NCBI GenBank assembly: GCA_964571635.1
Contig: CAZNCN010000001.1
Span: 37,705 to 101,704 of the forward strand
Length of the DNA stretch: 64,000 bases
Origin: an uncultured Ruminococcus sp.
GTDB taxonomy: Bacteria; Bacillota; Clostridia; Oscillospirales; CAG-382
Direction of reading: 5' to 3'
Notes under the pieces: model-generated
The model's database searches: none
What the model was told of the DNA's origin: nothing
What the model saw: only the letters and a program-made list of their open reading frames with translations
Made by a program: the position numbers and the translations under genes
Shown here: positions 1 through 64,000 of the stretch, one piece after another
How positions within the stretch are numbered: position 1 is the first letter of the stretch
Layout of the letters: each line of letters starts with the position of its first letter

Positions 1-316
1 CGCAATGCTCGTTCAGGCTGCCGATGCAGTCAGCGCAGCAAGACCCGGCGCAAGGCGTGAGAACCTCGAACAATACATCAAGCGTCTGCAAAGACTTGAG
101 GAGATCGCAAACTCCTTCCCCGGCATCGAAAAATCGTTTGCTATTCAGGCAGGTCGCGAGATTCGCATAATGGTCAAGCCCGACGAGGTCTCGGACGATG
201 ATATGGCGTTCCTCGCACGCGACATCGCACGCAAGATCGAGGGCGAGCTTGAGTATCCCGGTCAGATCAAGATTAACGTTATCAGAGAGGTCCGCAAGTC
301 GGATCTTGCAAAATAA
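1..316 (+). CDS. rny: RNase Y, C-terminal fragment (gene starts upstream of window)
   Basis: The frame is open from the window edge. The tail ...[17 protein letters not shown]...[14 protein letters not shown] matches the conserved RNase Y C-terminus. ymdB follows, as in Bacillus and Clostridia. Confidence 0.8.
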
Positions 317-324
317 TCAAAGCA

Positions 325-1116
325 ATGATAAAACTGCTTTGTCTGGGCGACGTCGTCGGCCCGCTCGGCACGCAATTTGTCTGCGACAACCTCTTGAGGT
401 TAAAGGCAGAAACTGCCGCCGACGCGGTCATAGTCAACGGCGAAAACTGCACGAGGTCATTCAACCTCGACACACACTCGGCGTATGCCCTGTTTGATGC
501 AGGCGCAGATGTCATTACCGGCGGCAACCACACCATGCAGTATGAGCAGGTGCACGACATGCTTTGCTCGTGTGACAGGCTGCTGCGACCGCACAACTAT
601 CCGCCTGCTTCTCCGGGCAAGGGCTATTGCATACTTCCGATGAGAAACGGCATACGTCTGCTGGTCATCAACCTGTCGGGACAGGCAATAATCGAGCCGC
701 CTGCCGACAACCCGTTTGTCGCCTGCCAGAACCTTATCCGCTCACTGAAGGGCGAATATGACATTGCAGTCTGCGATCTTCACGCAGAGGCAACAGGCGA
801 AAAGAATGCGTTTTTCAGATGCTTTGACGGCACTATCGTCGCTATGTACGGCACGCACACGCACGTTGCGACCGCCGACGAGCGCATATTGCCTCGCGGC
901 AGTGCCTGCATAACCGACATAGGTATGTGCGGAGCGCATGATTCTGTCATAGGCATGGATGCCGAAACCGCCATACACAAATACCGCACCGCAACAAGAC
1001 CGCAAAAACCGCCCGAACCGACGGGCGATATGCAAATACACGGCGTGCTGTTTGAGCTCGACGAGAGGTCGAACCGTGCCGTGAATATAACCCGAATTTG
1101 CTATACGAAAGGATAA
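325..1116 (+). CDS. ymdB: YmdB-like metallophosphoesterase (2',3'-cyclic-nucleotide phosphodiesterase family)
   Basis: N-terminus MIKLLCLGDVVGxxG...VIVNGEN plus GNH and GTHTHV metal-binding motifs. Sits in the conserved position after rny. Confidence 0.8.
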   Translation: MIKLLCLGDVVGPLGTQFVCDNLLRLKAETAADAVIVNGENCTRSFNLDTHSAYALFDAGADVITGGNHTMQYEQVHDMLCSCDRLLRPHNYPPASPGKGYCILPMRNGIRLLVINLSGQAIIEPPADNPFVACQNLIRSLKGEYDIAVCDLHAEATGEKNAFFRCFDGTIVAMYGTHTHVATADERILPRGSACITDIGMCGAHDSVIGMDAETAIHKYRTATRPQKPPEPTGDMQIHGVLFELDERSNRAVNITRICYTKG

Positions 1117-1126
1117 CCCTTAACCC

Positions 1127-1492
1127 ATGTCAAACTTTTTTAACCTGCTGACAAGCACAGGCTCGGGCGCTACCGATGCCACAGGCACACAGCCCGATGC
1201 ACTTTCGTCCATCCTGACGCTCGTCATTCCCCTCGCTATCATCGTTATCGTATTTTATTTCTTTATCCTGCGTCCGCAAAAGAAGCAGGACAAAGAGGTC
1301 GCTGAAATGCGCGACTCTATCAACCTCGGCGACATAGTTATCACTGTCGGCGGCATAGTGGGCAGAGTCATTCGCATCAAAGACGACATGATGCTCATCG
1401 AAACAGGCGGTGGCAAAACTCGCCTGCAGATCGAAAAGCGCTCTGTTCGTGAGATCAAAGCAAAAGCCAACCAGCAAACCAAAGAGGGCTAA
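1127..1492 (+). CDS. yajC: Preprotein translocase subunit YajC
   Basis: 121 aa with a single TM helix, followed by ILRPQKKQxKE...GDxVxTxGGIxGxV, the YajC signature. Confidence 0.8.
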   Translation: MSNFFNLLTSTGSGATDATGTQPDALSSILTLVIPLAIIVIVFYFFILRPQKKQDKEVAEMRDSINLGDIVITVGGIVGRVIRIKDDMMLIETGGGKTRLQIEKRSVREIKAKANQQTKEG

Positions 1493-1544
1493 AATTTCAA
1501 GCCACTTTGAATAATAAAAAGTCAATTAGAAGGTTTAATTTATT

Positions 1545-2771
1545 ATGAATAAGCACATGATCAGAAAATATGCGCGTCTGGCTGTCCGCAAGGGCGTCAA
1601 CGTGCAAAAAGGTCAAGAAGTTGTCATTTACATCTCTGTTGATCAGGCTGACTTCGGCAAATATCTGGCTGACGAGGCATACCGTGCAGGCGCAAAGCGC
1701 GTTTGGTTCGAGTGGAGCTATCAGGCAGAAACGCTGCTCAAATACCGCAACGAATCTGCACGCACACTCTCTGAGGTGCCCGCATGGGTCGAAGCAAAGC
1801 AGCAGCACTATGTTGATCGACTCCCCTGCCAGATCCACGTTCTTTCGGATGATCCCGACGGTCTGAAGGCTGTCAATGCCACCAAACTTCAAAAGGTGCG
1901 TTTCGCACGCATGTCTGTCCTCAAGAAGTATCGCGATGCGATGGATAACAAATATCAGTGGACCATCGTCGCCGTTCCCTCTAAGGCATGGGCAAAGAAG
2001 ATATTCCCCAAAGAGACCCCCTCTGCCGCAGTCGAAAAACTGTGGAAAGCCATCTTTGAGGCTGTCAGACTTGAGTGCGACAACGATCCTATGGCCGCAT
2101 GGGATCAGCACAACGCAGACTTTGCATGCAGAGCAGACTTCTTAAACTCTCACAAGTTTGATTATATCACCTATAAGAGTTCGAACGGCACTGACTTTAA
2201 GTGCGAGCTTATTCCCGAGGGTGTATGGTGCGGCGGTGGCGAAACCTCGCTGAAGGGCATCTATTTCAACCCCAATATGCCGACCGAAGAGGTCTTCACC
2301 TCTCCCAAGGCAGGCAAGTGCTCGGGCAGACTCGTCGCTACAAAACCGCTGTCGTACATGGGTGCTCTCATCGACGGCTTTTATATCGATTTTGTCGACG
2401 GCAAGGCTGTCAATTGGGATGCAAAGCAGGGCAAGGAGCAGTTGACGAGCATCATCACGAGCGACGAAACTTCAGGTATGCTCGGCGAGCTTGCACTCGT
2501 TCCGCAGGATTCGCCCATCAACAACCAGGGCATTCTTTATTACAACACTCTGTTTGATGAAAACGCATCCTGCCATGTCGCACTCGGCAGAGGCTTCAGC
2601 GGCTGCATCGAGGGCTATGAGAGCCGCTCGGCAGAAGAGATACATTCTCTCGGTGTCAACGACTCGCAGATACACGTCGACTTCATGATTGGTGCGCCCG
2701 ATATGCAGATAACAGGCTACAAGGATGGCGTCGCAACACCCATATTTGTCGACGGTAACTGGGCTTTTTAA
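1545..2771 (+). CDS. Aminopeptidase, M29 (AmpS/PepS) family
   Basis: 408 aa. N-terminus KYARLAVRKGVNVQKGQEVVI...AYRAGAKRV is typical of M29 aminopeptidases. An AGAAGG-like RBS lies upstream. Confidence 0.75.
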   Translation: MNKHMIRKYARLAVRKGVNVQKGQEVVIYISVDQADFGKYLADEAYRAGAKRVWFEWSYQAETLLKYRNESARTLSEVPAWVEAKQQHYVDRLPCQIHVLSDDPDGLKAVNATKLQKVRFARMSVLKKYRDAMDNKYQWTIVAVPSKAWAKKIFPKETPSAAVEKLWKAIFEAVRLECDNDPMAAWDQHNADFACRADFLNSHKFDYITYKSSNGTDFKCELIPEGVWCGGGETSLKGIYFNPNMPTEEVFTSPKAGKCSGRLVATKPLSYMGALIDGFYIDFVDGKAVNWDAKQGKEQLTSIITSDETSGMLGELALVPQDSPINNQGILYYNTLFDENASCHVALGRGFSGCIEGYESRSAEEIHSLGVNDSQIHVDFMIGAPDMQITGYKDGVATPIFVDGNWAF

Positions 2772-2803
2772 GCTTTTAAATAATTAAATAACGACCCAAA
2801 AAC

Positions 2804-2835
2804 GGGCTTACACCGTCTTGCACGGCTGTAAGCCC
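2804..2835 (+). terminator. Stem-loop after the aminopeptidase gene (no clear T-tract)
   Basis: GGGCTTACA..(inner CCG/CGG stem)..TGTAAGCCC inverted repeat. The weak U-tail keeps confidence low. Confidence 0.35.
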
Positions 2836-2876
2836 TCATCATTGCAATTTTAAGGGTCTTTGGAGGAATTTATATC

Positions 2877-4166
2877 ATGGAAATATTGCTATCGCTGTCG
2901 ATCTGTCTGGTCGTCGGACTTTTTGTTTCGCGCATCACGCGCAAGGTCGGACTGCCCGCAGTCACAGCGTATCTTGTCGCCGGTCTTTTGGTCGGCCCCT
3001 GCTGCCTCGGCTTGCTCGGGCTCAACGGCATAGGTTTTATAGCATTTGAATCGACCGACCCGAACGTCGTTTCGGTCGACACTTTTAAGATCATCAGCGA
3101 GGTCGCACTCGGATTTATTGCATTTTCGATAGGCAACGAATTCAGGCTCGCTCAGCTCAAAGAAACAGGCAAGGCAGCGACAGCCATCGGAATAATCCAG
3201 GCAGTGACGGCAACCTTGCTCGTCGATGCGGTGCTCGTCGTATTGGCACTGACAACCGACATAATCACCGTTCCTGCCGCATTGGTGCTCGGTGCGATCG
3301 CAGCCGCAACCGCACCTGCCGCAACGCTCATGGTCGTCAGACAGTATAAAGCAAAGGGCAAGCTGACCGACATTCTTTTGCCTGTCGTTGCTCTCGACGA
3401 CGCCGTCGGACTCGTTATATTCTCGGTCTCGTTCGGCATTGCACAGGTCATGAGTGACTCTTCTGCCTCGGCAGGTGTTGCGACAATGATCGTTTTGCCG
3501 CTCGTTGAGGTAGTGCTCAGCCTGCTGCTCGGCACTGTAATGGGCTTTTTGCTCACATTCTGCGAGAGGTTCTTCCATTCCGGCTCAAAGCGCCTGACAC
3601 TCGCAGTAACATTTGTGCTGATGACAGTTGCACTCTGCAAGATAACCTTCCCTATGCTCGGTGGCGAATTTGCGTTCTCGTCACTGCTTTCGTGCATGAT
3701 GCTCGGTACGATATTCTGCAACTGCTGCGACTTTTCGGTCGACATCATGGAAAAAGCGGACAGATGGACAGCACCTCTCTATGTGGTATTCTTTGTGCTC
3801 TCCGGTGCAGAGCTCGACCTGTTTGCTTTCAGCGGCATAACAGTGCTCGTCGGCGTAATATTTATATTGGTGCGCTCGGCAGGCAAGTATATAGGCTCTT
3901 ATGTTTCGGCTTCGATGATGAAGTGCGACGACAATATCAAAAAATATCTCGGCATAACGCTCCTGCCGCAGGCAGGCGTTGCGCTGGGAATGAGTATGCA
4001 GGCGGCGGCGTTGCCGGGCTGTGGCTCGTTTATCAGAAACATCGTGCTGTTTGCGGTGCTCGTTTATGAGCTGATAGGCCCTTACCTCACAAAGGTCGCT
4101 CTGACTGCAGCAGGCGATATAGTTCCGCCCGAACCCAAAAAGCGTGTGCCCATCCCCAAGGTCTGA
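2877..4166 (+). CDS. Cation:proton antiporter (Na+/H+ exchanger family, CPA-type)
   Basis: 429 aa, polytopic (about 11-12 hydrophobic segments). Overall pattern of the sodium/hydrogen exchanger family. GGAGG RBS upstream. Confidence 0.7.
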   Translation: MEILLSLSICLVVGLFVSRITRKVGLPAVTAYLVAGLLVGPCCLGLLGLNGIGFIAFESTDPNVVSVDTFKIISEVALGFIAFSIGNEFRLAQLKETGKAATAIGIIQAVTATLLVDAVLVVLALTTDIITVPAALVLGAIAAATAPAATLMVVRQYKAKGKLTDILLPVVALDDAVGLVIFSVSFGIAQVMSDSSASAGVATMIVLPLVEVVLSLLLGTVMGFLLTFCERFFHSGSKRLTLAVTFVLMTVALCKITFPMLGGEFAFSSLLSCMMLGTIFCNCCDFSVDIMEKADRWTAPLYVVFFVLSGAELDLFAFSGITVLVGVIFILVRSAGKYIGSYVSASMMKCDDNIKKYLGITLLPQAGVALGMSMQAAALPGCGSFIRNIVLFAVLVYELIGPYLTKVALTAAGDIVPPEPKKRVPIPKV

Positions 4167-4176
4167 CAATTTTAAA

Positions 4177-4210
4177 AGCGATTCAAGCAGTAAGCCTGAA
4201 TCGCTTTTTG
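4177..4210 (+). terminator. Rho-independent terminator
   Basis: AGCGATTCA-11 nt-TGAATCGCT followed by TTTTT. Confidence 0.7.
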
Positions 4211-4241
4211 TTTACTGATCATTGTTTACTGATCATTGTTC
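4208..4241. repeat. Perfect tandem direct repeat, 14-bp unit TTGTTTACTGATCA x2 plus a partial third copy
   Basis: Positions 4208-4221 and 4222-4235 are identical, and the next 5 nt repeat the unit start. Each unit contains the palindrome TGATCA. Confidence 0.9.
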
Positions 4242-4392
4242 ATTCAAACTCTCAAGATTTTTGTGCGGATTAGAACACACAAAAAAATACTTGTTTTTTC
4301 TGTTTAAGTCAACACAAAACAAGAACCGTGTTGTTCACTTTGCGATGAAAAGCGGTTATAATAAAGCCATCAAAGTTAAGGAGTTTCAAACA

Positions 4393-4746
4393 ATGAACAC
4401 AGACAAGATCTACGCAGAACAGTTAGCAAATGAATATGCTCCCAAGAGCACCTCAAAGGTTGTTGCGCTTCGAAAGCTCGACAAAAAGGCAAAAGCACCC
4501 GCAAATATTTTTGCATTCACCTTCGGCATCATCTTCACACTCGTATTCGGCACCGGCATGTGCCTTTGCATGGGTCAGATAGGCGGCGGCACTGTCACCT
4601 CGATGATAATCGGCATCGTTCTCGGCATTGTCGGAATGGCAGCCATGGGCGTCAACTATCCCATCTATAAAAAGCTGCTCGAAAAAGGCAAAAAGAAGTA
4701 TGCGTTTGAGATAATTGAGCTCGCAAAAGAGATCAGCGAAGGCTGA
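4393..4746 (+). CDS. Small membrane protein, uncharacterised (2 predicted TM helices)
   Basis: The preferred start is the ATG at 4393, preceded by AAGGAG; the ORF-track start at 4222 lies in AT-rich non-coding-looking sequence. Two hydrophobic helices are flanked by Lys-rich segments. Confidence 0.5.
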   Translation: MNTDKIYAEQLANEYAPKSTSKVVALRKLDKKAKAPANIFAFTFGIIFTLVFGTGMCLCMGQIGGGTVTSMIIGIVLGIVGMAAMGVNYPIYKKLLEKGKKKYAFEIIELAKEISEG

Positions 4747-4751
4747 TCGAT

Positions 4752-5432
4752 ATGAAACTGCTGGATAGATTTAAGCAGACAGAATTTGGCGGCAGATATA
4801 TGTCAGACCGCGCATTCCGCGGCAAGATAAGCATATATCAGGGCATGATGATAAACTTTGCCTATGCCGCCTTTCGTGGCGTCATGAGCATCATCTATGG
4901 CACTTCGTGGCTCATTGCGACGACGATATATTATTTTGTGCTCGGGCTTATCAGGCTTTGGCTATGCTCTGCTTACCGTAAGCGCAAAAAGTGCGGCGGC
5001 ATCAAATATGAGATACGCTGCTATAAGATCACCGCCTGTATGCTGCTCGCTCTCGACATTCCGATGGGTGCCATGATACTTTTGTTTATCATCAGTGATC
5101 CGTCAGCGGCATACCCGGGGTTTACCATTTATGCTTCGGCGGCATACACGTTTTATATGATGTCGCTGTCGATAATAAATATTTTCAAATACAAAAAGCT
5201 GGGCAGTCCGATATTGTCTGCGGCAAAATGCATCAATTTCATCGCCGCCGCAATGTCCATGCTCGGTCTGCAAAACGCACTAATCGTCAAGTTTTCTTCC
5301 GAGGCGGCATCATACCGTGTCATGATGAACACCTTGACAGGTGCGGGAATATATATTATAGTTATAGGCATAGCGATATATATGCTAAAGCGCAGGATGC
5401 GTGTCAAAAAAGAGGTGAAGGCGATTGAATAA
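4752..5432 (+). CDS. Polytopic membrane protein, uncharacterised
   Basis: 226 aa with about 5-6 hydrophobic segments. Lies 5 nt after the previous gene and overlaps the TetR gene by 8 nt. Confidence 0.5.
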   Translation: MKLLDRFKQTEFGGRYMSDRAFRGKISIYQGMMINFAYAAFRGVMSIIYGTSWLIATTIYYFVLGLIRLWLCSAYRKRKKCGGIKYEIRCYKITACMLLALDIPMGAMILLFIISDPSAAYPGFTIYASAAYTFYMMSLSIINIFKYKKLGSPILSAAKCINFIAAAMSMLGLQNALIVKFSSEAASYRVMMNTLTGAGIYIIVIGIAIYMLKRRMRVKKEVKAIE

Positions 5433-6006
5433 ATCAGAGAGCAAATATTTTAATACGGCAGTCAGAATGGACGAAGCTCTGATAGCCCTGTTGCAAACAA
5501 AAAGCTTTGAATTTATCTCTATCAAAGAGCTTTGCAAGGCTGCGGATGTCAACCGCTCGACCTTTTATCTGCATTATCAGAACATGTGCGAATTGCTCGA
5601 CGAAGCGATTTCGCTGATGCACTCGAGGTTTTTGTCTTACTTCGGAGGCAACGCTAAAGAGATCCTGCAGAGAATGCACGATTGCCCAAAGCAGGAGCTG
5701 CTGCTGATAACGCCTGAGTACATCACGCCATATCTGCAGTATGTCAAGGACAATATGCACCTCTATTCTGCGGCGATCAACAATCCCGCCAATTTCAACA
5801 CGCACACGACATATCAAGCGATGTTTTCAAAGGTCTTTGACCCTATTCTTGACAGGTTTGATGTGCCTGATGCGCAAAAGCCTTATATAATGTCGTTTTA
5901 TCTCGGCGGCATTTCGTCGCTCGTCGACAGCTGGATACAAGGCGGCTGCAAGACACCGATAAGCGAGATCACCGAGCTGATAGTTTCGTGCATTCCCAAA
6001 TTATAA
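5425..6006 (+). CDS. TetR/AcrR family transcriptional regulator
   Basis: N-terminal HTH region ISIKELCKAADVNRSTFYLHYQNMCELL is typical of TetR_N. Probable TTG start at 5425; the alternative is the ATG at 5467. Confidence 0.8.
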   Translation: MNKSESKYFNTAVRMDEALIALLQTKSFEFISIKELCKAADVNRSTFYLHYQNMCELLDEAISLMHSRFLSYFGGNAKEILQRMHDCPKQELLLITPEYITPYLQYVKDNMHLYSAAINNPANFNTHTTYQAMFSKVFDPILDRFDVPDAQKPYIMSFYLGGISSLVDSWIQGGCKTPISEITELIVSCIPKL

Positions 6007-6012
6007 AAACAT

Positions 6013-6050
6013 GAGCAGTGCTTTTTGCTTGAAAGCACTGCTCGTTTTTT
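6013..6050. terminator. Bidirectional rho-independent terminator
   Basis: GAGCAGTGCTTT-7 nt-AAAGCACTGCTC with an A-run on the left and a T-run on the right, between convergent tetR and cobB. Confidence 0.7.
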
Positions 6051-6786
6051 AATCTATCGCTTTTGATAACACTTCCGACAGCGAATCGTGAATGACATAT
6101 TCGGCAAACTCGTCACAAGGTGTCTCTGACATATTGATTATTATCAAATGCTCTCCCTCATATTCGTCGACAAGCGACGCAGCGGGCTGAACAGTCAACG
6201 ATGTTCCGCCAACGATCATAACATCGGCATTATGCACTGCGTCATATGCCCTGTTGAATGCGCTGTTGTCGAGGCTTTCGCCGTACATAACGACATCAGG
6301 TCTGACAAAAGAACCGCATTTGTGGCACTTTGGCACGCCGTCAGCACTCAAAACATCCTCAAGCGAATGTTCCTTGCCGCAACGAATGCAATAATAGCGC
6401 TTTGCCGAGCCGTGCAATTCTATGACATTGCGGCTGCCTGCAAGCTGATGCAGGCCGTCGATATTCTGCGTTATCACTGCCGAAAGCTTGCCCTCACTCT
6501 CAAGCCGAGCCAGAGCATAATGTGCCTCGTTTGGCTCTGCATCTGTGTAGACCATGTTGCTTAAAAAGTATTGATAAAACTCTTTCGGATGCGCGCACAT
6601 ATAACTCGCCGTCAGTATATTTTCGGGGCTTACATCGGTGTCGTCATCGGTGGTATATAAGCCACCCGAGCCTCTGAAATCGGGTATGCCGCTGTCCGTA
6701 GAGACGCCTGCACCGCCGAAAAAAACAATGTTTTCCGCCTCGTCGATTATGCGTCTTAGCGCCTCTATCTCGTCATGATAATACAT
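6049..6786 (-). CDS. cobB: NAD-dependent protein deacylase (sirtuin, CobB type)
   Basis: GAGVSTDSGIPDFRG, QNIDGLH, catalytic-His context ELHG, and a Zn ribbon CxxC...CxxC (CIRCG...CHKCG). Confidence 0.85.
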   Translation of the reverse strand: MYYHDEIEALRRIIDEAENIVFFGGAGVSTDSGIPDFRGSGGLYTTDDDTDVSPENILTASYMCAHPKEFYQYFLSNMVYTDAEPNEAHYALARLESEGKLSAVITQNIDGLHQLAGSRNVIELHGSAKRYYCIRCGKEHSLEDVLSADGVPKCHKCGSFVRPDVVMYGESLDNSAFNRAYDAVHNADVMIVGGTSLTVQPAASLVDEYEGEHLIIINMSETPCDEFAEYVIHDSLSEVLSKAID

Positions 6787-6807
6787 AAGCGTCCTCCTGA
6801 TAATTCT

Positions 6808-9294
6808 TTACTTTATCTTTTTGAACTTATAGCCTGCCTTTTTGACTGCGGCCATAACCTCATTTTCGTTGAAACTGTCGCCCAAATCTTTGCAAAGCGT
6901 TATGACTGCCGTGCCGTTTTTATGGCTGACTGTGCAGTCTGCTATCTGCGGCAAAGCCATGAGCGCGGTCTTAACACGCTTTTCGCAATGCTCGCACATC
7001 ATTCCTTTGATATAAACAGTGCGTGTATTGCCCGAAGGCGTTTTTTTGTTTTTGCCGTAAAGCCTGCAGAAATTGAGCCGCAAGGCATTGGTGACGACGC
7101 AAAAACTCGAAAGGCTCATTGCCGCCGCACCGAACATGGGGTCGAGCGTTATTCCGACAGGAATAAGGCAGCCTGCGGCGAGCGGTATGCCTATGGCATT
7201 ATATACAAAAGCCCAGAAGAGATTTTGTTTAATATTCCTAAGTGATGCCCTGCCGAGCCTGATAGCGGCGACCGCATCGACAAGTGAGCTCTTGACGAGC
7301 ACAATGTCAGCCGCATCTATCGCAACATCGGTGCCTGCCCCTATCGCAGCACCAACATCTGCTGCGGTGAGTGCGGGCGCATCGTTTATTCCGTCACCGA
7401 CCATCATGACGACAGAGCCGTTTCTCTGCGACATAACGGCATCGGCCTTGCCCTCGGGCATCACACCTGCAATAACGCTTTCTATGCCTGCCTGCTGTGC
7501 GACCGCCCTTGCAGTGCGCTCGTTGTCGCCTGTAACCATGACGACGTTGATGCCCATGCACTTGAGGTCGCCGATAGCACTTGCGCTGTCGCTTCTGACA
7601 GTATCTGCGACTGCGATAATTCCCAAAAGCCTGCCATCAAGTGCAAACAGCATGGGTGTTTTGCCGCCATCTGCAAGCGATGCACATTCTGAAACAGTTT
7701 TTTGGTCTATCGAAACAATACTTGAAATATATTTGAGGCTGCCTGCCACGACAGGCATACCGTCAAGCATCGCTCTGACGCCATTGCCGGGCAGTGCCTC
7801 AAAGTCCTCTGCAATTCTGTTCTTGATGCCTTTTTGCTCTGCATAATTGCTTATCGCTCTTGCAAGCGGATGCTCGCTCTTTGCTTCGAGCGCAAACGCC
7901 GTTTCGAGCAGATAATTAGTTTCCACGCCGTCCGCCGTAATTACGTCAGTCACCTCGGGCTCGCCCTTGGTGACGGTGCCTGTCTTGTCAAGCATGACCG
8001 TCCCGACACGTCCCGTCTGCTCGAGCGAAGCAGCGGTCTTAAACAGAATTCCGTTCTTTGCACCAAGTCCGCTGCCGACCATGACCGCAACAGGCGTAGC
8101 AAGTCCGAGTGCGCACGGGCAGCTTATCACGAGCACCGAAATTCCGCGTGCGAGCGCAAAGCCAAACTCCTCGCCAAGCAGCAGCCAGATCGCCAATGTT
8201 ATCAATGCGATCGTCATGACCACCGGCACAAACACCGCCGAAACCTTGTCGGCGAGCTTTGCAATAGGCGCTTTGGTTGCTGCGGCATCCTCGACAGTCT
8301 TGATTATCTGTGCAAGCGTTGTATCGTCGCCGACCCTCGTGGCACGGCAGCGCATATAGCCCGACATGTTGACTGTGGCGGCAGAAACAGAGTCGCCGAC
8401 CGCTTTGTCGACAGGAATGCTTTCGCCTGTGAGCGCCGACTCGTTAACCGAGCCGCCGCCCTCTGTAACTATGCCGTCGACAGGAACGCTGTCGCCCGGC
8501 TTAAGTATGAAAATATCGTCTGTTTTGACTTCGTCGACCGAAACGGTCGTCTGCACTCCGTCACGCTCGACCAATGCAGTCTTTGGAGCAAGGCTCATAA
8601 GGCTCTTTATAGCATCGGTTGTCTTGCCCCTGGCGCGTGATTCGAGCAATTTGCCGACTGTGATAAGTGTCAGGATCATTGCGGCAGACTCAAAATAAAG
8701 TCCGTGCATATATTCCATTGCTGCCGCATTGTCGCCGTGCATCACGCAGTCTGTCATGATAAACATGAGTGCAGTGCTGTAAGCAAATGATGCCGCCGAG
8801 CCGAGCGACACGAGCGTATCCATATTCGGTGCACGTTTTATTAAGCCTTTAAAGCCACTGACAAAAAACTTTTTGTTGATGAGCACGACTACAGCGGCGA
8901 GAATAAACTGCAAAATAGCTATCGCCACGCAGTTGCCCTCTAAAAAATCGGGGATAGGGAAGTCCCACATAACATGCCCCATCGAAAAATACATCAGCAC
9001 GAGCAGTATGACCACCGACGAAATAAGCCGCCTTAAAATAATTGGCGTTTCGGTGTCCCTAAGCGGCTCATCGGAATGCTGCTTTTGTGCCTGTTCGCCC
9101 TTGGGCGATGCTCCGTAGCCTGCCGAAACCACCGCATCTATTATGCTTTTTTCTGTGGCAGTGCCCTCAACCGCCATCGAATTAGTCAACAGGCTGACGT
9201 TGCATTCCGTAACGCCGTCGACAGCCGACACGGCTTTTTCAACCCTTGCGCTGCAAGCCGCACAGCTCATGCCTGTTATATCAAATTTCTGCAT
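6808..9294 (-). CDS. copA: Copper-translocating P1B-type ATPase with N-terminal and C-terminal HMA domains
   Basis: N-terminal GMSCAACSARVE, TM CPC motif (SCPCALGLATP), DKTGTVT phosphorylation site, GDGINDAP hinge, and a C-terminal second HMA (GMMCEHCEKRV). Confidence 0.9.
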   Translation of the reverse strand: MQKFDITGMSCAACSARVEKAVSAVDGVTECNVSLLTNSMAVEGTATEKSIIDAVVSAGYGASPKGEQAQKQHSDEPLRDTETPIILRRLISSVVILLVLMYFSMGHVMWDFPIPDFLEGNCVAIAILQFILAAVVVLINKKFFVSGFKGLIKRAPNMDTLVSLGSAASFAYSTALMFIMTDCVMHGDNAAAMEYMHGLYFESAAMILTLITVGKLLESRARGKTTDAIKSLMSLAPKTALVERDGVQTTVSVDEVKTDDIFILKPGDSVPVDGIVTEGGGSVNESALTGESIPVDKAVGDSVSAATVNMSGYMRCRATRVGDDTTLAQIIKTVEDAAATKAPIAKLADKVSAVFVPVVMTIALITLAIWLLLGEEFGFALARGISVLVISCPCALGLATPVAVMVGSGLGAKNGILFKTAASLEQTGRVGTVMLDKTGTVTKGEPEVTDVITADGVETNYLLETAFALEAKSEHPLARAISNYAEQKGIKNRIAEDFEALPGNGVRAMLDGMPVVAGSLKYISSIVSIDQKTVSECASLADGGKTPMLFALDGRLLGIIAVADTVRSDSASAIGDLKCMGINVVMVTGDNERTARAVAQQAGIESVIAGVMPEGKADAVMSQRNGSVVMMVGDGINDAPALTAADVGAAIGAGTDVAIDAADIVLVKSSLVDAVAAIRLGRASLRNIKQNLFWAFVYNAIGIPLAAGCLIPVGITLDPMFGAAAMSLSSFCVVTNALRLNFCRLYGKNKKTPSGNTRTVYIKGMMCEHCEKRVKTALMALPQIADCTVSHKNGTAVITLCKDLGDSFNENEVMAAVKKAGYKFKKIK

Positions 9295-9318
9295 TAAGTT
9301 CCTCTCTTTTTATAATAG

Positions 9319-9795
9319 CTATTTGTGATAGTTCTTGCCGTTGTTGATGCTGAAGGCACGATATACCTGCTCTGCCAATATCACACGCATCAGCCTGTGC
9401 GGAAACGTCATGTCAGACACCGAAAGCCTGATGTCGGCGCGCCGCTTGACAGAATCGTCGAGTCCGTGGCTGCTGCCGATGACGAATGATATTCCGCCCT
9501 GCATACTGCGCTCCGCAATCATTTTGGCAAACCCGACAGAATCATATTTCCTGCCCTCAATGCACGCCGCGACGATCGTATCGCCCTTTGGAACCGCCTT
9601 TAATATCGCCTCGCCCTCTCTTTGCAGTGCACGAGAAATGAGCGCATCACTGTTTTCGTCGTCGATGCGCTCTTCTTTTATACATACCGTGCGGTATCGA
9701 CAATAAGGCGACATGCGCTTGATATATTCTGCTTCGGCATCGGCAAAATATTTTTCTTTGCCCTCGCCGACGTGTATGACTGTGATGTCGATCAT
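9319..9795 (-). CDS. rlmH: 23S rRNA (pseudouridine1915-N3)-methyltransferase RlmH
   Basis: 158 aa, SPOUT family. N-terminus and C-terminal FPHxLxRxxLxEQxYRA motif. Confidence 0.85.
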   Translation of the reverse strand: MIDITVIHVGEGKEKYFADAEAEYIKRMSPYCRYRTVCIKEERIDDENSDALISRALQREGEAILKAVPKGDTIVAACIEGRKYDSVGFAKMIAERSMQGGISFVIGSSHGLDDSVKRRADIRLSVSDMTFPHRLMRVILAEQVYRAFSINNGKNYHK

Positions 9796-10373
9796 TTGCG
9801 ATCCCTGTCGCGCGACTTCTTTTTGACAGAATAACCCATCTTGCCTATGCGCTTGCCCATGGTAAAATATTCGCCGTGGCTGTATGCCATGAGATGTGCC
9901 TTTTCCATATGCAATTTGCCGCTGTCGTCAATGAGCGTTTCGTCGACCGTTACGCCGACTATATCTGCGAGAAACATATCGTGCGAGCCGAGCTCGATGG
10001 TGTTGAACACACGGCACTCAAGTGTTACCGGGCATTCTGCTATCGAAACAGTATCGATGTGGGCACATTCCTCGGGCGTTATATTGAGTTTTTGAAACTT
10101 GTCTATCTCTCTGCCCGACCTCACGCCGACAAAATCTGTTATACGCGCAAGCTTTGAAGGCGTAAGATTGATGCAAAAAACGCCTGTGCGGCTGATTATC
10201 TCGTGTGACAGCCTGCTCTTGCGCAATGAAATATATGTGCGTGGAGGGTTGCTGTTGATTATGCCCGTCCATGCGACAGTGCAAACGTTGGGATTCTGCT
10301 TTTCACCGCACGAAACCATGACGGCAGGCACAGGGGCAAGCAGTGTTCCGCCCTTCCAATTAACTTTTGCCAT
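9792..10373 (-). CDS. Flavin reductase-like FMN-binding protein
   Basis: 193 aa. LAPVPAVMVSCG...NVCTVAWTG pattern of the flavin reductase domain family. Confidence 0.65.
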   Translation of the reverse strand: MAKVNWKGGTLLAPVPAVMVSCGEKQNPNVCTVAWTGIINSNPPRTYISLRKSRLSHEIISRTGVFCINLTPSKLARITDFVGVRSGREIDKFQKLNITPEECAHIDTVSIAECPVTLECRVFNTIELGSHDMFLADIVGVTVDETLIDDSGKLHMEKAHLMAYSHGEYFTMGKRIGKMGYSVKKKSRDRDRK

Positions 10374-10375
10374 TA

Positions 10376-11104
10376 TTAATCATCCTCTCTGTCTTTGTCT
10401 TTTATATCTATTTGCATATCATTTGCCTGCTTAAAAGCAATGTCTTTGATTATCCTTGATGCCATCATATAGCCTGCGACAGGCGGAACGAATGACACCG
10501 ATGACGGCACCGGACGCCTTACAGACGGCAATTCGAGCGAATAAAGCACGTTCACGCCCGAAATAATGCCACGCTTGCGCAATTCGACCCTGACAGCCTT
10601 TGCAAGCGGACACACAGTGGTTTTTTTGATGTCGTCGATCCTGAACATAAACGGATCAAGCTTGTTGCCCGTGCCCATGCAGGATATGACAGGCACGCCC
10701 AAGCCGACCGATTTTTCGATAAGGTCACATTTTGCCTTGACATCGTCGATGCAATCGGCGATATAGTCGTATTTTGACAGATCTATACGAGCCATATCAT
10801 CACTGCGATAAAAGAAATCAAAGCATTCTGTCTTTATAAACGGTGCTATCGACGTAATGCGTTCGCAGGCAACACGAGCCTTGCTCTGACCGAGCGTCCG
10901 ATGCGTTGCATATAGCTGCCTGTTTAAATTGCTCTCTGAATAAACGTCACCGTCGCATACAGCAATATGTCCGACACCTGCACGGCAGAGTGCTTCGATG
11001 ACGGCGCAGCCTACGCCACCCGCACCAAAGACGAGCACGGCAGAATTGCCAAGCCTTTTTATGCCTTCTTCGCCAAATATAGGCAACGAGCGTTCAAACA
11101 TCAT
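10376..11104 (-). CDS. tcdA: tRNA threonylcarbamoyladenosine dehydratase (ThiF/E1-like)
   Basis: Rossmann motif VFGAGGVGCAVIEAL...DGDVYSESNLNRQ, typical of the TcdA/CsdL ThiF family. Confidence 0.7.
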   Translation of the reverse strand: MMFERSLPIFGEEGIKRLGNSAVLVFGAGGVGCAVIEALCRAGVGHIAVCDGDVYSESNLNRQLYATHRTLGQSKARVACERITSIAPFIKTECFDFFYRSDDMARIDLSKYDYIADCIDDVKAKCDLIEKSVGLGVPVISCMGTGNKLDPFMFRIDDIKKTTVCPLAKAVRVELRKRGIISGVNVLYSLELPSVRRPVPSSVSFVPPVAGYMMASRIIKDIAFKQANDMQIDIKDKDREDD

Positions 11105-12807
11105 TTCTCTTTGACCTCCATCGGCATCTCGGCATCAACATATGCCGTATAATATTTATCGTAGGTGACAAACCCGGGCGCTGATGACGGGGGCTTTTTA
11201 ACATATCTTACCCGTGTATAGTCGACAGGTGTCTGCCTCGAATGCCTCGCTTCGCTGTGATATGCCGCAAGCATAGCCGCCTCGGTATAATCCCTGGCGT
11301 CCGGCTCTTCACCTGCTGCAAGCATGACGACGTGCGAACCGTGGAAGCCCTTGACGTGAAACCAGATGTCATCCTTCTGTGCGCCGAAGGTTATCATATC
11401 GTTTTGTTTGTTGTTTTTGCCGACCTTGACGGTGTATCCGCCCGAGGTGACAAAGGTGAGAGGCTTTGAGGGCGGCAATCTGATGCCCTTGCGCTTGTCT
11501 ACCTTGCCCATATAGCCTGTTTCGGCAAGCTCTCGCCTTATTTCGTCGAGGTCTGCCGCCGATGAAGCACGTCTGATAAAGTCAAGCACACCCTCTAAAT
11601 AGTCGATCTCTTTTTTCGCCTCGGCGATCTGCTTTGTAAGCTCCGCCTCGGCACGCTTGAGCTTGGCGTATTTTTTGTATCTTGCCTGAGCGTTCTGAGC
11701 GGGCGTCTTGCGCTTGTCAAGCTCTATCGTAACTGTTTCGCCCGTTTCATAATCTATCGCCGTAAGCGTTTCGTCGCCCTTTGCTATGCGATATATATTC
11801 GCCGTGATGACGTCGCCCTCTCTGCGAAGGCTGTCCTTTTCGCCACACGCCTCAAGCTCTGAGGACTGCTTGAGCATTTTTTTATTTTCACGAGCCAAAA
11901 GCCCCTCAACTGTTCTGATTATATCTCTTGCTCTCGAAACGAGGGCCGCTTCACGAGCCTTTTCGCCATAGAACGAGCCAAGAAGCTCTGAGAACGAGCC
12001 GAACGTGCTATATTCTCCGTACTGCGTGATAGGCGTAAACGAATATTCCTTTTGCCCGAATGAGCATGGCACAAATCTTTTTGCCGCTATATCCTGCGCA
12101 AAGCAGAGGCGCTGCTCGTCAAGCCTTGCAAGGTCGATGTCAAAAAGCACCGCATCGACATCGCCACACGCACGAAACGTGATCTCTCTTGCCGTGAGCG
12201 GCGAAAGGCACGCAAATGTGGCAAGCAAAAACTTATCGCACTTTTTTGCGGAATTTTGCTTGCAAAGCGCAATAAAATCATCTGTCGAAACGGCAGCGAG
12301 ATCGAGCTTGTTCTGCGCAGGCGGCAACGAATACTGTGCACCGATCATAACAGGGCGTGTGCCCTCGGTGATATCGGAAAGATGCGTTGCACCGAGAATC
12401 CTGTCGTCCTCTGAGCAAAGCAATATGTTTGAATACTTGCCCATCATTTCGGCGTATATTATGCTCTTTTTTGGATAACCCATATCGTCGGTGCCGTCGA
12501 ATACAAGCTTTATAATTCTTTCACCCTTGACAGCTTCTGCCGAAAACAGCCTCGAAGAAACGAGGTGCTTGCGGAACAGCATACAAAGCGACGACGGAAC
12601 GTCACGGCACGGCGTATCGCCGTCTGTTGCCGCGACAATAGGTGCAGACGCCGAAGCGCTGATGACCAGAGTGCGGCGCGATCCATCCTTGTATAGTGAT
12701 AAATAAAACGACGAGGGCGAGCCCTGACAGAGCTTGTCTACCCTCGCCCCGGCATATTCGTTTATCTCTGCCGCCGCAGCGACACAAAAATAACCGTCAA
12801 ACGCCAT
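11101..12807 (-). CDS. rqcH: Ribosome quality-control protein RqcH (NFACT / FbpA family)
   Basis: 568 aa. N-terminus MAFDGYF...RVDKLxQ, central coiled coil, C-terminal NFACT-R region (DIWFHVKGFHGSHVV). Confidence 0.8.
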   Translation of the reverse strand: MAFDGYFCVAAAAEINEYAGARVDKLCQGSPSSFYLSLYKDGSRRTLVISASASAPIVAATDGDTPCRDVPSSLCMLFRKHLVSSRLFSAEAVKGERIIKLVFDGTDDMGYPKKSIIYAEMMGKYSNILLCSEDDRILGATHLSDITEGTRPVMIGAQYSLPPAQNKLDLAAVSTDDFIALCKQNSAKKCDKFLLATFACLSPLTAREITFRACGDVDAVLFDIDLARLDEQRLCFAQDIAAKRFVPCSFGQKEYSFTPITQYGEYSTFGSFSELLGSFYGEKAREAALVSRARDIIRTVEGLLARENKKMLKQSSELEACGEKDSLRREGDVITANIYRIAKGDETLTAIDYETGETVTIELDKRKTPAQNAQARYKKYAKLKRAEAELTKQIAEAKKEIDYLEGVLDFIRRASSAADLDEIRRELAETGYMGKVDKRKGIRLPPSKPLTFVTSGGYTVKVGKNNKQNDMITFGAQKDDIWFHVKGFHGSHVVMLAAGEEPDARDYTEAAMLAAYHSEARHSRQTPVDYTRVRYVKKPPSSAPGFVTYDKYYTAYVDAEMPMEVKEK

Positions 12808-13543
12808 ATTCTATATCCTCATTAAAATCAAAAACCATTATCTCGAGGTCATCCCCGAATTTATCACGCAGAGTTTTCGCCAGCGCAGGCAATACCACAC
12901 GTTCGGTAGCGTGATGCGTGGCACAGACAAGCGTAATGCCTATTTCGTGTGCAGCAATGAACGAGCTGTGGTTGGCTTCACCTGTTATAAAGGCGTCGCA
13001 GCCGTATGCGTATTTTGCCCTGATTATCTCGTCCTTGCCTGCTCCGCTGACTATGCCGACACGGTGAATAGTTCTGCCGCTGTCGACAACAAACGGATGC
13101 ACGCCGAGTGCGCCCTCGACCAGTGCCAAAAGCTGCTGTGTAGTCATAGGTTCTGTTTCAGCTATCCTGCCGCAGCCGCCCATGCGCTTAAAATCCGCAA
13201 ATTCGAGCGCTTTGCAAAGGCAGTCGTTGACGCCGCCGTTTGCCTCGTCGAGCCTCGTGTGATACGAAAGCAGGCCGATGCCGCATTTTTTGAGCATTAT
13301 ATAACGCTTGACCACATCGATGGGATAAGGGCTCTTAAAAAGCAAAGGATGATGAGTTATGATGAGATCGCAGCCATGTCTGCGTGCATATTTTATCGCA
13401 GGCGTGGTAGCGTCAAGTGCAACGAGCACACGGTGTATTTCGGGGTCGCAAAAGACCATCTCACCGTCGTGATCCCAGGGCGCAGAAAGCTCTTTGTCAT
13501 ACATGCGTCCAAGATATGCGCTTATCTCATCATAGTATCTCAT
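12797..13543 (-). CDS. Nif3-like dinuclear metal centre protein
   Basis: DLIITHHPLLF and ITGE motifs. The start is taken at the internal ATG (13543); the 302-aa ORF-track version would overlap the transketolase gene. Confidence 0.7.
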   Translation of the reverse strand: MRYYDEISAYLGRMYDKELSAPWDHDGEMVFCDPEIHRVLVALDATTPAIKYARRHGCDLIITHHPLLFKSPYPIDVVKRYIMLKKCGIGLLSYHTRLDEANGGVNDCLCKALEFADFKRMGGCGRIAETEPMTTQQLLALVEGALGVHPFVVDSGRTIHRVGIVSGAGKDEIIRAKYAYGCDAFITGEANHSSFIAAHEIGITLVCATHHATERVVLPALAKTLRDKFGDDLEIMVFDFNEDIEYGV

Positions 13544-13572
13544 TTTGTTTATCCTGTTTACCCTTGATAATT

Positions 13573-14523
13573 TTACTTCAAAAGTCCTCTGACCTTGGCG
13601 GCTATGCCATCGGCGTTGAGGCCGTAATAGTCGAGCAGCACCGATGCCGAAGCCGACTTGCCGAACACATCCTCGATGCCGACACGTGCCATGCGAGTGG
13701 GGCACTCCTCGGATAAGACTTCTGCGACCGCACTGCCGAGACCGCCGACGATGCTGTGCTCCTCTGCTGTGACGACCTTGCCTGTCTTAGAAGCGTATTT
13801 GACTATCGTTTCTTTGTCGATAGGCTTTATAGTGTGAACATTGATGACCGCTGCCGAAACGCCCTCAGATGCAAGCTTTTCTGCTGCTTCGAGAGCAGCG
13901 GCGACCATTATGCCTGTTGCGAATATAGCAACGTCGTTGCCTTCTCTGAGCACGACTGCCTTGCCCGGCTCAAAGACATATGTATCCTTGTCGAATATTA
14001 CAGGCACCGCAAATCTGCCGAGTCGCATATATACAGGCCCGTTATAGTCAAAAGTAGACATTACAGCAGCACGAGCCTCAACTGCATCGGCAGGATTTAT
14101 AACCGTCATGCCGGGGCACGAGCGCATAAGTGCGATGTCCTCGCAGAACTGATGCGTTGCGCCGTCCTCGCCAACTGTTATGCCTGCGTGGCTTGCGCAG
14201 ATCCTGACAGGCAGGTTGGTGTGAGCGACCGAGTTGCGGATCTGCTCATATGCTCTGCCGCAAGCGAACATTGCAAAGCTCGAGGCAAATGCGGGGACGC
14301 CTGTTGCAGCAATGCCTGCTGCGACCGAGATCATATTCTCCTCTGCGATGCCGCAGTTGATGAAGCGCTCGGGATATTTCTTTGCGAATATCGCGGTCTG
14401 TGTCGAACCCGAGAGGTCGGCGTCAAGCACAAAATAATCATATCTGTCGCCAAACTCGGCGAGCGTGTTGCCGTATGCGACGCGCGTAGCGATGCGCTCG
14501 GGATTTTGAGACTTATTAAGCAT
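13573..14523 (-). CDS. Transketolase, C-terminal (pyrimidine-binding) subunit
   Basis: Split-transketolase subunit. The ATG at 14523 overlaps the stop of the N-terminal subunit (ATGCTTAA). Typical ...RVAYGNTL...GIAEENM... pattern. Confidence 0.85.
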   Translation of the reverse strand: MLNKSQNPERIATRVAYGNTLAEFGDRYDYFVLDADLSGSTQTAIFAKKYPERFINCGIAEENMISVAAGIAATGVPAFASSFAMFACGRAYEQIRNSVAHTNLPVRICASHAGITVGEDGATHQFCEDIALMRSCPGMTVINPADAVEARAAVMSTFDYNGPVYMRLGRFAVPVIFDKDTYVFEPGKAVVLREGNDVAIFATGIMVAAALEAAEKLASEGVSAAVINVHTIKPIDKETIVKYASKTGKVVTAEEHSIVGGLGSAVAEVLSEECPTRMARVGIEDVFGKSASASVLLDYYGLNADGIAAKVRGLLK

Positions 14524-15370
14524 TTTCAAGCTCCTCCTCGGCTTTTTTGCAGGCAGCTTCAAGCTCTGCCGCAGCGATATCATACTCAGCCTGCTTAGGC
14601 GCTTTGCCATGCCAGCCATAGTTGTTTTCCATATAAGAAACGCCCTTGCCCTTGACGGTGTTGCAGATTATCATTGCAGGCTTGCCGCAATCGCAGGCTG
14701 CGGTAACAGCATTGTCTATCTGATCAAAATCGTGGCCGTCAATAGTCTGCACGAACCAGCCGAACGCCTCAAACTTTTTGTCAAGCGGCGTGGGATTCAT
14801 AACATCTCTGACGTCGCCGTCTATCTGCAAATGGTTGAAATCAAGGAACGCAATGAGGTTGTCGAGCTTATAATGAGCGGCAAACATTGCTGCCTCCCAG
14901 ATCATGCCCTCCTGCGATTCGCCGTCGCCTATGATGGTGTAAACCTTATAATTCTTACCCCTGCGCTTGCCGGAAACAGCCATTCCGCAGGCGGCAGAAA
15001 AGCCCTGTCCGAGCGAGCCTGTTGAAATGTCAACACCGCTCGTGGTGAGCATATCGGGGTGACCCTGCAAAAAGCTGTCGAGATGCCTGAGCCCTGTCAA
15101 TTCGGACTCGTCAAAATACCCCTTGAGTGCAAGCGCTGCGTAAAGTGCGGGTGCGGCATGACCCTTTGACAGAACAAATCTGTCGCGGTCGGCATCCTGC
15201 GGTGCAGCGGGATCTGCATTCATTTTGTAAAAATAAAGATACGCCATAACATCGGCTATCGACAAAGAACCTCCCGGATGTCCCGATCCGGCGGCAAACA
15301 CAGACGCTAAAACGTCCTTGCGAATATGCGCGGCTCTTTCGCTAAGATAAAGACGCTGCTTCTTTTCCAT
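14516..15370 (-). CDS. Transketolase, N-terminal (TPP-binding) subunit
   Basis: GSGHPGGSLS, GHAAPALY and GDGESQEG motifs. Confidence 0.85.
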   Translation of the reverse strand: MEKKQRLYLSERAAHIRKDVLASVFAAGSGHPGGSLSIADVMAYLYFYKMNADPAAPQDADRDRFVLSKGHAAPALYAALALKGYFDESELTGLRHLDSFLQGHPDMLTTSGVDISTGSLGQGFSAACGMAVSGKRRGKNYKVYTIIGDGESQEGMIWEAAMFAAHYKLDNLIAFLDFNHLQIDGDVRDVMNPTPLDKKFEAFGWFVQTIDGHDFDQIDNAVTAACDCGKPAMIICNTVKGKGVSYMENNYGWHGKAPKQAEYDIAAAELEAACKKAEEELENA

Positions 15371-15385
15371 AATGACTCCTAAATC

Positions 15386-16351
15386 CTATCTGATTTTATC
15401 AAGTTTAGCAAGTATTTTGCTGAAATAATCAGGCATATCGGCAGTAAACTGCATTCTTTCACCTGTTATCGGATGTGTAAAGGCGATATATTTTGCCCAA
15501 AGGCACTGACCCTCGAGGTGAAACCTGTCGGTCTTGTCGCCATAGACAATATCGCCGAGCAACGGATGCCCTATCGACTGCATGTGCACTCTGATCTGGT
15601 GCGTTCTGCCTGTGAGCAGGGTACATTCGACATGTGTGTATCCGTCAAATCTGTCTATCACGCGCCAAAGCGTTGTTGCTTCACGGCCCGTGCTGTCGAC
15701 GCACATTTTTTTGCGGTCGACCTTGTGACGTGCTATCGGGCGGTCTATGCGCCCCTCGTCGTCCTTTAAAGAGCCTATGACCACAGCTTCATACCTGCGG
15801 TCAAAGGTGTGGGCGGCTATCTGAGCAGCCAGCCCGTTGTGAGCCTCGTCGGTCTTTGCGACCATGAGCAGCCCCGATGTCATCTTGTCGATGCGGTGGA
15901 CTATGCCGGGCCTTTCAACACCGTTTATCGACGACAGCCTGCCTGCGCAATGATAAAGCAATGCGTTGACCAAGGTGCCGTCGGGATTGCCTGCGGCAGG
16001 ATGCACCACCATACCGCGCGGCTTATCGACCACCAGCAGGTGCTCATCCTCATAAACGATGGTTATAGGCAATTCCTGAGGCTGATTATCAAGCTTCTTC
16101 GGCTCCGGCAACGACACCTCGACTGTTTCTGCTCCTATGAGTTTATAGCTCTTTGAAGCCTTTTTGCCGTCGACGGTGACAGCGCCCTCAGAAATAAGCT
16201 GCTGTGCGAGCGAGCGACTGACGCCTGCGCCGTCGGCGACAAAAACGTCAAGTCGCTGTCCGCAATGAATATTTTCTGCTTTAAGCGTCACAGCCGTCAC
16301 CGTCCTCTTGCTTTGGCTCGTCGGCAGATTTGCCGTCATTCTTGAGCTCAA
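15386..16351 (-). CDS. rluD: RluA/RluD-family 23S rRNA pseudouridine synthase
   Basis: S4 domain (RLDVFV...SRSLAQQLI) and catalytic HRLDKMTSGLL. Start uncertain: in-frame GTGs at 16300 or 16291 would remove the 70-nt overlap with lspA. Confidence 0.8.
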   Translation of the reverse strand: MSSRMTANLPTSQSKRTVTAVTLKAENIHCGQRLDVFVADGAGVSRSLAQQLISEGAVTVDGKKASKSYKLIGAETVEVSLPEPKKLDNQPQELPITIVYEDEHLLVVDKPRGMVVHPAAGNPDGTLVNALLYHCAGRLSSINGVERPGIVHRIDKMTSGLLMVAKTDEAHNGLAAQIAAHTFDRRYEAVVIGSLKDDEGRIDRPIARHKVDRKKMCVDSTGREATTLWRVIDRFDGYTHVECTLLTGRTHQIRVHMQSIGHPLLGDIVYGDKTDRFHLEGQCLWAKYIAFTHPITGERMQFTADMPDYFSKILAKLDKIR

Positions 16352-16781
16352 AGAATATGACGTATATCGCTATGACTGCCGCTCCTATGCAAACAAACGA
16401 ATCGGCGGCGTTAAAGACGGGAAAATCGATAAACGTAAAGCGCAGGAAATCTGTGACCTTGCCGAATGCGACACGGTCGATCATGTTGCCTATTCCGCCA
16501 CCCAAAACCATGGCGATGCCGATGTTGAGCAGGCGGCTGCGCTTATAGCACTTGCACAAAAACACTGTCATTCCGACGATGGCGACGCTCGAAAGCAGCA
16601 TAAACACCCATCTGTGCTCAGAAAACATGCCCCAGGCAGCGCCCTCGTTCTCGATATGAGTGAAATTGATAAACCACGGAATAAATTCGATCGTGTCTCC
16701 GATAGCCATACCGTTCCTGACGACGACCTTGGTTAACTGATCGATTATTATGACCGCAATCGTGATGATAACAGCTAACAT
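16281..16781 (-). CDS. lspA: Lipoprotein signal peptidase II
   Basis: IDQLTK, GGGIGNMIDR and FNAADSF motifs. The ATG at 16781 overlaps the ileS stop. Confidence 0.85.
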   Translation of the reverse strand: MLAVIITIAVIIIDQLTKVVVRNGMAIGDTIEFIPWFINFTHIENEGAAWGMFSEHRWVFMLLSSVAIVGMTVFLCKCYKRSRLLNIGIAMVLGGGIGNMIDRVAFGKVTDFLRFTFIDFPVFNAADSFVCIGAAVIAIYVIFFELKNDGKSADEPKQEDGDGCDA

Positions 16782-19549
16782 ACTGCGTCGTGGCAACGCT
16801 TGCAAAGCCTGCCGCCCTCGCCGTCATCGACGGTATCGTCGCGGTATGCCCAGCATCTGACGCACTTTTCGCCCGAAGCGATCTTGACATCGACGCCTAT
16901 GCCGCAGGAAGTGTCCTTAAACACGCCCTCGGGTATCTCGCCTCTGACGATATGCACCTTGCTGACGATAAACACGGTCTCGAGCTGTGCCTGATGGCGT
17001 TCAAAGAGGTCAATGGCCTCGCAATCGCCATAGACAGTCACCTCTGCCTCGAGCGACTTGCCGATGAGCTTGTCTGCTCTCGCAACCTCGAGTGCCTTCA
17101 TAACGTCGTCGCGGCAGGTAAAGAGCCTGTCGTATTCGGCGCAAAGCTCGTCGTCGCCGTCTGCCGCTGTATATTCAGGCAGTCTGTTGAGGAACACGCT
17201 GCGCTGATCGTCGCCGCTTCTGTGCTTAAGGAAGCTCCAAGCCTCCTCAGCCGTGAACGAAAGCACCGGCGCGATGAGTCTGATGATGGCAGAAAGTGCC
17301 TCATACATAACGGTCTGAACCGCTCTACGCTCTTTGGCATCTGCCTTTTCGCAATAAAGTGTATCCTTGGTCATGTCGATATACCATTTTGAAAGCTCTA
17401 TCGTGCAGAACGACAGTACCTCGTGATATACCACATGGAATTCATAATCGTTATAAGCCTGCGTGCACTTCTTGACGAGTCTGCCGAGCGATGCCAACGC
17501 CCATCTGTCGATAGGTGACATGGCATCTCTGCCGACCGCATCCTTATCGGGATCAAAATCGCCGACATTGGCAAGCAATATTCTTATGGTGTTGCGTATC
17601 TTGCGATAGCTCTCCGAAAGCTGCTTAAAGATGGCATCCGAAACACGCACGTCAGCTCTGTAATCGCTCGAAGCGACCCACAGCCTCAACATATCTGCGC
17701 CATAGCGGGTTATAACCTGCTCGGGAGCAACGGTGTTGCCGAGCGATTTGTGCATAGCCTTGCCTTCGCCGTCGACTGTCCAACCGTGCGTAAGCACCTG
17801 CTTGAAGGGTGCCTTGCCCTTGTGACCGCCGATAGAAGTGAGCAGCGAGGACTGGAACCAGCCTCTGTATTGGTCTGCGCCCTCGAGATAGAGGTCTGCA
17901 ACCTTGTCGCCGAGCACGCTGTAATGCGACGAGCCACTGTCAAACCAGCCGTCGAGCGTATCGGTCTCTTTCGCAAAATGTTTGCCACCGCACTTGGGGC
18001 AGACATAGCCCTCGGGCAAAAGCTCGCTCGCCTCGCGAATGAACCATGCGTTAGAGCCCTCGTGCGAGAATGTATCGGCTACGCTGTCGATGGTAGCCTG
18101 ATCGCAAATGACCTCGCCGCAATCCTCGCAATAGAACACGGGAATAGGCAGACCCCAGTGGCGCTGGCGCGAGATGCACCAGTCGGCACGCTCTTTGATC
18201 ATAGAAGTAATGCGGTCGCCGCCCCAGGCAGGGATCCATTCTACACCCTCGCAAGCCTTGACTGCGTCATCTCTGAACTTTTCGACCGAGCAGAACCACT
18301 GCGGTGTAGCACGGAAGATGATGGGATGCTTGCAACGCCAGCAATGCGGATAAGAGTGCACCAACTCTTCTGATGCAAAGAGTGCTCCGCTCTCACGCAT
18401 GTCGTCGACTATCGCCTTGTTTGACTCGTCGGTAGTCATGCCCTGATATTTGCCTGCAAGCTCTGTCTGGCGACCTCTGTCGTCGACAGGCACGCATATT
18501 TCGAGCCCGTATCTCATGCCGGTGTGATAGTCATCAACACCAAAGCCGGGAGCTGTATGCACGCAGCCTGTGCCGCTGTCCATCGTGACATAATCGGCAG
18601 TGACGAGCAAGCTCGTCTTGTCGAGGAACGGATGCGCTGCCGTGCAGTATTCAAAATCGCCGCCCTTAAACTCGGCTACGATCTCGTATTCAGTTATTCC
18701 GCCGAAATCCATAGTCTTTTGGCAGAGTGCATCAGCGAGTATATAATACTCTTCGCCCGCCTTGACGAGCACATATTTTTCTCTCGGATGCAAAGCGATA
18801 GCCATATTGCCGGGCAATGTCCAGGGAGTGGTAGTCCATATGATAAAATATGTCTTTGCTTTGTCGCAGATGCCGTCGAGAATGCCCTTGTCATCCTTGA
18901 CCGCAAACTTGACATAGATCGAGGTGCACTTGTCGTCGGCGTATTCTATCTCTGCCTCGGCGAGAGCGGTCTCGTCGTGAGCACACCAATAAACAGGCTT
19001 TAAGCCCTTATAGATATATCCCTTTGAATACATCTCGCCGAATATTCTTATCTCTGTCGCCTCAAACTCGGGTGCCATGGTGATATACGGATTCTGCCAA
19101 TCGCCGACAATGCCAAGACGCTTGAATGACTCGCGCTGAAGGTCGATGAAGTTCTGCGCAAACTCCTGGCAATTCTGTCTGAATTCGGGCACTGTCATGC
19201 GCTTGCGGTCGAGCTTGTTCTTTTTGATTATAGCACTCTCGATAGGCATACCGTGGTTGTCCCAGCCGGGAACAAACGGCGTGCGATAGCCCTGCATCGA
19301 CTTTGATTTGACTATAAAGTCCTTAAGCAATTTGTTGAGTGCGTGGCCTATGTGGATATTGCCGTTGGAAAACGGAGGGCCGTCATGCAGTATAAACTCG
19401 TCATTGCCCTCGTTTGCCTCGAGCATAAGGTCATAAAGTCCCATCTCGTTCCAGCGCGAAAGTATCTCGGGCTCTTTGACCGTGAGGTTTGCCCTCATAG
19501 AATATTCTGTGACGGGCAGGTTGAGTGTGTCTTTATATTCTTTTGCCAT
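16775..19549 (-). CDS. ileS: Isoleucyl-tRNA synthetase
   Basis: 924 aa. HIGH-type (NGNIHIGH) and KMSKS-type (KMHKSLGN) motifs, and a C-terminal Zn-finger cysteines. Confidence 0.95.
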   Translation of the reverse strand: MAKEYKDTLNLPVTEYSMRANLTVKEPEILSRWNEMGLYDLMLEANEGNDEFILHDGPPFSNGNIHIGHALNKLLKDFIVKSKSMQGYRTPFVPGWDNHGMPIESAIIKKNKLDRKRMTVPEFRQNCQEFAQNFIDLQRESFKRLGIVGDWQNPYITMAPEFEATEIRIFGEMYSKGYIYKGLKPVYWCAHDETALAEAEIEYADDKCTSIYVKFAVKDDKGILDGICDKAKTYFIIWTTTPWTLPGNMAIALHPREKYVLVKAGEEYYILADALCQKTMDFGGITEYEIVAEFKGGDFEYCTAAHPFLDKTSLLVTADYVTMDSGTGCVHTAPGFGVDDYHTGMRYGLEICVPVDDRGRQTELAGKYQGMTTDESNKAIVDDMRESGALFASEELVHSYPHCWRCKHPIIFRATPQWFCSVEKFRDDAVKACEGVEWIPAWGGDRITSMIKERADWCISRQRHWGLPIPVFYCEDCGEVICDQATIDSVADTFSHEGSNAWFIREASELLPEGYVCPKCGGKHFAKETDTLDGWFDSGSSHYSVLGDKVADLYLEGADQYRGWFQSSLLTSIGGHKGKAPFKQVLTHGWTVDGEGKAMHKSLGNTVAPEQVITRYGADMLRLWVASSDYRADVRVSDAIFKQLSESYRKIRNTIRILLANVGDFDPDKDAVGRDAMSPIDRWALASLGRLVKKCTQAYNDYEFHVVYHEVLSFCTIELSKWYIDMTKDTLYCEKADAKERRAVQTVMYEALSAIIRLIAPVLSFTAEEAWSFLKHRSGDDQRSVFLNRLPEYTAADGDDELCAEYDRLFTCRDDVMKALEVARADKLIGKSLEAEVTVYGDCEAIDLFERHQAQLETVFIVSKVHIVRGEIPEGVFKDTSCGIGVDVKIASGEKCVRCWAYRDDTVDDGEGGRLCKRCHDAVC

Positions 19550-19552
19550 AGC

Positions 19553-20272
19553 TTAGTTTTCTCCATCCCCGTCTATGAGGTCGCTGACGGTGGGATCGCC
19601 GTCTGCGTCTGATGCGGGTTCAGCTTTCTTTTTAGACTTTTTGGGTTCTTGCTTGTCGCTGTCCTCGAGCGCCGCGGTCATAGCCTCAAAGCTCTCTTCG
19701 GGCAAAGGTTCATCGGTTGTCTGCTCTGACGCAGTTTTTTCATACTCTTGTCTGACGGCGTCGCCGACATCCGACAGTATGTGATTGACTATCTCGCGCT
19801 CGTCGGGCAGAACTATCTCGCTCAGCTCGTTGACCGAGATCGACTGCAATTCTTCAACGTGTTTGCCGTAAAGCTCAAACACGCTCTTTTTAAACTCGAC
19901 TATTGCCGAGCGGATGCGCCACATCTGCTGCTTTTCCTGCTCGATGCGCTCGTTGAATTCGTTGACGACGCGCTCACAGCGCTCGCGCACGGCATTGACG
20001 ATGACGTCGGCGCGCTCATTGGCGTCTGCGATTATGCGGTCGCTCATCTTGCGAGCCGAAACCAGCGTGCTGCGGATCGCCTCCTCCTCTTGTCTGAGCT
20101 CATCATATGATGTTGTAACTATGCGCAATTTGCGGTCGAGCTCGGCGTTTTCTTTATAAAGCTCGGTGTATTTTTGCAGCAAAAACTCGATGTATTCATC
20201 GACCTCGGCAGGAGAATATCCCTTGAGGCTGCGTGAGAACGCCTTGTTTTTGAGTTCGTGAGGAGCAAGCAT
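19553..20272 (-). CDS. divIVA: DivIVA domain protein
   Basis: N-terminus LAPHELKNKAFSRSLKGYSPAEVDEYIEF, coiled coil, acidic tail. The start is chosen at the second ATG, 8 nt after a GAAAGGA RBS. Confidence 0.8.
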   Translation of the reverse strand: MLAPHELKNKAFSRSLKGYSPAEVDEYIEFLLQKYTELYKENAELDRKLRIVTTSYDELRQEEEAIRSTLVSARKMSDRIIADANERADVIVNAVRERCERVVNEFNERIEQEKQQMWRIRSAIVEFKKSVFELYGKHVEELQSISVNELSEIVLPDEREIVNHILSDVGDAVRQEYEKTASEQTTDEPLPEESFEAMTAALEDSDKQEPKKSKKKAEPASDADGDPTVSDLIDGDGEN

Positions 20273-20311
20273 AAATAACATCCTTTCGTAAAATATAATG
20301 CGGCGACTGTG

Positions 20312-20593
20312 TCACCGCGGTATTATCATTAATAAAATGCGCACTATAGAGATGAGAGTATAGGTCAGCAAACTTGACAGGTCAAAACCCGAATCACTTA
20401 TCGCCTCTGATCGCGAGAGCAAGTCCCTGACAGGTGCGATAAGCGGTTCGGTGACTGATACACACATATTATAGATATTGCCGCCCTCGCCGCCGTTGAA
20501 CATGCTCATAACTGCACGAACCACTATGAGCAGTCCGACCGCCTCGAGCAAAAAGTCAACGGATATGGCGACAAATTCAATGATGTCCTGCAT
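20312..20593 (-). CDS. yggT: YggT family membrane protein
   Basis: 93 aa with two TM helices, in the conserved position between sepF and divIVA. Confidence 0.65.
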   Translation of the reverse strand: MQDIIEFVAISVDFLLEAVGLLIVVRAVMSMFNGGEGGNIYNMCVSVTEPLIAPVRDLLSRSEAISDSGFDLSSLLTYTLISIVRILLMIIPR

Positions 20594-20623
20594 CTTTTAA
20601 ACGGTCAAGCCATTAAAGGGCAA

Positions 20624-21076
20624 TCAAAAGAGATCGCGCGGCCCCTGAGCGGCGTCATCGCCTTCGACCTGTGCAGGCTCTCCGGTGATGCCGACATTCT
20701 TGGGAGTGAGGATATAAGTAGATGCGCCTGCACGCTTGATCTGACCGTGAACGGCATAAACTACGCCCGAGCAGAAGTCGAGTATATGGCGCAGAAGGTC
20801 TGCGTTTGCGTCCTCCATATTAAGCACGACGGTTCTGCCTGCGAGAAGCTGATCGGCAACAGCCTTGACCGATTCAAAGTTCTCGGGCTTCATTATCTTC
20901 ATCTCAAGATTGGTGTTAGAGCCGATGCCTGCGCCTGTAGGGCGAGCCGGCTGCGGTGCGCGGGGCGTGGTTGCGGGTGCGGAAGGAGCGGATATTTCTT
21001 CCTCTTCCAATTCTTCGTCGTTTTCGTCAAATTCGTCATCGGTAAAGATGCGAGAGATGCGGTCCTTGAGTCCCAT
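20624..21076 (-). CDS. sepF: Cell division protein SepF
   Basis: 150 aa with an acidic N-terminal linker and a conserved C-terminal domain (P..FE....I...L..G..V..N). Synteny with ylmE and yggT. Confidence 0.8.
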   Translation of the reverse strand: MGLKDRISRIFTDDEFDENDEELEEEEISAPSAPATTPRAPQPARPTGAGIGSNTNLEMKIMKPENFESVKAVADQLLAGRTVVLNMEDANADLLRHILDFCSGVVYAVHGQIKRAGASTYILTPKNVGITGEPAQVEGDDAAQGPRDLF

Positions 21077-21102
21077 GGTTTACCTCCAAGTTTTATTTAC
21101 AA

Positions 21103-21783
21103 TTATTTTTGATCACGTTTGCCAAACAGGGCAGTGCCGAGTCTGACGATGTTGGCGCCGTTCAAAGCCGCCGCCATATAATCATTGCTCATACCTGCCG
21201 ACAAAATGTCTATGCTACCATTATACACTTTCGACGCCGATATATCAATGAGTTTTTTATATATTTTTGCGAAAAGTACTGCGTTTTTTTCGTCATCATC
21301 GCATTTCGGAGCGACTGCCATCAATCCGCGCAGCCTCAGATTGCCAAATTCGGCAAGTGCGTCGGCAAATTCCGATGCTTCGATAAGCGAAATGCCGCCC
21401 TTGCTCTCTTCGTTTGCGAGGTTGATTTCGACCAGCACGTCCATCACCTTGCCGCAGGCGGCGGCACGGCGATCGATCTCGGATGCCAATTTGAGGCTGT
21501 CAACCGAGTGTATCATCGACACCTTGTCTATGATGTACTTGACCTTGTTGGTCTGCAACCTGCCGATAAAATGTATCTCGCATTTGTCTTTATCGATGGC
21601 ATCGTATTTTTCGAGCAATTCCTGCACGCGGTTTTCGCCTATCAGGTCGATGCCGTTTGCCAAAGCAAAATTGATAACCTCGGGAGGTTGCGTCTTTGTA
21701 GCGGCAAGCACTCTCACTCCGACAGGCAGTGATGCCTTGATGCGCTCGATGTTGGCTTTGAGCTCGGGATATGTGACCGTCAT
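21103..21783 (-). CDS. ylmE: YggS/YlmE family pyridoxal-phosphate homeostasis protein
   Basis: LAATKTQP (PLP lysine), GENRVQEL and HFIGRLQTNK motifs. Confidence 0.85.
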   Translation of the reverse strand: MTVTYPELKANIERIKASLPVGVRVLAATKTQPPEVINFALANGIDLIGENRVQELLEKYDAIDKDKCEIHFIGRLQTNKVKYIIDKVSMIHSVDSLKLASEIDRRAAACGKVMDVLVEINLANEESKGGISLIEASEFADALAEFGNLRLRGLMAVAPKCDDDEKNAVLFAKIYKKLIDISASKVYNGSIDILSAGMSNDYMAAALNGANIVRLGTALFGKRDQK

Positions 21784-23039
21784 CGCACAAGCACCCCCTC
21801 GTATATTCCCGTGCCCGAGGTTATCACGGTGTCATAAAGCGAAAGTGCCGTGCTCGAGATATAAGACTTATCGATCCTGTCGGGATACTGCGGATTGACA
21901 GGCAAAGCACATACATAATAGTTGCCCTGCCTGCAAAGCACCTCGGCAGTCTTGAATTTTATGACGCTGCCATCGAGAATATATACGCCCTGAACGTCAT
22001 CCTTGATCCTGAGTGCCTCGACCGAGATACGCAAACCCGAATATGTTCCGCCTACGACCCGGACGGTCTGGCTGCGGGTATACGAGAGTCCGTCAGGCAT
22101 AATATTGCAACTAAATACCGCAAGTGCGACGTCGCTGTCGCTTTGCGTTATACAACGCTCAAACACGCATCCAAGCTCTGTGCCCGACGAATACGGAAAA
22201 ACTATGTCATAACTCCTGCCGGATTTATATGCCTCTGCGGTCTTTTTGTCGGTGCGGCAGAGCATATACCATGTTTCACTGCGAACTATCTTGCCCGCCG
22301 ACGAATTGATCGACTTTTGATCTGCCTTGAGGTCGCCGAGCCTGTCAAAGCCCGAAACCGTCATGTAATAAAGCGAATCGAGCGTAAACTGACCCTCATA
22401 GCCGTCAACATCGGTGAAAAAATATCCCGACGACGGCGATTTTGCCGTTTCTCTGTCCTTGCTGAGCGTGCCTCTCAGCGTTGCCGCCTCGCTCTTGAGC
22501 TCTGAAATGCGCGACTCATAGTCCTTAAGACTCTGCGAAAGTGCGGCACTGCGGTTCATCTGAATATTCAATTCTTCTTTGTATCTTACAGCCGCCTCGA
22601 GGTCGTCCTTGAGTATACACTCGGAAATGATCGTGCGAAGCTCGGTTATGCGTGAAAGAATGACATTGATGTCCGTCGTGGTAGCACCCTCGCTGATAGC
22701 CGATGCCTCGAGCATATCGATGCTTTTTTCTATCTCGGCGATGCGGTTGCTGGTGGCGGCATCGCTCTCGCTTTTATAGAGATAAGCGACCTGATCGCCC
22801 GCCTTGACCTTTTCGCCGTCATCAAACAGATACGATGCCGTGCTGCCGACACTGCCCTGCACGAGCACCTCGTCTCTGAATATATAGCACTCCATCTCGG
22901 TCATGTCACGCACGGTAGTATATATCGCACTTTCGACCTCGATGTCAACGCCTGCACTGACTACAAGCTGCATGATTATAAACACCACGAGCGCGATCGC
23001 TATGACCGTGGTGGCAAGCTGTTTTAAAAAGTCAGTCAT
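21780..23039 (-). CDS. HlyD-like membrane-fusion/adaptor family protein (N-terminal TM, lipoyl-like hairpin, coiled coil, beta-barrel)
   Basis: 419 aa from the ATG at 23039, which overlaps the miaA stop (ATGACTGA). Pattern: TM helix, GEKVKAGDQVAYLY, a coiled coil of about 120 aa, then a C-terminal beta-rich domain. A 4-nt overlap links it to ylmE. Confidence 0.5.
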   Translation of the reverse strand: MTDFLKQLATTVIAIALVVFIIMQLVVSAGVDIEVESAIYTTVRDMTEMECYIFRDEVLVQGSVGSTASYLFDDGEKVKAGDQVAYLYKSESDAATSNRIAEIEKSIDMLEASAISEGATTTDINVILSRITELRTIISECILKDDLEAAVRYKEELNIQMNRSAALSQSLKDYESRISELKSEAATLRGTLSKDRETAKSPSSGYFFTDVDGYEGQFTLDSLYYMTVSGFDRLGDLKADQKSINSSAGKIVRSETWYMLCRTDKKTAEAYKSGRSYDIVFPYSSGTELGCVFERCITQSDSDVALAVFSCNIMPDGLSYTRSQTVRVVGGTYSGLRISVEALRIKDDVQGVYILDGSVIKFKTAEVLCRQGNYYVCALPVNPQYPDRIDKSYISSTALSLYDTVITSGTGIYEGVLVR

Positions 23040-23970
23040 CAGCCAAAAACTCCTTTGAAATTTCGAGCGCTCTTGCAAGCACCTCACTTCTGTCAGTCGA
23101 CGAAATGTCAAATATAACTCTGTCGTCGAATTTTGTGAAATATGTCATCTGGCGCTTGACATAGTTGCGAGTGTGCTGCTTGACCAGTGCCACAGCATCA
23201 TCAAGCGTCATCAAGCCGTCGAAATAGCCGTAAAATTCTTTATAGCCTATAGCCTGCGAAGCGGTCGGCGTCTGCCGCAAGCCTCTTTCGCAAAGTGTCT
23301 GCACCTCAAAAAGCAGGCCGTCATCGAGCATACTGTCGACCCTTGTGTCGCAGCTTTGATATATCGCCGCTCTGTCGGCGCATGTCAGATGCAGATGCAA
23401 AATGCGGTATGGCGAAGCACATTCGCTGACGCTGTCCGCAAGCTCGCTCTTGGTTGTCCCTGACGACGCAAGCTCTATCGCGCGGATAACACGCTTTATG
23501 TTGTTTGGATGTATCTCTGAAGCAGAGCGGGGATCGAGCTTTTCAAGCCTTGCGTGCAATGCCTCCGCACCGTTCTGCGCAGCAAAGGCATAAAGCTCCT
23601 CGCGCAATTCAGTATTTGCTCCGTCAGCCTCAAAAAATCTGCCCGACGTGAGCATTCGTATATACATTCCCGTGCCTCCGACCAGGATCGGCACTTTTTT
23701 TCGTGACGAAATGTCGTCGATGCATTCCGAAGCGAGCCTTATAAATTCAGACACCGAAAACGGCATTTGAATATCGGCAATATCTATCATGTGATGTACG
23801 GCAGCAGCTCGCTCTGCCTGTGTCGGCTTTGCCGTGCCGATGTCCATGCCACGATATATCTGCATGGAATCACCGCTGACTATCTCGCCGCCGATACGCT
23901 GTGCAAGCTCGATGCCGAGCGCCGTTTTGCCCGACGCCGTCGGGCCCGAAATAATTATTAGCGATTGCAT
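23032..23970 (-). CDS. miaA: tRNA dimethylallyltransferase
   Basis: P-loop ISGPTASGKT and DSMQIYRGMDIGTAKPT. Start at MQSL (23970), preceded by GGAGC. Confidence 0.9.
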   Translation of the reverse strand: MQSLIIISGPTASGKTALGIELAQRIGGEIVSGDSMQIYRGMDIGTAKPTQAERAAAVHHMIDIADIQMPFSVSEFIRLASECIDDISSRKKVPILVGGTGMYIRMLTSGRFFEADGANTELREELYAFAAQNGAEALHARLEKLDPRSASEIHPNNIKRVIRAIELASSGTTKSELADSVSECASPYRILHLHLTCADRAAIYQSCDTRVDSMLDDGLLFEVQTLCERGLRQTPTASQAIGYKEFYGYFDGLMTLDDAVALVKQHTRNYVKRQMTYFTKFDDRVIFDISSTDRSEVLARALEISKEFLADD

Positions 23971-24076
23971 AATGTGCTCCAAAAATCGTCAGTGTGTAAC
24001 CATAAGTGCTGCAATGCCTGCGATTCGTTGTATGCTTGTTGCACACCTTTTGGCTTCTCATCAGCCACATTGCCGC

Positions 24077-25120
24077 CTACTCGATATACATTGCATCGCC
24101 GAACGAAAAGAATCTGTATCTCTCTTCGACCGCCTTTTTATATGCGTTCATCGTATTATCATAGCCTGCGAACGCCGAAACGAGCATTATAAGCGTGCTC
24201 TCGGGCAAGTGAAAATTGGTTATCAGCGCATCGACGCACTTGAATTTATAAGGAGGATGTATAAATATCGATGTTTCGCCGTCGTATTCGTGCAATAATC
24301 CGCTGTCGTCGGATGCCGTTTCGAGCGTGCGCACCGAGGTGGTTCCGACGGCAATGATCCTGCCGCCGTTTTGCCTTATGCGGTTGATGTTCTGCGCATT
24401 TTCGGGCGTGACACGCATATATTCGCTGTGCATTATATGACCCGAGAGGTCGTCCTCCTTGACAGGTCTGAATGTGCCGAGCCCGACGTGCAGCAAAACA
24501 CGCTCGATATGCACACCCTTCGCCTGCAATTTTTCCAATAATTCCGGCGTAAAGTGCAAGCCTGCCGTAGGTGCGGCGGCAGAGCCGTTGACGCGTGAAT
24601 AGACCGTCTGATAGCGCTCTGCATCGGTGAGCCTTTCGGTGATATAAGGCGGCAGCGGCATCGAGCCTATCTCGGAAAGTATCTCGATGAATATTCCGTC
24701 TGCGATGAACCTGATAAGTCTTTTGCCGTCCTCGAGTATCTCGACAACCTCGGCAGAAAGCTTGTCGCCGAATATCAGCGTGTCGCCCGGGCGTGCCTTT
24801 TTGCCCGGCTTGTTCAAGCACTCCCAAAGCTCGTCGCCGTTGTCTGTCGGAACACGCTTCAGCAGCAGAGTTTCGACTGCGCCTGCGTGGCGTGGATTGA
24901 CACCGAAAAGCCGTGCCGGAATAACTCGTGTTTCGTTGATAACAAGGCAATCGCCCTCGTTTATATAATCGACAATATCGGCAAAATGCCTGTGCTCGAG
25001 AGCGCCATCCGACCTGTGCATGACCAAAAGCCGCGACATATCACGCCTTGCAGCAGGTGTCTGAGCGATAAGCTCCTGCGGCAGATCGTATTTATAGCTC
25101 GAACGCTTAAGCAGATCCAA
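24077..25120 (-). CDS. queA: S-adenosylmethionine:tRNA ribosyltransferase-isomerase
   Basis: YDLPQELIAQTPAxxRDxSRLLV N-terminus. Probable TTG start at 25120, preceded by GAGGGGG 6-7 nt upstream. Confidence 0.9.
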   Translation of the reverse strand: MDLLKRSSYKYDLPQELIAQTPAARRDMSRLLVMHRSDGALEHRHFADIVDYINEGDCLVINETRVIPARLFGVNPRHAGAVETLLLKRVPTDNGDELWECLNKPGKKARPGDTLIFGDKLSAEVVEILEDGKRLIRFIADGIFIEILSEIGSMPLPPYITERLTDAERYQTVYSRVNGSAAAPTAGLHFTPELLEKLQAKGVHIERVLLHVGLGTFRPVKEDDLSGHIMHSEYMRVTPENAQNINRIRQNGGRIIAVGTTSVRTLETASDDSGLLHEYDGETSIFIHPPYKFKCVDALITNFHLPESTLIMLVSAFAGYDNTMNAYKKAVEERYRFFSFGDAMYIE

Positions 25121-25222
25121 TTTATACCCCCTCGCGCACAATTGCGCTATACGACAAATATAATGATACAAATGTATTTTATCACAACTATCACGAAATT
25201 ACAACACCAAAGCAGGTATCAT

Positions 25223-26068
25223 ATGAAAAAATCGACTTTGTTTATAGGCTCTGCAACAGCACTTGTCACGCCGTTTGTCGGCGGCGAGATCGATTGGCTG
25301 TCTTTTGCAAGCCTGATAGAATTTCAGCTCACCGCAGGCACGGATGCACTCGTCATATGCGGCACGACAGGCGAAAGCGCCACTCTGACATACGACGAGC
25401 AAAAAGAATGCATCGCCTTTGCCGTCGACCAGGCGCGCGGCAGAGTGCCGATAATCGCAGGCGCAGGCAGCAACAGCACAAAAAATGCGGCAAGGCTTGC
25501 CGAAAACGCACAAAAGGCAGGTGCAGATGCGATACTTTCGGTCACTCCGTATTACAACAAGTGCTCACCCGACGGACTTTATAAACATTTTGAGGCGATA
25601 GCCGCATCTGTTTCTGTTCCTCTGATCGTTTATAACGTTCCGACTCGCACAGGCATGAGCATCACGCCCGAGGAATATTTAAAACTTTCGGAAATAGACG
25701 GTATCACAGCGATAAAAGAGGCAGGCAGGGACATAGGCGCATTTGCCGAGACCGCCTATCTCGTCGGCGACAGGCTCGACATATACTGCGGCAACGACGA
25801 TATGCTTTTGCCCGAGCTGTCGCTGGGCGCAAAGGGCATAATCAGCGTCGTTTCGAACCTCGAGCCAAAGGCGATAAAGCGCATATGCTCTGCGTATTTC
25901 GATGACGACCACAGACGCGCCGCCGCAGAATTTAAAAGGCTTTATCCCATAATAAAACAGCTTTCAAAGGGCATAAATCCTGCGCCCATAAAAAAGCTTA
26001 TGGCGGACAGAAATATGCTGCATAACGAACTTAGATTGCCGCTCACCGAAATTACCTCAGACCTCTGA
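25223..26068 (+). CDS. dapA: 4-hydroxy-tetrahydrodipicolinate synthase
   Basis: GSATALVTPF..., GTTGES and YNVPxRTG motifs. Start at the internal ATG 25223; the upstream part of the ORF-track frame overlaps queA. Confidence 0.9.
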   Translation: MKKSTLFIGSATALVTPFVGGEIDWLSFASLIEFQLTAGTDALVICGTTGESATLTYDEQKECIAFAVDQARGRVPIIAGAGSNSTKNAARLAENAQKAGADAILSVTPYYNKCSPDGLYKHFEAIAASVSVPLIVYNVPTRTGMSITPEEYLKLSEIDGITAIKEAGRDIGAFAETAYLVGDRLDIYCGNDDMLLPELSLGAKGIISVVSNLEPKAIKRICSAYFDDDHRRAAAEFKRLYPIIKQLSKGINPAPIKKLMADRNMLHNELRLPLTEITSDL

Positions 26069-26084
26069 AGGCACCGCAAACCAA

Positions 26085-26115
26085 AAGCCGCCTGAAATTA
26101 GGCGGCTTGGTTTTA
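26085..26115. terminator. Bidirectional terminator hairpin
   Basis: AAGCCGCCT-6 nt-AGGCGGCTT followed by GGTTTTATTT, between convergent dapA and the HAD/acetyltransferase gene. Confidence 0.6.
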
Positions 26116-27372
26116 TTTATTCTTTATCACCTTGCAGGGGACACCGACTGCGACGACGTTTGACGGCAGATCGTGCGTGACGACGCTGCCTGCGCCGACG
26201 ACGGTATTATCGCCTATCGTGATGCCGGGCAGGACGATAACGCCTGCGCCGAGCCAGCAGTTTTTGCCTATTCTTATAGGCTTATTATACTGATAAGCCA
26301 GTCTGCGCAGATCGTCATCGAGCGGATGTGCAGCGGTGGCAAGCACGACGTTCGGCCCGAACATGGTGTTGTCGCCGACGAATATTTCGGTATCGTCGAC
26401 CAAAGTCAGACCGAAGTTGGCATAAATATTCTTGCCGAATCTGACAAATTCGCCTGCCATATTGGCGTGAAGCGGAGGCTCGATATAGCACCCCTCGCCT
26501 ATCGCAGCGAACATTTCCTTCAGCATTTTTGCTCTTTTTTCGCCCTCAGAGGGTCTTGTTGCATTGTAATCATAAAGCATTTCGAGCCTCTCGAGCTGGT
26601 GCTTTGCACGCTCGGGCTCTGTGCAAAGATATGTTTCGCCGGTGTGCTGCTTGTCATCGGTGAAAAGGCTCATAGGGATCTGCGAGATATCGTCATAAAC
26701 GGTATCGGTGCGCTCGAGCAAAAGCCTTTTGTTGCATTCCTCGGGGGCGACGCCTATCATTTTGACACCGTAGCCTGCCGCAAAATCGCAGTCGACATAT
26801 GTATCGCCGACCATGCAGATTTCGTCCTTTGAAAGCGAATATTTCTTTGCAAAGCAGTCGAGATAATACGGATCGGGCTTTGGCGGATGGATGCCGTCGG
26901 CACAATAGATCTCGTCAAAATATTCTGCTATGCCAAACTGCGCAAGGCATTTATCTGCGCCGAACCTGTCGTCGGACGTGATGAGTGCGATATGCACGCC
27001 CTTTGACCTGAGCAGTCTGAAAAATTCGACTATATCATCGCAGGCAGGCTTTATCTCGCCTCTTGCAAAGCTGTCGTGGAACGCCGAAACGGTAAAAGCA
27101 TCAAACTCGTCTTTGTCTATCGACACTCCGTGGCTCGCAAGCACCTTTTCAAAACATTCTGCCATCATCCTGTATGTGCCGCCTGCCAAAACTCCCGTTA
27201 TATCCGTCACGCCGTCATAAACACCGACAGATTCAAAAAGCTCGTTTTTTGCCTCGTTGGGCAAAGAATAGCACTCGACGACCGCATCCACAGCGCCCTC
27301 TGCCACAGGCAGCCAAAGTGCGTCAAAATCAAGCAAAGTGCCGTCTTTATCAAAAATAATTCCCTTGATCAT
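26113..27372 (-). CDS. Fusion protein: HAD-superfamily phosphatase (N-terminal) + maltose/galactoside O-acetyltransferase-like hexapeptide transferase (C-terminal)
   Basis: N-terminus: IIFDKDGTLLD (DxDGT), ITSDD, GDTYVDCD. C-terminus: Maa-type N-cap (YNATRPSE...) and left-handed beta-helix repeats (IGKNCWLGAGVIVLPGITIGDNTVVGAGSVV). Confidence 0.7.
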   Translation of the reverse strand: MIKGIIFDKDGTLLDFDALWLPVAEGAVDAVVECYSLPNEAKNELFESVGVYDGVTDITGVLAGGTYRMMAECFEKVLASHGVSIDKDEFDAFTVSAFHDSFARGEIKPACDDIVEFFRLLRSKGVHIALITSDDRFGADKCLAQFGIAEYFDEIYCADGIHPPKPDPYYLDCFAKKYSLSKDEICMVGDTYVDCDFAAGYGVKMIGVAPEECNKRLLLERTDTVYDDISQIPMSLFTDDKQHTGETYLCTEPERAKHQLERLEMLYDYNATRPSEGEKRAKMLKEMFAAIGEGCYIEPPLHANMAGEFVRFGKNIYANFGLTLVDDTEIFVGDNTMFGPNVVLATAAHPLDDDLRRLAYQYNKPIRIGKNCWLGAGVIVLPGITIGDNTVVGAGSVVTHDLPSNVVAVGVPCKVIKNK

Positions 27373-27443
27373 AGCAATACGCTCCGTATATGTTTTTATA
27401 ATTCATAATACAATATATTGCCGTCTTTTGCAAGCCGTTTTTG

Positions 27444-27472
27444 TTGACACGCAAAAAGATGTTTGATATAAT
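27444..27472 (+). promoter_or_regulatory. Sigma-A-type promoter for yhaM
   Basis: TTGACA, 17 bp spacer, TATAAT (consensus hexamers), about 35 nt upstream of the start codon. Confidence 0.55.
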
Positions 27473-27505
27473 AAGCTACAAGCTTTTGCTGGAGGAATTA
27501 ATTGT

Positions 27506-28453
27506 ATGACTAATCACATATTGCTAAGCGACCTCAAGCCCGGCACCGGCGTTGAGGGCTGCTATATTCTCAAGGATGCCGCCGTCAAGCTCGCATCCAA
27601 CGGTCGCAAATACCTGTCGGGCGTGCTTTCGGACGCCTCGGGCGAGGCAGACCTCATGATGTGGGACTATCAAGGCACTGTCGGCGCTCAGGACATCGGT
27701 GAAGCAGTGCTCGTTCGCGGCAACGTCGGCGAATATAAGGGCAATTTGCAGATAACCGGCATCAGAATACAGCTTGCTCCCGAGGGGACATACGAGCTGA
27801 CAGATCTCGTGCCGTCAGCTCCTATCGACAGGGACAGAGCACTCGAATACATCAAAGAAACCGTCGCATCCATCACAGACGACGACTATAAAAAAATCAC
27901 CGAAACGCTGCTTACACGCCATCTCGACGATTTTGCAAAGATCCCCGCCGCAAAAAGCGTGCATCACGGTTTTTTATACGGACTGCTCATGCACACGGCG
28001 TATATGCTGCGCACGGCAGAGTTTCTGGCAAAGCAATATTCGGCAGTTGTCGACCGCAGCCTGCTTATAGCCGGCACGCTCCTGCACGACCTTGCAAAAA
28101 CAGAGGAGTTTTGCATATCAAAATACGGGCTCGTCACCGATTATTCCGCAAAGGGACAGCTCATCGGGCATCTCGTGGCAGGAGCAATGGGTGTCGCCGA
28201 CACCGCAAAGGAATTGGGCATTGATGAAAAGAAGTCTATGCTGCTGCAGCACATGATACTTTCGCATCACGGCACTCCCGAGCACGGCGCGGCGGTCGTG
28301 CCTGTCTGTGCCGAAGCGGAACTGCTGCATTACATAGACCTCATCGACAGCCGCATGGAAATATACGCCGAGAACTTCAAGGCCATGCAGCCCGACACAT
28401 TCAGCCCCAAGAGCATTTTTGCTCTGGAACACAAGATATATAGACACAAATAA
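27506..28453 (+). CDS. yhaM: 3'-5' exoribonuclease YhaM family (OB fold + HD domain)
   Basis: N-terminal OB-fold pattern, HD region (HHGFLYGLLMHT...LLHDLAK...SHHG). Confidence 0.75.
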   Translation: MTNHILLSDLKPGTGVEGCYILKDAAVKLASNGRKYLSGVLSDASGEADLMMWDYQGTVGAQDIGEAVLVRGNVGEYKGNLQITGIRIQLAPEGTYELTDLVPSAPIDRDRALEYIKETVASITDDDYKKITETLLTRHLDDFAKIPAAKSVHHGFLYGLLMHTAYMLRTAEFLAKQYSAVVDRSLLIAGTLLHDLAKTEEFCISKYGLVTDYSAKGQLIGHLVAGAMGVADTAKELGIDEKKSMLLQHMILSHHGTPEHGAAVVPVCAEAELLHYIDLIDSRMEIYAENFKAMQPDTFSPKSIFALEHKIYRHK

Positions 28454-28482
28454 GTGCTTTGCGCAGGCAAAAACAAAGAGAT

Positions 28483-28525
28483 AAGGTGGATTTTCGCATA
28501 GATGTGCGAAAATCCACCTTTTTTA
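28483..28525. terminator. Strong bidirectional terminator hairpin (copy A of a repeated palindromic element)
   Basis: AAGGTGGATTTTCGCA-6 nt-TGCGAAAATCCACCTT followed by TTTTT. Confidence 0.7.
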
Positions 28526-28561
28526 TAAATGATGTTGTCACTTTGTGACAGTGACTCTTTT

Positions 28562-30130
28562 TTATTTCACTCCGTATGCGTCAAGGAGTTCGTTAATATC
28601 TGCTTCCATATCGCCCTTGATGCTGTCAAGCTTGCTGGCGATATCGGCGGAATAAGACTGTGCAAGTGTCGAGAACACGCTCGAAACGCCGCCGAAATCG
28701 TGCAGAGCGCCGAGGTCGTACTTAATGTTGGCGAAGATATATTCGTCGAGCATCTCTTCAGACTCGGGGTCTTTGGTATCACGGCCCTTGAGTATGGTCT
28801 CATAGTATGCAGGTGTGATGGTGTTCTTTGCTTCTGCTGCCATTGCCTCGATCATGAATGCCGAGAACTCGGGGTCGGGAGCGGAAACAGGGATGGTTAT
28901 GCCATATGCCCACGTGCCGGAGCAAGGGGTATAATAGGTATCCTGCGTATCGTCGAGCTTGGGCAGCGGCAGGAAGCCCCATTCATTGAGGTCCTTGTAT
29001 GCGCGCAGCTTTTTGATAGCGCTGAATGCACTGTTATAGAACAGAGCACGGTTTTCGCCGAATACGTCAAGGCCTGCCTGCCAGATAGTAGTGCCCGAAA
29101 CGCTGATCTCGTTGCAATACAGTCTCCAGGTGTCCTTCTCGGCAAATCTCGACAGCACCTTCTGTGCGACGGTGATCGAGCGGTTGGTAGAGCCGATATA
29201 GATATAGGGCTTGCCCTGTGCGTTCTTGGTGACGAACGACTCGCCGGAAGCGAGATAATAGCTTACGGGCAGACCGTAGCTTGCGATCAGACCCCATTTG
29301 TCCTTATAGGTCATGCCTGCCTGGCCGTCGGACTCTTTGGTGTATGCCTTTGCGAGCTCATACATACGGTCGAATGTCCATTCGCCGTCTCTGACCTCCT
29401 GGAACAGGTCGATCTCTTCACCGAACGACTTGCTGACCTCCTCGAGCAGCGGCTTGTTAAAGAGCACTGCCGAGCTGACGATCTTCTGCATCAGCGAGAT
29501 ATCGCCGACTGCAAAATAAACGTTGTCGCCAATCGTCATGGTTTCGGTGAAGTTCTGATCCCACCAGGGCATTTCAAGGTTGATATACTCATCGAAATCG
29601 TTGAGAGGATAGAAATATTTCTGCTGTGCGAGTGTGGTAGCGTTACCGAGGAACGGCATTGCTGCGTCATAGCCGACACCGCCGCCCTGAACGCCGCCTG
29701 CATCGATATCCTTTTTAAGCTCGGTGACAACGTCGGGAACCGCATACGCCTTTATCTGAACCTTTTTGTATCTGTCATAAAGTGCATTGTTGCGGGCTGC
29801 GACTGCGCTGTTGAGCGCCTCGTCGGTGGTATCGTAAAGATCAGGCTCGATGTCCTCAGAGAAATAGGTGTCCTGGTTCTGGTTAGAATAAACGAGTACT
29901 TTGAAGACCTTTTCTTCTTCCCAGGTGTATTCGGGCAGATCGGGCTCGTATTTGCCCGTCTCATCGTTATAGCCGGGGATTTCGTTGCCGGGCTTTGAGG
30001 ATTCCTCAGCACCCGAGGGGGTCGATGATGTGCTGTCTTTCGAGGTGTCTGCCGTATCGTCTGCGCAGGATGCGAGCACGGGCAGAAGAACCATCACAAG
30101 GCAAAGCAGCAAAATGATGATTTTTTTCAT
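28562..30130 (-). CDS. ABC-transporter extracellular solute-binding lipoprotein (large sugar-binding type), paralog 1
   Basis: 522 aa. Lipoprotein signal with lipobox LASC, Ser/Thr/Asp linker, and an SBP family-1-like body. Clear paralog of the next gene. Confidence 0.7.
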   Translation of the reverse strand: MKKIIILLLCLVMVLLPVLASCADDTADTSKDSTSSTPSGAEESSKPGNEIPGYNDETGKYEPDLPEYTWEEEKVFKVLVYSNQNQDTYFSEDIEPDLYDTTDEALNSAVAARNNALYDRYKKVQIKAYAVPDVVTELKKDIDAGGVQGGGVGYDAAMPFLGNATTLAQQKYFYPLNDFDEYINLEMPWWDQNFTETMTIGDNVYFAVGDISLMQKIVSSAVLFNKPLLEEVSKSFGEEIDLFQEVRDGEWTFDRMYELAKAYTKESDGQAGMTYKDKWGLIASYGLPVSYYLASGESFVTKNAQGKPYIYIGSTNRSITVAQKVLSRFAEKDTWRLYCNEISVSGTTIWQAGLDVFGENRALFYNSAFSAIKKLRAYKDLNEWGFLPLPKLDDTQDTYYTPCSGTWAYGITIPVSAPDPEFSAFMIEAMAAEAKNTITPAYYETILKGRDTKDPESEEMLDEYIFANIKYDLGALHDFGGVSSVFSTLAQSYSADIASKLDSIKGDMEADINELLDAYGVK

Positions 30131-30157
30131 TTGAATTTAAATCTCCTTGATCAAAGC

Positions 30158-31693
30158 TCAGCCATCGTAGTTTGCGATGAGCTGATCGATTGCGGTCTGG
30201 GTAGCGTCCTTTGAGCTTGCGAGAGTCGAAGCTATGTCGGTGCTGCCGCTGGAGGTAAGTGTAGTGAGCACTGCACCTATGGAATTGAAGTTATAAACGA
30301 TGCCTACGTCATAAACGATATTCTTAAAGACATAGTCGTCGAGCATCTCTTCGGACTCGGGGTCCTTGGAGTCTCTGTCCTTAAGGACGACTTCATAATA
30401 TGCGTCGGTGAGGTAGTTCTTGGATTCGCAAGCGAGAACCTCGATCATATAAGCCGAGAATTCGGGGTTCTTGACGTTAGCGGGAATGACGATGCAGGTT
30501 GCATAGTCGGGGTTGGTGAAGGTATAGTATTCATCCTGAGCCTCTTCGTACTTAGGCATGGGCAGAATACCAAACTCAACGCCCTTGGTATAAGAGCGCA
30601 ACTTTTTAACAGCAGAGAATGCGTTGGTTCTGAACAGGCAGCGGCCTTCGCCGAAAACGTCGAGCGAGGTAGCCCAGATATTGGTGACCTTGCCGTTGTC
30701 ATTGTTGCAGATATAGCAGCCCCACGACTGATAGTCGGCATAGGTCTGCAGAAGCTTTTGAGCGACAGTCACAGAGCGGTCAGAGCCGATAGAGATCTGA
30801 GGAACGCCGCTTGCGTTGATGGTGCAGAAGTTCTGGCCTGCAGCAATATAATATGCTCTGGGGTCGGTGATAGAGGAAGAAAGTCCCCAGGTTGCGTTGG
30901 GATCGTCGCCGGTTGTACCAACATTGTTGCTGGCAGCCATTCTCGACAGCTCGACAAGGCGGTCGAACGTCCACTTGCCGTCTCTGACCTCTTGATAAAG
31001 GTCTGCGGTAGAGTCAATATCGTTGAGCATACCCTTGTTAAAGACGATCGAGAAAGAAACGATCTTGGGCATTATAGAGATATCGCCTGTGGTGAAGAAG
31101 GTCTTGCCCTTGATGGTTGCGGTCTCGGTTGCGGTATCCTCCCACCAGGGTGCGTCAAAATGCAGATAATCGCTGAAATTGTTGAGATCCTGCAGCTTGT
31201 TGTCGGCAGCGAGCAGTGCGGCAGCGCTCATAAAGGGCATTGCAGCATCAAAAAGATCCTCGCCTGTCAGAGCAACTTCTCTGATGTCGTCGGCAATCTT
31301 TTCGGTGTCATAGGTCTTGATCTCGACACCGTATCTCTCGAGTATGATATTGTTGCGCTCTTCGAGGGCGGCTCTTATGGCCTCGTCGGTGTTCTCGCGG
31401 GGCAGAACGTCCTCGTTGTAATAGGTCGATTCACCCTGCTCGTTGATAACGCCGATGGTGAACGTCTTTTGCTCGAAATCAAATTCAGGCATACTGTCAG
31501 GAAGGTGATAGACATCATTGTCCTCGTCGTAATAGGTCGAGTCGGCATCTGCGGTGCCGCTTGATTCACCTGATTGAGCGGGCGTGCTTGTGCCATCGGC
31601 CTTGCTTTCATCGCCGTTTGAGGGCGTGCAGGCGGTCAGCACAAGTGCTGTGAGCATCAGCAGACAAAGAATGAGTGATAATGCTTTTTTCAT
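30158..31693 (-). CDS. ABC-transporter extracellular solute-binding lipoprotein, paralog 2
   Basis: Start at MKKALSLIL... (31693). Lipobox LTAC. Colinear similarity to paralog 1, for example FDAAMPF, PWW(D/E), GDIS(L/I)M(Q/P)KIVS, EVRDG(E/K)WTFDR, KDPESEEMLD(E/D)Y. Confidence 0.7.
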   Translation of the reverse strand: MKKALSLILCLLMLTALVLTACTPSNGDESKADGTSTPAQSGESSGTADADSTYYDEDNDVYHLPDSMPEFDFEQKTFTIGVINEQGESTYYNEDVLPRENTDEAIRAALEERNNIILERYGVEIKTYDTEKIADDIREVALTGEDLFDAAMPFMSAAALLAADNKLQDLNNFSDYLHFDAPWWEDTATETATIKGKTFFTTGDISIMPKIVSFSIVFNKGMLNDIDSTADLYQEVRDGKWTFDRLVELSRMAASNNVGTTGDDPNATWGLSSSITDPRAYYIAAGQNFCTINASGVPQISIGSDRSVTVAQKLLQTYADYQSWGCYICNNDNGKVTNIWATSLDVFGEGRCLFRTNAFSAVKKLRSYTKGVEFGILPMPKYEEAQDEYYTFTNPDYATCIVIPANVKNPEFSAYMIEVLACESKNYLTDAYYEVVLKDRDSKDPESEEMLDDYVFKNIVYDVGIVYNFNSIGAVLTTLTSSGSTDIASTLASSKDATQTAIDQLIANYDG

Positions 31694-31755
31694 AATAGTG
31701 TCCTTTCGTGTTGTAATTGCGAGTGCAGATGGGTATGCACTATATTCTATTTTGT

Positions 31756-31784
31756 ATTTTATCACAAAAAAATACGGCTGTCAA
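31756..31784 (-). promoter_or_regulatory. Sigma-A-type promoter for the SBP gene pair
   Basis: On the minus strand: TTGACA, 17 bp spacer, TAAAAT, about 60 nt upstream of the SBP paralog 2 start. Confidence 0.5.
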
Positions 31785-31854
31785 CATTTATCAGTTGATT
31801 TTATGCACAATTGATGGTAAAGTAATAGCAGTCAAACCGAAAGGAGCGGTCAAA

Positions 31855-32598
31855 ATGTCGGAATCAGGCTCGATATTAAGATATGATTTAAGATATGAAT
31901 ATTATGGCTCTGTCACCTCGACCAACGAGCTTGTCAAGGCTCGGGCGGTGCAGGGCGAAAAAGAAGGGCTCGTCATAGTCGCCGAAAGTCAGACGGGCGG
32001 CAAGGGCAGGCTCGGACGCCGTTTTGTTTCGCAAAAGGACAGCGGACTGTATATGACATTGCTGCTGAGGCCGCAAGCAAAGCCATCAGAGCTTATGAAG
32101 CTGACGGCGATGACAGCATACGAGGTGTCGTGCGCAATCAAGCACGTCACAGGTATACAGACCTCGATAAAATGGGTCAACGACCTTTTTTATGACGGCA
32201 AAAAAATCTGCGGCATACTTGTCGAAAGCGGATTTGTCGGTCAAAATATAGACTTTGCAGCCGTCGGCATAGGCATCAACCTCGTCGACAACGGCATAAG
32301 CACGCTCGTTGACGGTGCGGGTGCGCTCGGCTGCGGTGTTTCTGTCAGAGAAACGCTGGCAAAAGAGATCGCCGAAGGCGTTCTCGAGGGCAGCAAAAAG
32401 CTCAAAACCGCCTATTTCATCGACGAGTACCGCCGCCAAAGCTGCGTCATCGGCAGGCGCATAAATGTCATCAAGAACGGCATCGTCACTCCGGCAACAG
32501 CAGAAGCGATAACAGACGACGCTTTTTTGTGCGTCAGGTATGACGACGGCAATACGGAGGTGCTGTCATCATTTGAGATCTCGGTGCGAAGCGTATAA
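31855..32598 (+). CDS. birA: Biotin--[acetyl-CoA-carboxylase] ligase, class I (no N-terminal HTH)
   Basis: GGKGRLGRRF signature. About 247 aa from the ATG at 31855, preceded by AAAGGAG. Confidence 0.8.
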   Translation: MSESGSILRYDLRYEYYGSVTSTNELVKARAVQGEKEGLVIVAESQTGGKGRLGRRFVSQKDSGLYMTLLLRPQAKPSELMKLTAMTAYEVSCAIKHVTGIQTSIKWVNDLFYDGKKICGILVESGFVGQNIDFAAVGIGINLVDNGISTLVDGAGALGCGVSVRETLAKEIAEGVLEGSKKLKTAYFIDEYRRQSCVIGRRINVIKNGIVTPATAEAITDDAFLCVRYDDGNTEVLSSFEISVRSV

Positions 32599-32615
32599 TA
32601 ATATGTAAAAACGTG

Positions 32616-32644
32616 TTGACAAAACACGATTTGACTGCTATACT
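32616..32644 (+). promoter_or_regulatory. Sigma-A-type promoter of the zur-znuACB operon
   Basis: TTGACA, 17 bp spacer, TATACT. Confidence 0.55.
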
Positions 32645-32674
32645 CCAATTTGAAAATGATTTTCAGATTGGAGT
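32642..32674. promoter_or_regulatory. Fur-family (Zur) operator: 16-1-16 inverted repeat with a perfect 7-1-7 core TGAAAATgATTTTCA
   Basis: ACTCCAATTTGAAAAT-G-ATTTTCAGATTGGAGT has one mismatch in 16. It overlaps the -10 and TSS region directly upstream of a Fur-family gene and the zinc ABC genes. Confidence 0.6.
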
Positions 32675-32680
32675 TTTATT

Positions 32681-33091
32681 TTGAGGAGCAGATATAACAC
32701 GAGGCAAAAGGACGCCATACGGCAGTTTCTCATCTCGCACAAAGATCAAAGCTATACCGCATCAGAGATATATGCTGCGCTCGCCGACACAGGCATCAGC
32801 AGGACGACCGTCTACAGGGCGCTTTCTGCACTCGAGGCAGACGGTTTCTGTGCAAAATACCCCAACGTGGCGACGCTCTGCGACAGCTATCAGTATCTCG
32901 AAAAAATGTCGTGCCACAGGCATATTCACTATATATGCTCAAAATGCGGCAAGGTCGGGCATCTCGACTGCGCTTTTATGGACGAATTGCGTGAGCACGT
33001 CGAGGGCGGTCACAACTTCAGCATAGACAGCGAGAGATCTATTATCTACGGCATATGCTCGACCTGCAAAGAGAGTGAGCAAAAGGCATGA
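32681..33091 (+). CDS. zur: Fur family transcriptional regulator (probable Zur)
   Basis: 136 aa. wHTH (SRTTVYRAL), two CxxC pairs (CSKCGK, CSTCKE), TTG start. First gene of the zinc-uptake operon. Confidence 0.7.
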   Translation: MRSRYNTRQKDAIRQFLISHKDQSYTASEIYAALADTGISRTTVYRALSALEADGFCAKYPNVATLCDSYQYLEKMSCHRHIHYICSKCGKVGHLDCAFMDELREHVEGGHNFSIDSERSIIYGICSTCKESEQKA

Positions 33092-34011
33092 AGCGTGTTT
33101 TGTCGGCATTGCTGGCCATTGCCTGCATATGCCTTTCCTCCTGTGCATATGAGCACGGAAAAAGTGACAGACTGAGTGTTGCGTGCCTCGATTTTGTTTC
33201 ATACGACCTTGCGCGTGCGGTCTGCGGCGAAAGAGCCGATGCAAGACTCATCATTCCGTCAGATGCCGATTCGCATTCACACGAGCTGACACTTTCCGAG
33301 TCGGCGGCACTGATGAGTGCCGACATAGTTATATACGGCGGCGGCGAAAACGACATTGCGGTCGAGCGTGCGGCAAACGCCTCGGGCAAGGATATTAAGC
33401 TGCTGAGGCTGATTGACTGTGTCGACTTGCTTTGCGCCGAGGACGAGCATGAGCATGAGCATGAACATGGGCACGAGCACGAATACGACGTTCACGTCTG
33501 GACCTCGCCGACAAACGCAATGCTCATCTGCGACAGGATATGCGATATTCTGTCGAGCCTTGACAAAGAGGGCGAGAGCGATTATCACAGTAACTGTGAC
33601 GAATACAAGGCAAAGCTGTCGTCGCTCGACAATGATTTTGCCGCCTTTTTTGCTTCTGTTGATTCGCCAATGCTGATAGTGGCAGATGTTTTTCCTTTCA
33701 GATATTTCGCATCGCGCTATTCGCTCGAATATGTTGCGGCGTTCAGTGGCTGCGCCGAGGGCGACATCGCCCCCGGTCTCGCAAATTTGGCAAAGCTCAA
33801 GAACGCACTCGAGCAGACGGGAATCGACGCTGTGTTTTACACCGAATTTTCGTCGCAGCTCACCGCAAAATGCGTTTCAGAAGAAACAGGCTGCCGCATT
33901 TTTCTGTTGCGCTCATGTCACAGGGTCGAGAGAGATCGGTTCGAAAGCGGAGTTACTTATATAGATCTTATGTATGAAAATCTCAAAACACTAAAGGAGG
34001 CGCTCGGCTGA
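33088..34011 (+). CDS. znuA: Zinc ABC transporter substrate-binding lipoprotein with His/Glu-rich loop
   Basis: Lipobox LSSC. ZnuA/AdcA-type cluster-9 SBP pattern. Loop EDEHEHEHEHGHEHEYDVHVW. Confidence 0.8.
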   Translation: MKRVLSALLAIACICLSSCAYEHGKSDRLSVACLDFVSYDLARAVCGERADARLIIPSDADSHSHELTLSESAALMSADIVIYGGGENDIAVERAANASGKDIKLLRLIDCVDLLCAEDEHEHEHEHGHEHEYDVHVWTSPTNAMLICDRICDILSSLDKEGESDYHSNCDEYKAKLSSLDNDFAAFFASVDSPMLIVADVFPFRYFASRYSLEYVAAFSGCAEGDIAPGLANLAKLKNALEQTGIDAVFYTEFSSQLTAKCVSEETGCRIFLLRSCHRVERDRFESGVTYIDLMYENLKTLKEALG

Positions 34012-34724
34012 TGCTGCTGCAATGCAAAAACGTTCAACTGTCATACGACGGTGTCGACGTCCTGCGCGGACTGTCGTTTGATCTCAGGGGCGGCGAATAT
34101 CTGTGCATACTGGGCGAAAACGGCTCGGGCAAATCGACGCTCGTAAAGGCGATACTCGGCTTAAAGCAGGTGTCCGAGGGTGCAATAATATACGGTGACG
34201 GGCTCAAGGCGACCGAAATAGGCTATATGCCGCAGCAGAACGGCGCAATGCGTGATTTTCCCGCTTCGGTATACGAGATAGTACTATCGGGCTGCCGCGG
34301 CAGGTCGATAGGCCCTTTCGCCTCTGCCGAACAAAAAAAGGCTGCCGACGACAGCCTGCGCAGACTTGGGATATACGACCTCAAGAAGCGCTCATACCGT
34401 GAGCTTTCGGGCGGTCAGCAGCAAAGAGTGCTGCTGGCAAGAGCGTTATGCGCCACCGAAAGGCTTTTGCTGCTCGATGAGCCTGTTGCGGCACTCGATC
34501 CGCTGATGACACACGAGCTTTATCAGGTAATAAAGCAATTGAACGAGAGCGGAATTACTGTCATAATGGTCTCGCATGATGTGACCTGCTCTGCCGAACA
34601 AGCAACGCACATACTGCATCTGCACGGCGGCGGATATTTCTTTGGCACTTCGCACGAATATATGCACAGCGAGATAGGCAAGTATTATATGGGAGAGGAG
34701 TGCCACAAATGCTTGAAACATTAA
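34011..34724 (+). CDS. znuC: Zinc ABC transporter ATP-binding protein
   Basis: Walker A GENGSGKST, signature LSGGQQQR, Walker B LLLLDEP. Confidence 0.85.
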   Translation: MLLQCKNVQLSYDGVDVLRGLSFDLRGGEYLCILGENGSGKSTLVKAILGLKQVSEGAIIYGDGLKATEIGYMPQQNGAMRDFPASVYEIVLSGCRGRSIGPFASAEQKKAADDSLRRLGIYDLKKRSYRELSGGQQQRVLLARALCATERLLLLDEPVAALDPLMTHELYQVIKQLNESGITVIMVSHDVTCSAEQATHILHLHGGGYFFGTSHEYMHSEIGKYYMGEECHKCLKH

Positions 34725-35542
34725 CAGAGCTTTTTGCGATGGAATACACACGCGGAATATTGCTGCGTGTGTTCGCCGTCGGCTCGGCGGTATCGCTTTG
34801 TGCCGCACTGCTCGGCGTGAACCTCGTTTTAAAAAGATATTCCATGATAGGCGACGGACTTTCGCACGTCGGCTTTGCCGCAATGGCGATAGCGTATGCG
34901 CTCGGAGCACAGCCAATGTATGTCGCTCTGCCAATAGTTGCGGTCGCGGCGTTCTTTCTGCTCAGATTGCAAGAGAACGGCAAGACCAAGGGCGATGCGG
35001 CGATAGCCGTCATATCGACAAGTGCGCTCGCCGTCGGAACAGTCGTGATAGCAAACTCACCGTCACTCTCGGGTGAGCTCGAAAGCTCGCTTTTCGGCAA
35101 CATTTATTCCGTCAGCGCATCTGACGTTTATCTCGGCGTGATACTTTCGATATTTGTAGCGGTGCTTTATCTCGTTTTTTACCGCCGCATATTCGCTGTG
35201 ACCTTTGACGAGCAATTTGCACGCGCAACAGGCGTCAGAGTCGGACTTTATAACACATTGCTCGCACTGCTCACCTCTGTCACAGTCGTGGTCGGAATGC
35301 GCCTGATGGGTGCGCTGTTGATATCGGCGCTGATAATATTCCCCTCTTTGACAGCAATGAAGCTTTTCAAAAGCTTTAAGGGCGTGGCGATAGCCTCGGC
35401 GATAATATCGCTCTGCGGCTTTTGCACAGGCAACCTCGTCGCCGCAGGACTCGACCTGCAGCCCGGCGCCTGTACCGTGCTGGTCAACCTCGTGATATAT
35501 CTCGTCTTTTCGGCAATATCGTTTGTAAAAAGCAAAGCATAA
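34709..35542 (+). CDS. znuB: Zinc ABC transporter permease
   Basis: ABC-3 family polytopic permease. The ATG at 34709, 9 nt after GGAGAGGAG, is preferred to the GTG at 34700. Confidence 0.85.
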   Translation: MLETLTELFAMEYTRGILLRVFAVGSAVSLCAALLGVNLVLKRYSMIGDGLSHVGFAAMAIAYALGAQPMYVALPIVAVAAFFLLRLQENGKTKGDAAIAVISTSALAVGTVVIANSPSLSGELESSLFGNIYSVSASDVYLGVILSIFVAVLYLVFYRRIFAVTFDEQFARATGVRVGLYNTLLALLTSVTVVVGMRLMGALLISALIIFPSLTAMKLFKSFKGVAIASAIISLCGFCTGNLVAAGLDLQPGACTVLVNLVIYLVFSAISFVKSKA

Positions 35543-35553
35543 AAACAATTCAA

Positions 35554-35582
35554 GGTCGGAATTTTTCCGACCCTGTTTTTTT
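35554..35582. terminator. Rho-independent terminator
   Basis: GGTCGGAA-TTT-TTCCGACC followed by CTGTTTTTTT, between convergent znuB and mscS. Confidence 0.65.
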
Positions 35583-35588
35583 ATTCAA

Positions 35589-36374
35589 TTATTTAAGCTG
35601 TATCTTTTCGTTGCAAAAAGCCTCTGTAATATCGTTCATCAGCTTTGCCTTGATGTCATAGATGTCGTCGGAGCTGCACCAGACACGGCAGCACAAAACA
35701 TTGCCAAATGCCTCTTGGCGCAGCAAAAACGCATTTACGGGCTTTGATGTGTCTATGCCCTCACACTCGGTGGCAACGCTCTTGATTATCTCGAGTGCCC
35801 TTTGCATATCACTGTCATAGGCTATTCTGAACTCGACATCAAGCCTGCGCTGCTCATAGGCAGAATAATTGATTATCGTGCCGTTGGTGAGCGAGCCGTT
35901 CGGAATGACAATGGTGCGATTATCCGGTGTTCTTAATGTGGTATAGAATATGCCTATAGATATAACAGTGCCCTCGTCGTCATGGTTGCTGATATAATCT
36001 CCAAGCGAAAACGGTCTGAATATCAACAGCATTATACCGCCCGCAAGGTTCGAGAGGCTGCCCTGCAGGGCAAGACCTATCGCAAGACCTGCCGAGCCGA
36101 GCAATGTCACTATCGCAGTCAGAGGCACTCCGAGCACCGCCGCAGCGGTAAACAAAACTATCGCCTTTATCGCGATATTGATAAAGCTTTTGACAAACGA
36201 GAACGTGCTCTCGTCAAGGTTGCGGGTTTTTGTCACCTTGGCAAGCCGCTTTGAAATGCTTTTTGCTATTCTGAAGCCTATTGCAATGATAAGCAGTGCG
36301 CCAAATATTCTGATCACCACATCGACGAGCGATGACGGCAGAGAATTGTTTATATACTCCAAAAAATCTTCCAT
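35589..36374 (-). CDS. mscS: Small-conductance mechanosensitive channel (MscS family)
   Basis: 261 aa with three TM helices, then FSLGDYI...GTVISIGIFYTTLRTPDNRTIVIPN, the MscS beta-domain signature. Confidence 0.8.
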   Translation of the reverse strand: MEDFLEYINNSLPSSLVDVVIRIFGALLIIAIGFRIAKSISKRLAKVTKTRNLDESTFSFVKSFINIAIKAIVLFTAAAVLGVPLTAIVTLLGSAGLAIGLALQGSLSNLAGGIMLLIFRPFSLGDYISNHDDEGTVISIGIFYTTLRTPDNRTIVIPNGSLTNGTIINYSAYEQRRLDVEFRIAYDSDMQRALEIIKSVATECEGIDTSKPVNAFLLRQEAFGNVLCCRVWCSSDDIYDIKAKLMNDITEAFCNEKIQLK

Positions 36375-36378
36375 ATTA

Positions 36379-38172
36379 TTATCTCATTCTGAGCCCTGTC
36401 GCGGTTGGAACGAACGCCTGCTGTGAAGCGTATTTGAGCAGCTCGTTGCCTCCGCCCGAGATAAGGTCTCTGACTATCGGGACGTTTTTGATGTCGCATA
36501 TCATATGTGACACGCCGTTTGAAAAAAAGTCTGCGCCCGGCAATTCCGAAAACGTGGTATTCAATCTGCCGCCGTGTGGCTCAAAGCGCAATGTCCTTAC
36601 CGCGCCCATCTCGACAAAATGTATCTTGACGAGCAATATTTCGTCGTCATCCTCGTCAATCATAAACCTGCCGACAGTCGCTATCTTATAGCTGTCCTCA
36701 CCTATAATTATCTCGCTTGTCGCCGCCTCGTCAAAGCCGACGGGGATCTTATAGACAGCATTGCCCTCTGCAACGGTCAGTATAAACCTGCCCATGACGA
36801 CATCGAACGAAATACGCTTGATGCCCTTTGCAAAGCAGTTGTGGCAGCATTGCAGGGTCAGCGGCAAAATGCCCGTCGATGCGCTTTCGATCGCCTGATA
36901 AAGATATGCAGAGCCGTCCCAATCAGCCACCTCGACAGGCAACGGCATGGGCACGCCCAGACGCTGCATCAAGGTTTTGGGCACTTTTGAAGTGCTAAAG
37001 GAATTCTGCAATTCACGCAAGGCGTTAAAGCCTCTGGCGTCACGCTTGAGCGGCATATCAGTCTGCGGCAGTCCGCCGAAATATTTGGTGCATATCTCAA
37101 ACGATATATTGTCGTGAAAGATATTCTCGTTGCCGCCTGTCATGCTGACTATTATGCCGTTTTGAGTAAAAACGAGCGTATTCTGCCCGAACATGCCGTT
37201 GAGCACCAGGATTTGCGGATCCTCGTTCACCCATATCTGATAGCCGTAATTGTAGTTCGATACTGCTTTTGGCACATCGGCATGCTTTTGGCACATATCG
37301 TCGATAAGTGCCTTTGAAACAATCTGCCTGCCCTGCCATTCGCCTCCTTGCAATATGAGCTGGCCTATCTTTGCCATGTCCTCAGGCAAGAGATAAAGTC
37401 CCCAGCCTCCGCAATCTATGCCGCAGGGGCACTTGCTCCAATACTTTTCGGTTATCTCAAGCGGCGCAAAAAGACGGGTTTCGAGATATTCGCTTGCCGC
37501 AAGCCCCGTAATTCTGGTTATTATCGCAGAAAGCATATAAGAATTCATGCTGTTGTATTCAAATACCGTGCCCGGCTCTGCTTTTGGTATCGATTCGAGG
37601 AAGCATCTGACCCAATCGGTCTCTGTGACAGCTGCGAACTCGTTGAGCCTGACGCCCGATGTCATATTCATCAGATGTCTGACCTTGAGCCCACGCTGCA
37701 GCGGATTGACCACCGAGGGCTTGAGGTCACCGAAAAAGCTCTGCACCCTGTCGTCAAGGCTTATTCTGCCCTCATCGATCAGCATACATATCGCAAGCCC
37801 GATCACAGTCTTTGAAAACGAATAGCAAACGTGCATAGTGTCAAAGCGATAGGGATATTTTGCCGCCTCGCATATGACCCTGCCGTTTTTGAGCACGAGC
37901 AGAGTGTTGATCGCCGCCCTGCGGTCGCCGAGCAATTCGTCGACGAAGTCGCAGAGCATTTCAGAGCTTACACCCTGCGACTCGGGCTCTGTGCGCTCGA
38001 AATACAGACAGCTTTCGGCAGGCGCATCAAAGTGCGGCTTGTTTTGCCGAGGCGCAACAAGCGGCTTGGTGCGTCCGCGTGATGCAAGGCGACGCAAAAG
38101 CGTCGCTGCTTTACGTTCGGTTATAACATCCATTACGGTGCTCCTCCTTTTTTGCGCCTGCCGATGCGGCAA
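36379..38172 (-). CDS. Serine hydrolase of the beta-lactamase/S12 (class C-like) fold with a C-terminal extension of about 200 aa
   Basis: 597 aa (or 584 from the ATG at 38133). SxxK motif in CYSFSKTV. General AmpC/DD-peptidase-like N-terminal domain, with a long beta-rich C-terminal region. Confidence 0.6.
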   Translation of the reverse strand: MPHRQAQKRRSTVMDVITERKAATLLRRLASRGRTKPLVAPRQNKPHFDAPAESCLYFERTEPESQGVSSEMLCDFVDELLGDRRAAINTLLVLKNGRVICEAAKYPYRFDTMHVCYSFSKTVIGLAICMLIDEGRISLDDRVQSFFGDLKPSVVNPLQRGLKVRHLMNMTSGVRLNEFAAVTETDWVRCFLESIPKAEPGTVFEYNSMNSYMLSAIITRITGLAASEYLETRLFAPLEITEKYWSKCPCGIDCGGWGLYLLPEDMAKIGQLILQGGEWQGRQIVSKALIDDMCQKHADVPKAVSNYNYGYQIWVNEDPQILVLNGMFGQNTLVFTQNGIIVSMTGGNENIFHDNISFEICTKYFGGLPQTDMPLKRDARGFNALRELQNSFSTSKVPKTLMQRLGVPMPLPVEVADWDGSAYLYQAIESASTGILPLTLQCCHNCFAKGIKRISFDVVMGRFILTVAEGNAVYKIPVGFDEAATSEIIIGEDSYKIATVGRFMIDEDDDEILLVKIHFVEMGAVRTLRFEPHGGRLNTTFSELPGADFFSNGVSHMICDIKNVPIVRDLISGGGNELLKYASQQAFVPTATGLRMR

Positions 38173-39771
38173 TTATTCCTGTTCGTTTATCTTGAGCTCG
38201 AGATAACTGTCGTGTGTGAACACAGTCCATGCGTTCTCGTGTCCGAGCACCTCGTCACAATCCGCAGGCTCATAGACCTTACGCTTTGCACGCTTGATGC
38301 CTGCCTCGTCCATCCACGCCTCGTGAGATTCGAGCCTGCGCAGGAAGTCGGAATAGTCCTTTTTGGACGGCTGTGTCCAGCAGACCTCTGCGAGTGCCTG
38401 AATTCTCGGATATGCGTTGAGGTCGAACTTTGCGGTATCTCTGACATACTCTGTCCAGAGCGGTGCTTCAAAGCCCATGATGTTGCCCTCGCACGCAGGG
38501 TCGATGCCCATGGTTTCGAGGTCGGCGGAATAGGTCTTTGACAGCGGTCTCATGCAATAGAAGTGATCGAGATAGAAGAAATCGACCTTTGAGATGATGG
38601 CCTTATTGCCGTTTTCGACCCATTTTTTGACTTCGCCGCTGCCGTCGATCCACCACTGAATGACAGCGTCGTCACCGATGTTGGCAGATTCAAGCACCTC
38701 TGTCCAGCCTATAAGGTGTCTGCCGCGCAATGCGAGATGCTTTTGCACGCAGGTGTTGAAATAGCTCTGAAGTGCATCCTCATTCTCGAGCCCGAGCTCT
38801 TTGATGCGAGCCTGGCAGTGCGGGCACTCCTTCCAGCGCTTTTTGGGAACTTCGTCGCCGCCGATGTGGAAGTAAGGGAACGGGAATACCTCAGAAAGCT
38901 CATCGATAACGTCATATGCAAAATCGTATATCTCTTGTCTGCCGCAGCAGCCGATGTTGTCGAGCACGCCCCAGATCGTCGAGACCTCGGTGGGCTCTCT
39001 GCGGCAGGAAAGCTCGGGATAGCAGGCGATAGCACTGACAAGGTGACCCGGCATATCTATTTCGGGAACGATGTTGATGTGCAAGTTTGCGGCATAGTCG
39101 ACTATCTCTTTGAGCTGCTCGAGCGTATAGCTGCAGCCGTCGCCGTAGGGCTCTTCGATGTATTCCGCATTCACGCCGCCCTCTCCGCGGTAAACGACCT
39201 GCGTTTTTGATCTGACTGCGCCCTTTGTGCCGAGCAGAGGATAGTTTTTGAGTGCGATTCTAAAGCCTTGATCGTCGCTGAGATGCCAGTGAAAGACATT
39301 GAGCTTGAGCATTGCCATCATGTCGAGCGTCTGCTTGACCTTTTGCATACCAAAGAAATGTCTTGCCTCGTCAAGCATAAATCCGCGCCAGCGGAATCTG
39401 GGCTTGTCGGTAACACGGCAGAATGCCGTTTCGCCTATTACATTGCCCTTGATGCCTGCGCCGCATATCTGGCGCAATGTCTGCACGGCATAAAAGCTGC
39501 CTGCCTCGGTCGACGCAAGTATCTCGATGCCGTTCTCGTTGACGGTGAGTCTATACTCCTCGTCGGCATAAGAATGGTCATAAACCAATCTCAGCTTGCC
39601 GCTCGGCTGCATGACAAATTCATTGCCACCAAAAACGGTCTTTAAAAACTCAAAGGTCTCTTTGTGCTCGGGCGCACAGAATACGCCTATCTGCTTTTCG
39701 AGCTTGAGCGTGCCCTCATAGGGCAGGTATTCGGTTGGTTCGGGAATGATGCAGGGATTGATCTTTTGCAT
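38173..39771 (-). CDS. Beta-N-acetylhexosaminidase, glycoside hydrolase family 20
   Basis: RGFMLDEARHF, FHWHLSDDQGFRI and HIGGDEV motifs. No signal peptide seen. Confidence 0.8.
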   Translation of the reverse strand: MQKINPCIIPEPTEYLPYEGTLKLEKQIGVFCAPEHKETFEFLKTVFGGNEFVMQPSGKLRLVYDHSYADEEYRLTVNENGIEILASTEAGSFYAVQTLRQICGAGIKGNVIGETAFCRVTDKPRFRWRGFMLDEARHFFGMQKVKQTLDMMAMLKLNVFHWHLSDDQGFRIALKNYPLLGTKGAVRSKTQVVYRGEGGVNAEYIEEPYGDGCSYTLEQLKEIVDYAANLHINIVPEIDMPGHLVSAIACYPELSCRREPTEVSTIWGVLDNIGCCGRQEIYDFAYDVIDELSEVFPFPYFHIGGDEVPKKRWKECPHCQARIKELGLENEDALQSYFNTCVQKHLALRGRHLIGWTEVLESANIGDDAVIQWWIDGSGEVKKWVENGNKAIISKVDFFYLDHFYCMRPLSKTYSADLETMGIDPACEGNIMGFEAPLWTEYVRDTAKFDLNAYPRIQALAEVCWTQPSKKDYSDFLRRLESHEAWMDEAGIKRAKRKVYEPADCDEVLGHENAWTVFTHDSYLELKINEQE

Positions 39772-39797
39772 GTTTTTGTCCTCCTGAAAATGTTTTT

Positions 39798-42233
<2,436 letters not shown>

Positions 42234-42250
42234 TTGTGTTTTAAGCCTCC

Positions 42251-43078
42251 TTATTTCAGCACATCATAAACTATGGCGGTCAGGCCGACTGTGATGCAAT
42301 AAACGGTAAATACGCCGAACCGTTTTTTGCCGGCAATGTATTTAAGCAATCCTATCGCCAAAAGTCCGACGAAAAACGCAGTGAGCGAGCCCGCAAGCAA
42401 CGGCAGAATCTCGGCTTTTGTCAGTGTGCCTGTAAAAAGCGACGGCAATTCGAGCACCGCAGCCCCCAAAATTGCAGGGACTGACATCAAAAACGAAAAT
42501 TTCACGGCGTCATCACGCTTTAATCCGCCTGCAATGCCGCCGACTATCGTCGAGCCAGAGCGTGAAATGCCGGGCATTACGGCAAAAAGCTGCAACGCAC
42601 CGATCATCAGCGCGTTCCTGCCCGTGAGCGAGCCTATATCGTGCTCACCCTCCTGCAATTTGTCGCCGATGAAAAGCAATATTCCGTTGATAATGAGCAG
42701 AGCGCCGATCAGCCAGAGCTTTGATCTGATGCTTGCGACATAACCATCGAGGAACGCCGCGGGAATCAGCGGCAGCGATGCTATGCAAAGCATCAAAAAC
42801 AGCTTTTCGTCCGAAGTGAGCGCCTCTTTTATCCTGCCGCAGAACAGCTTTTTTAAAAGCGTGAAAAAGCCCCTTATCACCGAAATGACCTCTGCACTGT
42901 ACACCGCACACACCGCAAGCAGTGTGGCGATATGCAGCATGACGTCAAACGCAGCCGACGCTTCGCCGACATCGCCCAAAAAGGCGTGCAGCAATGCAAG
43001 ATGTCCGCTGCTTGAAATAGGCAGAAATTCTGTTATTCCCTGTAATAATCCGTATAAAATGCTCTCGCCAACAGTCAT
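42251..43078 (-). CDS. uppP: Undecaprenyl-diphosphate phosphatase
   Basis: EFLPISSSGHL and PGISRSGSTI motifs. Start at MTVGES (43078). Confidence 0.9.
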   Translation of the reverse strand: MTVGESILYGLLQGITEFLPISSSGHLALLHAFLGDVGEASAAFDVMLHIATLLAVCAVYSAEVISVIRGFFTLLKKLFCGRIKEALTSDEKLFLMLCIASLPLIPAAFLDGYVASIRSKLWLIGALLIINGILLFIGDKLQEGEHDIGSLTGRNALMIGALQLFAVMPGISRSGSTIVGGIAGGLKRDDAVKFSFLMSVPAILGAAVLELPSLFTGTLTKAEILPLLAGSLTAFFVGLLAIGLLKYIAGKKRFGVFTVYCITVGLTAIVYDVLK

Positions 43079-43115
43079 AATACACCTCGGAAAATAGCGA
43101 ATATCACTTGCCTTA

Positions 43116-43143
43116 GCAAATACCACTCGGTTTGCGCCGAATG
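43116..43143 (-). repeat. Conserved hairpin motif, copy C (in the uppP leader)
   Basis: Minus-strand sequence CATTCGGCGCAAACCGAGTGGTATTTGC. It matches 55486-55512 at 24 of 27 positions plus a 1-nt indel. Confidence 0.7.
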
Positions 43144-43161
43144 TTCCATTCGTCCTTTATT

Positions 43162-43190
43162 ATTCTATCACAATGATATTTTAATGTCAA
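43162..43190 (-). promoter_or_regulatory. Sigma-A-type promoter for uppP (extended -10)
   Basis: On the minus strand: TTGACA, 17 bp spacer, TAGAAT, with TGA immediately upstream of the -10. It leaves a leader of about 80-90 nt. Confidence 0.5.
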
Positions 43191-43205
43191 CTGCTATACG
43201 CACGA

Positions 43206-43234
43206 TTGACAAACTGCAAAACCTGTTGTATAAT
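43206..43234 (+). promoter_or_regulatory. Sigma-A-type promoter for the 43297 gene
   Basis: TTGACA, 17 bp spacer, TATAAT (consensus). Confidence 0.55.
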
Positions 43235-43296
43235 TAGCTGTTAAAAGGCACTTTTAGTGCTCACACGATCATTATATTGCAAAGGAGAGCCGCAAA

Positions 43297-44211
43297 ATGC
43301 TTGCTGCTTTAAGAAATTTCACTATATCTTTTTTCGTATGCCTGCTCGTATTCGGCTATGCAGGCTACGCATACATCTGGCCTGCCGTGCATGACATGGT
43401 CGATTTCACCGAAACTTCAAGCGGCGATAACGTTTCGAGTGACGACGTTTCGGGCGGCAGTCACACAGGGCCTGTCGACCTCACCGACGGCAGAACCGTC
43501 ACCGTTCTGTTCATTTGCAAGACTACATCGGGCAAGGTGTGCAACGTCACGCTTGCGAGAGCCAACGAGGGCACAAAGCGGTTTACCTATTGCCGCATAC
43601 CTATTTCGACCAGCACCATCAACAAGGTCGGCGTCAAAGTGCCCATCGACTATTATCTCGAAACCGCAACACTCACCGAGGCCAAAGCAAAGCTTGCTTC
43701 GCTCACAGGCTATAACATCGATCACTGCGTCATCGTCGAACAAAAGGCGGCAAAAGAATTGCTGACAAAGCTTCAAGACCCTTACTTTGATGTTTCGAGA
43801 ACCATAATATATGTCAATCCTGAATATTCAGGCAAAGAATATTCCGAGGGCAACGTGCCCGACGACTATTATATAACCGTCAATGCCTCGCGCTGTGTGC
43901 TTGACGCAGCCATGCTCGATGCCGTGCTCAGCGGCAATATAACCGTTTCGGGCACGTCGACGACCACAATAGCAGGCGATCTCTATGCCTCGCTCTTTGA
44001 GCAGTTCATGAAAAACCCGGGCACAAAGCGCAATACTGCCGCATTGTCCTACCTGCTCAACCACGTCAGGGCAGATATAACAGTCAACGACATCGAAACA
44101 GACAGCGGCATATTCTTTACCTATGACGAATATCCCACCGTGACCAGCGTCACCTATCCGTCAGACTGGGCGACCGCCGTCAAAATGTTCAGAGAAGCAG
44201 ACGGCAGATAA
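43297..44211 (+). CDS. Membrane-anchored extracytoplasmic protein, uncharacterised (possibly a divergent LytR-CpsA-Psr-like fold)
   Basis: 304 aa. N-terminal TM anchor and GGAGAG RBS. The arrangement after the anchor loosely resembles LCP proteins, but the conserved acidic/Arg residues could not be confirmed by eye. Confidence 0.35.
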   Translation: MLAALRNFTISFFVCLLVFGYAGYAYIWPAVHDMVDFTETSSGDNVSSDDVSGGSHTGPVDLTDGRTVTVLFICKTTSGKVCNVTLARANEGTKRFTYCRIPISTSTINKVGVKVPIDYYLETATLTEAKAKLASLTGYNIDHCVIVEQKAAKELLTKLQDPYFDVSRTIIYVNPEYSGKEYSEGNVPDDYYITVNASRCVLDAAMLDAVLSGNITVSGTSTTTIAGDLYASLFEQFMKNPGTKRNTAALSYLLNHVRADITVNDIETDSGIFFTYDEYPTVTSVTYPSDWATAVKMFREADGR

Positions 44212-44279
44212 ATATTTGCCGCTGCAGTTCAACATTCCAACTATAAACGTATAAACCTATAACCAAAGGAAGCAACACC

Positions 44280-45545
44280 ATGAGACCCGAAACCAAATGC
44301 ATCCATGCAGGATACAATCCTCACGGCGGAGAGCCGCTCGCTATGCCGATATGCCAGTCGACGACGTTCGCATACGACTCAACAGACCACATAGGCAAGA
44401 TATTTGACCTTGACGCAGACGGCGATATGTATTCGCGCATCAGCAACCCCACAGTTGCCAACGTCGAGCGCAAGATCGCCGCTCTCGAGGGCGGTGTCGG
44501 CTGCGTATGCCTCACATCGGGACAGACGGCGTCGTTTATGTCGCTGTTCAACATTCTGAGCGCAGGCGACCATTTTGTCACAACCGCAAAGATATACGGC
44601 GGCACGACCAACCTTTTTGCGGTGACCATGAAGCGCATGGGCATCGACTGCACGTTCGTCGATCAGGAGGCGAGCGAAGAGGAGATACAAAAAGCATTTA
44701 AGCCAAACACCAAGGCAATGTTCGGCGAAACGCTCGCAAACCCTGCACTTACCGTGCTCGACATACGCAAAATGGCTGACATCGCACACAAAAACGGCGT
44801 TCCCCTCATCATAGACAACACCTTCCCCACCCCCATACTCTGCCGTCCGATAGAGCACGGCGCAGATATAGTCGTGCATTCGACGACAAAATACATGGAC
44901 GGCCACGCCGTTCAGGTCGGCGGCGCAGTCATAGACAGCGGCAATTTTGTATGGACAAAAGAAAAATATCCCGGGCTCTGCACTCCCGATGAATCATATC
45001 ACGGTGTGACCTATACAGAGAAATTCGGCAAGATGGCATACCTCACCAAATTGCGTGCGCAATTAGTGCGTGACATCGGTGTATGCCCCACCGCCATGGC
45101 AGCGTTCCTGCTCGACCTCGGCTTACAGACGCTTGCCGTGAGGGTCAAAGCCCACTGCGAGAACGCTCTCAGGGTGGCACAGTTCCTGCAGGATTCCGAC
45201 AAGGTCGAGAGCGTGTCTTATCCCACACTCGCATCAGACCCCTGCCACGAGCTCGCACAGAAATATCTGCCCGACGGCTGCGGCGGAGTTATAAGCTTTG
45301 TCATTAAAGGCGGCAGAGACAGTGCAAAAACGTTCATGGACTCGCTCAAGCTCTGCAAGAACGTCGTTCACGTCGCAACAGTTCACACCTGCGTTTTGCA
45401 TCCCGCATCCGAAACGCATCGCCAGCTCACAGATGCGCAGCTTGCGGCAGCAGGCATCAGCCCCGGAATGGTCAGACTTTCTGTCGGCATCGAGAGCATC
45501 GACGATATTTTGGCGGATATCAAGCAGGCTTTTGAAAAAATATAG
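44280..45545 (+). CDS. metY: O-acetylhomoserine sulfhydrylase / Cys-Met metabolism PLP enzyme
   Basis: 421 aa. HAGxxP...PIxQSTTF N-terminus, SxTKYMDGH PLP-lysine motif, C-terminal RLSVGIE. Confidence 0.8.
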   Translation: MRPETKCIHAGYNPHGGEPLAMPICQSTTFAYDSTDHIGKIFDLDADGDMYSRISNPTVANVERKIAALEGGVGCVCLTSGQTASFMSLFNILSAGDHFVTTAKIYGGTTNLFAVTMKRMGIDCTFVDQEASEEEIQKAFKPNTKAMFGETLANPALTVLDIRKMADIAHKNGVPLIIDNTFPTPILCRPIEHGADIVVHSTTKYMDGHAVQVGGAVIDSGNFVWTKEKYPGLCTPDESYHGVTYTEKFGKMAYLTKLRAQLVRDIGVCPTAMAAFLLDLGLQTLAVRVKAHCENALRVAQFLQDSDKVESVSYPTLASDPCHELAQKYLPDGCGGVISFVIKGGRDSAKTFMDSLKLCKNVVHVATVHTCVLHPASETHRQLTDAQLAAAGISPGMVRLSVGIESIDDILADIKQAFEKI

Positions 45546-45632
45546 CATTACCCCCTTGCAAAACAAAACACTTTGTGATAACATAATGCTACTGATTAAT
45601 ATTATCAGGTACTATTTATTTGGAGGTGCCTT

Positions 45633-45806
45633 ATGGCATACAAGATCGATAAAGAAAAATGCATAGGCTGCGGTACCTGCGAGAGCGAGTGCCCCGTTTC
45701 TGCAATCAGCGTTGACGCTGACGGCAAGTACGTCATCGACGAGGATGCTTGCGTCGAGTGCGGCGCATGTGCAGGCGTTTGCCCTGTTGATGCTCCCAAC
45801 GCATAA
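45633..45806 (+). CDS. fdx: 2x[4Fe-4S] clostridial-type ferredoxin (57 aa; below the ORF-track length cutoff)
   Basis: Hand translation: MAYKIDKEKCIGCGTCESECPVSAISVDADGKYVIDEDACVECGACAGVCPVDAPNA. Two CxxCxxCxxxCP motifs, with GGAGG 6 nt upstream of the ATG. Confidence 0.85.
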   Translation: MAYKIDKEKCIGCGTCESECPVSAISVDADGKYVIDEDACVECGACAGVCPVDAPNA

Positions 45807-45952
45807 TTGGCATTTAAAAAATCAATCTGTTGGCGCGTCAAGCGCGCTGAGCAAAGTGCGCTCCGCTTTTTAAGCGAGGCGTTTTTTGCTTTTCAGGGCG
45901 ACAAAAGCCCTGTATTTACGACCGATTTCCACACAAAGCGTGAAACATTAAC

Positions 45953-46678
45953 ATGATACATTCAAACAACATCAACGCATCGCTCGTCATAAACGAGCCT
46001 CACGGCGGCATCAGGTTCGGCACGGACGCATTGTTGCTCGCGCACTTTATGCTGCCGTCGGCAGGCAAAAAAGGTCTCGACATCGGCACAGGCTCGGGTG
46101 TGATATCGCTGCTTTATCTGTCGCAAAACTTTTCGTCAACCGTCACAGGCATCGAGATACAAAGCGAATACGCCGAGTGTGCGGCAAAAAACGCTGCTGA
46201 CAACAGTCTTGGTGACAGGTTTTCTGTCGTGTGCGGTGACGTGCGTGAATATAAAAAGCATTTTGTGTGCGGAGAGTTTGATTTTGTTTTTTCAAATCCA
46301 CCTTACCACAAAGCAGGCTCGGGCATAGCAAGCAGCCTTGCCAAGCGTGACGACGCATTCAGAGAGAATCTCTGCACGCTTTGCGACCTCGCTGCAGCCT
46401 CGGCATGGGCGTTAAAAAGCGGCGGCAGGTTTTTTGCGGTATACCGTCCCGAAAGGCTCTCTGAAATGCTGTCACAGCTTACATTTTGTCGCATCGAACC
46501 AAAGAGGCTGACTCTGGTCATGCCCGACTGCGATGCAAAGCCCTCACTGGTGCTGGTCGAGGGCCGCAAGGACGGCAAGCCGGGGCTCGACATCGCGCCA
46601 CCGCTTTATATCTTTAAGGATAGCACTCATACCGACTATTCAGAACGTATGGCTGCCGTTTATGCCGCATTTGATTGA
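45953..46678 (+). CDS. SAM-dependent N6-adenine methyltransferase, tRNA1(Val) m6A37 (TrmN6/YfiC)-like
   Basis: SAM motif LDIGTGSGVISL and catalytic NPPY (FSNPPYH). Size and layout match TrmN6. Confidence 0.6.
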   Translation: MIHSNNINASLVINEPHGGIRFGTDALLLAHFMLPSAGKKGLDIGTGSGVISLLYLSQNFSSTVTGIEIQSEYAECAAKNAADNSLGDRFSVVCGDVREYKKHFVCGEFDFVFSNPPYHKAGSGIASSLAKRDDAFRENLCTLCDLAAASAWALKSGGRFFAVYRPERLSEMLSQLTFCRIEPKRLTLVMPDCDAKPSLVLVEGRKDGKPGLDIAPPLYIFKDSTHTDYSERMAAVYAAFD

Positions 46679-46696
46679 CCTTATTCAATTAGCGTA

Positions 46697-49600
46697 ATGA
46701 AACAAAAAAAGCTTTTTGCACTGCTGACCTCGCTGATAATATTGCTTTCGGCGGTCTGCATCGGACTTTCCGACGCAGGCCTTATTTTCGTCTGCCGTGA
46801 CGATATGCCGCAGGGCGAGATGATAATTGCACTCAGCAAAGCTCCGGGCGAAAAGTTGCTCTCTCAATACGGCTTATCTTTGCTTGGCGGCGACATATAT
46901 GTTGCAAGCAGGGCAGATGCATTGAGATTAAAAGCCGAGCATGGCGATCTTGTCAGATATGTCGAGGACAACACAGAGCGCAAAGCCGCAATAAACGAAG
47001 CTATGCCAGACCCCGCCGAAAAGCCATATGAATACCCCATGCTCGAATTGCAAAAGGCGCACGAGCTCACCAAGGGCGACAAAGACACTGTCATCGCCGT
47101 GCTCGATACAGGTGTAAAAAAGAGCGACATATCATTGTCGGGTGCTCATATTCTGGACGGCTATGACACGTCATCGGGCACTGCCGTCGTTTCTGACGCG
47201 ACAGGACACGGCACAAAGATATGCTCGCTGATATACGCGGTCGCTCCCGACTGCACGATAATGCCCGTCAAGGTATCGCGCGGCTCTTCGACAATATACA
47301 CATCAGATCTCATCAAAGGCTTGCATTACGCCGCAGACAACGGTGCAAAGATAATCAACCTGTCATTCGGCGGCTATAACTATTCATACGCCGAGCAGGA
47401 GGCTGTCGATTATTGCGTTTCAAAGGGCTGCATTCTGATAGCCGCCGTCGGCAACGACGGCATGACGGCGCTTGCCGACCAGCCGAATTATCCCGCGTGC
47501 TATGAGGGCGTGATAGGTGTCGGCTCGATAGGCAAGGACTGGCAGGAGAGCGAGTTTTCACAGAGCATGGGCGCTGATATTTTTGCACCCGGCGAAATGA
47601 TAACATTAAAGACAGACGACGGCGTTTCTGCCGAAAACGGCACGTCATATTCAGCGGCGTTTGTTTCGGGCACGGCAGCACTTTGTGCATCGATATGCAG
47701 AGAATGCAGGTTCGAGACAGGCGAATATGAGTTTTTGATCACGCTTTGCGGCACACAGTCGCCGAGCACGCTCAAAATGACAGAGGCATCGCTTTATCCC
47801 GCAGTGACAGGCGTAAGCGACAAGGCAGAATACGCAAACGAAGTATATATTTATTTTAATCGGGGCACAGCGTATCTTGACGGCGAAGAGATCGACGACG
47901 GCGAAAGAGTGTTTATCAGAGGACAGCACACGCTCGTCGTTTCGCACCTCGGGCGCAGTGTGACTGTTTCTTTTTCGATAACCTCGTCCGGCCCCGAATA
48001 TACAAAACGCTCACAGGACGGTGCTGTGGTCATTTTGTTTGAAAGCGGCGACGCCTATCTTGACGGCGTGCCTTATGCTGCGGGTCAGCCGATAACCGCA
48101 GAGGGCGAGCATTATTTTGAGATAACGGCAGGCGGAGTGACCTTGAGCGAAACGTTTTTGCTCGAGGGCGAATGTGCGGTGTTCGGCGCTTCGGACAACG
48201 CAAACTATCAAACACCGATAGCTATATATCTCACCAAAGAAGCAATGCTTGACGGCACAGCCGTCAGCGGCGAAATATTTGTCGGCGAGGGCGAGCACGT
48301 CCTGATGATCGGCGAAAGAGAAATAAATTTTTATGTCGGCGACAAAAGAGAGGTCTATTCCCCTCTCGGCGGCAGTACGGCAGTCGGCGGCGGTGACAGA
48401 ATAGCCGTATTCAAAAAAGGTGTCGCAGGCATAACGCTGTTCGACATTCACGATCTGTCAAAGGCGGCTTTGTTTATTTCGACCTCAGAGCCTGTCACAG
48501 ACTGCACGATCATCGATCAAGACGTTGTGACTCTCATGCAGACGCAGATAGCTGTTTTTGATGCTGTAAGCGGCAATATTATCTCGACACACAGCATATC
48601 CGAGCAGTGTCTTGCCGTAAACCATATAGGCGAAAGAATATACTATATCTCGCAAAACACGCTTTTTACGATTCAGGACGGTGTCGAAGCGGCGCTCTGC
48701 ACAAGTGATGCGAAATTTGACAGTCTGTCGTGCTCCGAAGGCAGCATCGCACTTTACGACAGCATGTCGGACGACGGAAAGATAACGCTTTATAACACAG
48801 ACACCTCGACAGCATCGGTGCTGTCTGTCGACGCCTCGCAGCTCGGTAAAAAAATATTGCTTGATGAAACAAGGCTCATCTGCGGCAGGCATGTTTTTGA
48901 CCTGCAAAAAGGCGAATTGCTGCTCGAAACAGATGTCGGCGACGTCATATGCATATCAAACGGTGCGTATATTTGCAAAAAAGGCGCTGCCGACCTTGCC
49001 ACAGGCGCTGTGCTTTGCAAATACGACAGCGAAGCACTTTTTGCGTTCGACACTGCCGAAAAGTTGGTGATAGCGTTTGCCGACAAGACCGTCACAGAAT
49101 CGGCATCGGATATATTCGGTTACGGCGGCTATGCTGTCTGCGATACCTTTGTGCCAAGAAAAGAAGGCGTTCTGTTTAAAAACGATATAACCTCTGTCTG
49201 CAATTTCGGCAGCGGAATGCTCTTGACTGCCGAGGGCGACAGGAATGTTTATTATTATGACGGAAACCAAGTGACAGTCTTTGAAGTCCTGCCTTTTGTG
49301 CCGGACAAGGTGTTTGCCGACGGCGAAAAGGTCTTTTTGACCTTCAAAAACAAAAAACTTTTGATGCTTGTCGAAAATGACGGGCTTACAAGCATCACAG
49401 TCCCCTCGCCTGTCGAAGCGATGGCGTTCTGTGATGGCAGAGTATTTATGCTCATAAGCGGCACACTTGCGGAATTGCAGGCCGACAAAACAATTCTGTC
49501 TTATCCGCTCGTATCCGCCACGGCGATAGCTGCGACAGACGGCAGGCTCATAACCGCCAGCAGGCGCAATATAAATGTGTTTGGCATCGCCGACATGACG

Positions 49601-51793
49601 ATGATGTATTCGCTAAAATGCCGTGACAACGCATATTCGATAGTCGTTTCGCAGTCGCTCGCCGCAGCAGGCGGAACGGTCTTTGATATAGCAAGCGGCA
49701 CTGTGCTCGTCGGCATAAGCGGCGACGCAAAGGCATTCGCAAACGATTATTTATTCGCTTCGGGCGGAATATTCAACGCTCAAGGCGAAGCGCTCGTGTC
49801 TGTCTCGCACTTTGGTCTTTCGGCATCAAAGGCACTTGTTGTCGGAGGCGACCTTGTTGCCGTATACGGCAGCGCATTGCAAAAGCATGATATATCGGCG
49901 CTTTATCTGCCGGAGCTCGTATCGGGGATAACAGACGGCGGCATATACAAAATAAGCGCAAGCCTAACTGTAAACGCAGGGCTTGCGTATCTCAACGGCA
50001 AACAGATAACAGACACGGCAACCGTCTCTGACGGTGGCATTCACACGCTGAGGGTCGTTCTTTCGCCCGGAATAACTCTAAAATATTCTTTCAGCGTTGT
50101 TCCGGAGCTTGGCGAAATAGTCTTTTCGCAGCCCGAGCTCTCGATAGGTGTCGGCGAAACATGCGTTTTAAAGCTGCTGTTTTTGCCGTTCGGAGCAGAA
50201 AGCAGTGAGCTTATATTCGTGTCGAGTGACGAAAATGTGCTGACTGTCGACACGCACGGAACAGTCACGGCAGTTTCGCCGGGCGATGCGACAGTCACGG
50301 CTTATACGTCAAACCGCACACTGTCAGCAGTATGCAATATAAGGGTGCTCGAAGACCCCATAAGATTTTCATCCGAGTCGGGCATACTGGTCGACAGACC
50401 ATATTCCACCGCATATCACATTCCGCTCGGCACGACAGTCGACGAAATACTGCTTGCGGCAGGCTCGCACCCCGAAATGCGCATACTCGGCACCGACGGT
50501 GTTTATGTCACAGAGGGCATTGTCGCCACCGGAATGCGCATAGAACTTTATCACGACGGCATTCTGCACGATGCGATGACGCTTTCTGTCGTCGGCGACA
50601 CCGACGGCGACGGATATTCTACGGTGCTTGACCTGCTGATGATCTCTGATATTAATTCGGGAATGCTTTCTCCCACAGCGGAGGTCGAATACGCTGCCGA
50701 TGTCAATATGGACGGCAAGGTATCGGGCTCAGACCTGCTGCGCATACGCGGACAATTGCTGTTCAAGCACAGGCTGTACGGCGATTCCACGCCGCCTGTG
50801 ACGGCAGACACCGATGTTATGCTCACCGCCTCAAGGCACGGCGATACTGTTGATGTGCTTATCAGCATAAACGGAATCACCCCCGACTACCTCACGGGCA
50901 GGCTGATCTTCGACGGAACAAAGCTTGTTATGGCAGACCTGACGGCGCCGTTTGCTTCGGTCGAGCACACGCAGGCCGACAGCTATCTCTCGTTTATCAT
51001 AAAGCTTGACAAAACGGCAAAGAACGATCTGCTGGTCGCAAGGTTCAAGGTTGTCGAGGATGCGGAAATAAGCCTTGATAGCATTTCTGTTGCTATAGGC
51101 AAAAGCGTATTTTCGGCAGATACCTCGGGCAAGACCTGCAAAACAGCCGCAAGACAAGATGGCATCGAGGTCGCAAACGCATTGCGTGCCATTGACTTTG
51201 ACGAAAGAGTGCTTGAATACAACGTCACCCTGCCCACAGGCAGCATTATGGCGATGGTTTCTGCACCGAGCAATGCTGCAGTGTCAGAAACTCTCGTGGC
51301 TGACAGGCAGAAATTCGACATAACCGTCAGGATGGACGGCAGGCAATATATCCTGCACTGCTTTGTTGCCGACAAGACAGTGCCCGACTCAAACAGCCGC
51401 ATCGGCGAGATCAAAGTCGACGGTGCAAGGCTCGTGCCGAATTTCAAGCCCGACATACACGAGTATATGCTGGTTTCGGATTCCGACAAAATGCCGCTGC
51501 CCATCATCACCGCACAAAGCAAGTATGCCACCGTCAAGACTGACATCGTTGACGGTGTTATAACCATTGTCTGTACAGCAGAGGACGGCTCGCAGACTGT
51601 CTATACAGTCACATTAGATGCAAAGCTTGACGACACAAGCTCAGAAACGCCCTCGCCCGACAGCGACTCATCAGAGCCGCCGACAACGGACGTCAACAGG
51701 CTGAATGTCATATTGCTCGAGGTTGCCATAGCCGTTCTCACGCTCGCAGCCACGGCGGCAGCGATAATATCGGCAAAGAAAAAGCACCGATAG
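46697..51793 (+). CDS. Giant (1698 aa) membrane-anchored multidomain subtilase (S8) with beta-propeller-like repeats, Big_2, dockerin, cohesin-like and cadherin-like modules
   Basis: Signal peptide and I9-like propeptide. Subtilase residues D137 (AVLDTGV), H171 (ATGHGT), N252 (AAVGNDG), S317 (GTSYSAAFVSG). 3+1 copies of a repeat of about 50 aa containing AYLDG/AMLDG/AYLNG. About 14 degenerate 35-45-aa repeats (aa 550-1075). Big_2-like VTAVSPGDATVTAY. Dockerin loops GDTDGDGYSTVLDLL and ADVNMDGKVSGSDLLRIRGQLL. S/P/D-rich linker, C-terminal TM helix and KKKHR. Confidence 0.7.
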   Translation: MKQKKLFALLTSLIILLSAVCIGLSDAGLIFVCRDDMPQGEMIIALSKAPGEKLLSQYGLSLLGGDIYVASRADALRLKAEHGDLVRYVEDNTERKAAINEAMPDPAEKPYEYPMLELQKAHELTKGDKDTVIAVLDTGVKKSDISLSGAHILDGYDTSSGTAVVSDATGHGTKICSLIYAVAPDCTIMPVKVSRGSSTIYTSDLIKGLHYAADNGAKIINLSFGGYNYSYAEQEAVDYCVSKGCILIAAVGNDGMTALADQPNYPACYEGVIGVGSIGKDWQESEFSQSMGADIFAPGEMITLKTDDGVSAENGTSYSAAFVSGTAALCASICRECRFETGEYEFLITLCGTQSPSTLKMTEASLYPAVTGVSDKAEYANEVYIYFNRGTAYLDGEEIDDGERVFIRGQHTLVVSHLGRSVTVSFSITSSGPEYTKRSQDGAVVILFESGDAYLDGVPYAAGQPITAEGEHYFEITAGGVTLSETFLLEGECAVFGASDNANYQTPIAIYLTKEAMLDGTAVSGEIFVGEGEHVLMIGEREINFYVGDKREVYSPLGGSTAVGGGDRIAVFKKGVAGITLFDIHDLSKAALFISTSEPVTDCTIIDQDVVTLMQTQIAVFDAVSGNIISTHSISEQCLAVNHIGERIYYISQNTLFTIQDGVEAALCTSDAKFDSLSCSEGSIALYDSMSDDGKITLYNTDTSTASVLSVDASQLGKKILLDETRLICGRHVFDLQKGELLLETDVGDVICISNGAYICKKGAADLATGAVLCKYDSEALFAFDTAEKLVIAFADKTVTESASDIFGYGGYAVCDTFVPRKEGVLFKNDITSVCNFGSGMLLTAEGDRNVYYYDGNQVTVFEVLPFVPDKVFADGEKVFLTFKNKKLLMLVENDGLTSITVPSPVEAMAFCDGRVFMLISGTLAELQADKTILSYPLVSATAIAATDGRLITASRRNINVFGIADMTMMYSLKCRDNAYSIVVSQSLAAAGGTVFDIASGTVLVGISGDAKAFANDYLFASGGIFNAQGEALVSVSHFGLSASKALVVGGDLVAVYGSALQKHDISALYLPELVSGITDGGIYKISASLTVNAGLAYLNGKQITDTATVSDGGIHTLRVVLSPGITLKYSFSVVPELGEIVFSQPELSIGVGETCVLKLLFLPFGAESSELIFVSSDENVLTVDTHGTVTAVSPGDATVTAYTSNRTLSAVCNIRVLEDPIRFSSESGILVDRPYSTAYHIPLGTTVDEILLAAGSHPEMRILGTDGVYVTEGIVATGMRIELYHDGILHDAMTLSVVGDTDGDGYSTVLDLLMISDINSGMLSPTAEVEYAADVNMDGKVSGSDLLRIRGQLLFKHRLYGDSTPPVTADTDVMLTASRHGDTVDVLISINGITPDYLTGRLIFDGTKLVMADLTAPFASVEHTQADSYLSFIIKLDKTAKNDLLVARFKVVEDAEISLDSISVAIGKSVFSADTSGKTCKTAARQDGIEVANALRAIDFDERVLEYNVTLPTGSIMAMVSAPSNAAVSETLVADRQKFDITVRMDGRQYILHCFVADKTVPDSNSRIGEIKVDGARLVPNFKPDIHEYMLVSDSDKMPLPIITAQSKYATVKTDIVDGVITIVCTAEDGSQTVYTVTLDAKLDDTSSETPSPDSDSSEPPTTDVNRLNVILLEVAIAVLTLAATAAAIISAKKKHR

Positions 51794-51804
51794 CAGATAA
51801 TCAA

Positions 51805-51840
51805 AAAGGTCTTTTGCAAACGCAAAAGACCTTTATTGTT
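51805..51840. terminator. Bidirectional rho-independent terminator
   Basis: AAAGGTCTTTTGC-AAAC-GCAAAAGACCTTT followed by ATTGTT, with an A-run on the left. Lies between convergent genes. Confidence 0.7.
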
Positions 51841-51867
51841 ATATATTTTGCTGTATATGCGGGTTAA

Positions 51868-52767
51868 TCAGACCTTTTTCTTTTTCCAATACAGTTCTTC
51901 ATCGACAGGCTCGTTGGCAGGCTTCTCAAGCTCTGCGGGATGCTCGAGCATATACTTAAACAGTGCTATGCTCTTGCTGTAATAATATCCGTCCGCCAAT
52001 CGCTCGTCGATCGTGAAGCCAAGGTCGACACTGTTTTTCATCTCAAACGTGCCGTCGGGGTTGTAGAATGGTCTGAATTTCTTTTCACCGATAGTGATGA
52101 ACACAGAGTTTGTACCCCAATTGGTGAGATGGTGATAGCCGCTCTGCAATCTTATCGAGCCAAGATTGGTGAGCACGACCGAGGAATAATATGGATCGGT
52201 GGCGATGAGTGACGACGGAACCTTGCCGTGAATGTCAAGCCTTGTGATGCACCAGACGAGGAATTTTGAGAAAAACCTCGGCATACGGTTGAACATATCC
52301 ATATCCTCACTCGATTTGTCTATCTTGCCGCTGCGGCAGGAATGCACCTGGCGATATATGTCACCGTGTACAAACTCGAGATCGCAGTCATCCTTGGCGT
52401 GTATGAATGCAAGCCCCTCGTGCGACTCATCCCGGAACACCTTTTTGATAACAAATGATGCCGTGATCTCGTTGCGCTGATATGTGTTTTTGTTTGCAAT
52501 AAAGCGGTTCATCTTGGGTCTTAACGTGATAGTCTTGATGATCGCAGTGACGATAAGATGAAACAGCGTGTATTTAAACTCGGGGTCAGACGCATTTTTT
52601 GCCTGCAGATATTCGTCCGCCGCAGTGAGATCTATGCGCTGGCTGATAAATGCCTCGTTGTCACAGCGGTTGGGATAAAGCAGCGGCGTGATAAAATGCA
52701 TTCCGTCAAGGTCACGCAGCAAAACGCCGTCCTTGCGATCTCCAAACCTGCGCTTTTGTTTGCTCAT
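51868..52767 (-). CDS. 2-oxoacid dehydrogenase E2 / CAT-fold acyltransferase-like protein (stand-alone catalytic-domain homolog, active-site His replaced)
   Basis: 299 aa. The C-terminal block [31 protein letters not shown] aligns by eye with the E2 motif DHRxxDG...F...L..P..L, but reads DER. No lipoyl or subunit-binding domains. Confidence 0.45.
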
Positions 52768-53012
52768 TGCTCGGACTTCCCCTTTAATTTCTTTTTGGTT
52801 TTTGTCTCGCGAACGTCGGCGGAGGTGAACATAAACAGCTCCTCGACCCCCGATTTAAGAGCGCGCGCAATGTCCATGGCAAGCCTGAGCGACGGATTGT
52901 ATTCACCCTTCTCGAGGTGACCTATCGTTTCGCGACGGACACCGACCTTGGCTGCCAACTCTGCCTGGCTCATCTTGAGCGCCTTGCGGCGTTCTTTGAT
53001 CTTGATAATCAT
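52764..53012 (-). CDS. Small XRE-family HTH transcriptional regulator (y4mF/YozG-like)
   Basis: 82 aa from the ATG at 53012, preceded by a [57 protein letters not shown] 4-nt ATGA overlap joins it to the downstream gene. Confidence 0.8.
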
Positions 53013-53036
53013 AACTGCCCCCAAATGCCAAATGTG

Positions 53037-53046
53037 ATATCGATAT
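53037..53046. promoter_or_regulatory. Palindrome ATATCGATAT at the predicted TSS of the XRE promoter (candidate operator 1)
   Basis: Perfect 10-bp palindrome, 4-13 nt downstream of the minus-strand -10. It shares the 9-mer TATCGATAT with 53140-53148. Confidence 0.35.
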
Positions 53047-53049
53047 AAC

Positions 53050-53078
53050 ATTATAACTCATGCATCTCTGAATTGCAA
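53050..53078 (-). promoter_or_regulatory. Sigma-A-type promoter for the XRE/E2-like operon
   Basis: On the minus strand: TTGCAA, 17 bp spacer, TATAAT. Confidence 0.45.
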
Positions 53079-53132
53079 TAGCGGTTTGGCGTATTATACA
53101 AAATATTTTTTGCCATTTTGTCAGAAAAGCTA

Positions 53133-53161
53133 TTTTCATTATCGATATATTCTGCTATAAT
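53133..53161 (+). promoter_or_regulatory. Sigma-A-type promoter (extended -10) for the FAD-oxidoreductase/CPBP operon
   Basis: TTTTCA, 17 bp spacer, TGcTATAAT. Confidence 0.45.
53140..53148. promoter_or_regulatory. TATCGATAT (8-bp palindrome TATCGATA) inside the spacer of the plus-strand promoter (candidate operator 2)
   Basis: Same 9-mer as operator 1, located between the -35 and -10 of the divergent promoter. Confidence 0.35.
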
Positions 53162-53218
53162 ATAGTCAGGCTTGTATGTGAAACGCAACAACAAAAATAA
53201 AAACGCGAGGGCACGAAA

Positions 53219-54478
53219 ATGACAAACAAAAAATTTGACTGCATAGTTATAGGCGGCGGCTTTGCCGGCAGTGCGGCAGCGCTTGCTGCGGCAAGAGGCG
53301 GCGCAAAAACGCTGCTCGTAGAGCGCATCAACGCACTGGGCGGTGCGCCCTGCACTATGGGCGTCAATCCGTTTATGAATTATTACACCCGCATTCCCGA
53401 AACAGGCGAGCGCAAGAGGCTCTCGTGCGGCATTTTTGAAGAGATCGAAAACTCAATGCGTGCCATGGGCGCAATGAAAAGAAACTGCTTTAATGCCGAA
53501 TATCTCAAGCTGATACTCGGCAGAATGATGCAGGAGGCAGGCGTAGAATTGCTTTTCAACTCATATTTTGTTTCTGCCGAAAGTGACGGCGGCGTCGTTT
53601 CGTCTGTCACGGTAGTCAACAAGTCGGGTCTGATGAAGCTGACTGCAGACTATTTCATCGACTGCACGGGCGATGCCGATGTCGTTCATTCGGCAGGCTT
53701 CAAAACCCGCACAGGCAGACCCTCTGACGGTCTTTGCCAGCCTATGACGCTTTGCTTTACTATCGCAAACGTCGATGCCGAGAGAGAAGCCCCCTACCAC
53801 GACAGGATAGTCGACCTCTGGCTCGACGAAAAGAAAAACGGCAATATCAGAAACCCGATGGACGGCATAATGGTGTTCCCGACAACGATCCCCAGCATAT
53901 TCCTGCTCAATGCAACGAGAATGGTCAAATACGACCCGACTGATGCCGAGAGCATTACCAAAGCAGACCTCGAGGGCAGAGAGCAAATGTTTGAATTGCT
54001 CGACTTTTTGCAGAGGCGTGTGCCCGGCTTTGAGAACTCGAGCATATTCTCATCGGCTATTCAGACAGGCGTCAGAGAAAGCCGCATGACAGACGGCGAG
54101 CATATACTCTCGGGCGAAGAGCTTATCGCCTGCACCAAGTTTGATGATGCAATCGCCTGCGGCAATTATGACATCGACATACACAACCCCGAGGGCTCAG
54201 GCACGAGCCACTATTTCTTCCCCGACGGACAATATTACACCATCCCCTATCGCAGCCTGATTCCCGAGGGTTCAAAGAACCTGCTGGTCGCAGGGCGATG
54301 CATCTCGGTAACTCACGAGGCACAGGCATCGATACGCATCATGCCGATAGTCTGCACACTGGGCGAGGCGGCAGGTACTGCGGCGGCTATCGCTGTAAAG
54401 GGCAAAAAGGCAGTCAAAGACATCGACATCGCTGCTTTGCGTGATACTCTGCGCAAAAACGGTGCTTGTGTCGATTGA
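53219..54478 (+). CDS. FAD-dependent oxidoreductase (FAD_oxidored/GIDA-like Rossmann N-terminus)
   Basis: DCIVIGGGFAGSAAALAAARGGAKTLLVER dinucleotide-binding motif. 419 aa, with no signal peptide. Confidence 0.7.
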   Translation: MTNKKFDCIVIGGGFAGSAAALAAARGGAKTLLVERINALGGAPCTMGVNPFMNYYTRIPETGERKRLSCGIFEEIENSMRAMGAMKRNCFNAEYLKLILGRMMQEAGVELLFNSYFVSAESDGGVVSSVTVVNKSGLMKLTADYFIDCTGDADVVHSAGFKTRTGRPSDGLCQPMTLCFTIANVDAEREAPYHDRIVDLWLDEKKNGNIRNPMDGIMVFPTTIPSIFLLNATRMVKYDPTDAESITKADLEGREQMFELLDFLQRRVPGFENSSIFSSAIQTGVRESRMTDGEHILSGEELIACTKFDDAIACGNYDIDIHNPEGSGTSHYFFPDGQYYTIPYRSLIPEGSKNLLVAGRCISVTHEAQASIRIMPIVCTLGEAAGTAAAIAVKGKKAVKDIDIAALRDTLRKNGACVD

Positions 54479-54512
54479 TGACATTCAACAGCATTAATAA
54501 CGAGGAAAAAGC

Positions 54513-55481
54513 ATGTTTGATATTTTTGATATAAGCAAAAGCACAATGATCACGAGCGCAAGCGGCACTGTCAAAAAGCGCGGAATATTTATGCAGATAG
54601 TCATATTCTTCTGCGTAATGATGGTCGCGTCGACGATAGTTTCGGCAATAACGCTGTTGCCGACTATGCTCTGGATGCTGCTTGACGGCAGCTTTAAGGA
54701 GCTTTTGAAAGAGTCACTCGAAACAGGTGTGCTCGACATGAGTGCGATACTTGCCACTATGCCGGAATGGCTCACTGTCGTTTCACTGGTCGCAACGGCA
54801 GGCGAAATAATTGCACCGATGCTCTATTGCAGGCTGCTCGAGCGCCGCTCGTTCGCCTCGATGGGCTTTACACGCAAAAAGGCAGTGTCGACGTATCTCG
54901 TCGGCTATCTCGTCGGAGCTGTCATGATAACCGCTGCGGCGGCAATCTGCGTGCTGATGGGTGCGATAGACATCAAGATAGCTTCTGTCATTCCCGTCGG
55001 AATGATAATCATATTTTTTGTCGCATATCTCATACAGGGACTCGCCGAAGAAACGCTGCTGCGCGGATATCTGATGACGTCGATCGCCGCCTCGTCGACC
55101 TCTCGCTATGCTGTTGCACTCGCTGTCGGCATAAACTCGGTGCTGTTCTCGCTGCTGCACCTCGGCAACGCAGGCATATCCGGACTTTCGCTGCTCAACA
55201 TAGCGTTGGCGGGAATATTCTTTAGCCTTTACGTCCTTCACACCGACAACATCTGGGGTGCTGCGGCAGCACATTCTGCGTGGAATTTCGTGCAAGGGCC
55301 GATACTCGGCATACAGGTCAGCGGAACAGTCACTAAAAGCACCGTGTTTGTTTCGACCGCCAGAGACGGAATGGCATGGCTGAGCGGCGGAGATTTTGGG
55401 CTCGAGGGCGGAATGGCAGTAACGATCGTACTGCTCGTCGCAATACTTTTGATAAGCATAAAGAAGCCGAAGAAGGTATAA
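54513..55481 (+). CDS. CPBP family intramembrane glutamic endopeptidase (CAAX protease/Abi family)
   Basis: Motif 1 EExxxR (LAEETLLRGY), motif 2 FxxxH (FSLLHL), motif 3 HxxxN (HSAWNF). Polytopic. Confidence 0.8.
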   Translation: MFDIFDISKSTMITSASGTVKKRGIFMQIVIFFCVMMVASTIVSAITLLPTMLWMLLDGSFKELLKESLETGVLDMSAILATMPEWLTVVSLVATAGEIIAPMLYCRLLERRSFASMGFTRKKAVSTYLVGYLVGAVMITAAAAICVLMGAIDIKIASVIPVGMIIIFFVAYLIQGLAEETLLRGYLMTSIAASSTSRYAVALAVGINSVLFSLLHLGNAGISGLSLLNIALAGIFFSLYVLHTDNIWGAAAAHSAWNFVQGPILGIQVSGTVTKSTVFVSTARDGMAWLSGGDFGLEGGMAVTIVLLVAILLISIKKPKKV

Positions 55482-55485
55482 GTGC

Positions 55486-55512
55486 TATTCGGCTCAAGCC
55501 GAGTGGTATTGC
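55486..55512 (+). repeat. Conserved hairpin motif, copy D (3' of the CPBP gene)
   Basis: TATTCGGCTCAAGCCGAGTGGTATTGC. See copy C at 43116-43143. Confidence 0.7.
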
Positions 55513-55540
55513 ACCTTTGGTGCGGCGGCTACTTCACTTA

Positions 55541-55570
55541 AAAAGCAGACCTTGATGGTCTGCTTTTTTT
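55541..55570 (+). terminator. Rho-independent terminator
   Basis: AAGCAGACC-TTGAT-GGTCTGCTT followed by TTTTTT. Confidence 0.75.
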
Positions 55571-55636
55571 GTCATACTCTCCCCCCTCTCTGCATAATGA
55601 TGCATATAACCTGTGCACAAAGGGAGAGGATACACA

Positions 55637-57127
55637 TTGAAAAGAATGTCGCCTATCAAGGGTGCGGCGGTGATGACGGTTTTTTCACTGATATGCAAGC
55701 TGATCGGAACTCTGCAGCGGCTTTATACCGCATCACGGATAGGCAGCGAGGGCATGGGGCTTTATTCGCTGATAATGAGCGTATACACGCTTTTTACCGC
55801 AATATCCAACAGTTGGATAACTCCTGCGGTCAGCAGGCTTGCGGCAAAGCATTATGCAAAGGATGAGAAAAGCGGCTATATGATGTTTCTTTCATGCGTA
55901 TTGCCGTCACTGGTTATCGGGCTTATTTCTATGCTGGCAATGTATCTGCTTGCAGAACCGCTTGCCGCAAACGCCATAAACGACATAAACACCTGTGCGG
56001 CACTGCGTGCGCTGTCGCTTTCGTTGCCCTGCATGTCGCTGACGTCGTGCATCAAGGGGCTGTTTCTCGCAAAAGGCGAGATACTCAAAAACAGCACCGG
56101 CTCGCTCACAGAGCAGATAATAAAAACCCTGATGACCATGCTGATCTTGGGCAGGTATATGCTTTTTGAATCCTCGCCCGCTCGGCTTTGCCTCGGCATC
56201 ACCATCGGAGTGACGAGCGGCGAAATGTTCTCTCTTTTATATCTCGGCACGCTTTTGCTGCTGTCAAAGAGTGAACGAAAGCGAATATCTCCGAGTATGC
56301 CGATGATAAGCGAGCTTTTGTCTGTCGGAGCGCCGATGCTCGCCTCGACCTCGGCAACATCCCTGCTTCACACAGCAGAAAGCGTGCTGATACCGATGAT
56401 GCTGCTGAAATATTCGGGCGACAGGTCGCAGGCACTGTGCCAATTCGGCGAGATACGCGGAATGGCGATGCCGCTGATATTCTTTCCGTTTGCGTTCCTC
56501 GGCGGGCTCTCGGTGGTGCTGGTTCCCGAAATATCGCGGCTCTCTGCATCCGACGACAAAAATGCATTGGCAAAGCAGATATCCAAAAGCCTGACGATAG
56601 CATATCTTTTTGGAATAATGACGACGGGCATATTCTTTTTTCTTTCAGAAAGCGCCACGAACGTGTTTTACCCACACTCAAACGCCGCATTTTCAGTCAA
56701 AATAATTGCGCTGATAGCGATGCCGATGTATGTCGAAACAGTCGCCGACAGCATGTTGAAGGCGCTCGGTCAAGAAAAGCGGCAATTGCTGTATTGCCTC
56801 ATCAATTCTGCGTTTCGCATAACCGCCTTGCTCGCCGTTGTTCCAAGGCTCGGCATATACGGCTACCTTGGCATACTCATCGTGTCAAACATACTGCAAT
56901 ATATTCTTGCGATCAATCGGCTGCATAAGGTCGTCCGCTATCGAATAGTATATACAAAAGCGATCGCACTGCCGTTTGTCGGCTCGGCGGTCGGCGGCAT
57001 CGCTGCATCGAGCTTGCAGAGCCTCCTCTTACCGAGCGAAGCGGCAAAGCTCATTGCCTCATGCTTTGTGTTTGCGATATTCTTTTTGCCGTTCTGCATA
57101 CCGATTCTGAAAGAGGTGAAAAAATGA
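55637..57127 (+). CDS. spoVB: Stage V sporulation protein B-like MOP-superfamily flippase (SpoVB/MurJ-like)
   Basis: About 14 TM segments. The N-terminus KG..V....SLICKLIGTLQRLYTASRIGSEGMGLY parallels the B. subtilis SpoVB N-terminus. Probable TTG start at 55637, 7-8 nt after GGAGAGG. The stop overlaps the spoIIIAA start (ATGA). Confidence 0.65.
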   Translation: MKRMSPIKGAAVMTVFSLICKLIGTLQRLYTASRIGSEGMGLYSLIMSVYTLFTAISNSWITPAVSRLAAKHYAKDEKSGYMMFLSCVLPSLVIGLISMLAMYLLAEPLAANAINDINTCAALRALSLSLPCMSLTSCIKGLFLAKGEILKNSTGSLTEQIIKTLMTMLILGRYMLFESSPARLCLGITIGVTSGEMFSLLYLGTLLLLSKSERKRISPSMPMISELLSVGAPMLASTSATSLLHTAESVLIPMMLLKYSGDRSQALCQFGEIRGMAMPLIFFPFAFLGGLSVVLVPEISRLSASDDKNALAKQISKSLTIAYLFGIMTTGIFFFLSESATNVFYPHSNAAFSVKIIALIAMPMYVETVADSMLKALGQEKRQLLYCLINSAFRITALLAVVPRLGIYGYLGILIVSNILQYILAINRLHKVVRYRIVYTKAIALPFVGSAVGGIAASSLQSLLLPSEAAKLIASCFVFAIFFLPFCIPILKEVKK

Positions 57128-58017
57128 GCAGCCATATCAGAATGCTTTCATATCTGCCGACAGGCGTGAGAGAGGCATTTATCTCAATGAAAAAAGAAAC
57201 GCTCTATTCTGTCGACGAGATTCGCCTGCGCCGCGGCTCTGCACTCGCCGTTGTTTCAAACGGCAAAAACAGATTTGTTTCTGTCTTTGGTGAGCTGTGC
57301 GAGCTCGGCAATGCCTTGGTCGTCGACGAAAAAATGCTTGCGGAGTGCATAAGGCTGCTCACAAACGCCTCACGGTATGCGCTCGACGATGCGATAGCGA
57401 GCGGATACATTCCACTCGGTGGAATGCGTGCGGGCGTTTGCGGCAGAGCTGTGACAAAAAACGGTTCGGTGCAGACCGTCGCCGAGATAACAGGCATTGC
57501 ACTGCGCATAACAAGGCGAGTGGATAAATTCGCCATGCCGCTTTATGAAAAATATAAAATTGACGGACTTGCGGGTGCGCTGGTCATTTCGCCGCCGTCG
57601 GGCGGCAAAACGACGTTTTTGAGATCGCTTATATATCTGCTTTGCAGATCACACCGTGTCGCCGTCTGCGACAGTCGGGGCGAGCTTATATGTGAAGGGC
57701 TCGAGAAATTGCCTGTCGATTTCATGTCGTTTTGCCCAAAATCATATGCCATCGAGGCGCTTACACGCACTATGACTCCCGAAATAATTATATGCGACGA
57801 GCTGGGTTCGGGTGAGGAGCAATGCATCATGCAAAACGCCTCGTGCGGTGTGCCTATTGCCGCCTCTGTACACGCCGCCTCTGCCTTTGAAGCGATGCGG
57901 CGACCGTTTGTAAAGCACCTGTGCGAAGCAGGAATATTTAAATATGCGGTCGAGCTTGCTGCGAAAGACGATGCCCACAGCGTAAGCATCAGCGAAATAT
58001 CGGGGTATCTGCCGTGA
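57124..58017 (+). CDS. spoIIIAA: Stage III sporulation protein AA (ATPase)
   Basis: EIRLRRGSALAV pattern, Walker A SPPSGGKTTFLRS, Walker B-like IIICDELG. First gene of a complete spoIIIA operon. Confidence 0.85.
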   Translation: MSSHIRMLSYLPTGVREAFISMKKETLYSVDEIRLRRGSALAVVSNGKNRFVSVFGELCELGNALVVDEKMLAECIRLLTNASRYALDDAIASGYIPLGGMRAGVCGRAVTKNGSVQTVAEITGIALRITRRVDKFAMPLYEKYKIDGLAGALVISPPSGGKTTFLRSLIYLLCRSHRVAVCDSRGELICEGLEKLPVDFMSFCPKSYAIEALTRTMTPEIIICDELGSGEEQCIMQNASCGVPIAASVHAASAFEAMRRPFVKHLCEAGIFKYAVELAAKDDAHSVSISEISGYLP

Positions 58018-58490
58018 AAGTGCTCGGTGCTTTGGCGGTGGCGATATGCTGCTATCTTGCAGGCTGTTCATTCTCGGCAAGGCAAAAAGCATCATGCGCT
58101 AACCTGCGAGGAATGATAAGGCTGCTGACACACATGCAGAGCCGTATCAAAAACAGTGCCATGCCGCTTGCCGAGATATTTGCCACATTCAGCGATGATG
58201 CGCTCGAAAGCAGCGGATTTCTGCCCGAATTGCGTCTGCACGGTGCGGCGGGCTTTGCAAACGCACTGTCGATAATCGACCTGCCGCCTGATTGCTCTGA
58301 TGCGCTCGAAATATTCGGCGGAACGCTCGGTACTCTTTGCGCCGACGATCAGCTTTCAGAGCTCACGCTCGTGCTTGACGAGATGACAGAGCATTATGAC
58401 AGAGCGGTCAAGGCACTGCCCGCAAAGCAAAAGATAACACGCACGGTCTGGGGGCTGGCAGGTGCGCTCATAGCGATCATGCTGATATAA
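58014..58490 (+). CDS. spoIIIAB: Stage III sporulation protein AB
   Basis: 158 aa. N-terminal TM and operon position. GTG start overlapping the spoIIIAA stop (GTGA). Confidence 0.75.
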   Translation: MKVLGALAVAICCYLAGCSFSARQKASCANLRGMIRLLTHMQSRIKNSAMPLAEIFATFSDDALESSGFLPELRLHGAAGFANALSIIDLPPDCSDALEIFGGTLGTLCADDQLSELTLVLDEMTEHYDRAVKALPAKQKITRTVWGLAGALIAIMLI

Positions 58491-58511
58491 AAATCTTTTT
58501 TGGTGAATGCA

Positions 58512-58706
58512 ATGAACATAGCGATGGTTTTAAAAATAGTCGGTGTCGGCATCATCGTCGGCGTCGCCTGCCAATTATTGCAAAAAAGCGGGCGTGACGA
58601 GCAGGCGACACTCGTCACGGTCGCAGGCATCGTAATAGTTATGCTGCTGCTGTCAAAAGAGATCGGCACGCTTTTCAGTTCGATCAGAGCGGTGTTTGGG
58701 CTATGA
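58512..58706 (+). CDS. spoIIIAC: Stage III sporulation protein AC
   Basis: About 64 aa with two TM helices. IAMVLKIVGVGIIVGVACQLLQKSGRDEQA resembles the SpoIIIAC core. Alternative TTG/GTG starts at 58500 and 58503. Confidence 0.8.
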   Translation: MNIAMVLKIVGVGIIVGVACQLLQKSGRDEQATLVTVAGIVIVMLLLSKEIGTLFSSIRAVFGL

Positions 58707-59083
58707 GTATTTTCGCCGTCTGCGGAGCGGCAATCGTTTTTTGCTGTGGCGGCATGATACTGCGTGCGATCAAGCCCGAGCTCTCGCCCGCCTACACGGC
58801 GGTATCGGTCTGCATACTGACCTGCTGCTGTATAAATGCGGTCTCGCCGCTGATAACAGAGCTTGTTTCTCTGGCAAGCGCAAGCGGCATCGGCAATTGG
58901 ATAAGCCCCTTGCTCAAGGCGATAGCCGCCTCGATAGGCTGCGAGACCGCCGCCGACCTTTGCAAAGACTGCGGCGAAAGCTCGATGGCGTCAAAAATAG
59001 AATTCATGTGCCGCATATACATCCTGCTGCTTTCGCTGCCGCTGATAAAGCAGGTCATAGATGTGACGAGGGGACTTTTGTGA
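58703..59083 (+). CDS. spoIIIAD: Stage III sporulation protein AD
   Basis: 126 aa, polytopic. ATGA overlap with spoIIIAC. Operon position. Confidence 0.8.
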   Translation: MSIFAVCGAAIVFCCGGMILRAIKPELSPAYTAVSVCILTCCCINAVSPLITELVSLASASGIGNWISPLLKAIAASIGCETAADLCKDCGESSMASKIEFMCRIYILLLSLPLIKQVIDVTRGLL

Positions 59084-60171
59084 TGAGAACGCTTTTTAAG
59101 CTGCTGATGCTTGTCATAGCAGCGGCATTTATATTCGCCCTGCCTGTCGATGCCAAAGCCGACGAAATTTCGTCACCCGATCTTGGCGACCTTGCAGACA
59201 ACGAGCTTATCACAGATGCCGAAGCCGACGGAACAGAGTCTATAAACATAGCAGACAAGCTCATCGAAAGCCTTTCAAGCAGCATATCCTCGGCACTCAA
59301 AAGCACCTTGCCGTCGTTTGCGTCGATTTTGGCGGTGCTGACGCTTTCGGGACTGCTGGCGGCGTTCGTCGACGGCAAAAGCGAGCAGATAAATGCGGCT
59401 TACTCGTTTCTGTCGATACTTGCGCTCGGGCTTATTGTTTATCCGCAATGCACGATGCTCATGAATTATGTTTCAAAATGCGCAGACCTGCTGTCAAGGG
59501 TCTCGGTATCTGTTGCGGCAGGCTGTACGACGCTTTATATACTCGACGGCTGTGCATCTGCCGCCGCAGTCAATGCCGCTTCAATGTCATTGCTGGGCAC
59601 TGCGCTCGAAGTGATCGCCTCGGGAGCGCTCATGCCTTTCATGCATTCTGCACTTGCGTTGTCGATGGCAGGTGCATTGCCCGGCGTGGCAGACCTGTCA
59701 CCTGTTTCGAGGTTTATAAAAAACACTATAACGACAGTCATGGCATTTATTTTTACAATATACGGCTTTGCAAACTATGTTCAGACCGCAATAGCAACGG
59801 CGGCGGACGGATATGCGTATCGCACGATAAGATTTTCGGCAGGCGTAATGATACCCGTCATCGGCAATATGCTGGGCGAAGCCTCTCGAACAGTCAGCGG
59901 AAGCATAGCAGTCATGCGCGCGACAGTCGGCTCGGCAGGCATCGCTGCGGTGATTGCCACGCTTTTGCCGCCTATAATAACGGTTTTATGCTATCGCTTA
60001 GTGCTTTCACTCTCGGCTGTTGCGGCAGGTCTGCTCGGCTGCGAGCGTGAAAGACGCTTTTTGTCAGACCTCTCGGGAATGATAAGCGTGCTTTTTGCGC
60101 TCGTTTCGGGTGTCGCACTGACCGCCGTGATAACGCTTGCGATGTTTATCAGAATGGGAAATCAGGGATGA
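59083..60171 (+). CDS. spoIIIAE: Stage III sporulation protein AE
   Basis: Start at the ATG 59083 (TGATG overlap with spoIIIAD). Signal peptide MRTLFKLLMLVIAAAFIFALPVDA, then a polytopic membrane domain. The 129-codon upstream extension in the ORF track overlaps AC/AD and is rejected. Confidence 0.8.
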   Translation: MRTLFKLLMLVIAAAFIFALPVDAKADEISSPDLGDLADNELITDAEADGTESINIADKLIESLSSSISSALKSTLPSFASILAVLTLSGLLAAFVDGKSEQINAAYSFLSILALGLIVYPQCTMLMNYVSKCADLLSRVSVSVAAGCTTLYILDGCASAAAVNAASMSLLGTALEVIASGALMPFMHSALALSMAGALPGVADLSPVSRFIKNTITTVMAFIFTIYGFANYVQTAIATAADGYAYRTIRFSAGVMIPVIGNMLGEASRTVSGSIAVMRATVGSAGIAAVIATLLPPIITVLCYRLVLSLSAVAAGLLGCERERRFLSDLSGMISVLFALVSGVALTAVITLAMFIRMGNQG

Positions 60172-60608
60172 GGGACTATATTTTTATCATTTCGATCTCG
60201 TCGATCATCGGCGGCACGGCAATACTGCTGGCAAGCCCCGGGATGCAAAAGCCTGTCAAATTCATTGCGGCGCTTTGTATGCTGTTGCTGATCATAAGCC
60301 CGTTTGCAAACATAAAAAACGCTGCAATGCCGTCGACGGATTTCTCGGAAGCGGCAGAAAGCATTTATACTGCTGCGGCAGAACGAACATACAGCGAGGC
60401 GTGCCGAATAGCCGAAGAGCATATTATCGACAGCATCTATGCCGAGTTCGGCATAAAACCGACCTCATGCCGCATATTCTATGACAGCACATCGGGCGGC
60501 GTGTGTGTGATCGATCTCGGCAGTCAGGCGGCAGACCTCGACGCAATCGAAAAATTTGTGCAAAAGCTCTCGGGAGTGAGGGCTGAGGTGGTCAGGAATG
60601 AACATTAG
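60168..60608 (+). CDS. spoIIIAF: Stage III sporulation protein AF
   Basis: 146 aa. Two N-terminal TM helices. ATGA overlap with spoIIIAE. Confidence 0.75.
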   Translation: MRDYIFIISISSIIGGTAILLASPGMQKPVKFIAALCMLLLIISPFANIKNAAMPSTDFSEAAESIYTAAAERTYSEACRIAEEHIIDSIYAEFGIKPTSCRIFYDSTSGGVCVIDLGSQAADLDAIEKFVQKLSGVRAEVVRNEH

Positions 60609-61092
60609 CAATGCTTTTTCAAAGCTCAAAAAAAGCAAAGGGATATGCTACCTCGCCATAGGAGTCTTGGCAGCGGTGATACTCTATTTAATTCCGACAA
60701 GCTCGGCAGAGCCGACTGAAAATGTGCTTTCCAGCATCGAATATTGCAAGATGCTCGAATCAGACACACAGGCATTACTCTGCCGCATCGAGGGCGTCAA
60801 CAAATGCGACGTGATAATAACGCTCGCAAGCGGGTTTGAATACACATATGCTTCAGACAAATATACGCAGCAAAAGTTTTATTCCGACGGCACGCCGGAC
60901 ACGATAGAAGCAAAAAGCGAGATATTTGCGCCGTCGGACGGCAATGCGCTGCAAGTCAAAGAAAAGATGCCCCAGGTCGCAGGCGTCGCCGTCGTTTGCA
61001 GCGGAGCAGATGCTGCCACGAGACTCAAGATAATTTCGCTGCTGACAGCACTTTTCGGCGTAGGCAGCGACCGCATCAGCGTTCAGACATAA
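60598..61092 (+). CDS. spoIIIAG: Stage III sporulation protein AG
   Basis: 164 aa. N-terminal TM. C-terminal ring-building-motif-like region (VAGVAVVCSGADAATRLKIISLLTALFGV). Confidence 0.8.
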   Translation: MNISNAFSKLKKSKGICYLAIGVLAAVILYLIPTSSAEPTENVLSSIEYCKMLESDTQALLCRIEGVNKCDVIITLASGFEYTYASDKYTQQKFYSDGTPDTIEAKSEIFAPSDGNALQVKEKMPQVAGVAVVCSGADAATRLKIISLLTALFGVGSDRISVQT

Positions 61093-61126
61093 ATAAACAT
61101 ACACCAATTTTTTCAGGAGGAGCATT

Positions 61127-61720
61127 ATGAACATCAAAGAGCTTGGTCAAAAAATAAAGCAGACCGATTACAAAAAAATGTTTGGCACAAAAACGTTTTT
61201 GATCGTCTGCTGTGTCGTTCTCGTGGCGGTATCGCTGCTGGTCGCATCACTCATCGATGTGCAGACAAACGGTCAGCAGGCAGGCAAGGACGAGAGCGAT
61301 TCAAAAACGCTCGGCAATACCATTCTCACCGACACGATGTCGGGTGACGACCTCAAGGACGCCATAGCCGACGGCGAGGATTATTTTGCCGTTTCGGCGA
61401 TCAACCGCCAAAAGACGCGTGACGAGGCACTCAGCCTGCTCAAAGCAATAGCCGAGGATCCCGACTCGATGCCCGATGCCGCAGCAGAAGCACTCGCTTC
61501 GATCAACGCCATGGCAAAGCAGATGGATGCAGAAGCCGACATCGAAGCGCTCGTCAAGGCAAAGGGCTTTGAGGACTGCGTCGCCGTCGTCGGCGATGAT
61601 GCCTGCACGGTCATAGTCAGATCGGACGGACTCGTCACAGACCAGGTCGCACAGATACTCGAGATAGCCATGCAGGCAAGCGGTCTGCCTGCCTCGGGAA
61701 TAACGGTGATAGAGAAGTAA
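61127..61720 (+). CDS. spoIIIAH: Stage III sporulation protein AH
   Basis: 197 aa. N-terminal TM, acidic linker, C-terminal YscJ/FliF-like domain (VAVVGDDACTVIVRSDGL). Last gene of the operon. Confidence 0.8.
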   Translation: MNIKELGQKIKQTDYKKMFGTKTFLIVCCVVLVAVSLLVASLIDVQTNGQQAGKDESDSKTLGNTILTDTMSGDDLKDAIADGEDYFAVSAINRQKTRDEALSLLKAIAEDPDSMPDAAAEALASINAMAKQMDAEADIEALVKAKGFEDCVAVVGDDACTVIVRSDGLVTDQVAQILEIAMQASGLPASGITVIEK

Positions 61721-61726
61721 AAAAAG

Positions 61727-61752
61727 CGGGTCTCGGTGACCCGCTTTTTTTA
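61727..61752. terminator. Bidirectional rho-independent terminator
   Basis: AAAAAA-GCGGGTC-TCGGT-GACCCGC-TTTTTTT. Confidence 0.8.
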
Positions 61753-61768
61753 GTTAATAATGAATAAG

Positions 61769-61799
61769 TAAGGAGGACTTTCGCATATATGCGAAAATC
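61769..61799. repeat. Palindromic element, copy B
   Basis: TAAGGAGGACTTTCGCATATATGCGAAAATC aligns with 28482-28514 (TAAGGTGGATTTTCGCATAGATGTGCGAAAATC): 28 of 31 positions plus a 2-nt indel. Confidence 0.7.
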
Positions 61800-61813
61800 G
61801 GCGAAACGCAATA

Positions 61814-63424
61814 TCACTTCTCAAAATAATTTCCGCCGACGAACAGTGTTTGGTCGACGAACGTATTGCCGACAGAAACCGCCACATGTGCAACGCTGCC
61901 GAGCGTCCAGGTATAGCCGCTGTTGCCGCTCTGACCGATGATCTGTCCCTGCGACATGACGTCGCCGACATTGCAGGTTATGATCGAGAGGTTGAAATAA
62001 TAGCTATACACTCCGTACCCGTGCGAAATGATCACCGTGTTGCCCGTGGTTGCTGTCGCCTGTGCAAAAACGACCTCGCCACGCTGCATAGCCCTTACCG
62101 GCGTGCCGCTGCCGACAGAATAGACGTTGCCCGGCAGTCTGATGAGGCGGCCGCTGCCTGCGACGACGGCAACATCGCCAAAGCTTGCCGACTTGCTTGC
62201 CGTGACTGCGTTCTCAAACTTAGCACCCATATCGAAATAAGCGGTGCTTGCTCTGCTCGAGGTGAGCGAATCGAAGGTTTCTTTGAGCCCATCGAGTATC
62301 TCGGTGCTGAGCATCGAATTATATTCTTCTGTCGTTTCGAGCAACGGCAGTGTTTCGCCCTCTGTTTCGCTGACAAACAGTTTGACAGTCTGAACAGAAC
62401 CGCCGAGGTCGAAATTGATGTCATAAAGTCCCGATGCGCAATCGGCGTTGACAGGCAAAAGCGCAAAATCTCTGCCGCTTGCCTCATCGTGATACGGGAT
62501 TATATTGCCCGTCCTGATATCTGTGCTGAAGCTGATTATATCGTCGCTGCTGAGGTGCTCGATGTTTATCACAACAAATCCGCCTGCCGCCACGCTCTCT
62601 CTCGAGAGGCTGACTGTGGCAGGGATATCATACAGCATAGTCAGGCAGTATTCTGCCTCGCCGTAATAATCGTGCGATTCCGAGCGAGTCCATTTGGCTT
62701 TAAAGCTTGCGGTTATCACCGTATCATCGTCAAAAACCAAGGTTTCTATGCCCGAAACAGGCAGGATCGCACCGTCCGAAGTGACAAACTCGACATCATA
62801 TATCTCGTCTGGCTCGACCGAAAATCTGAGCGTATTGCTCCTGCCGTCATAAAAATGCAGGGTCTTGCCGTCATACGTCGGCGAGGTACGGTCGGCATAA
62901 AACACTCCGTCGACCTTTTTATAGCTCCATGAATAAGAATCGGGATACGCTATCTCAGTGCTGCCGCCCGAAACGACCTGCAATTGCGGCAGCATGATGT
63001 CGTGGTAAAGATAAAGACACTCTGCACGGCAGAGGTATTCTCTGGCGGCGAGCTCACTCATAAGGAATATCCTGCCCTTTTCGTCATAAAACATACAGCC
63101 CGAAAGGTTCGTTGAGGGATAAAGCTTATAAACCTGCTTTTCGCTGCCTCTGATATAGGTTATAGTTATCGGCGTCTCTGAATGCACGTCACGCACAGGT
63201 GAGGCGATCTCTTTGACGTCTGTCAAAAGCGAGCAGTAATAATCTATATCGCTGCGTCCGGTGTAGGTATAGCTCTTGCCGTCTGTCAAAACGACGTTGA
63301 CGCTGTCGGTACCGTCGAGCGCTATGCTTTGTCTGAAATAATTTACAAGCAATATGGCTATAAACACGAGCGGAATGAGGAACACTGCCGTCACGATAGC
63401 CTTGAAATTCTGTTTCTTTTGCAT
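61814..63424 (-). CDS. Membrane-anchored protein with a C-terminal degenerate LytM/M23 peptidase domain
   Basis: 536 aa from the ATG at 63424 (GGAGCGATAAA-ATG). N-terminal TM. C-terminal GTPVRAMQRGEVVF...GNTVIISHGYGVYSYYFNLS...GQIIGQSGNSG fits the M23 scaffold, but HxxxD reads LPGNV and HxH reads VAH. Confidence 0.65.
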   Translation of the reverse strand: MQKKQNFKAIVTAVFLIPLVFIAILLVNYFRQSIALDGTDSVNVVLTDGKSYTYTGRSDIDYYCSLLTDVKEIASPVRDVHSETPITITYIRGSEKQVYKLYPSTNLSGCMFYDEKGRIFLMSELAAREYLCRAECLYLYHDIMLPQLQVVSGGSTEIAYPDSYSWSYKKVDGVFYADRTSPTYDGKTLHFYDGRSNTLRFSVEPDEIYDVEFVTSDGAILPVSGIETLVFDDDTVITASFKAKWTRSESHDYYGEAEYCLTMLYDIPATVSLSRESVAAGGFVVINIEHLSSDDIISFSTDIRTGNIIPYHDEASGRDFALLPVNADCASGLYDINFDLGGSVQTVKLFVSETEGETLPLLETTEEYNSMLSTEILDGLKETFDSLTSSRASTAYFDMGAKFENAVTASKSASFGDVAVVAGSGRLIRLPGNVYSVGSGTPVRAMQRGEVVFAQATATTGNTVIISHGYGVYSYYFNLSIITCNVGDVMSQGQIIGQSGNSGYTWTLGSVAHVAVSVGNTFVDQTLFVGGNYFEK

Positions 63425-63536
63425 TTTATCGCTCCTTTTCTTATCAATTATAGCATTTAAGTGCTGTTTAGTCAATGAATATATCGCACCAAAAATGTGC
63501 AAACTTGTTAAAAGGGTCAAACGAAAGGTGAAATAT

Positions 63537-64000
63537 CATGACAGACAAGCAAAAATTGCTGTCGCTGTTTGCAAACTGCGACGACCTCGTGACTGTTTCG
63601 GCAGGCTCGGCAGAGGTATGCTATATCAAAAGCGTGTGCGACACCATATACATCGCAAGGCAGATAGTGCGCCCGCTGTCAAGCGGTGTGATAAACCTGC
63701 CTGTCGCGGCGATAAAAGAATTGACAGAAGTGCAAGAGATGAGCGATGCGATGGTCAGAGGCAACGCAATTGTTTTTCGCGGCAAAAAAGTCTTTTGCGT
63801 TCCTGCCGTCAGAGAGGCATCACGCTCTGTCGGTGCGGCAGAAAGTGACATCACGGTCAAAGGTCCAAAGGCGGCATTCACCGAGGACGTCGACACCAAC
63901 CTTTCGCTTTTGCGGCGGTATATTCGCACAGACCGCTTAAAAAGCATCGCTTTTGACATAGGAGAGCAGACCAGAACAAGGGTACTTTTGTGCTATGTCG
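63537..64000 (+). CDS. Spore germination protein, GerA (GerAA/SpoVAF) family, N-terminal fragment (runs off window)
   Basis: Hand translation MTDKQKLLSLF...ESDITVKGPKAAFTEDVDTNLSLLRRYIRTDRLK matches the GerA-family motif (E..v.GP...F.E....N..L.RR.i). AAAGGTGA RBS. No stop before the window end. Confidence 0.75.

Follow-up and report, generated by a model that had tools for sequence, protein, structure and literature searches.

A membrane-anchored subtilase of uncultured Clostridia that looks like a dockerin-bearing protease fused to its cohesin anchor

We describe a 1698-residue protein from the 64-kb stretch of DNA analysed here (the window) and propose that it is an active subtilisin-type protease carried on a membrane-anchored stalk, in which a cognate dockerin and cohesin have been fused from a two-gene system. 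To this reading we give a probability of roughly 0.55. Cohesin-dockerin pairs are best known from cellulosome assembly, and to our knowledge their roles outside cellulosomes are poorly understood. The architecture itself is shared by a family; what appears to be new is the fusion of protease and anchor, seen when the family's sequences are set against distant relatives in which the two are split.

Results

Domain architecture of the protease

The protease ORF was judged to be real, with a product of 1698 residues. Its features are as follows.

46697-51793, + strand: protease ORF, 1698 codons, with the ATG at 46697 and the stop at 51791-51793
46697..46777, + strand: signal peptide, residues 1-27 (KQKK, a hydrophobic run, then SDA/G), read from the sequence by eye
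46778..47023, + strand: N-terminal pro-region, residues 28-109, possibly I9-like (family profile against the PDB)
47024..47791, + strand: subtilisin-type S8 catalytic domain, residues 110-365, with D137, H171, N253 and S317
47798..48337, + strand: three tandem Ig-like (BiPBP_C-like) repeats of ~60 aa, residues 368-547 (cross-HMM matches)
48350..49102, + strand: beta-propeller 1, about residues 552-802, seven four-stranded blades (AF2, Foldseek)
49148..49891, + strand: beta-propeller 2, about residues 818-1065, seven blades (AF2, Foldseek, HMM cross-matches)
49919..50113, + strand: fourth Ig-like (BiPBP_C-like) repeat, residues 1075-1139 (Ig1, Ig3 and Ig4 HMM matches of 5e-9 to 7e-18)
50117..50347, + strand: Big_2 domain, residues 1141-1217
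50351..50584, + strand: small alpha/beta module, residues 1219-1296 (AF2 pLDDT >90)
50594..50764, + strand: type-I-like dockerin, residues 1300-1356, with two intact Ca2+ loops
50810..51187, + strand: cohesin module, residues 1372-1497
51188..51391, + strand: beta-sandwich, residues 1498-1565, confidently modelled by AF2 and possibly a divergent cadherin-like domain
51392..51625, + strand: cadherin-like beta-sandwich of the PF12733 type, residues 1566-1643
51626..51700, + strand: acidic, S/P/D/T-rich disordered linker, residues 1644-1668 (AF2 pLDDT <50; length highly variable in the family)
51701..51793, + strand: C-terminal TM helix (residues 1669-1693), KKKHR tail and stop

Much of this order had been read from the letters alone in a first-pass annotation, which named a signal peptide, an I9-like propeptide, a complete S8 triad, three Ig-like repeats and a fourth, about 14 degenerate units taken as one or two propellers, Big_2, a small domain, a dockerin, a cohesin-like module, two cadherin-like repeats and an S/P/D-rich linker ahead of a TM helix and KKKHR. 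These assignments stood, with reservations over the propeptide and the first cadherin-like repeat.

The signal peptide shows the appropriate N-terminal features together with a conserved family consensus (MxKR...LLLLPAV). A lipoprotein signal was considered and rejected: there is no lipobox, the nearest candidate, 'SAVC', has V at -1, and the Cys is absent from the family consensus. For the pro-region the I9 assignment is tentative: the two best PDB matches of the family profile are to POIA1 (1itp, 1v5i_B), the founder of I9, and are weak (E = 0.05-0.08), and Pfam finds no I9 (PF05922) in either the window protein or any of 26 homologues. Peptidase_S8 (PF00082) matches residues 129-330 with 101.3 bits against a gathering cutoff of 21.8. 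The domain aligns from about residue 110 onwards with residues 5-235 of mature subtilisin Carlsberg, and D137, H171, N253 and S317 correspond to D32, H64, N155 and S221 of that enzyme. The triad (D137, H171, S317) and the oxyanion residue N253 are invariant in 74 homologues; the core is compact, and its highest PDB similarity is to classical subtilisins and thermitase. Judged on its sequence, the S8 domain appears catalytically complete and is predicted to be active.

The four ~60-aa repeats (residues 368-429, 432-491, 494-547 and 1075-1139) are mutually homologous, with cross-HMM E values down to 1e-11. Their profile found no relative among PDB sequences, and they are provisionally called Ig-like because they are homologous to the BiPBP_C (PF06832)-annotated repeats of an SLH protein (P0077), BiPBP_C being an Ig-like sandwich. 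An AF2 model of the ~552-1065 region (a 545-aa fragment; pLDDT 88.9, pTM 0.80) contains 57 strands, and with Foldseek it resolves the degenerate units into two propellers, the count of 7+7 four-stranded blades being our own grouping of the AF2 strand list. The top Foldseek matches are tandem 7+7 WD40 proteins (Utp21, Aip1, COPI beta-prime and Apaf-1; E ~1e-17), and the two halves are homologous, each matching the other's HMM at ~1e-10. No WD40 family in Pfam matches the window protein or the 26 homologues, and the likeness to WD40 proteins in the model is one of fold only. The propellers are the fastest-evolving part of the protein (16% identity against 46% for S8), which fits a diversifying binding surface and a loosely constrained spacer equally well.

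Big_2 is matched by Pfam at residues 1143-1211 (E = 1.4e-9). The small module that follows gave no family match and no detectable similarity to established X modules. It is spaced 23-24 residues from the dockerin in 73 of 74 members and is kept together with the dockerin in the relative P0178, described below; by analogy, the two may form an X-module-like dyad. The dockerin itself scores 29.6 bits against Dockerin_1 (PF00404; cutoff 22.9) over residues 1300-1355; the model also matches all 26 homologues, and the family profile matches many solved dockerins. Its two loops (DxDxDG...D) comprise D1301, D1303, D1305 and D1312, and D1335, N1337, D1339 and D1346, with D1301, D1305, D1312, D1335 and D1346 invariant across the 74 homologues.

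The cohesin gave no direct Pfam match (PF00963) in the window protein. PF00963 does match the aligned region in 4/26 homologues (best 1.1e-6), the family profile matches the C. perfringens NagJ cohesin over the full domain (E = 3e-3), and the AF2 model (pLDDT ~90) is assigned by Foldseek to more than 20 solved cohesins with a probability of 1.0 and TM scores of 0.5-0.7. The model thereby predicts a nine-stranded jelly-roll cohesin fold for residues 1372-1497, at 19% identity across the family one of its least conserved modules. The second cadherin-like repeat is a probable assignment: PF12733 matches 21/26 homologues (E cut 0.01), with the window copy sub-threshold at 17.4 against 24.2 bits, and its family profile matches the cadherin-like domain of PDB 8q2h at 3.8e-8. 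The first is without Pfam recognition and shows weak cross-matches to the second. A 441-aa C-terminal fragment containing five modules was modelled by AF2 with pLDDT 89.9 and pTM 0.76. The linker is disordered in AF2, and 74/74 homologues end in a hydrophobic helix with K/R after it.

A conserved family with near-invariant module spacing

The first-pass annotation did not recognise the architecture as that of a described protein. Our literature searches likewise found nothing relevant to it, but it is no one-off: MAGs of uncultured Oscillospiraceae-type and other Clostridia contain around 75 full-length orthologues, which group into about 50 clusters when cut at 50% identity. Annotated merely as 'S8 family serine peptidase', they define a conserved family. 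These sequences suggest that Oscillospiraceae-like bacteria have a cell-envelope protease of a conserved, widespread and unstudied type. The hosts appear to be gut-associated, to judge by MAG isolate names. Members in uncultured Ruminococcus sp., Oscillospiraceae, Eubacteriales and Faecousia MAGs (L001, L002, L004, L005 and L058) were also recovered by scanning genome contigs with S8-core peptide patterns, a scan that was swamped by unrelated subtilases and gave no census of the family. The Pfam scan of homologues covered 26 sequences; counts of invariance, identity and spacing covered 74.

Every member retains an intact, conserved dockerin and cohesin. In 59/74 members these two modules are spaced by 59 +/- 1 residues, and the linker between them, of ~15 residues, is conserved in length and modelled with pLDDT 77-89. 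From propeller to fourth Ig-like repeat the distance is 38 residues in 71/74, and the tail preceding the TM helix ranges from 48 to 89 residues across the family.

Split two-gene relatives

More distant relatives combine S8 with Ig repeats, propellers and LRR. Their protease stops after the dockerin, and a signal peptide, cohesin, cadherin-like region and TM helix are encoded by the gene that follows. One of these, P0178 (2269 aa), aligns with window residues 77-730 and 1226-1360 and ends there. The gene 18 nt 3' of it encodes a signal peptide, a cohesin, a cadherin-like domain, an S/A-rich linker, a TM helix and VKR, and this anchor protein is matched by the window-family HMMs for cohesin (2.4e-7) and cadherin-like domain (4.8e-24). 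P0167 has a like arrangement, with a downstream 503-aa protein made up of a signal peptide, cohesin, two cadherin-like domains and a TM helix. The stand-alone cohesin and cadherin-like proteins constitute a separate family. A further relative, P0177, carries CW_binding_2 repeats in place of the anchor, indicating that the C-terminal end of the protease superfamily is an interchangeable surface-anchoring position. Those split relatives that were found belong to other lineages, such as Saccharofermentanales.

In light of the adjacent anchor gene in the split relatives, the window protein looks, by sequence comparison, like a dockerin-bearing protease fused to its own cohesin membrane anchor, through an event that could have been fusion or fission. 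The first-pass annotation had suggested that the dockerin-cohesin pair could build higher-order surface assemblies; the split systems point away from this, and the pair is most simply explained as a protease-to-anchor connection that has become covalent in the window family.

A candidate natural split within the family itself was rejected: P0074 has 1417 aa, and a cadherin-like ORF of 336 aa comes after it, with synteny kept. The junction shows a +1 frameshift in the linker between dockerin and cohesin, and the downstream ORF begins inside the cohesin with no signal peptide; we treat the case as an assembly error or a pseudogene.

Genomic context

The protease gene is flanked by the following features.

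45633..45806, + strand: ferredoxin gene, 57 aa, 2x[4Fe-4S], a kept upstream neighbour of the protease gene
45841-45862: terminator-like hairpin 3' of the ferredoxin gene
45953..46678, + strand: class-I SAM methyltransferase gene, 241 aa, MTS-type with an NPPY motif (Pfam MTS, 3.3e-13)
51805-51834, both strands: terminator-like hairpin with a 13-bp stem, common to the protease gene and the convergent gene at 51868-52767

The gene start is as first described: by coordinates, the protease ATG lies 18 nt past the methyltransferase stop, and no Shine-Dalgarno-like purine run was found 5' of it. The 'strong' terminator proposed at the other end is a real hairpin, but its T-run is interrupted and the adjective is somewhat generous. 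The methyltransferase, weakly TrmN-like (NCBIfam TrmN, 65.8 bits against a cutoff of 350), is encoded directly 5' of the protease both here and in five related loci read, and the two genes are probably co-transcribed. A Fer4 gene, 67-77% identical, occupies the matching position at loci L081, L083, L084, L085 and L089; among the orthologues, the protease gene is always found 3' of a ferredoxin gene and a methyltransferase gene.

Across loci the block FtsK-BacA-hyp-Cys/Met-PLP-Fer4-MTS-S8 is kept, with identities of 26-30% for the protease and 42-77% for its neighbours, a syntenic pattern suggesting that the protease gene is a vertically inherited chromosomal gene. Functional coupling with the upstream methyltransferase was considered and set aside: synteny extends over the entire housekeeping-like block, which has at least six genes, so the adjacency of these two genes alone is no evidence of coupling. 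Window neighbours comprise FtsK, BacA, a PLP enzyme, ferredoxin, the methyltransferase and oxidoreductases, and Rfam gave no match anywhere in the window.

Discussion

The signal peptide, the complete S8 domain, the universal TM helix with its positive tail and the surface-anchoring modules of relatives all strongly favor the cell-surface protease that was first suggested, and enable us to propose a model for its organization. The host would be one of the spore-forming Clostridia, with the subtilisin-type endopeptidase active outside the cytoplasmic membrane. The signal peptide would export the chain, and the C-terminal helix with KKKHR would anchor the protease as a type I membrane protein, leaving the acidic disordered linker as the sole flexible joint. 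From the membrane outward, models and conserved spacings predict a long and largely rigid stalk of cadherin-like sandwiches, cohesin, dockerin with small module, Big_2 and an Ig-like repeat, continuing through the double seven-bladed propeller and three Ig-like repeats to the S8 domain at the tip. We consider the stalk largely rigid because of the pTM values of its two modelled fragments (0.80 and 0.76), the linker pLDDT of 77-89 and the near-invariant spacings between modules.

Comparative genomics suggests that the third of the protein comprising cohesin, cadherin-like domains, linker and TM helix is the counterpart of the stand-alone anchor. In the split relatives, the protease with its small-module-dockerin dyad is presumably tethered non-covalently by dockerin-cohesin binding. 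Since the protease and anchor genes are one in the window family, its dockerin and cohesin most likely belong together as cognate partners in a fixed arrangement, probably intramolecular, that would stiffen the base of the stalk. The weakest steps of the model concern function: the protease may cleave proteins outside the cell or on its surface, either to acquire peptides or to process surface or host proteins, and the fast-evolving double propeller may act as a platform for binding substrate or ligand, in line with the first-pass suggestion that propeller and adhesin modules might choose the target.

More tentatively, and with odds that we put somewhat below even, the dockerin and cohesin of one chain may form an obligatory, Ca2+-dependent intramolecular complex, a natural single-chain clasp arising from the two-gene fusion and serving, at the foot of the ~1300-residue stalk, as a joint that is mechanically stable or can be switched. 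The pTM, the linker confidence and the spacing of the modules are what suggest such a contact. The ~15-residue linker may be too short to reach the canonical 8-3-6-5 face of a cohesin.

A short linker of this kind could disfavor binding within a chain and favor domain-swapped binding between chains. In the principal alternative the dockerin binds the cohesin of a neighbour, or both modules recruit other dockerin- or cohesin-bearing partners, so that protease oligomers or a mixed surface complex would form, a protease 'scaffoldin'. The retention of both modules in every member and the existence of relatives whose free C-terminal dockerin needs a cohesin partner are in keeping with assembly in trans. 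However, each split-system protease has its own adjacent anchor gene, implying 1:1 pairing, and AF2 places dockerin and cohesin in a single confident rigid body with no partner present. The search for partner proteins that had been suggested at the outset, made within the 64-kb window, found no further cohesin or dockerin ORF, and the split relatives, with their free dockerins, belong to other lineages. On balance we regard assembly in trans as unlikely, at about one chance in four.

It is also conceivable, if improbable, that dockerin and cohesin bind nothing and persist as stalk spacers in a long, tethered nutritional protease resembling the lactococcal cell-envelope proteinases. The low identity of the cohesin and the covalent linkage, which would make binding dispensable, agree with such a relic, but the invariant Ca2+-loop residues of the dockerin and the strictly kept spacing and module order amount to more constraint than a spacer needs. 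A dedicated processing protease of the mycosin kind, cleaving specific secreted substrates for secretion or surface assembly instead of bulk protein, seems very improbable. The top NCBIfam model is indeed the T7SS mycosin (TIGR03921), mycosins share the combination of S8 with a C-terminal TM anchor, and the gene is conserved as one chromosomal copy among housekeeping neighbours. The score of 135.1 bits, however, is under half of the 278.75-bit cutoff, the nearest PDB structures are the classical subtilisins and thermitase, no T7SS or other secretion genes adjoin the protease in any locus read, and ~1300 residues of extra modules have no mycosin counterpart.

The fused protease-anchor that we favor has a close parallel in cellulosome anchoring, where an X-module-dockerin dyad binds the cohesin of a cell-bound scaffoldin (C. 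thermocellum CipA XDoc-SdbA; R. flavefaciens XDoc-ScaE). Alike are the dockerin with a fixed companion module, paired to a cohesin on a cell-anchored protein, and the separate, adjacent protease and anchor genes of the split relatives. In contrast, the window family carries a subtilase as cargo, is anchored by a C-terminal TM helix and not by SLH or sortase, and has its dockerin and cohesin ~15 residues apart on one chain; the cohesin is single, and no CAZyme or CBM domains were found in the window protein or its relatives. The nearest solved cohesins are those of C. perfringens NagJ, NagH and NanJ (PDB 2ozn, 2jh2, 2vo8 and 2w1n; best profile match as given above for NagJ, TM ~0.7, rmsd 2.8-2.9 A), glycosidase toxins in which cohesin-dockerin pairs likewise join non-cellulolytic enzymes. 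Their pairs link separate secreted glycosidases; the window family instead has a protease as its enzyme, a cohesin that is part of a membrane anchor, and a dockerin-cohesin pair fused into one chain.

The Gram-positive cell-envelope proteinases lactocepin PrtP and streptococcal C5a peptidase ScpA resemble the window protein as large multi-domain S8 proteins with a signal peptide and pro-region, N-terminal catalysis, a beta-sandwich stalk and a C-terminal anchor, and the window protein presumably operates as they do. They differ in that the window S8 core is compact and subtilisin/thermitase-like, with two propellers and a dockerin-cohesin pair in the stalk; no PA-domain insertion, Fn3, A/B domains or LPXTG were detected in the window protein. 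The best PDB match of the dockerin profile (E = 3e-13) is to 8x3a and 8x39, tandem dockerins named 'Serine protease' by their depositors, so dockerins on serine proteases have already been studied structurally. The deposited fragment, unlike the window protein, is a double dockerin of 151-152 aa with no cohesin, propeller or TM anchor in the chain, and a literature search for a paper on the 8x3a protease found nothing relevant.

Together, the fused family and its split relatives would provide a clean comparative case in which a cohesin-dockerin pair hangs a subtilase on the membrane of non-cellulolytic, uncultured Clostridia, and suggest that such a pair can turn into a single chain. If the fused modules still bind one another, they would constitute a natural single-chain cohesin-dockerin unit, of interest to protein engineers and for single-molecule mechanics. 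For the bacteria themselves, the fast-evolving double propeller is a likely determinant of specificity, and host or dietary proteins are candidates for what it may bring to the protease.

A catalytically complete, membrane-anchored subtilase

The window protein is a catalytically complete subtilase that is exported and held in the membrane as a type I protein. Its reading frame is as the first-pass annotation described it, with 1698 codons running from ATG 46697 to a stop at 51791-51793, a start 18 nt after the end of a 241-aa methyltransferase gene, and no Shine-Dalgarno-like sequence ahead of the ATG. No competing overlapping ORF occurs at 46697-51793 on either strand, and a hairpin at 51805-51834 (13-bp stem) lies 3' of the ORF and is common to the convergent downstream gene. 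Three modules, and no others, are matched directly by Pfam.

Direct Pfam matches on the window protein
Residues 129-330: Peptidase_S8
Residues 1143-1211: Big_2
Residues 1300-1355: Dockerin_1

The remaining module assignments were drawn from homologues and structure prediction. Residues D137, H171, N253, and S317 are invariant across the family alignment, and the S8 core is of the classical subtilisin type, aligning with residues 5-235 of mature subtilisin Carlsberg and with thermitase. The module chain proposed at first pass stands in its order and folds, with two reservations: the supposed I9 propeptide has no Pfam match in the pro-region, where the top PDB matches are to the I9 protein POIA1 and are weak (E about 0.05), and the first "cadherin-like" repeat forms a beta-sandwich in the model without being recognized by Pfam.

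HMMs built from the family alignment identify residues 368-429, 432-491, 494-547, and 1075-1139 as four copies of one Ig-like repeat. Tandem copies of this repeat are also found in an SLH-domain protein, where they carry the Pfam label BiPBP_C (an Ig-like sandwich), and no solved structure related to the repeat by sequence was detected among PDB sequences. The AF2 model of residues 548-1092 (pLDDT 88.9, pTM 0.80) is all-beta, and its 57 strands, in our own grouping, form two predicted sets of seven four-stranded blades, in agreement with the earlier estimate of about 14 units in one or two propellers. Foldseek ranked tandem 7+7 WD40 proteins of eukaryotes highest against it (E about 1e-17); the likeness is one of fold only, as neither the window protein nor the 26 members scanned with Pfam carry a WD40 sequence signature.

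The model of residues 1215-1655 (pLDDT 89.9, pTM 0.76) places in order a small alpha/beta module, a three-helix dockerin, a cohesin sandwich, and two more beta-sandwiches, with the chain disordered from about residue 1644. More than 20 solved cohesins were matched to the cohesin model by Foldseek, the closest being the non-cellulosomal C. perfringens structures 2jh2, 2vo8, and 2w1n (TM about 0.7); the cohesins nearest to it are those of the C. perfringens toxin-complex type. Against PDB sequences the family profile gave strong dockerin matches, the NagJ cohesin over its full domain (E = 3e-3), and the cadherin-like domain of 8q2h (E = 3.8e-8). A C-terminal hydrophobic helix followed by K/R is present in 74/74 homologues.

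A conserved family

The first-pass annotation did not recognize the architecture as a described one. Our literature search likewise found no paper describing the family or a fused dockerin-cohesin pair, and database names are generic, but the protein is not unique: about 75 full-length relatives (1640-1870 aa) were retrieved, with identities of 99, 85, 49, 43, and 34%, then about 28%, at coverage above 90%. The whole architecture is conserved, since the alignment is nearly free of gaps. Among the 26 Pfam-scanned members S8 and dockerin were each found in 26, cadherin-like domains in 21, Big_2 in 14, and cohesin in four. Named full-length carriers are MAGs assigned to uncultured Ruminococcus sp., Oscillospiraceae bacterium, Eubacteriales bacterium, Clostridia bacterium, and Faecousia sp. 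When a propeller-region profile was scored against 1.84 billion cluster representatives, 51 proteins passed E <= 1e-30, nearly all of 1640-1900 aa with the propellers at the same position. Identity to distant members falls from 46% in S8 and 43% in the first Ig-like repeat to 33% in the dockerin, 19% in the cohesin, and 16% in the propellers.

Split relatives and the proposed origin by fusion

Weaker matches to the propeller profile are proteins of 2000-2500 aa that share the N-terminal pro-region, S8 domain, BiPBP_C-like repeats, and propellers and differ in their C-terminal parts. One such relative, P0178, aligns with window residues 77-730 and again with 1226-1360, the small module and dockerin, which form its last residues. 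At 18 nt further 3' begins the gene for a 339-aa protein with a signal peptide, cohesin, cadherin-like domain, S/A-rich linker, TM helix, and basic tail, matched by the family HMMs for cohesin (2.4e-7) and cadherin-like domain (4.8e-24). A second relative, P0167, has the same arrangement, with a 503-aa signal peptide-cohesin-2x cadherin-like-TM protein encoded downstream, and stand-alone cohesin plus cadherin-like proteins constitute a family of their own. By sequence, therefore, split-gene relatives exist, and the window family would correspond to a "protease-dockerin" fused in frame to a "cohesin-cadherin-like-TM anchor" whose signal peptide has been removed.

At L086 (12828-13847) and L088 (12136-13647), stand-alone signal peptide-cohesin-cadherin-like-TM proteins directly follow giant S8-propeller-LRR-dockerin proteases; these pairs resemble a two-gene system for protease display in other Clostridia (Saccharofermentanales MAG). 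The 2532-aa relative P0177 (L090 4001-11599) carries S8, LRR, Big_2, and CW_binding_2 repeats and ends in the latter in place of a dockerin or TM helix; in it the same protease cassette is anchored by cell-wall-binding repeats. Together with the split relatives, it indicates that the C-terminal end is an exchangeable surface-anchoring position in this protease superfamily. An apparent two-gene form inside the window family, P0074 (L089 5980-6160; ORFs of 1417 and 336 aa), was rejected: the linker between dockerin and cohesin carries a +1 frameshift, the second ORF starts inside the cohesin without a signal peptide, and the split is an assembly error or pseudogene.

Genomic neighborhood

Features around the protease gene
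36379-39771 (-): GH20 beta-hexosaminidase adjoining a 596-aa beta-lactamase/PBP-like protein
39798-42233: FtsK
42251-43126: BacA/UppP
43206-43234: promoter-like site, perfect TTGACA-17-TATAAT consensus, ahead of the next gene
43297-44211 (+): 304-aa protein with an N-terminal TM helix
45633-45806 (+): 57-aa two-cluster ferredoxin, between the PLP enzyme and methyltransferase genes
45841-45862: terminator-like hairpin, 3' of the ferredoxin gene
51868-52767 (-): convergent 299-aa ORF
54513-55481: Rce1-like CAAX protease, upstream of the spoIIIA genes
55613-57127: polysaccharide-biosynthesis flippase-like gene, upstream of the spoIIIA genes
57061-60171 (+): includes spoIIIAA-like and spoIIIAE-like genes

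We read four loci whose proteases share 26-30% identity with the window copy. The ferredoxin and methyltransferase genes precede the protease gene in all four, with an Mntp gene inserted in one, and at L081 the block reaches FtsK, BacA, a hypothetical membrane protein, and the Cys/Met PLP enzyme, just as it does in the window; downstream genes show no conservation among these loci. Neighbors are 42-77% identical within the same block, which marks the protease gene as a vertically inherited chromosomal gene with fast-evolving non-catalytic parts. The ferredoxin, not mentioned at first pass, is the best-conserved neighbor (67-77% in all related loci), and because of the hairpin behind its gene the methyltransferase and protease may form a separate transcription unit.

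The 36379-43126 neighborhood is cell-envelope-related. The 304-aa protein keeps its position in related loci at only about 25% identity, has no Pfam or NCBIfam match, and by eye faintly resembles LytR/CpsA/Psr-type proteins. Similarity of the 299-aa ORF to the 2-oxoacid dehydrogenase acyltransferase catalytic domain is confined to the C-terminal part of that domain (E = 1.5e-7), and NCBIfam gives no match. The spoIIIA genes mark the host as an endospore-former.

Discussion

We propose that the dockerin and cohesin of the window protein are a cognate pair, probably held in a fixed arrangement across a putative interface. Three observations suggest this arrangement: the five-module model reaches a pTM of 0.76, the linker has a pLDDT of 77-89, and the dockerin-to-cohesin spacing is near-constant (59 +/- 1 residues in 59/74 members), unlike the pre-TM tail, which varies from 48 to 89 residues. 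The acidic pre-TM linker would then be the sole flexible element, with the protease at the distal tip and the double propeller beneath it as a probable ligand or substrate platform. That the modules instead serve assembly in trans, or recruit other dockerin proteins, we regard as rather unlikely. It is less probable still that the pair is a non-binding structural relic, as the dockerin Ca2+ ligands are invariant, and a mycosin-like dedicated processing role seems very improbable for a protein that scores 135 bits on the mycosin model against a cutoff of 279.

The window protein would work like the Gram-positive cell-envelope proteinases, although it lacks their defining PA insert and LPXTG, and it draws on the cellulosome toolkit for modules but contains nothing carbohydrate-active. 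Judged from other cell-envelope subtilases, its default role may be extracellular proteolysis for peptide supply, or the processing of surface or host proteins. The new insight lies in the putative fusion relationship between this protein and two-gene protease/anchor systems.
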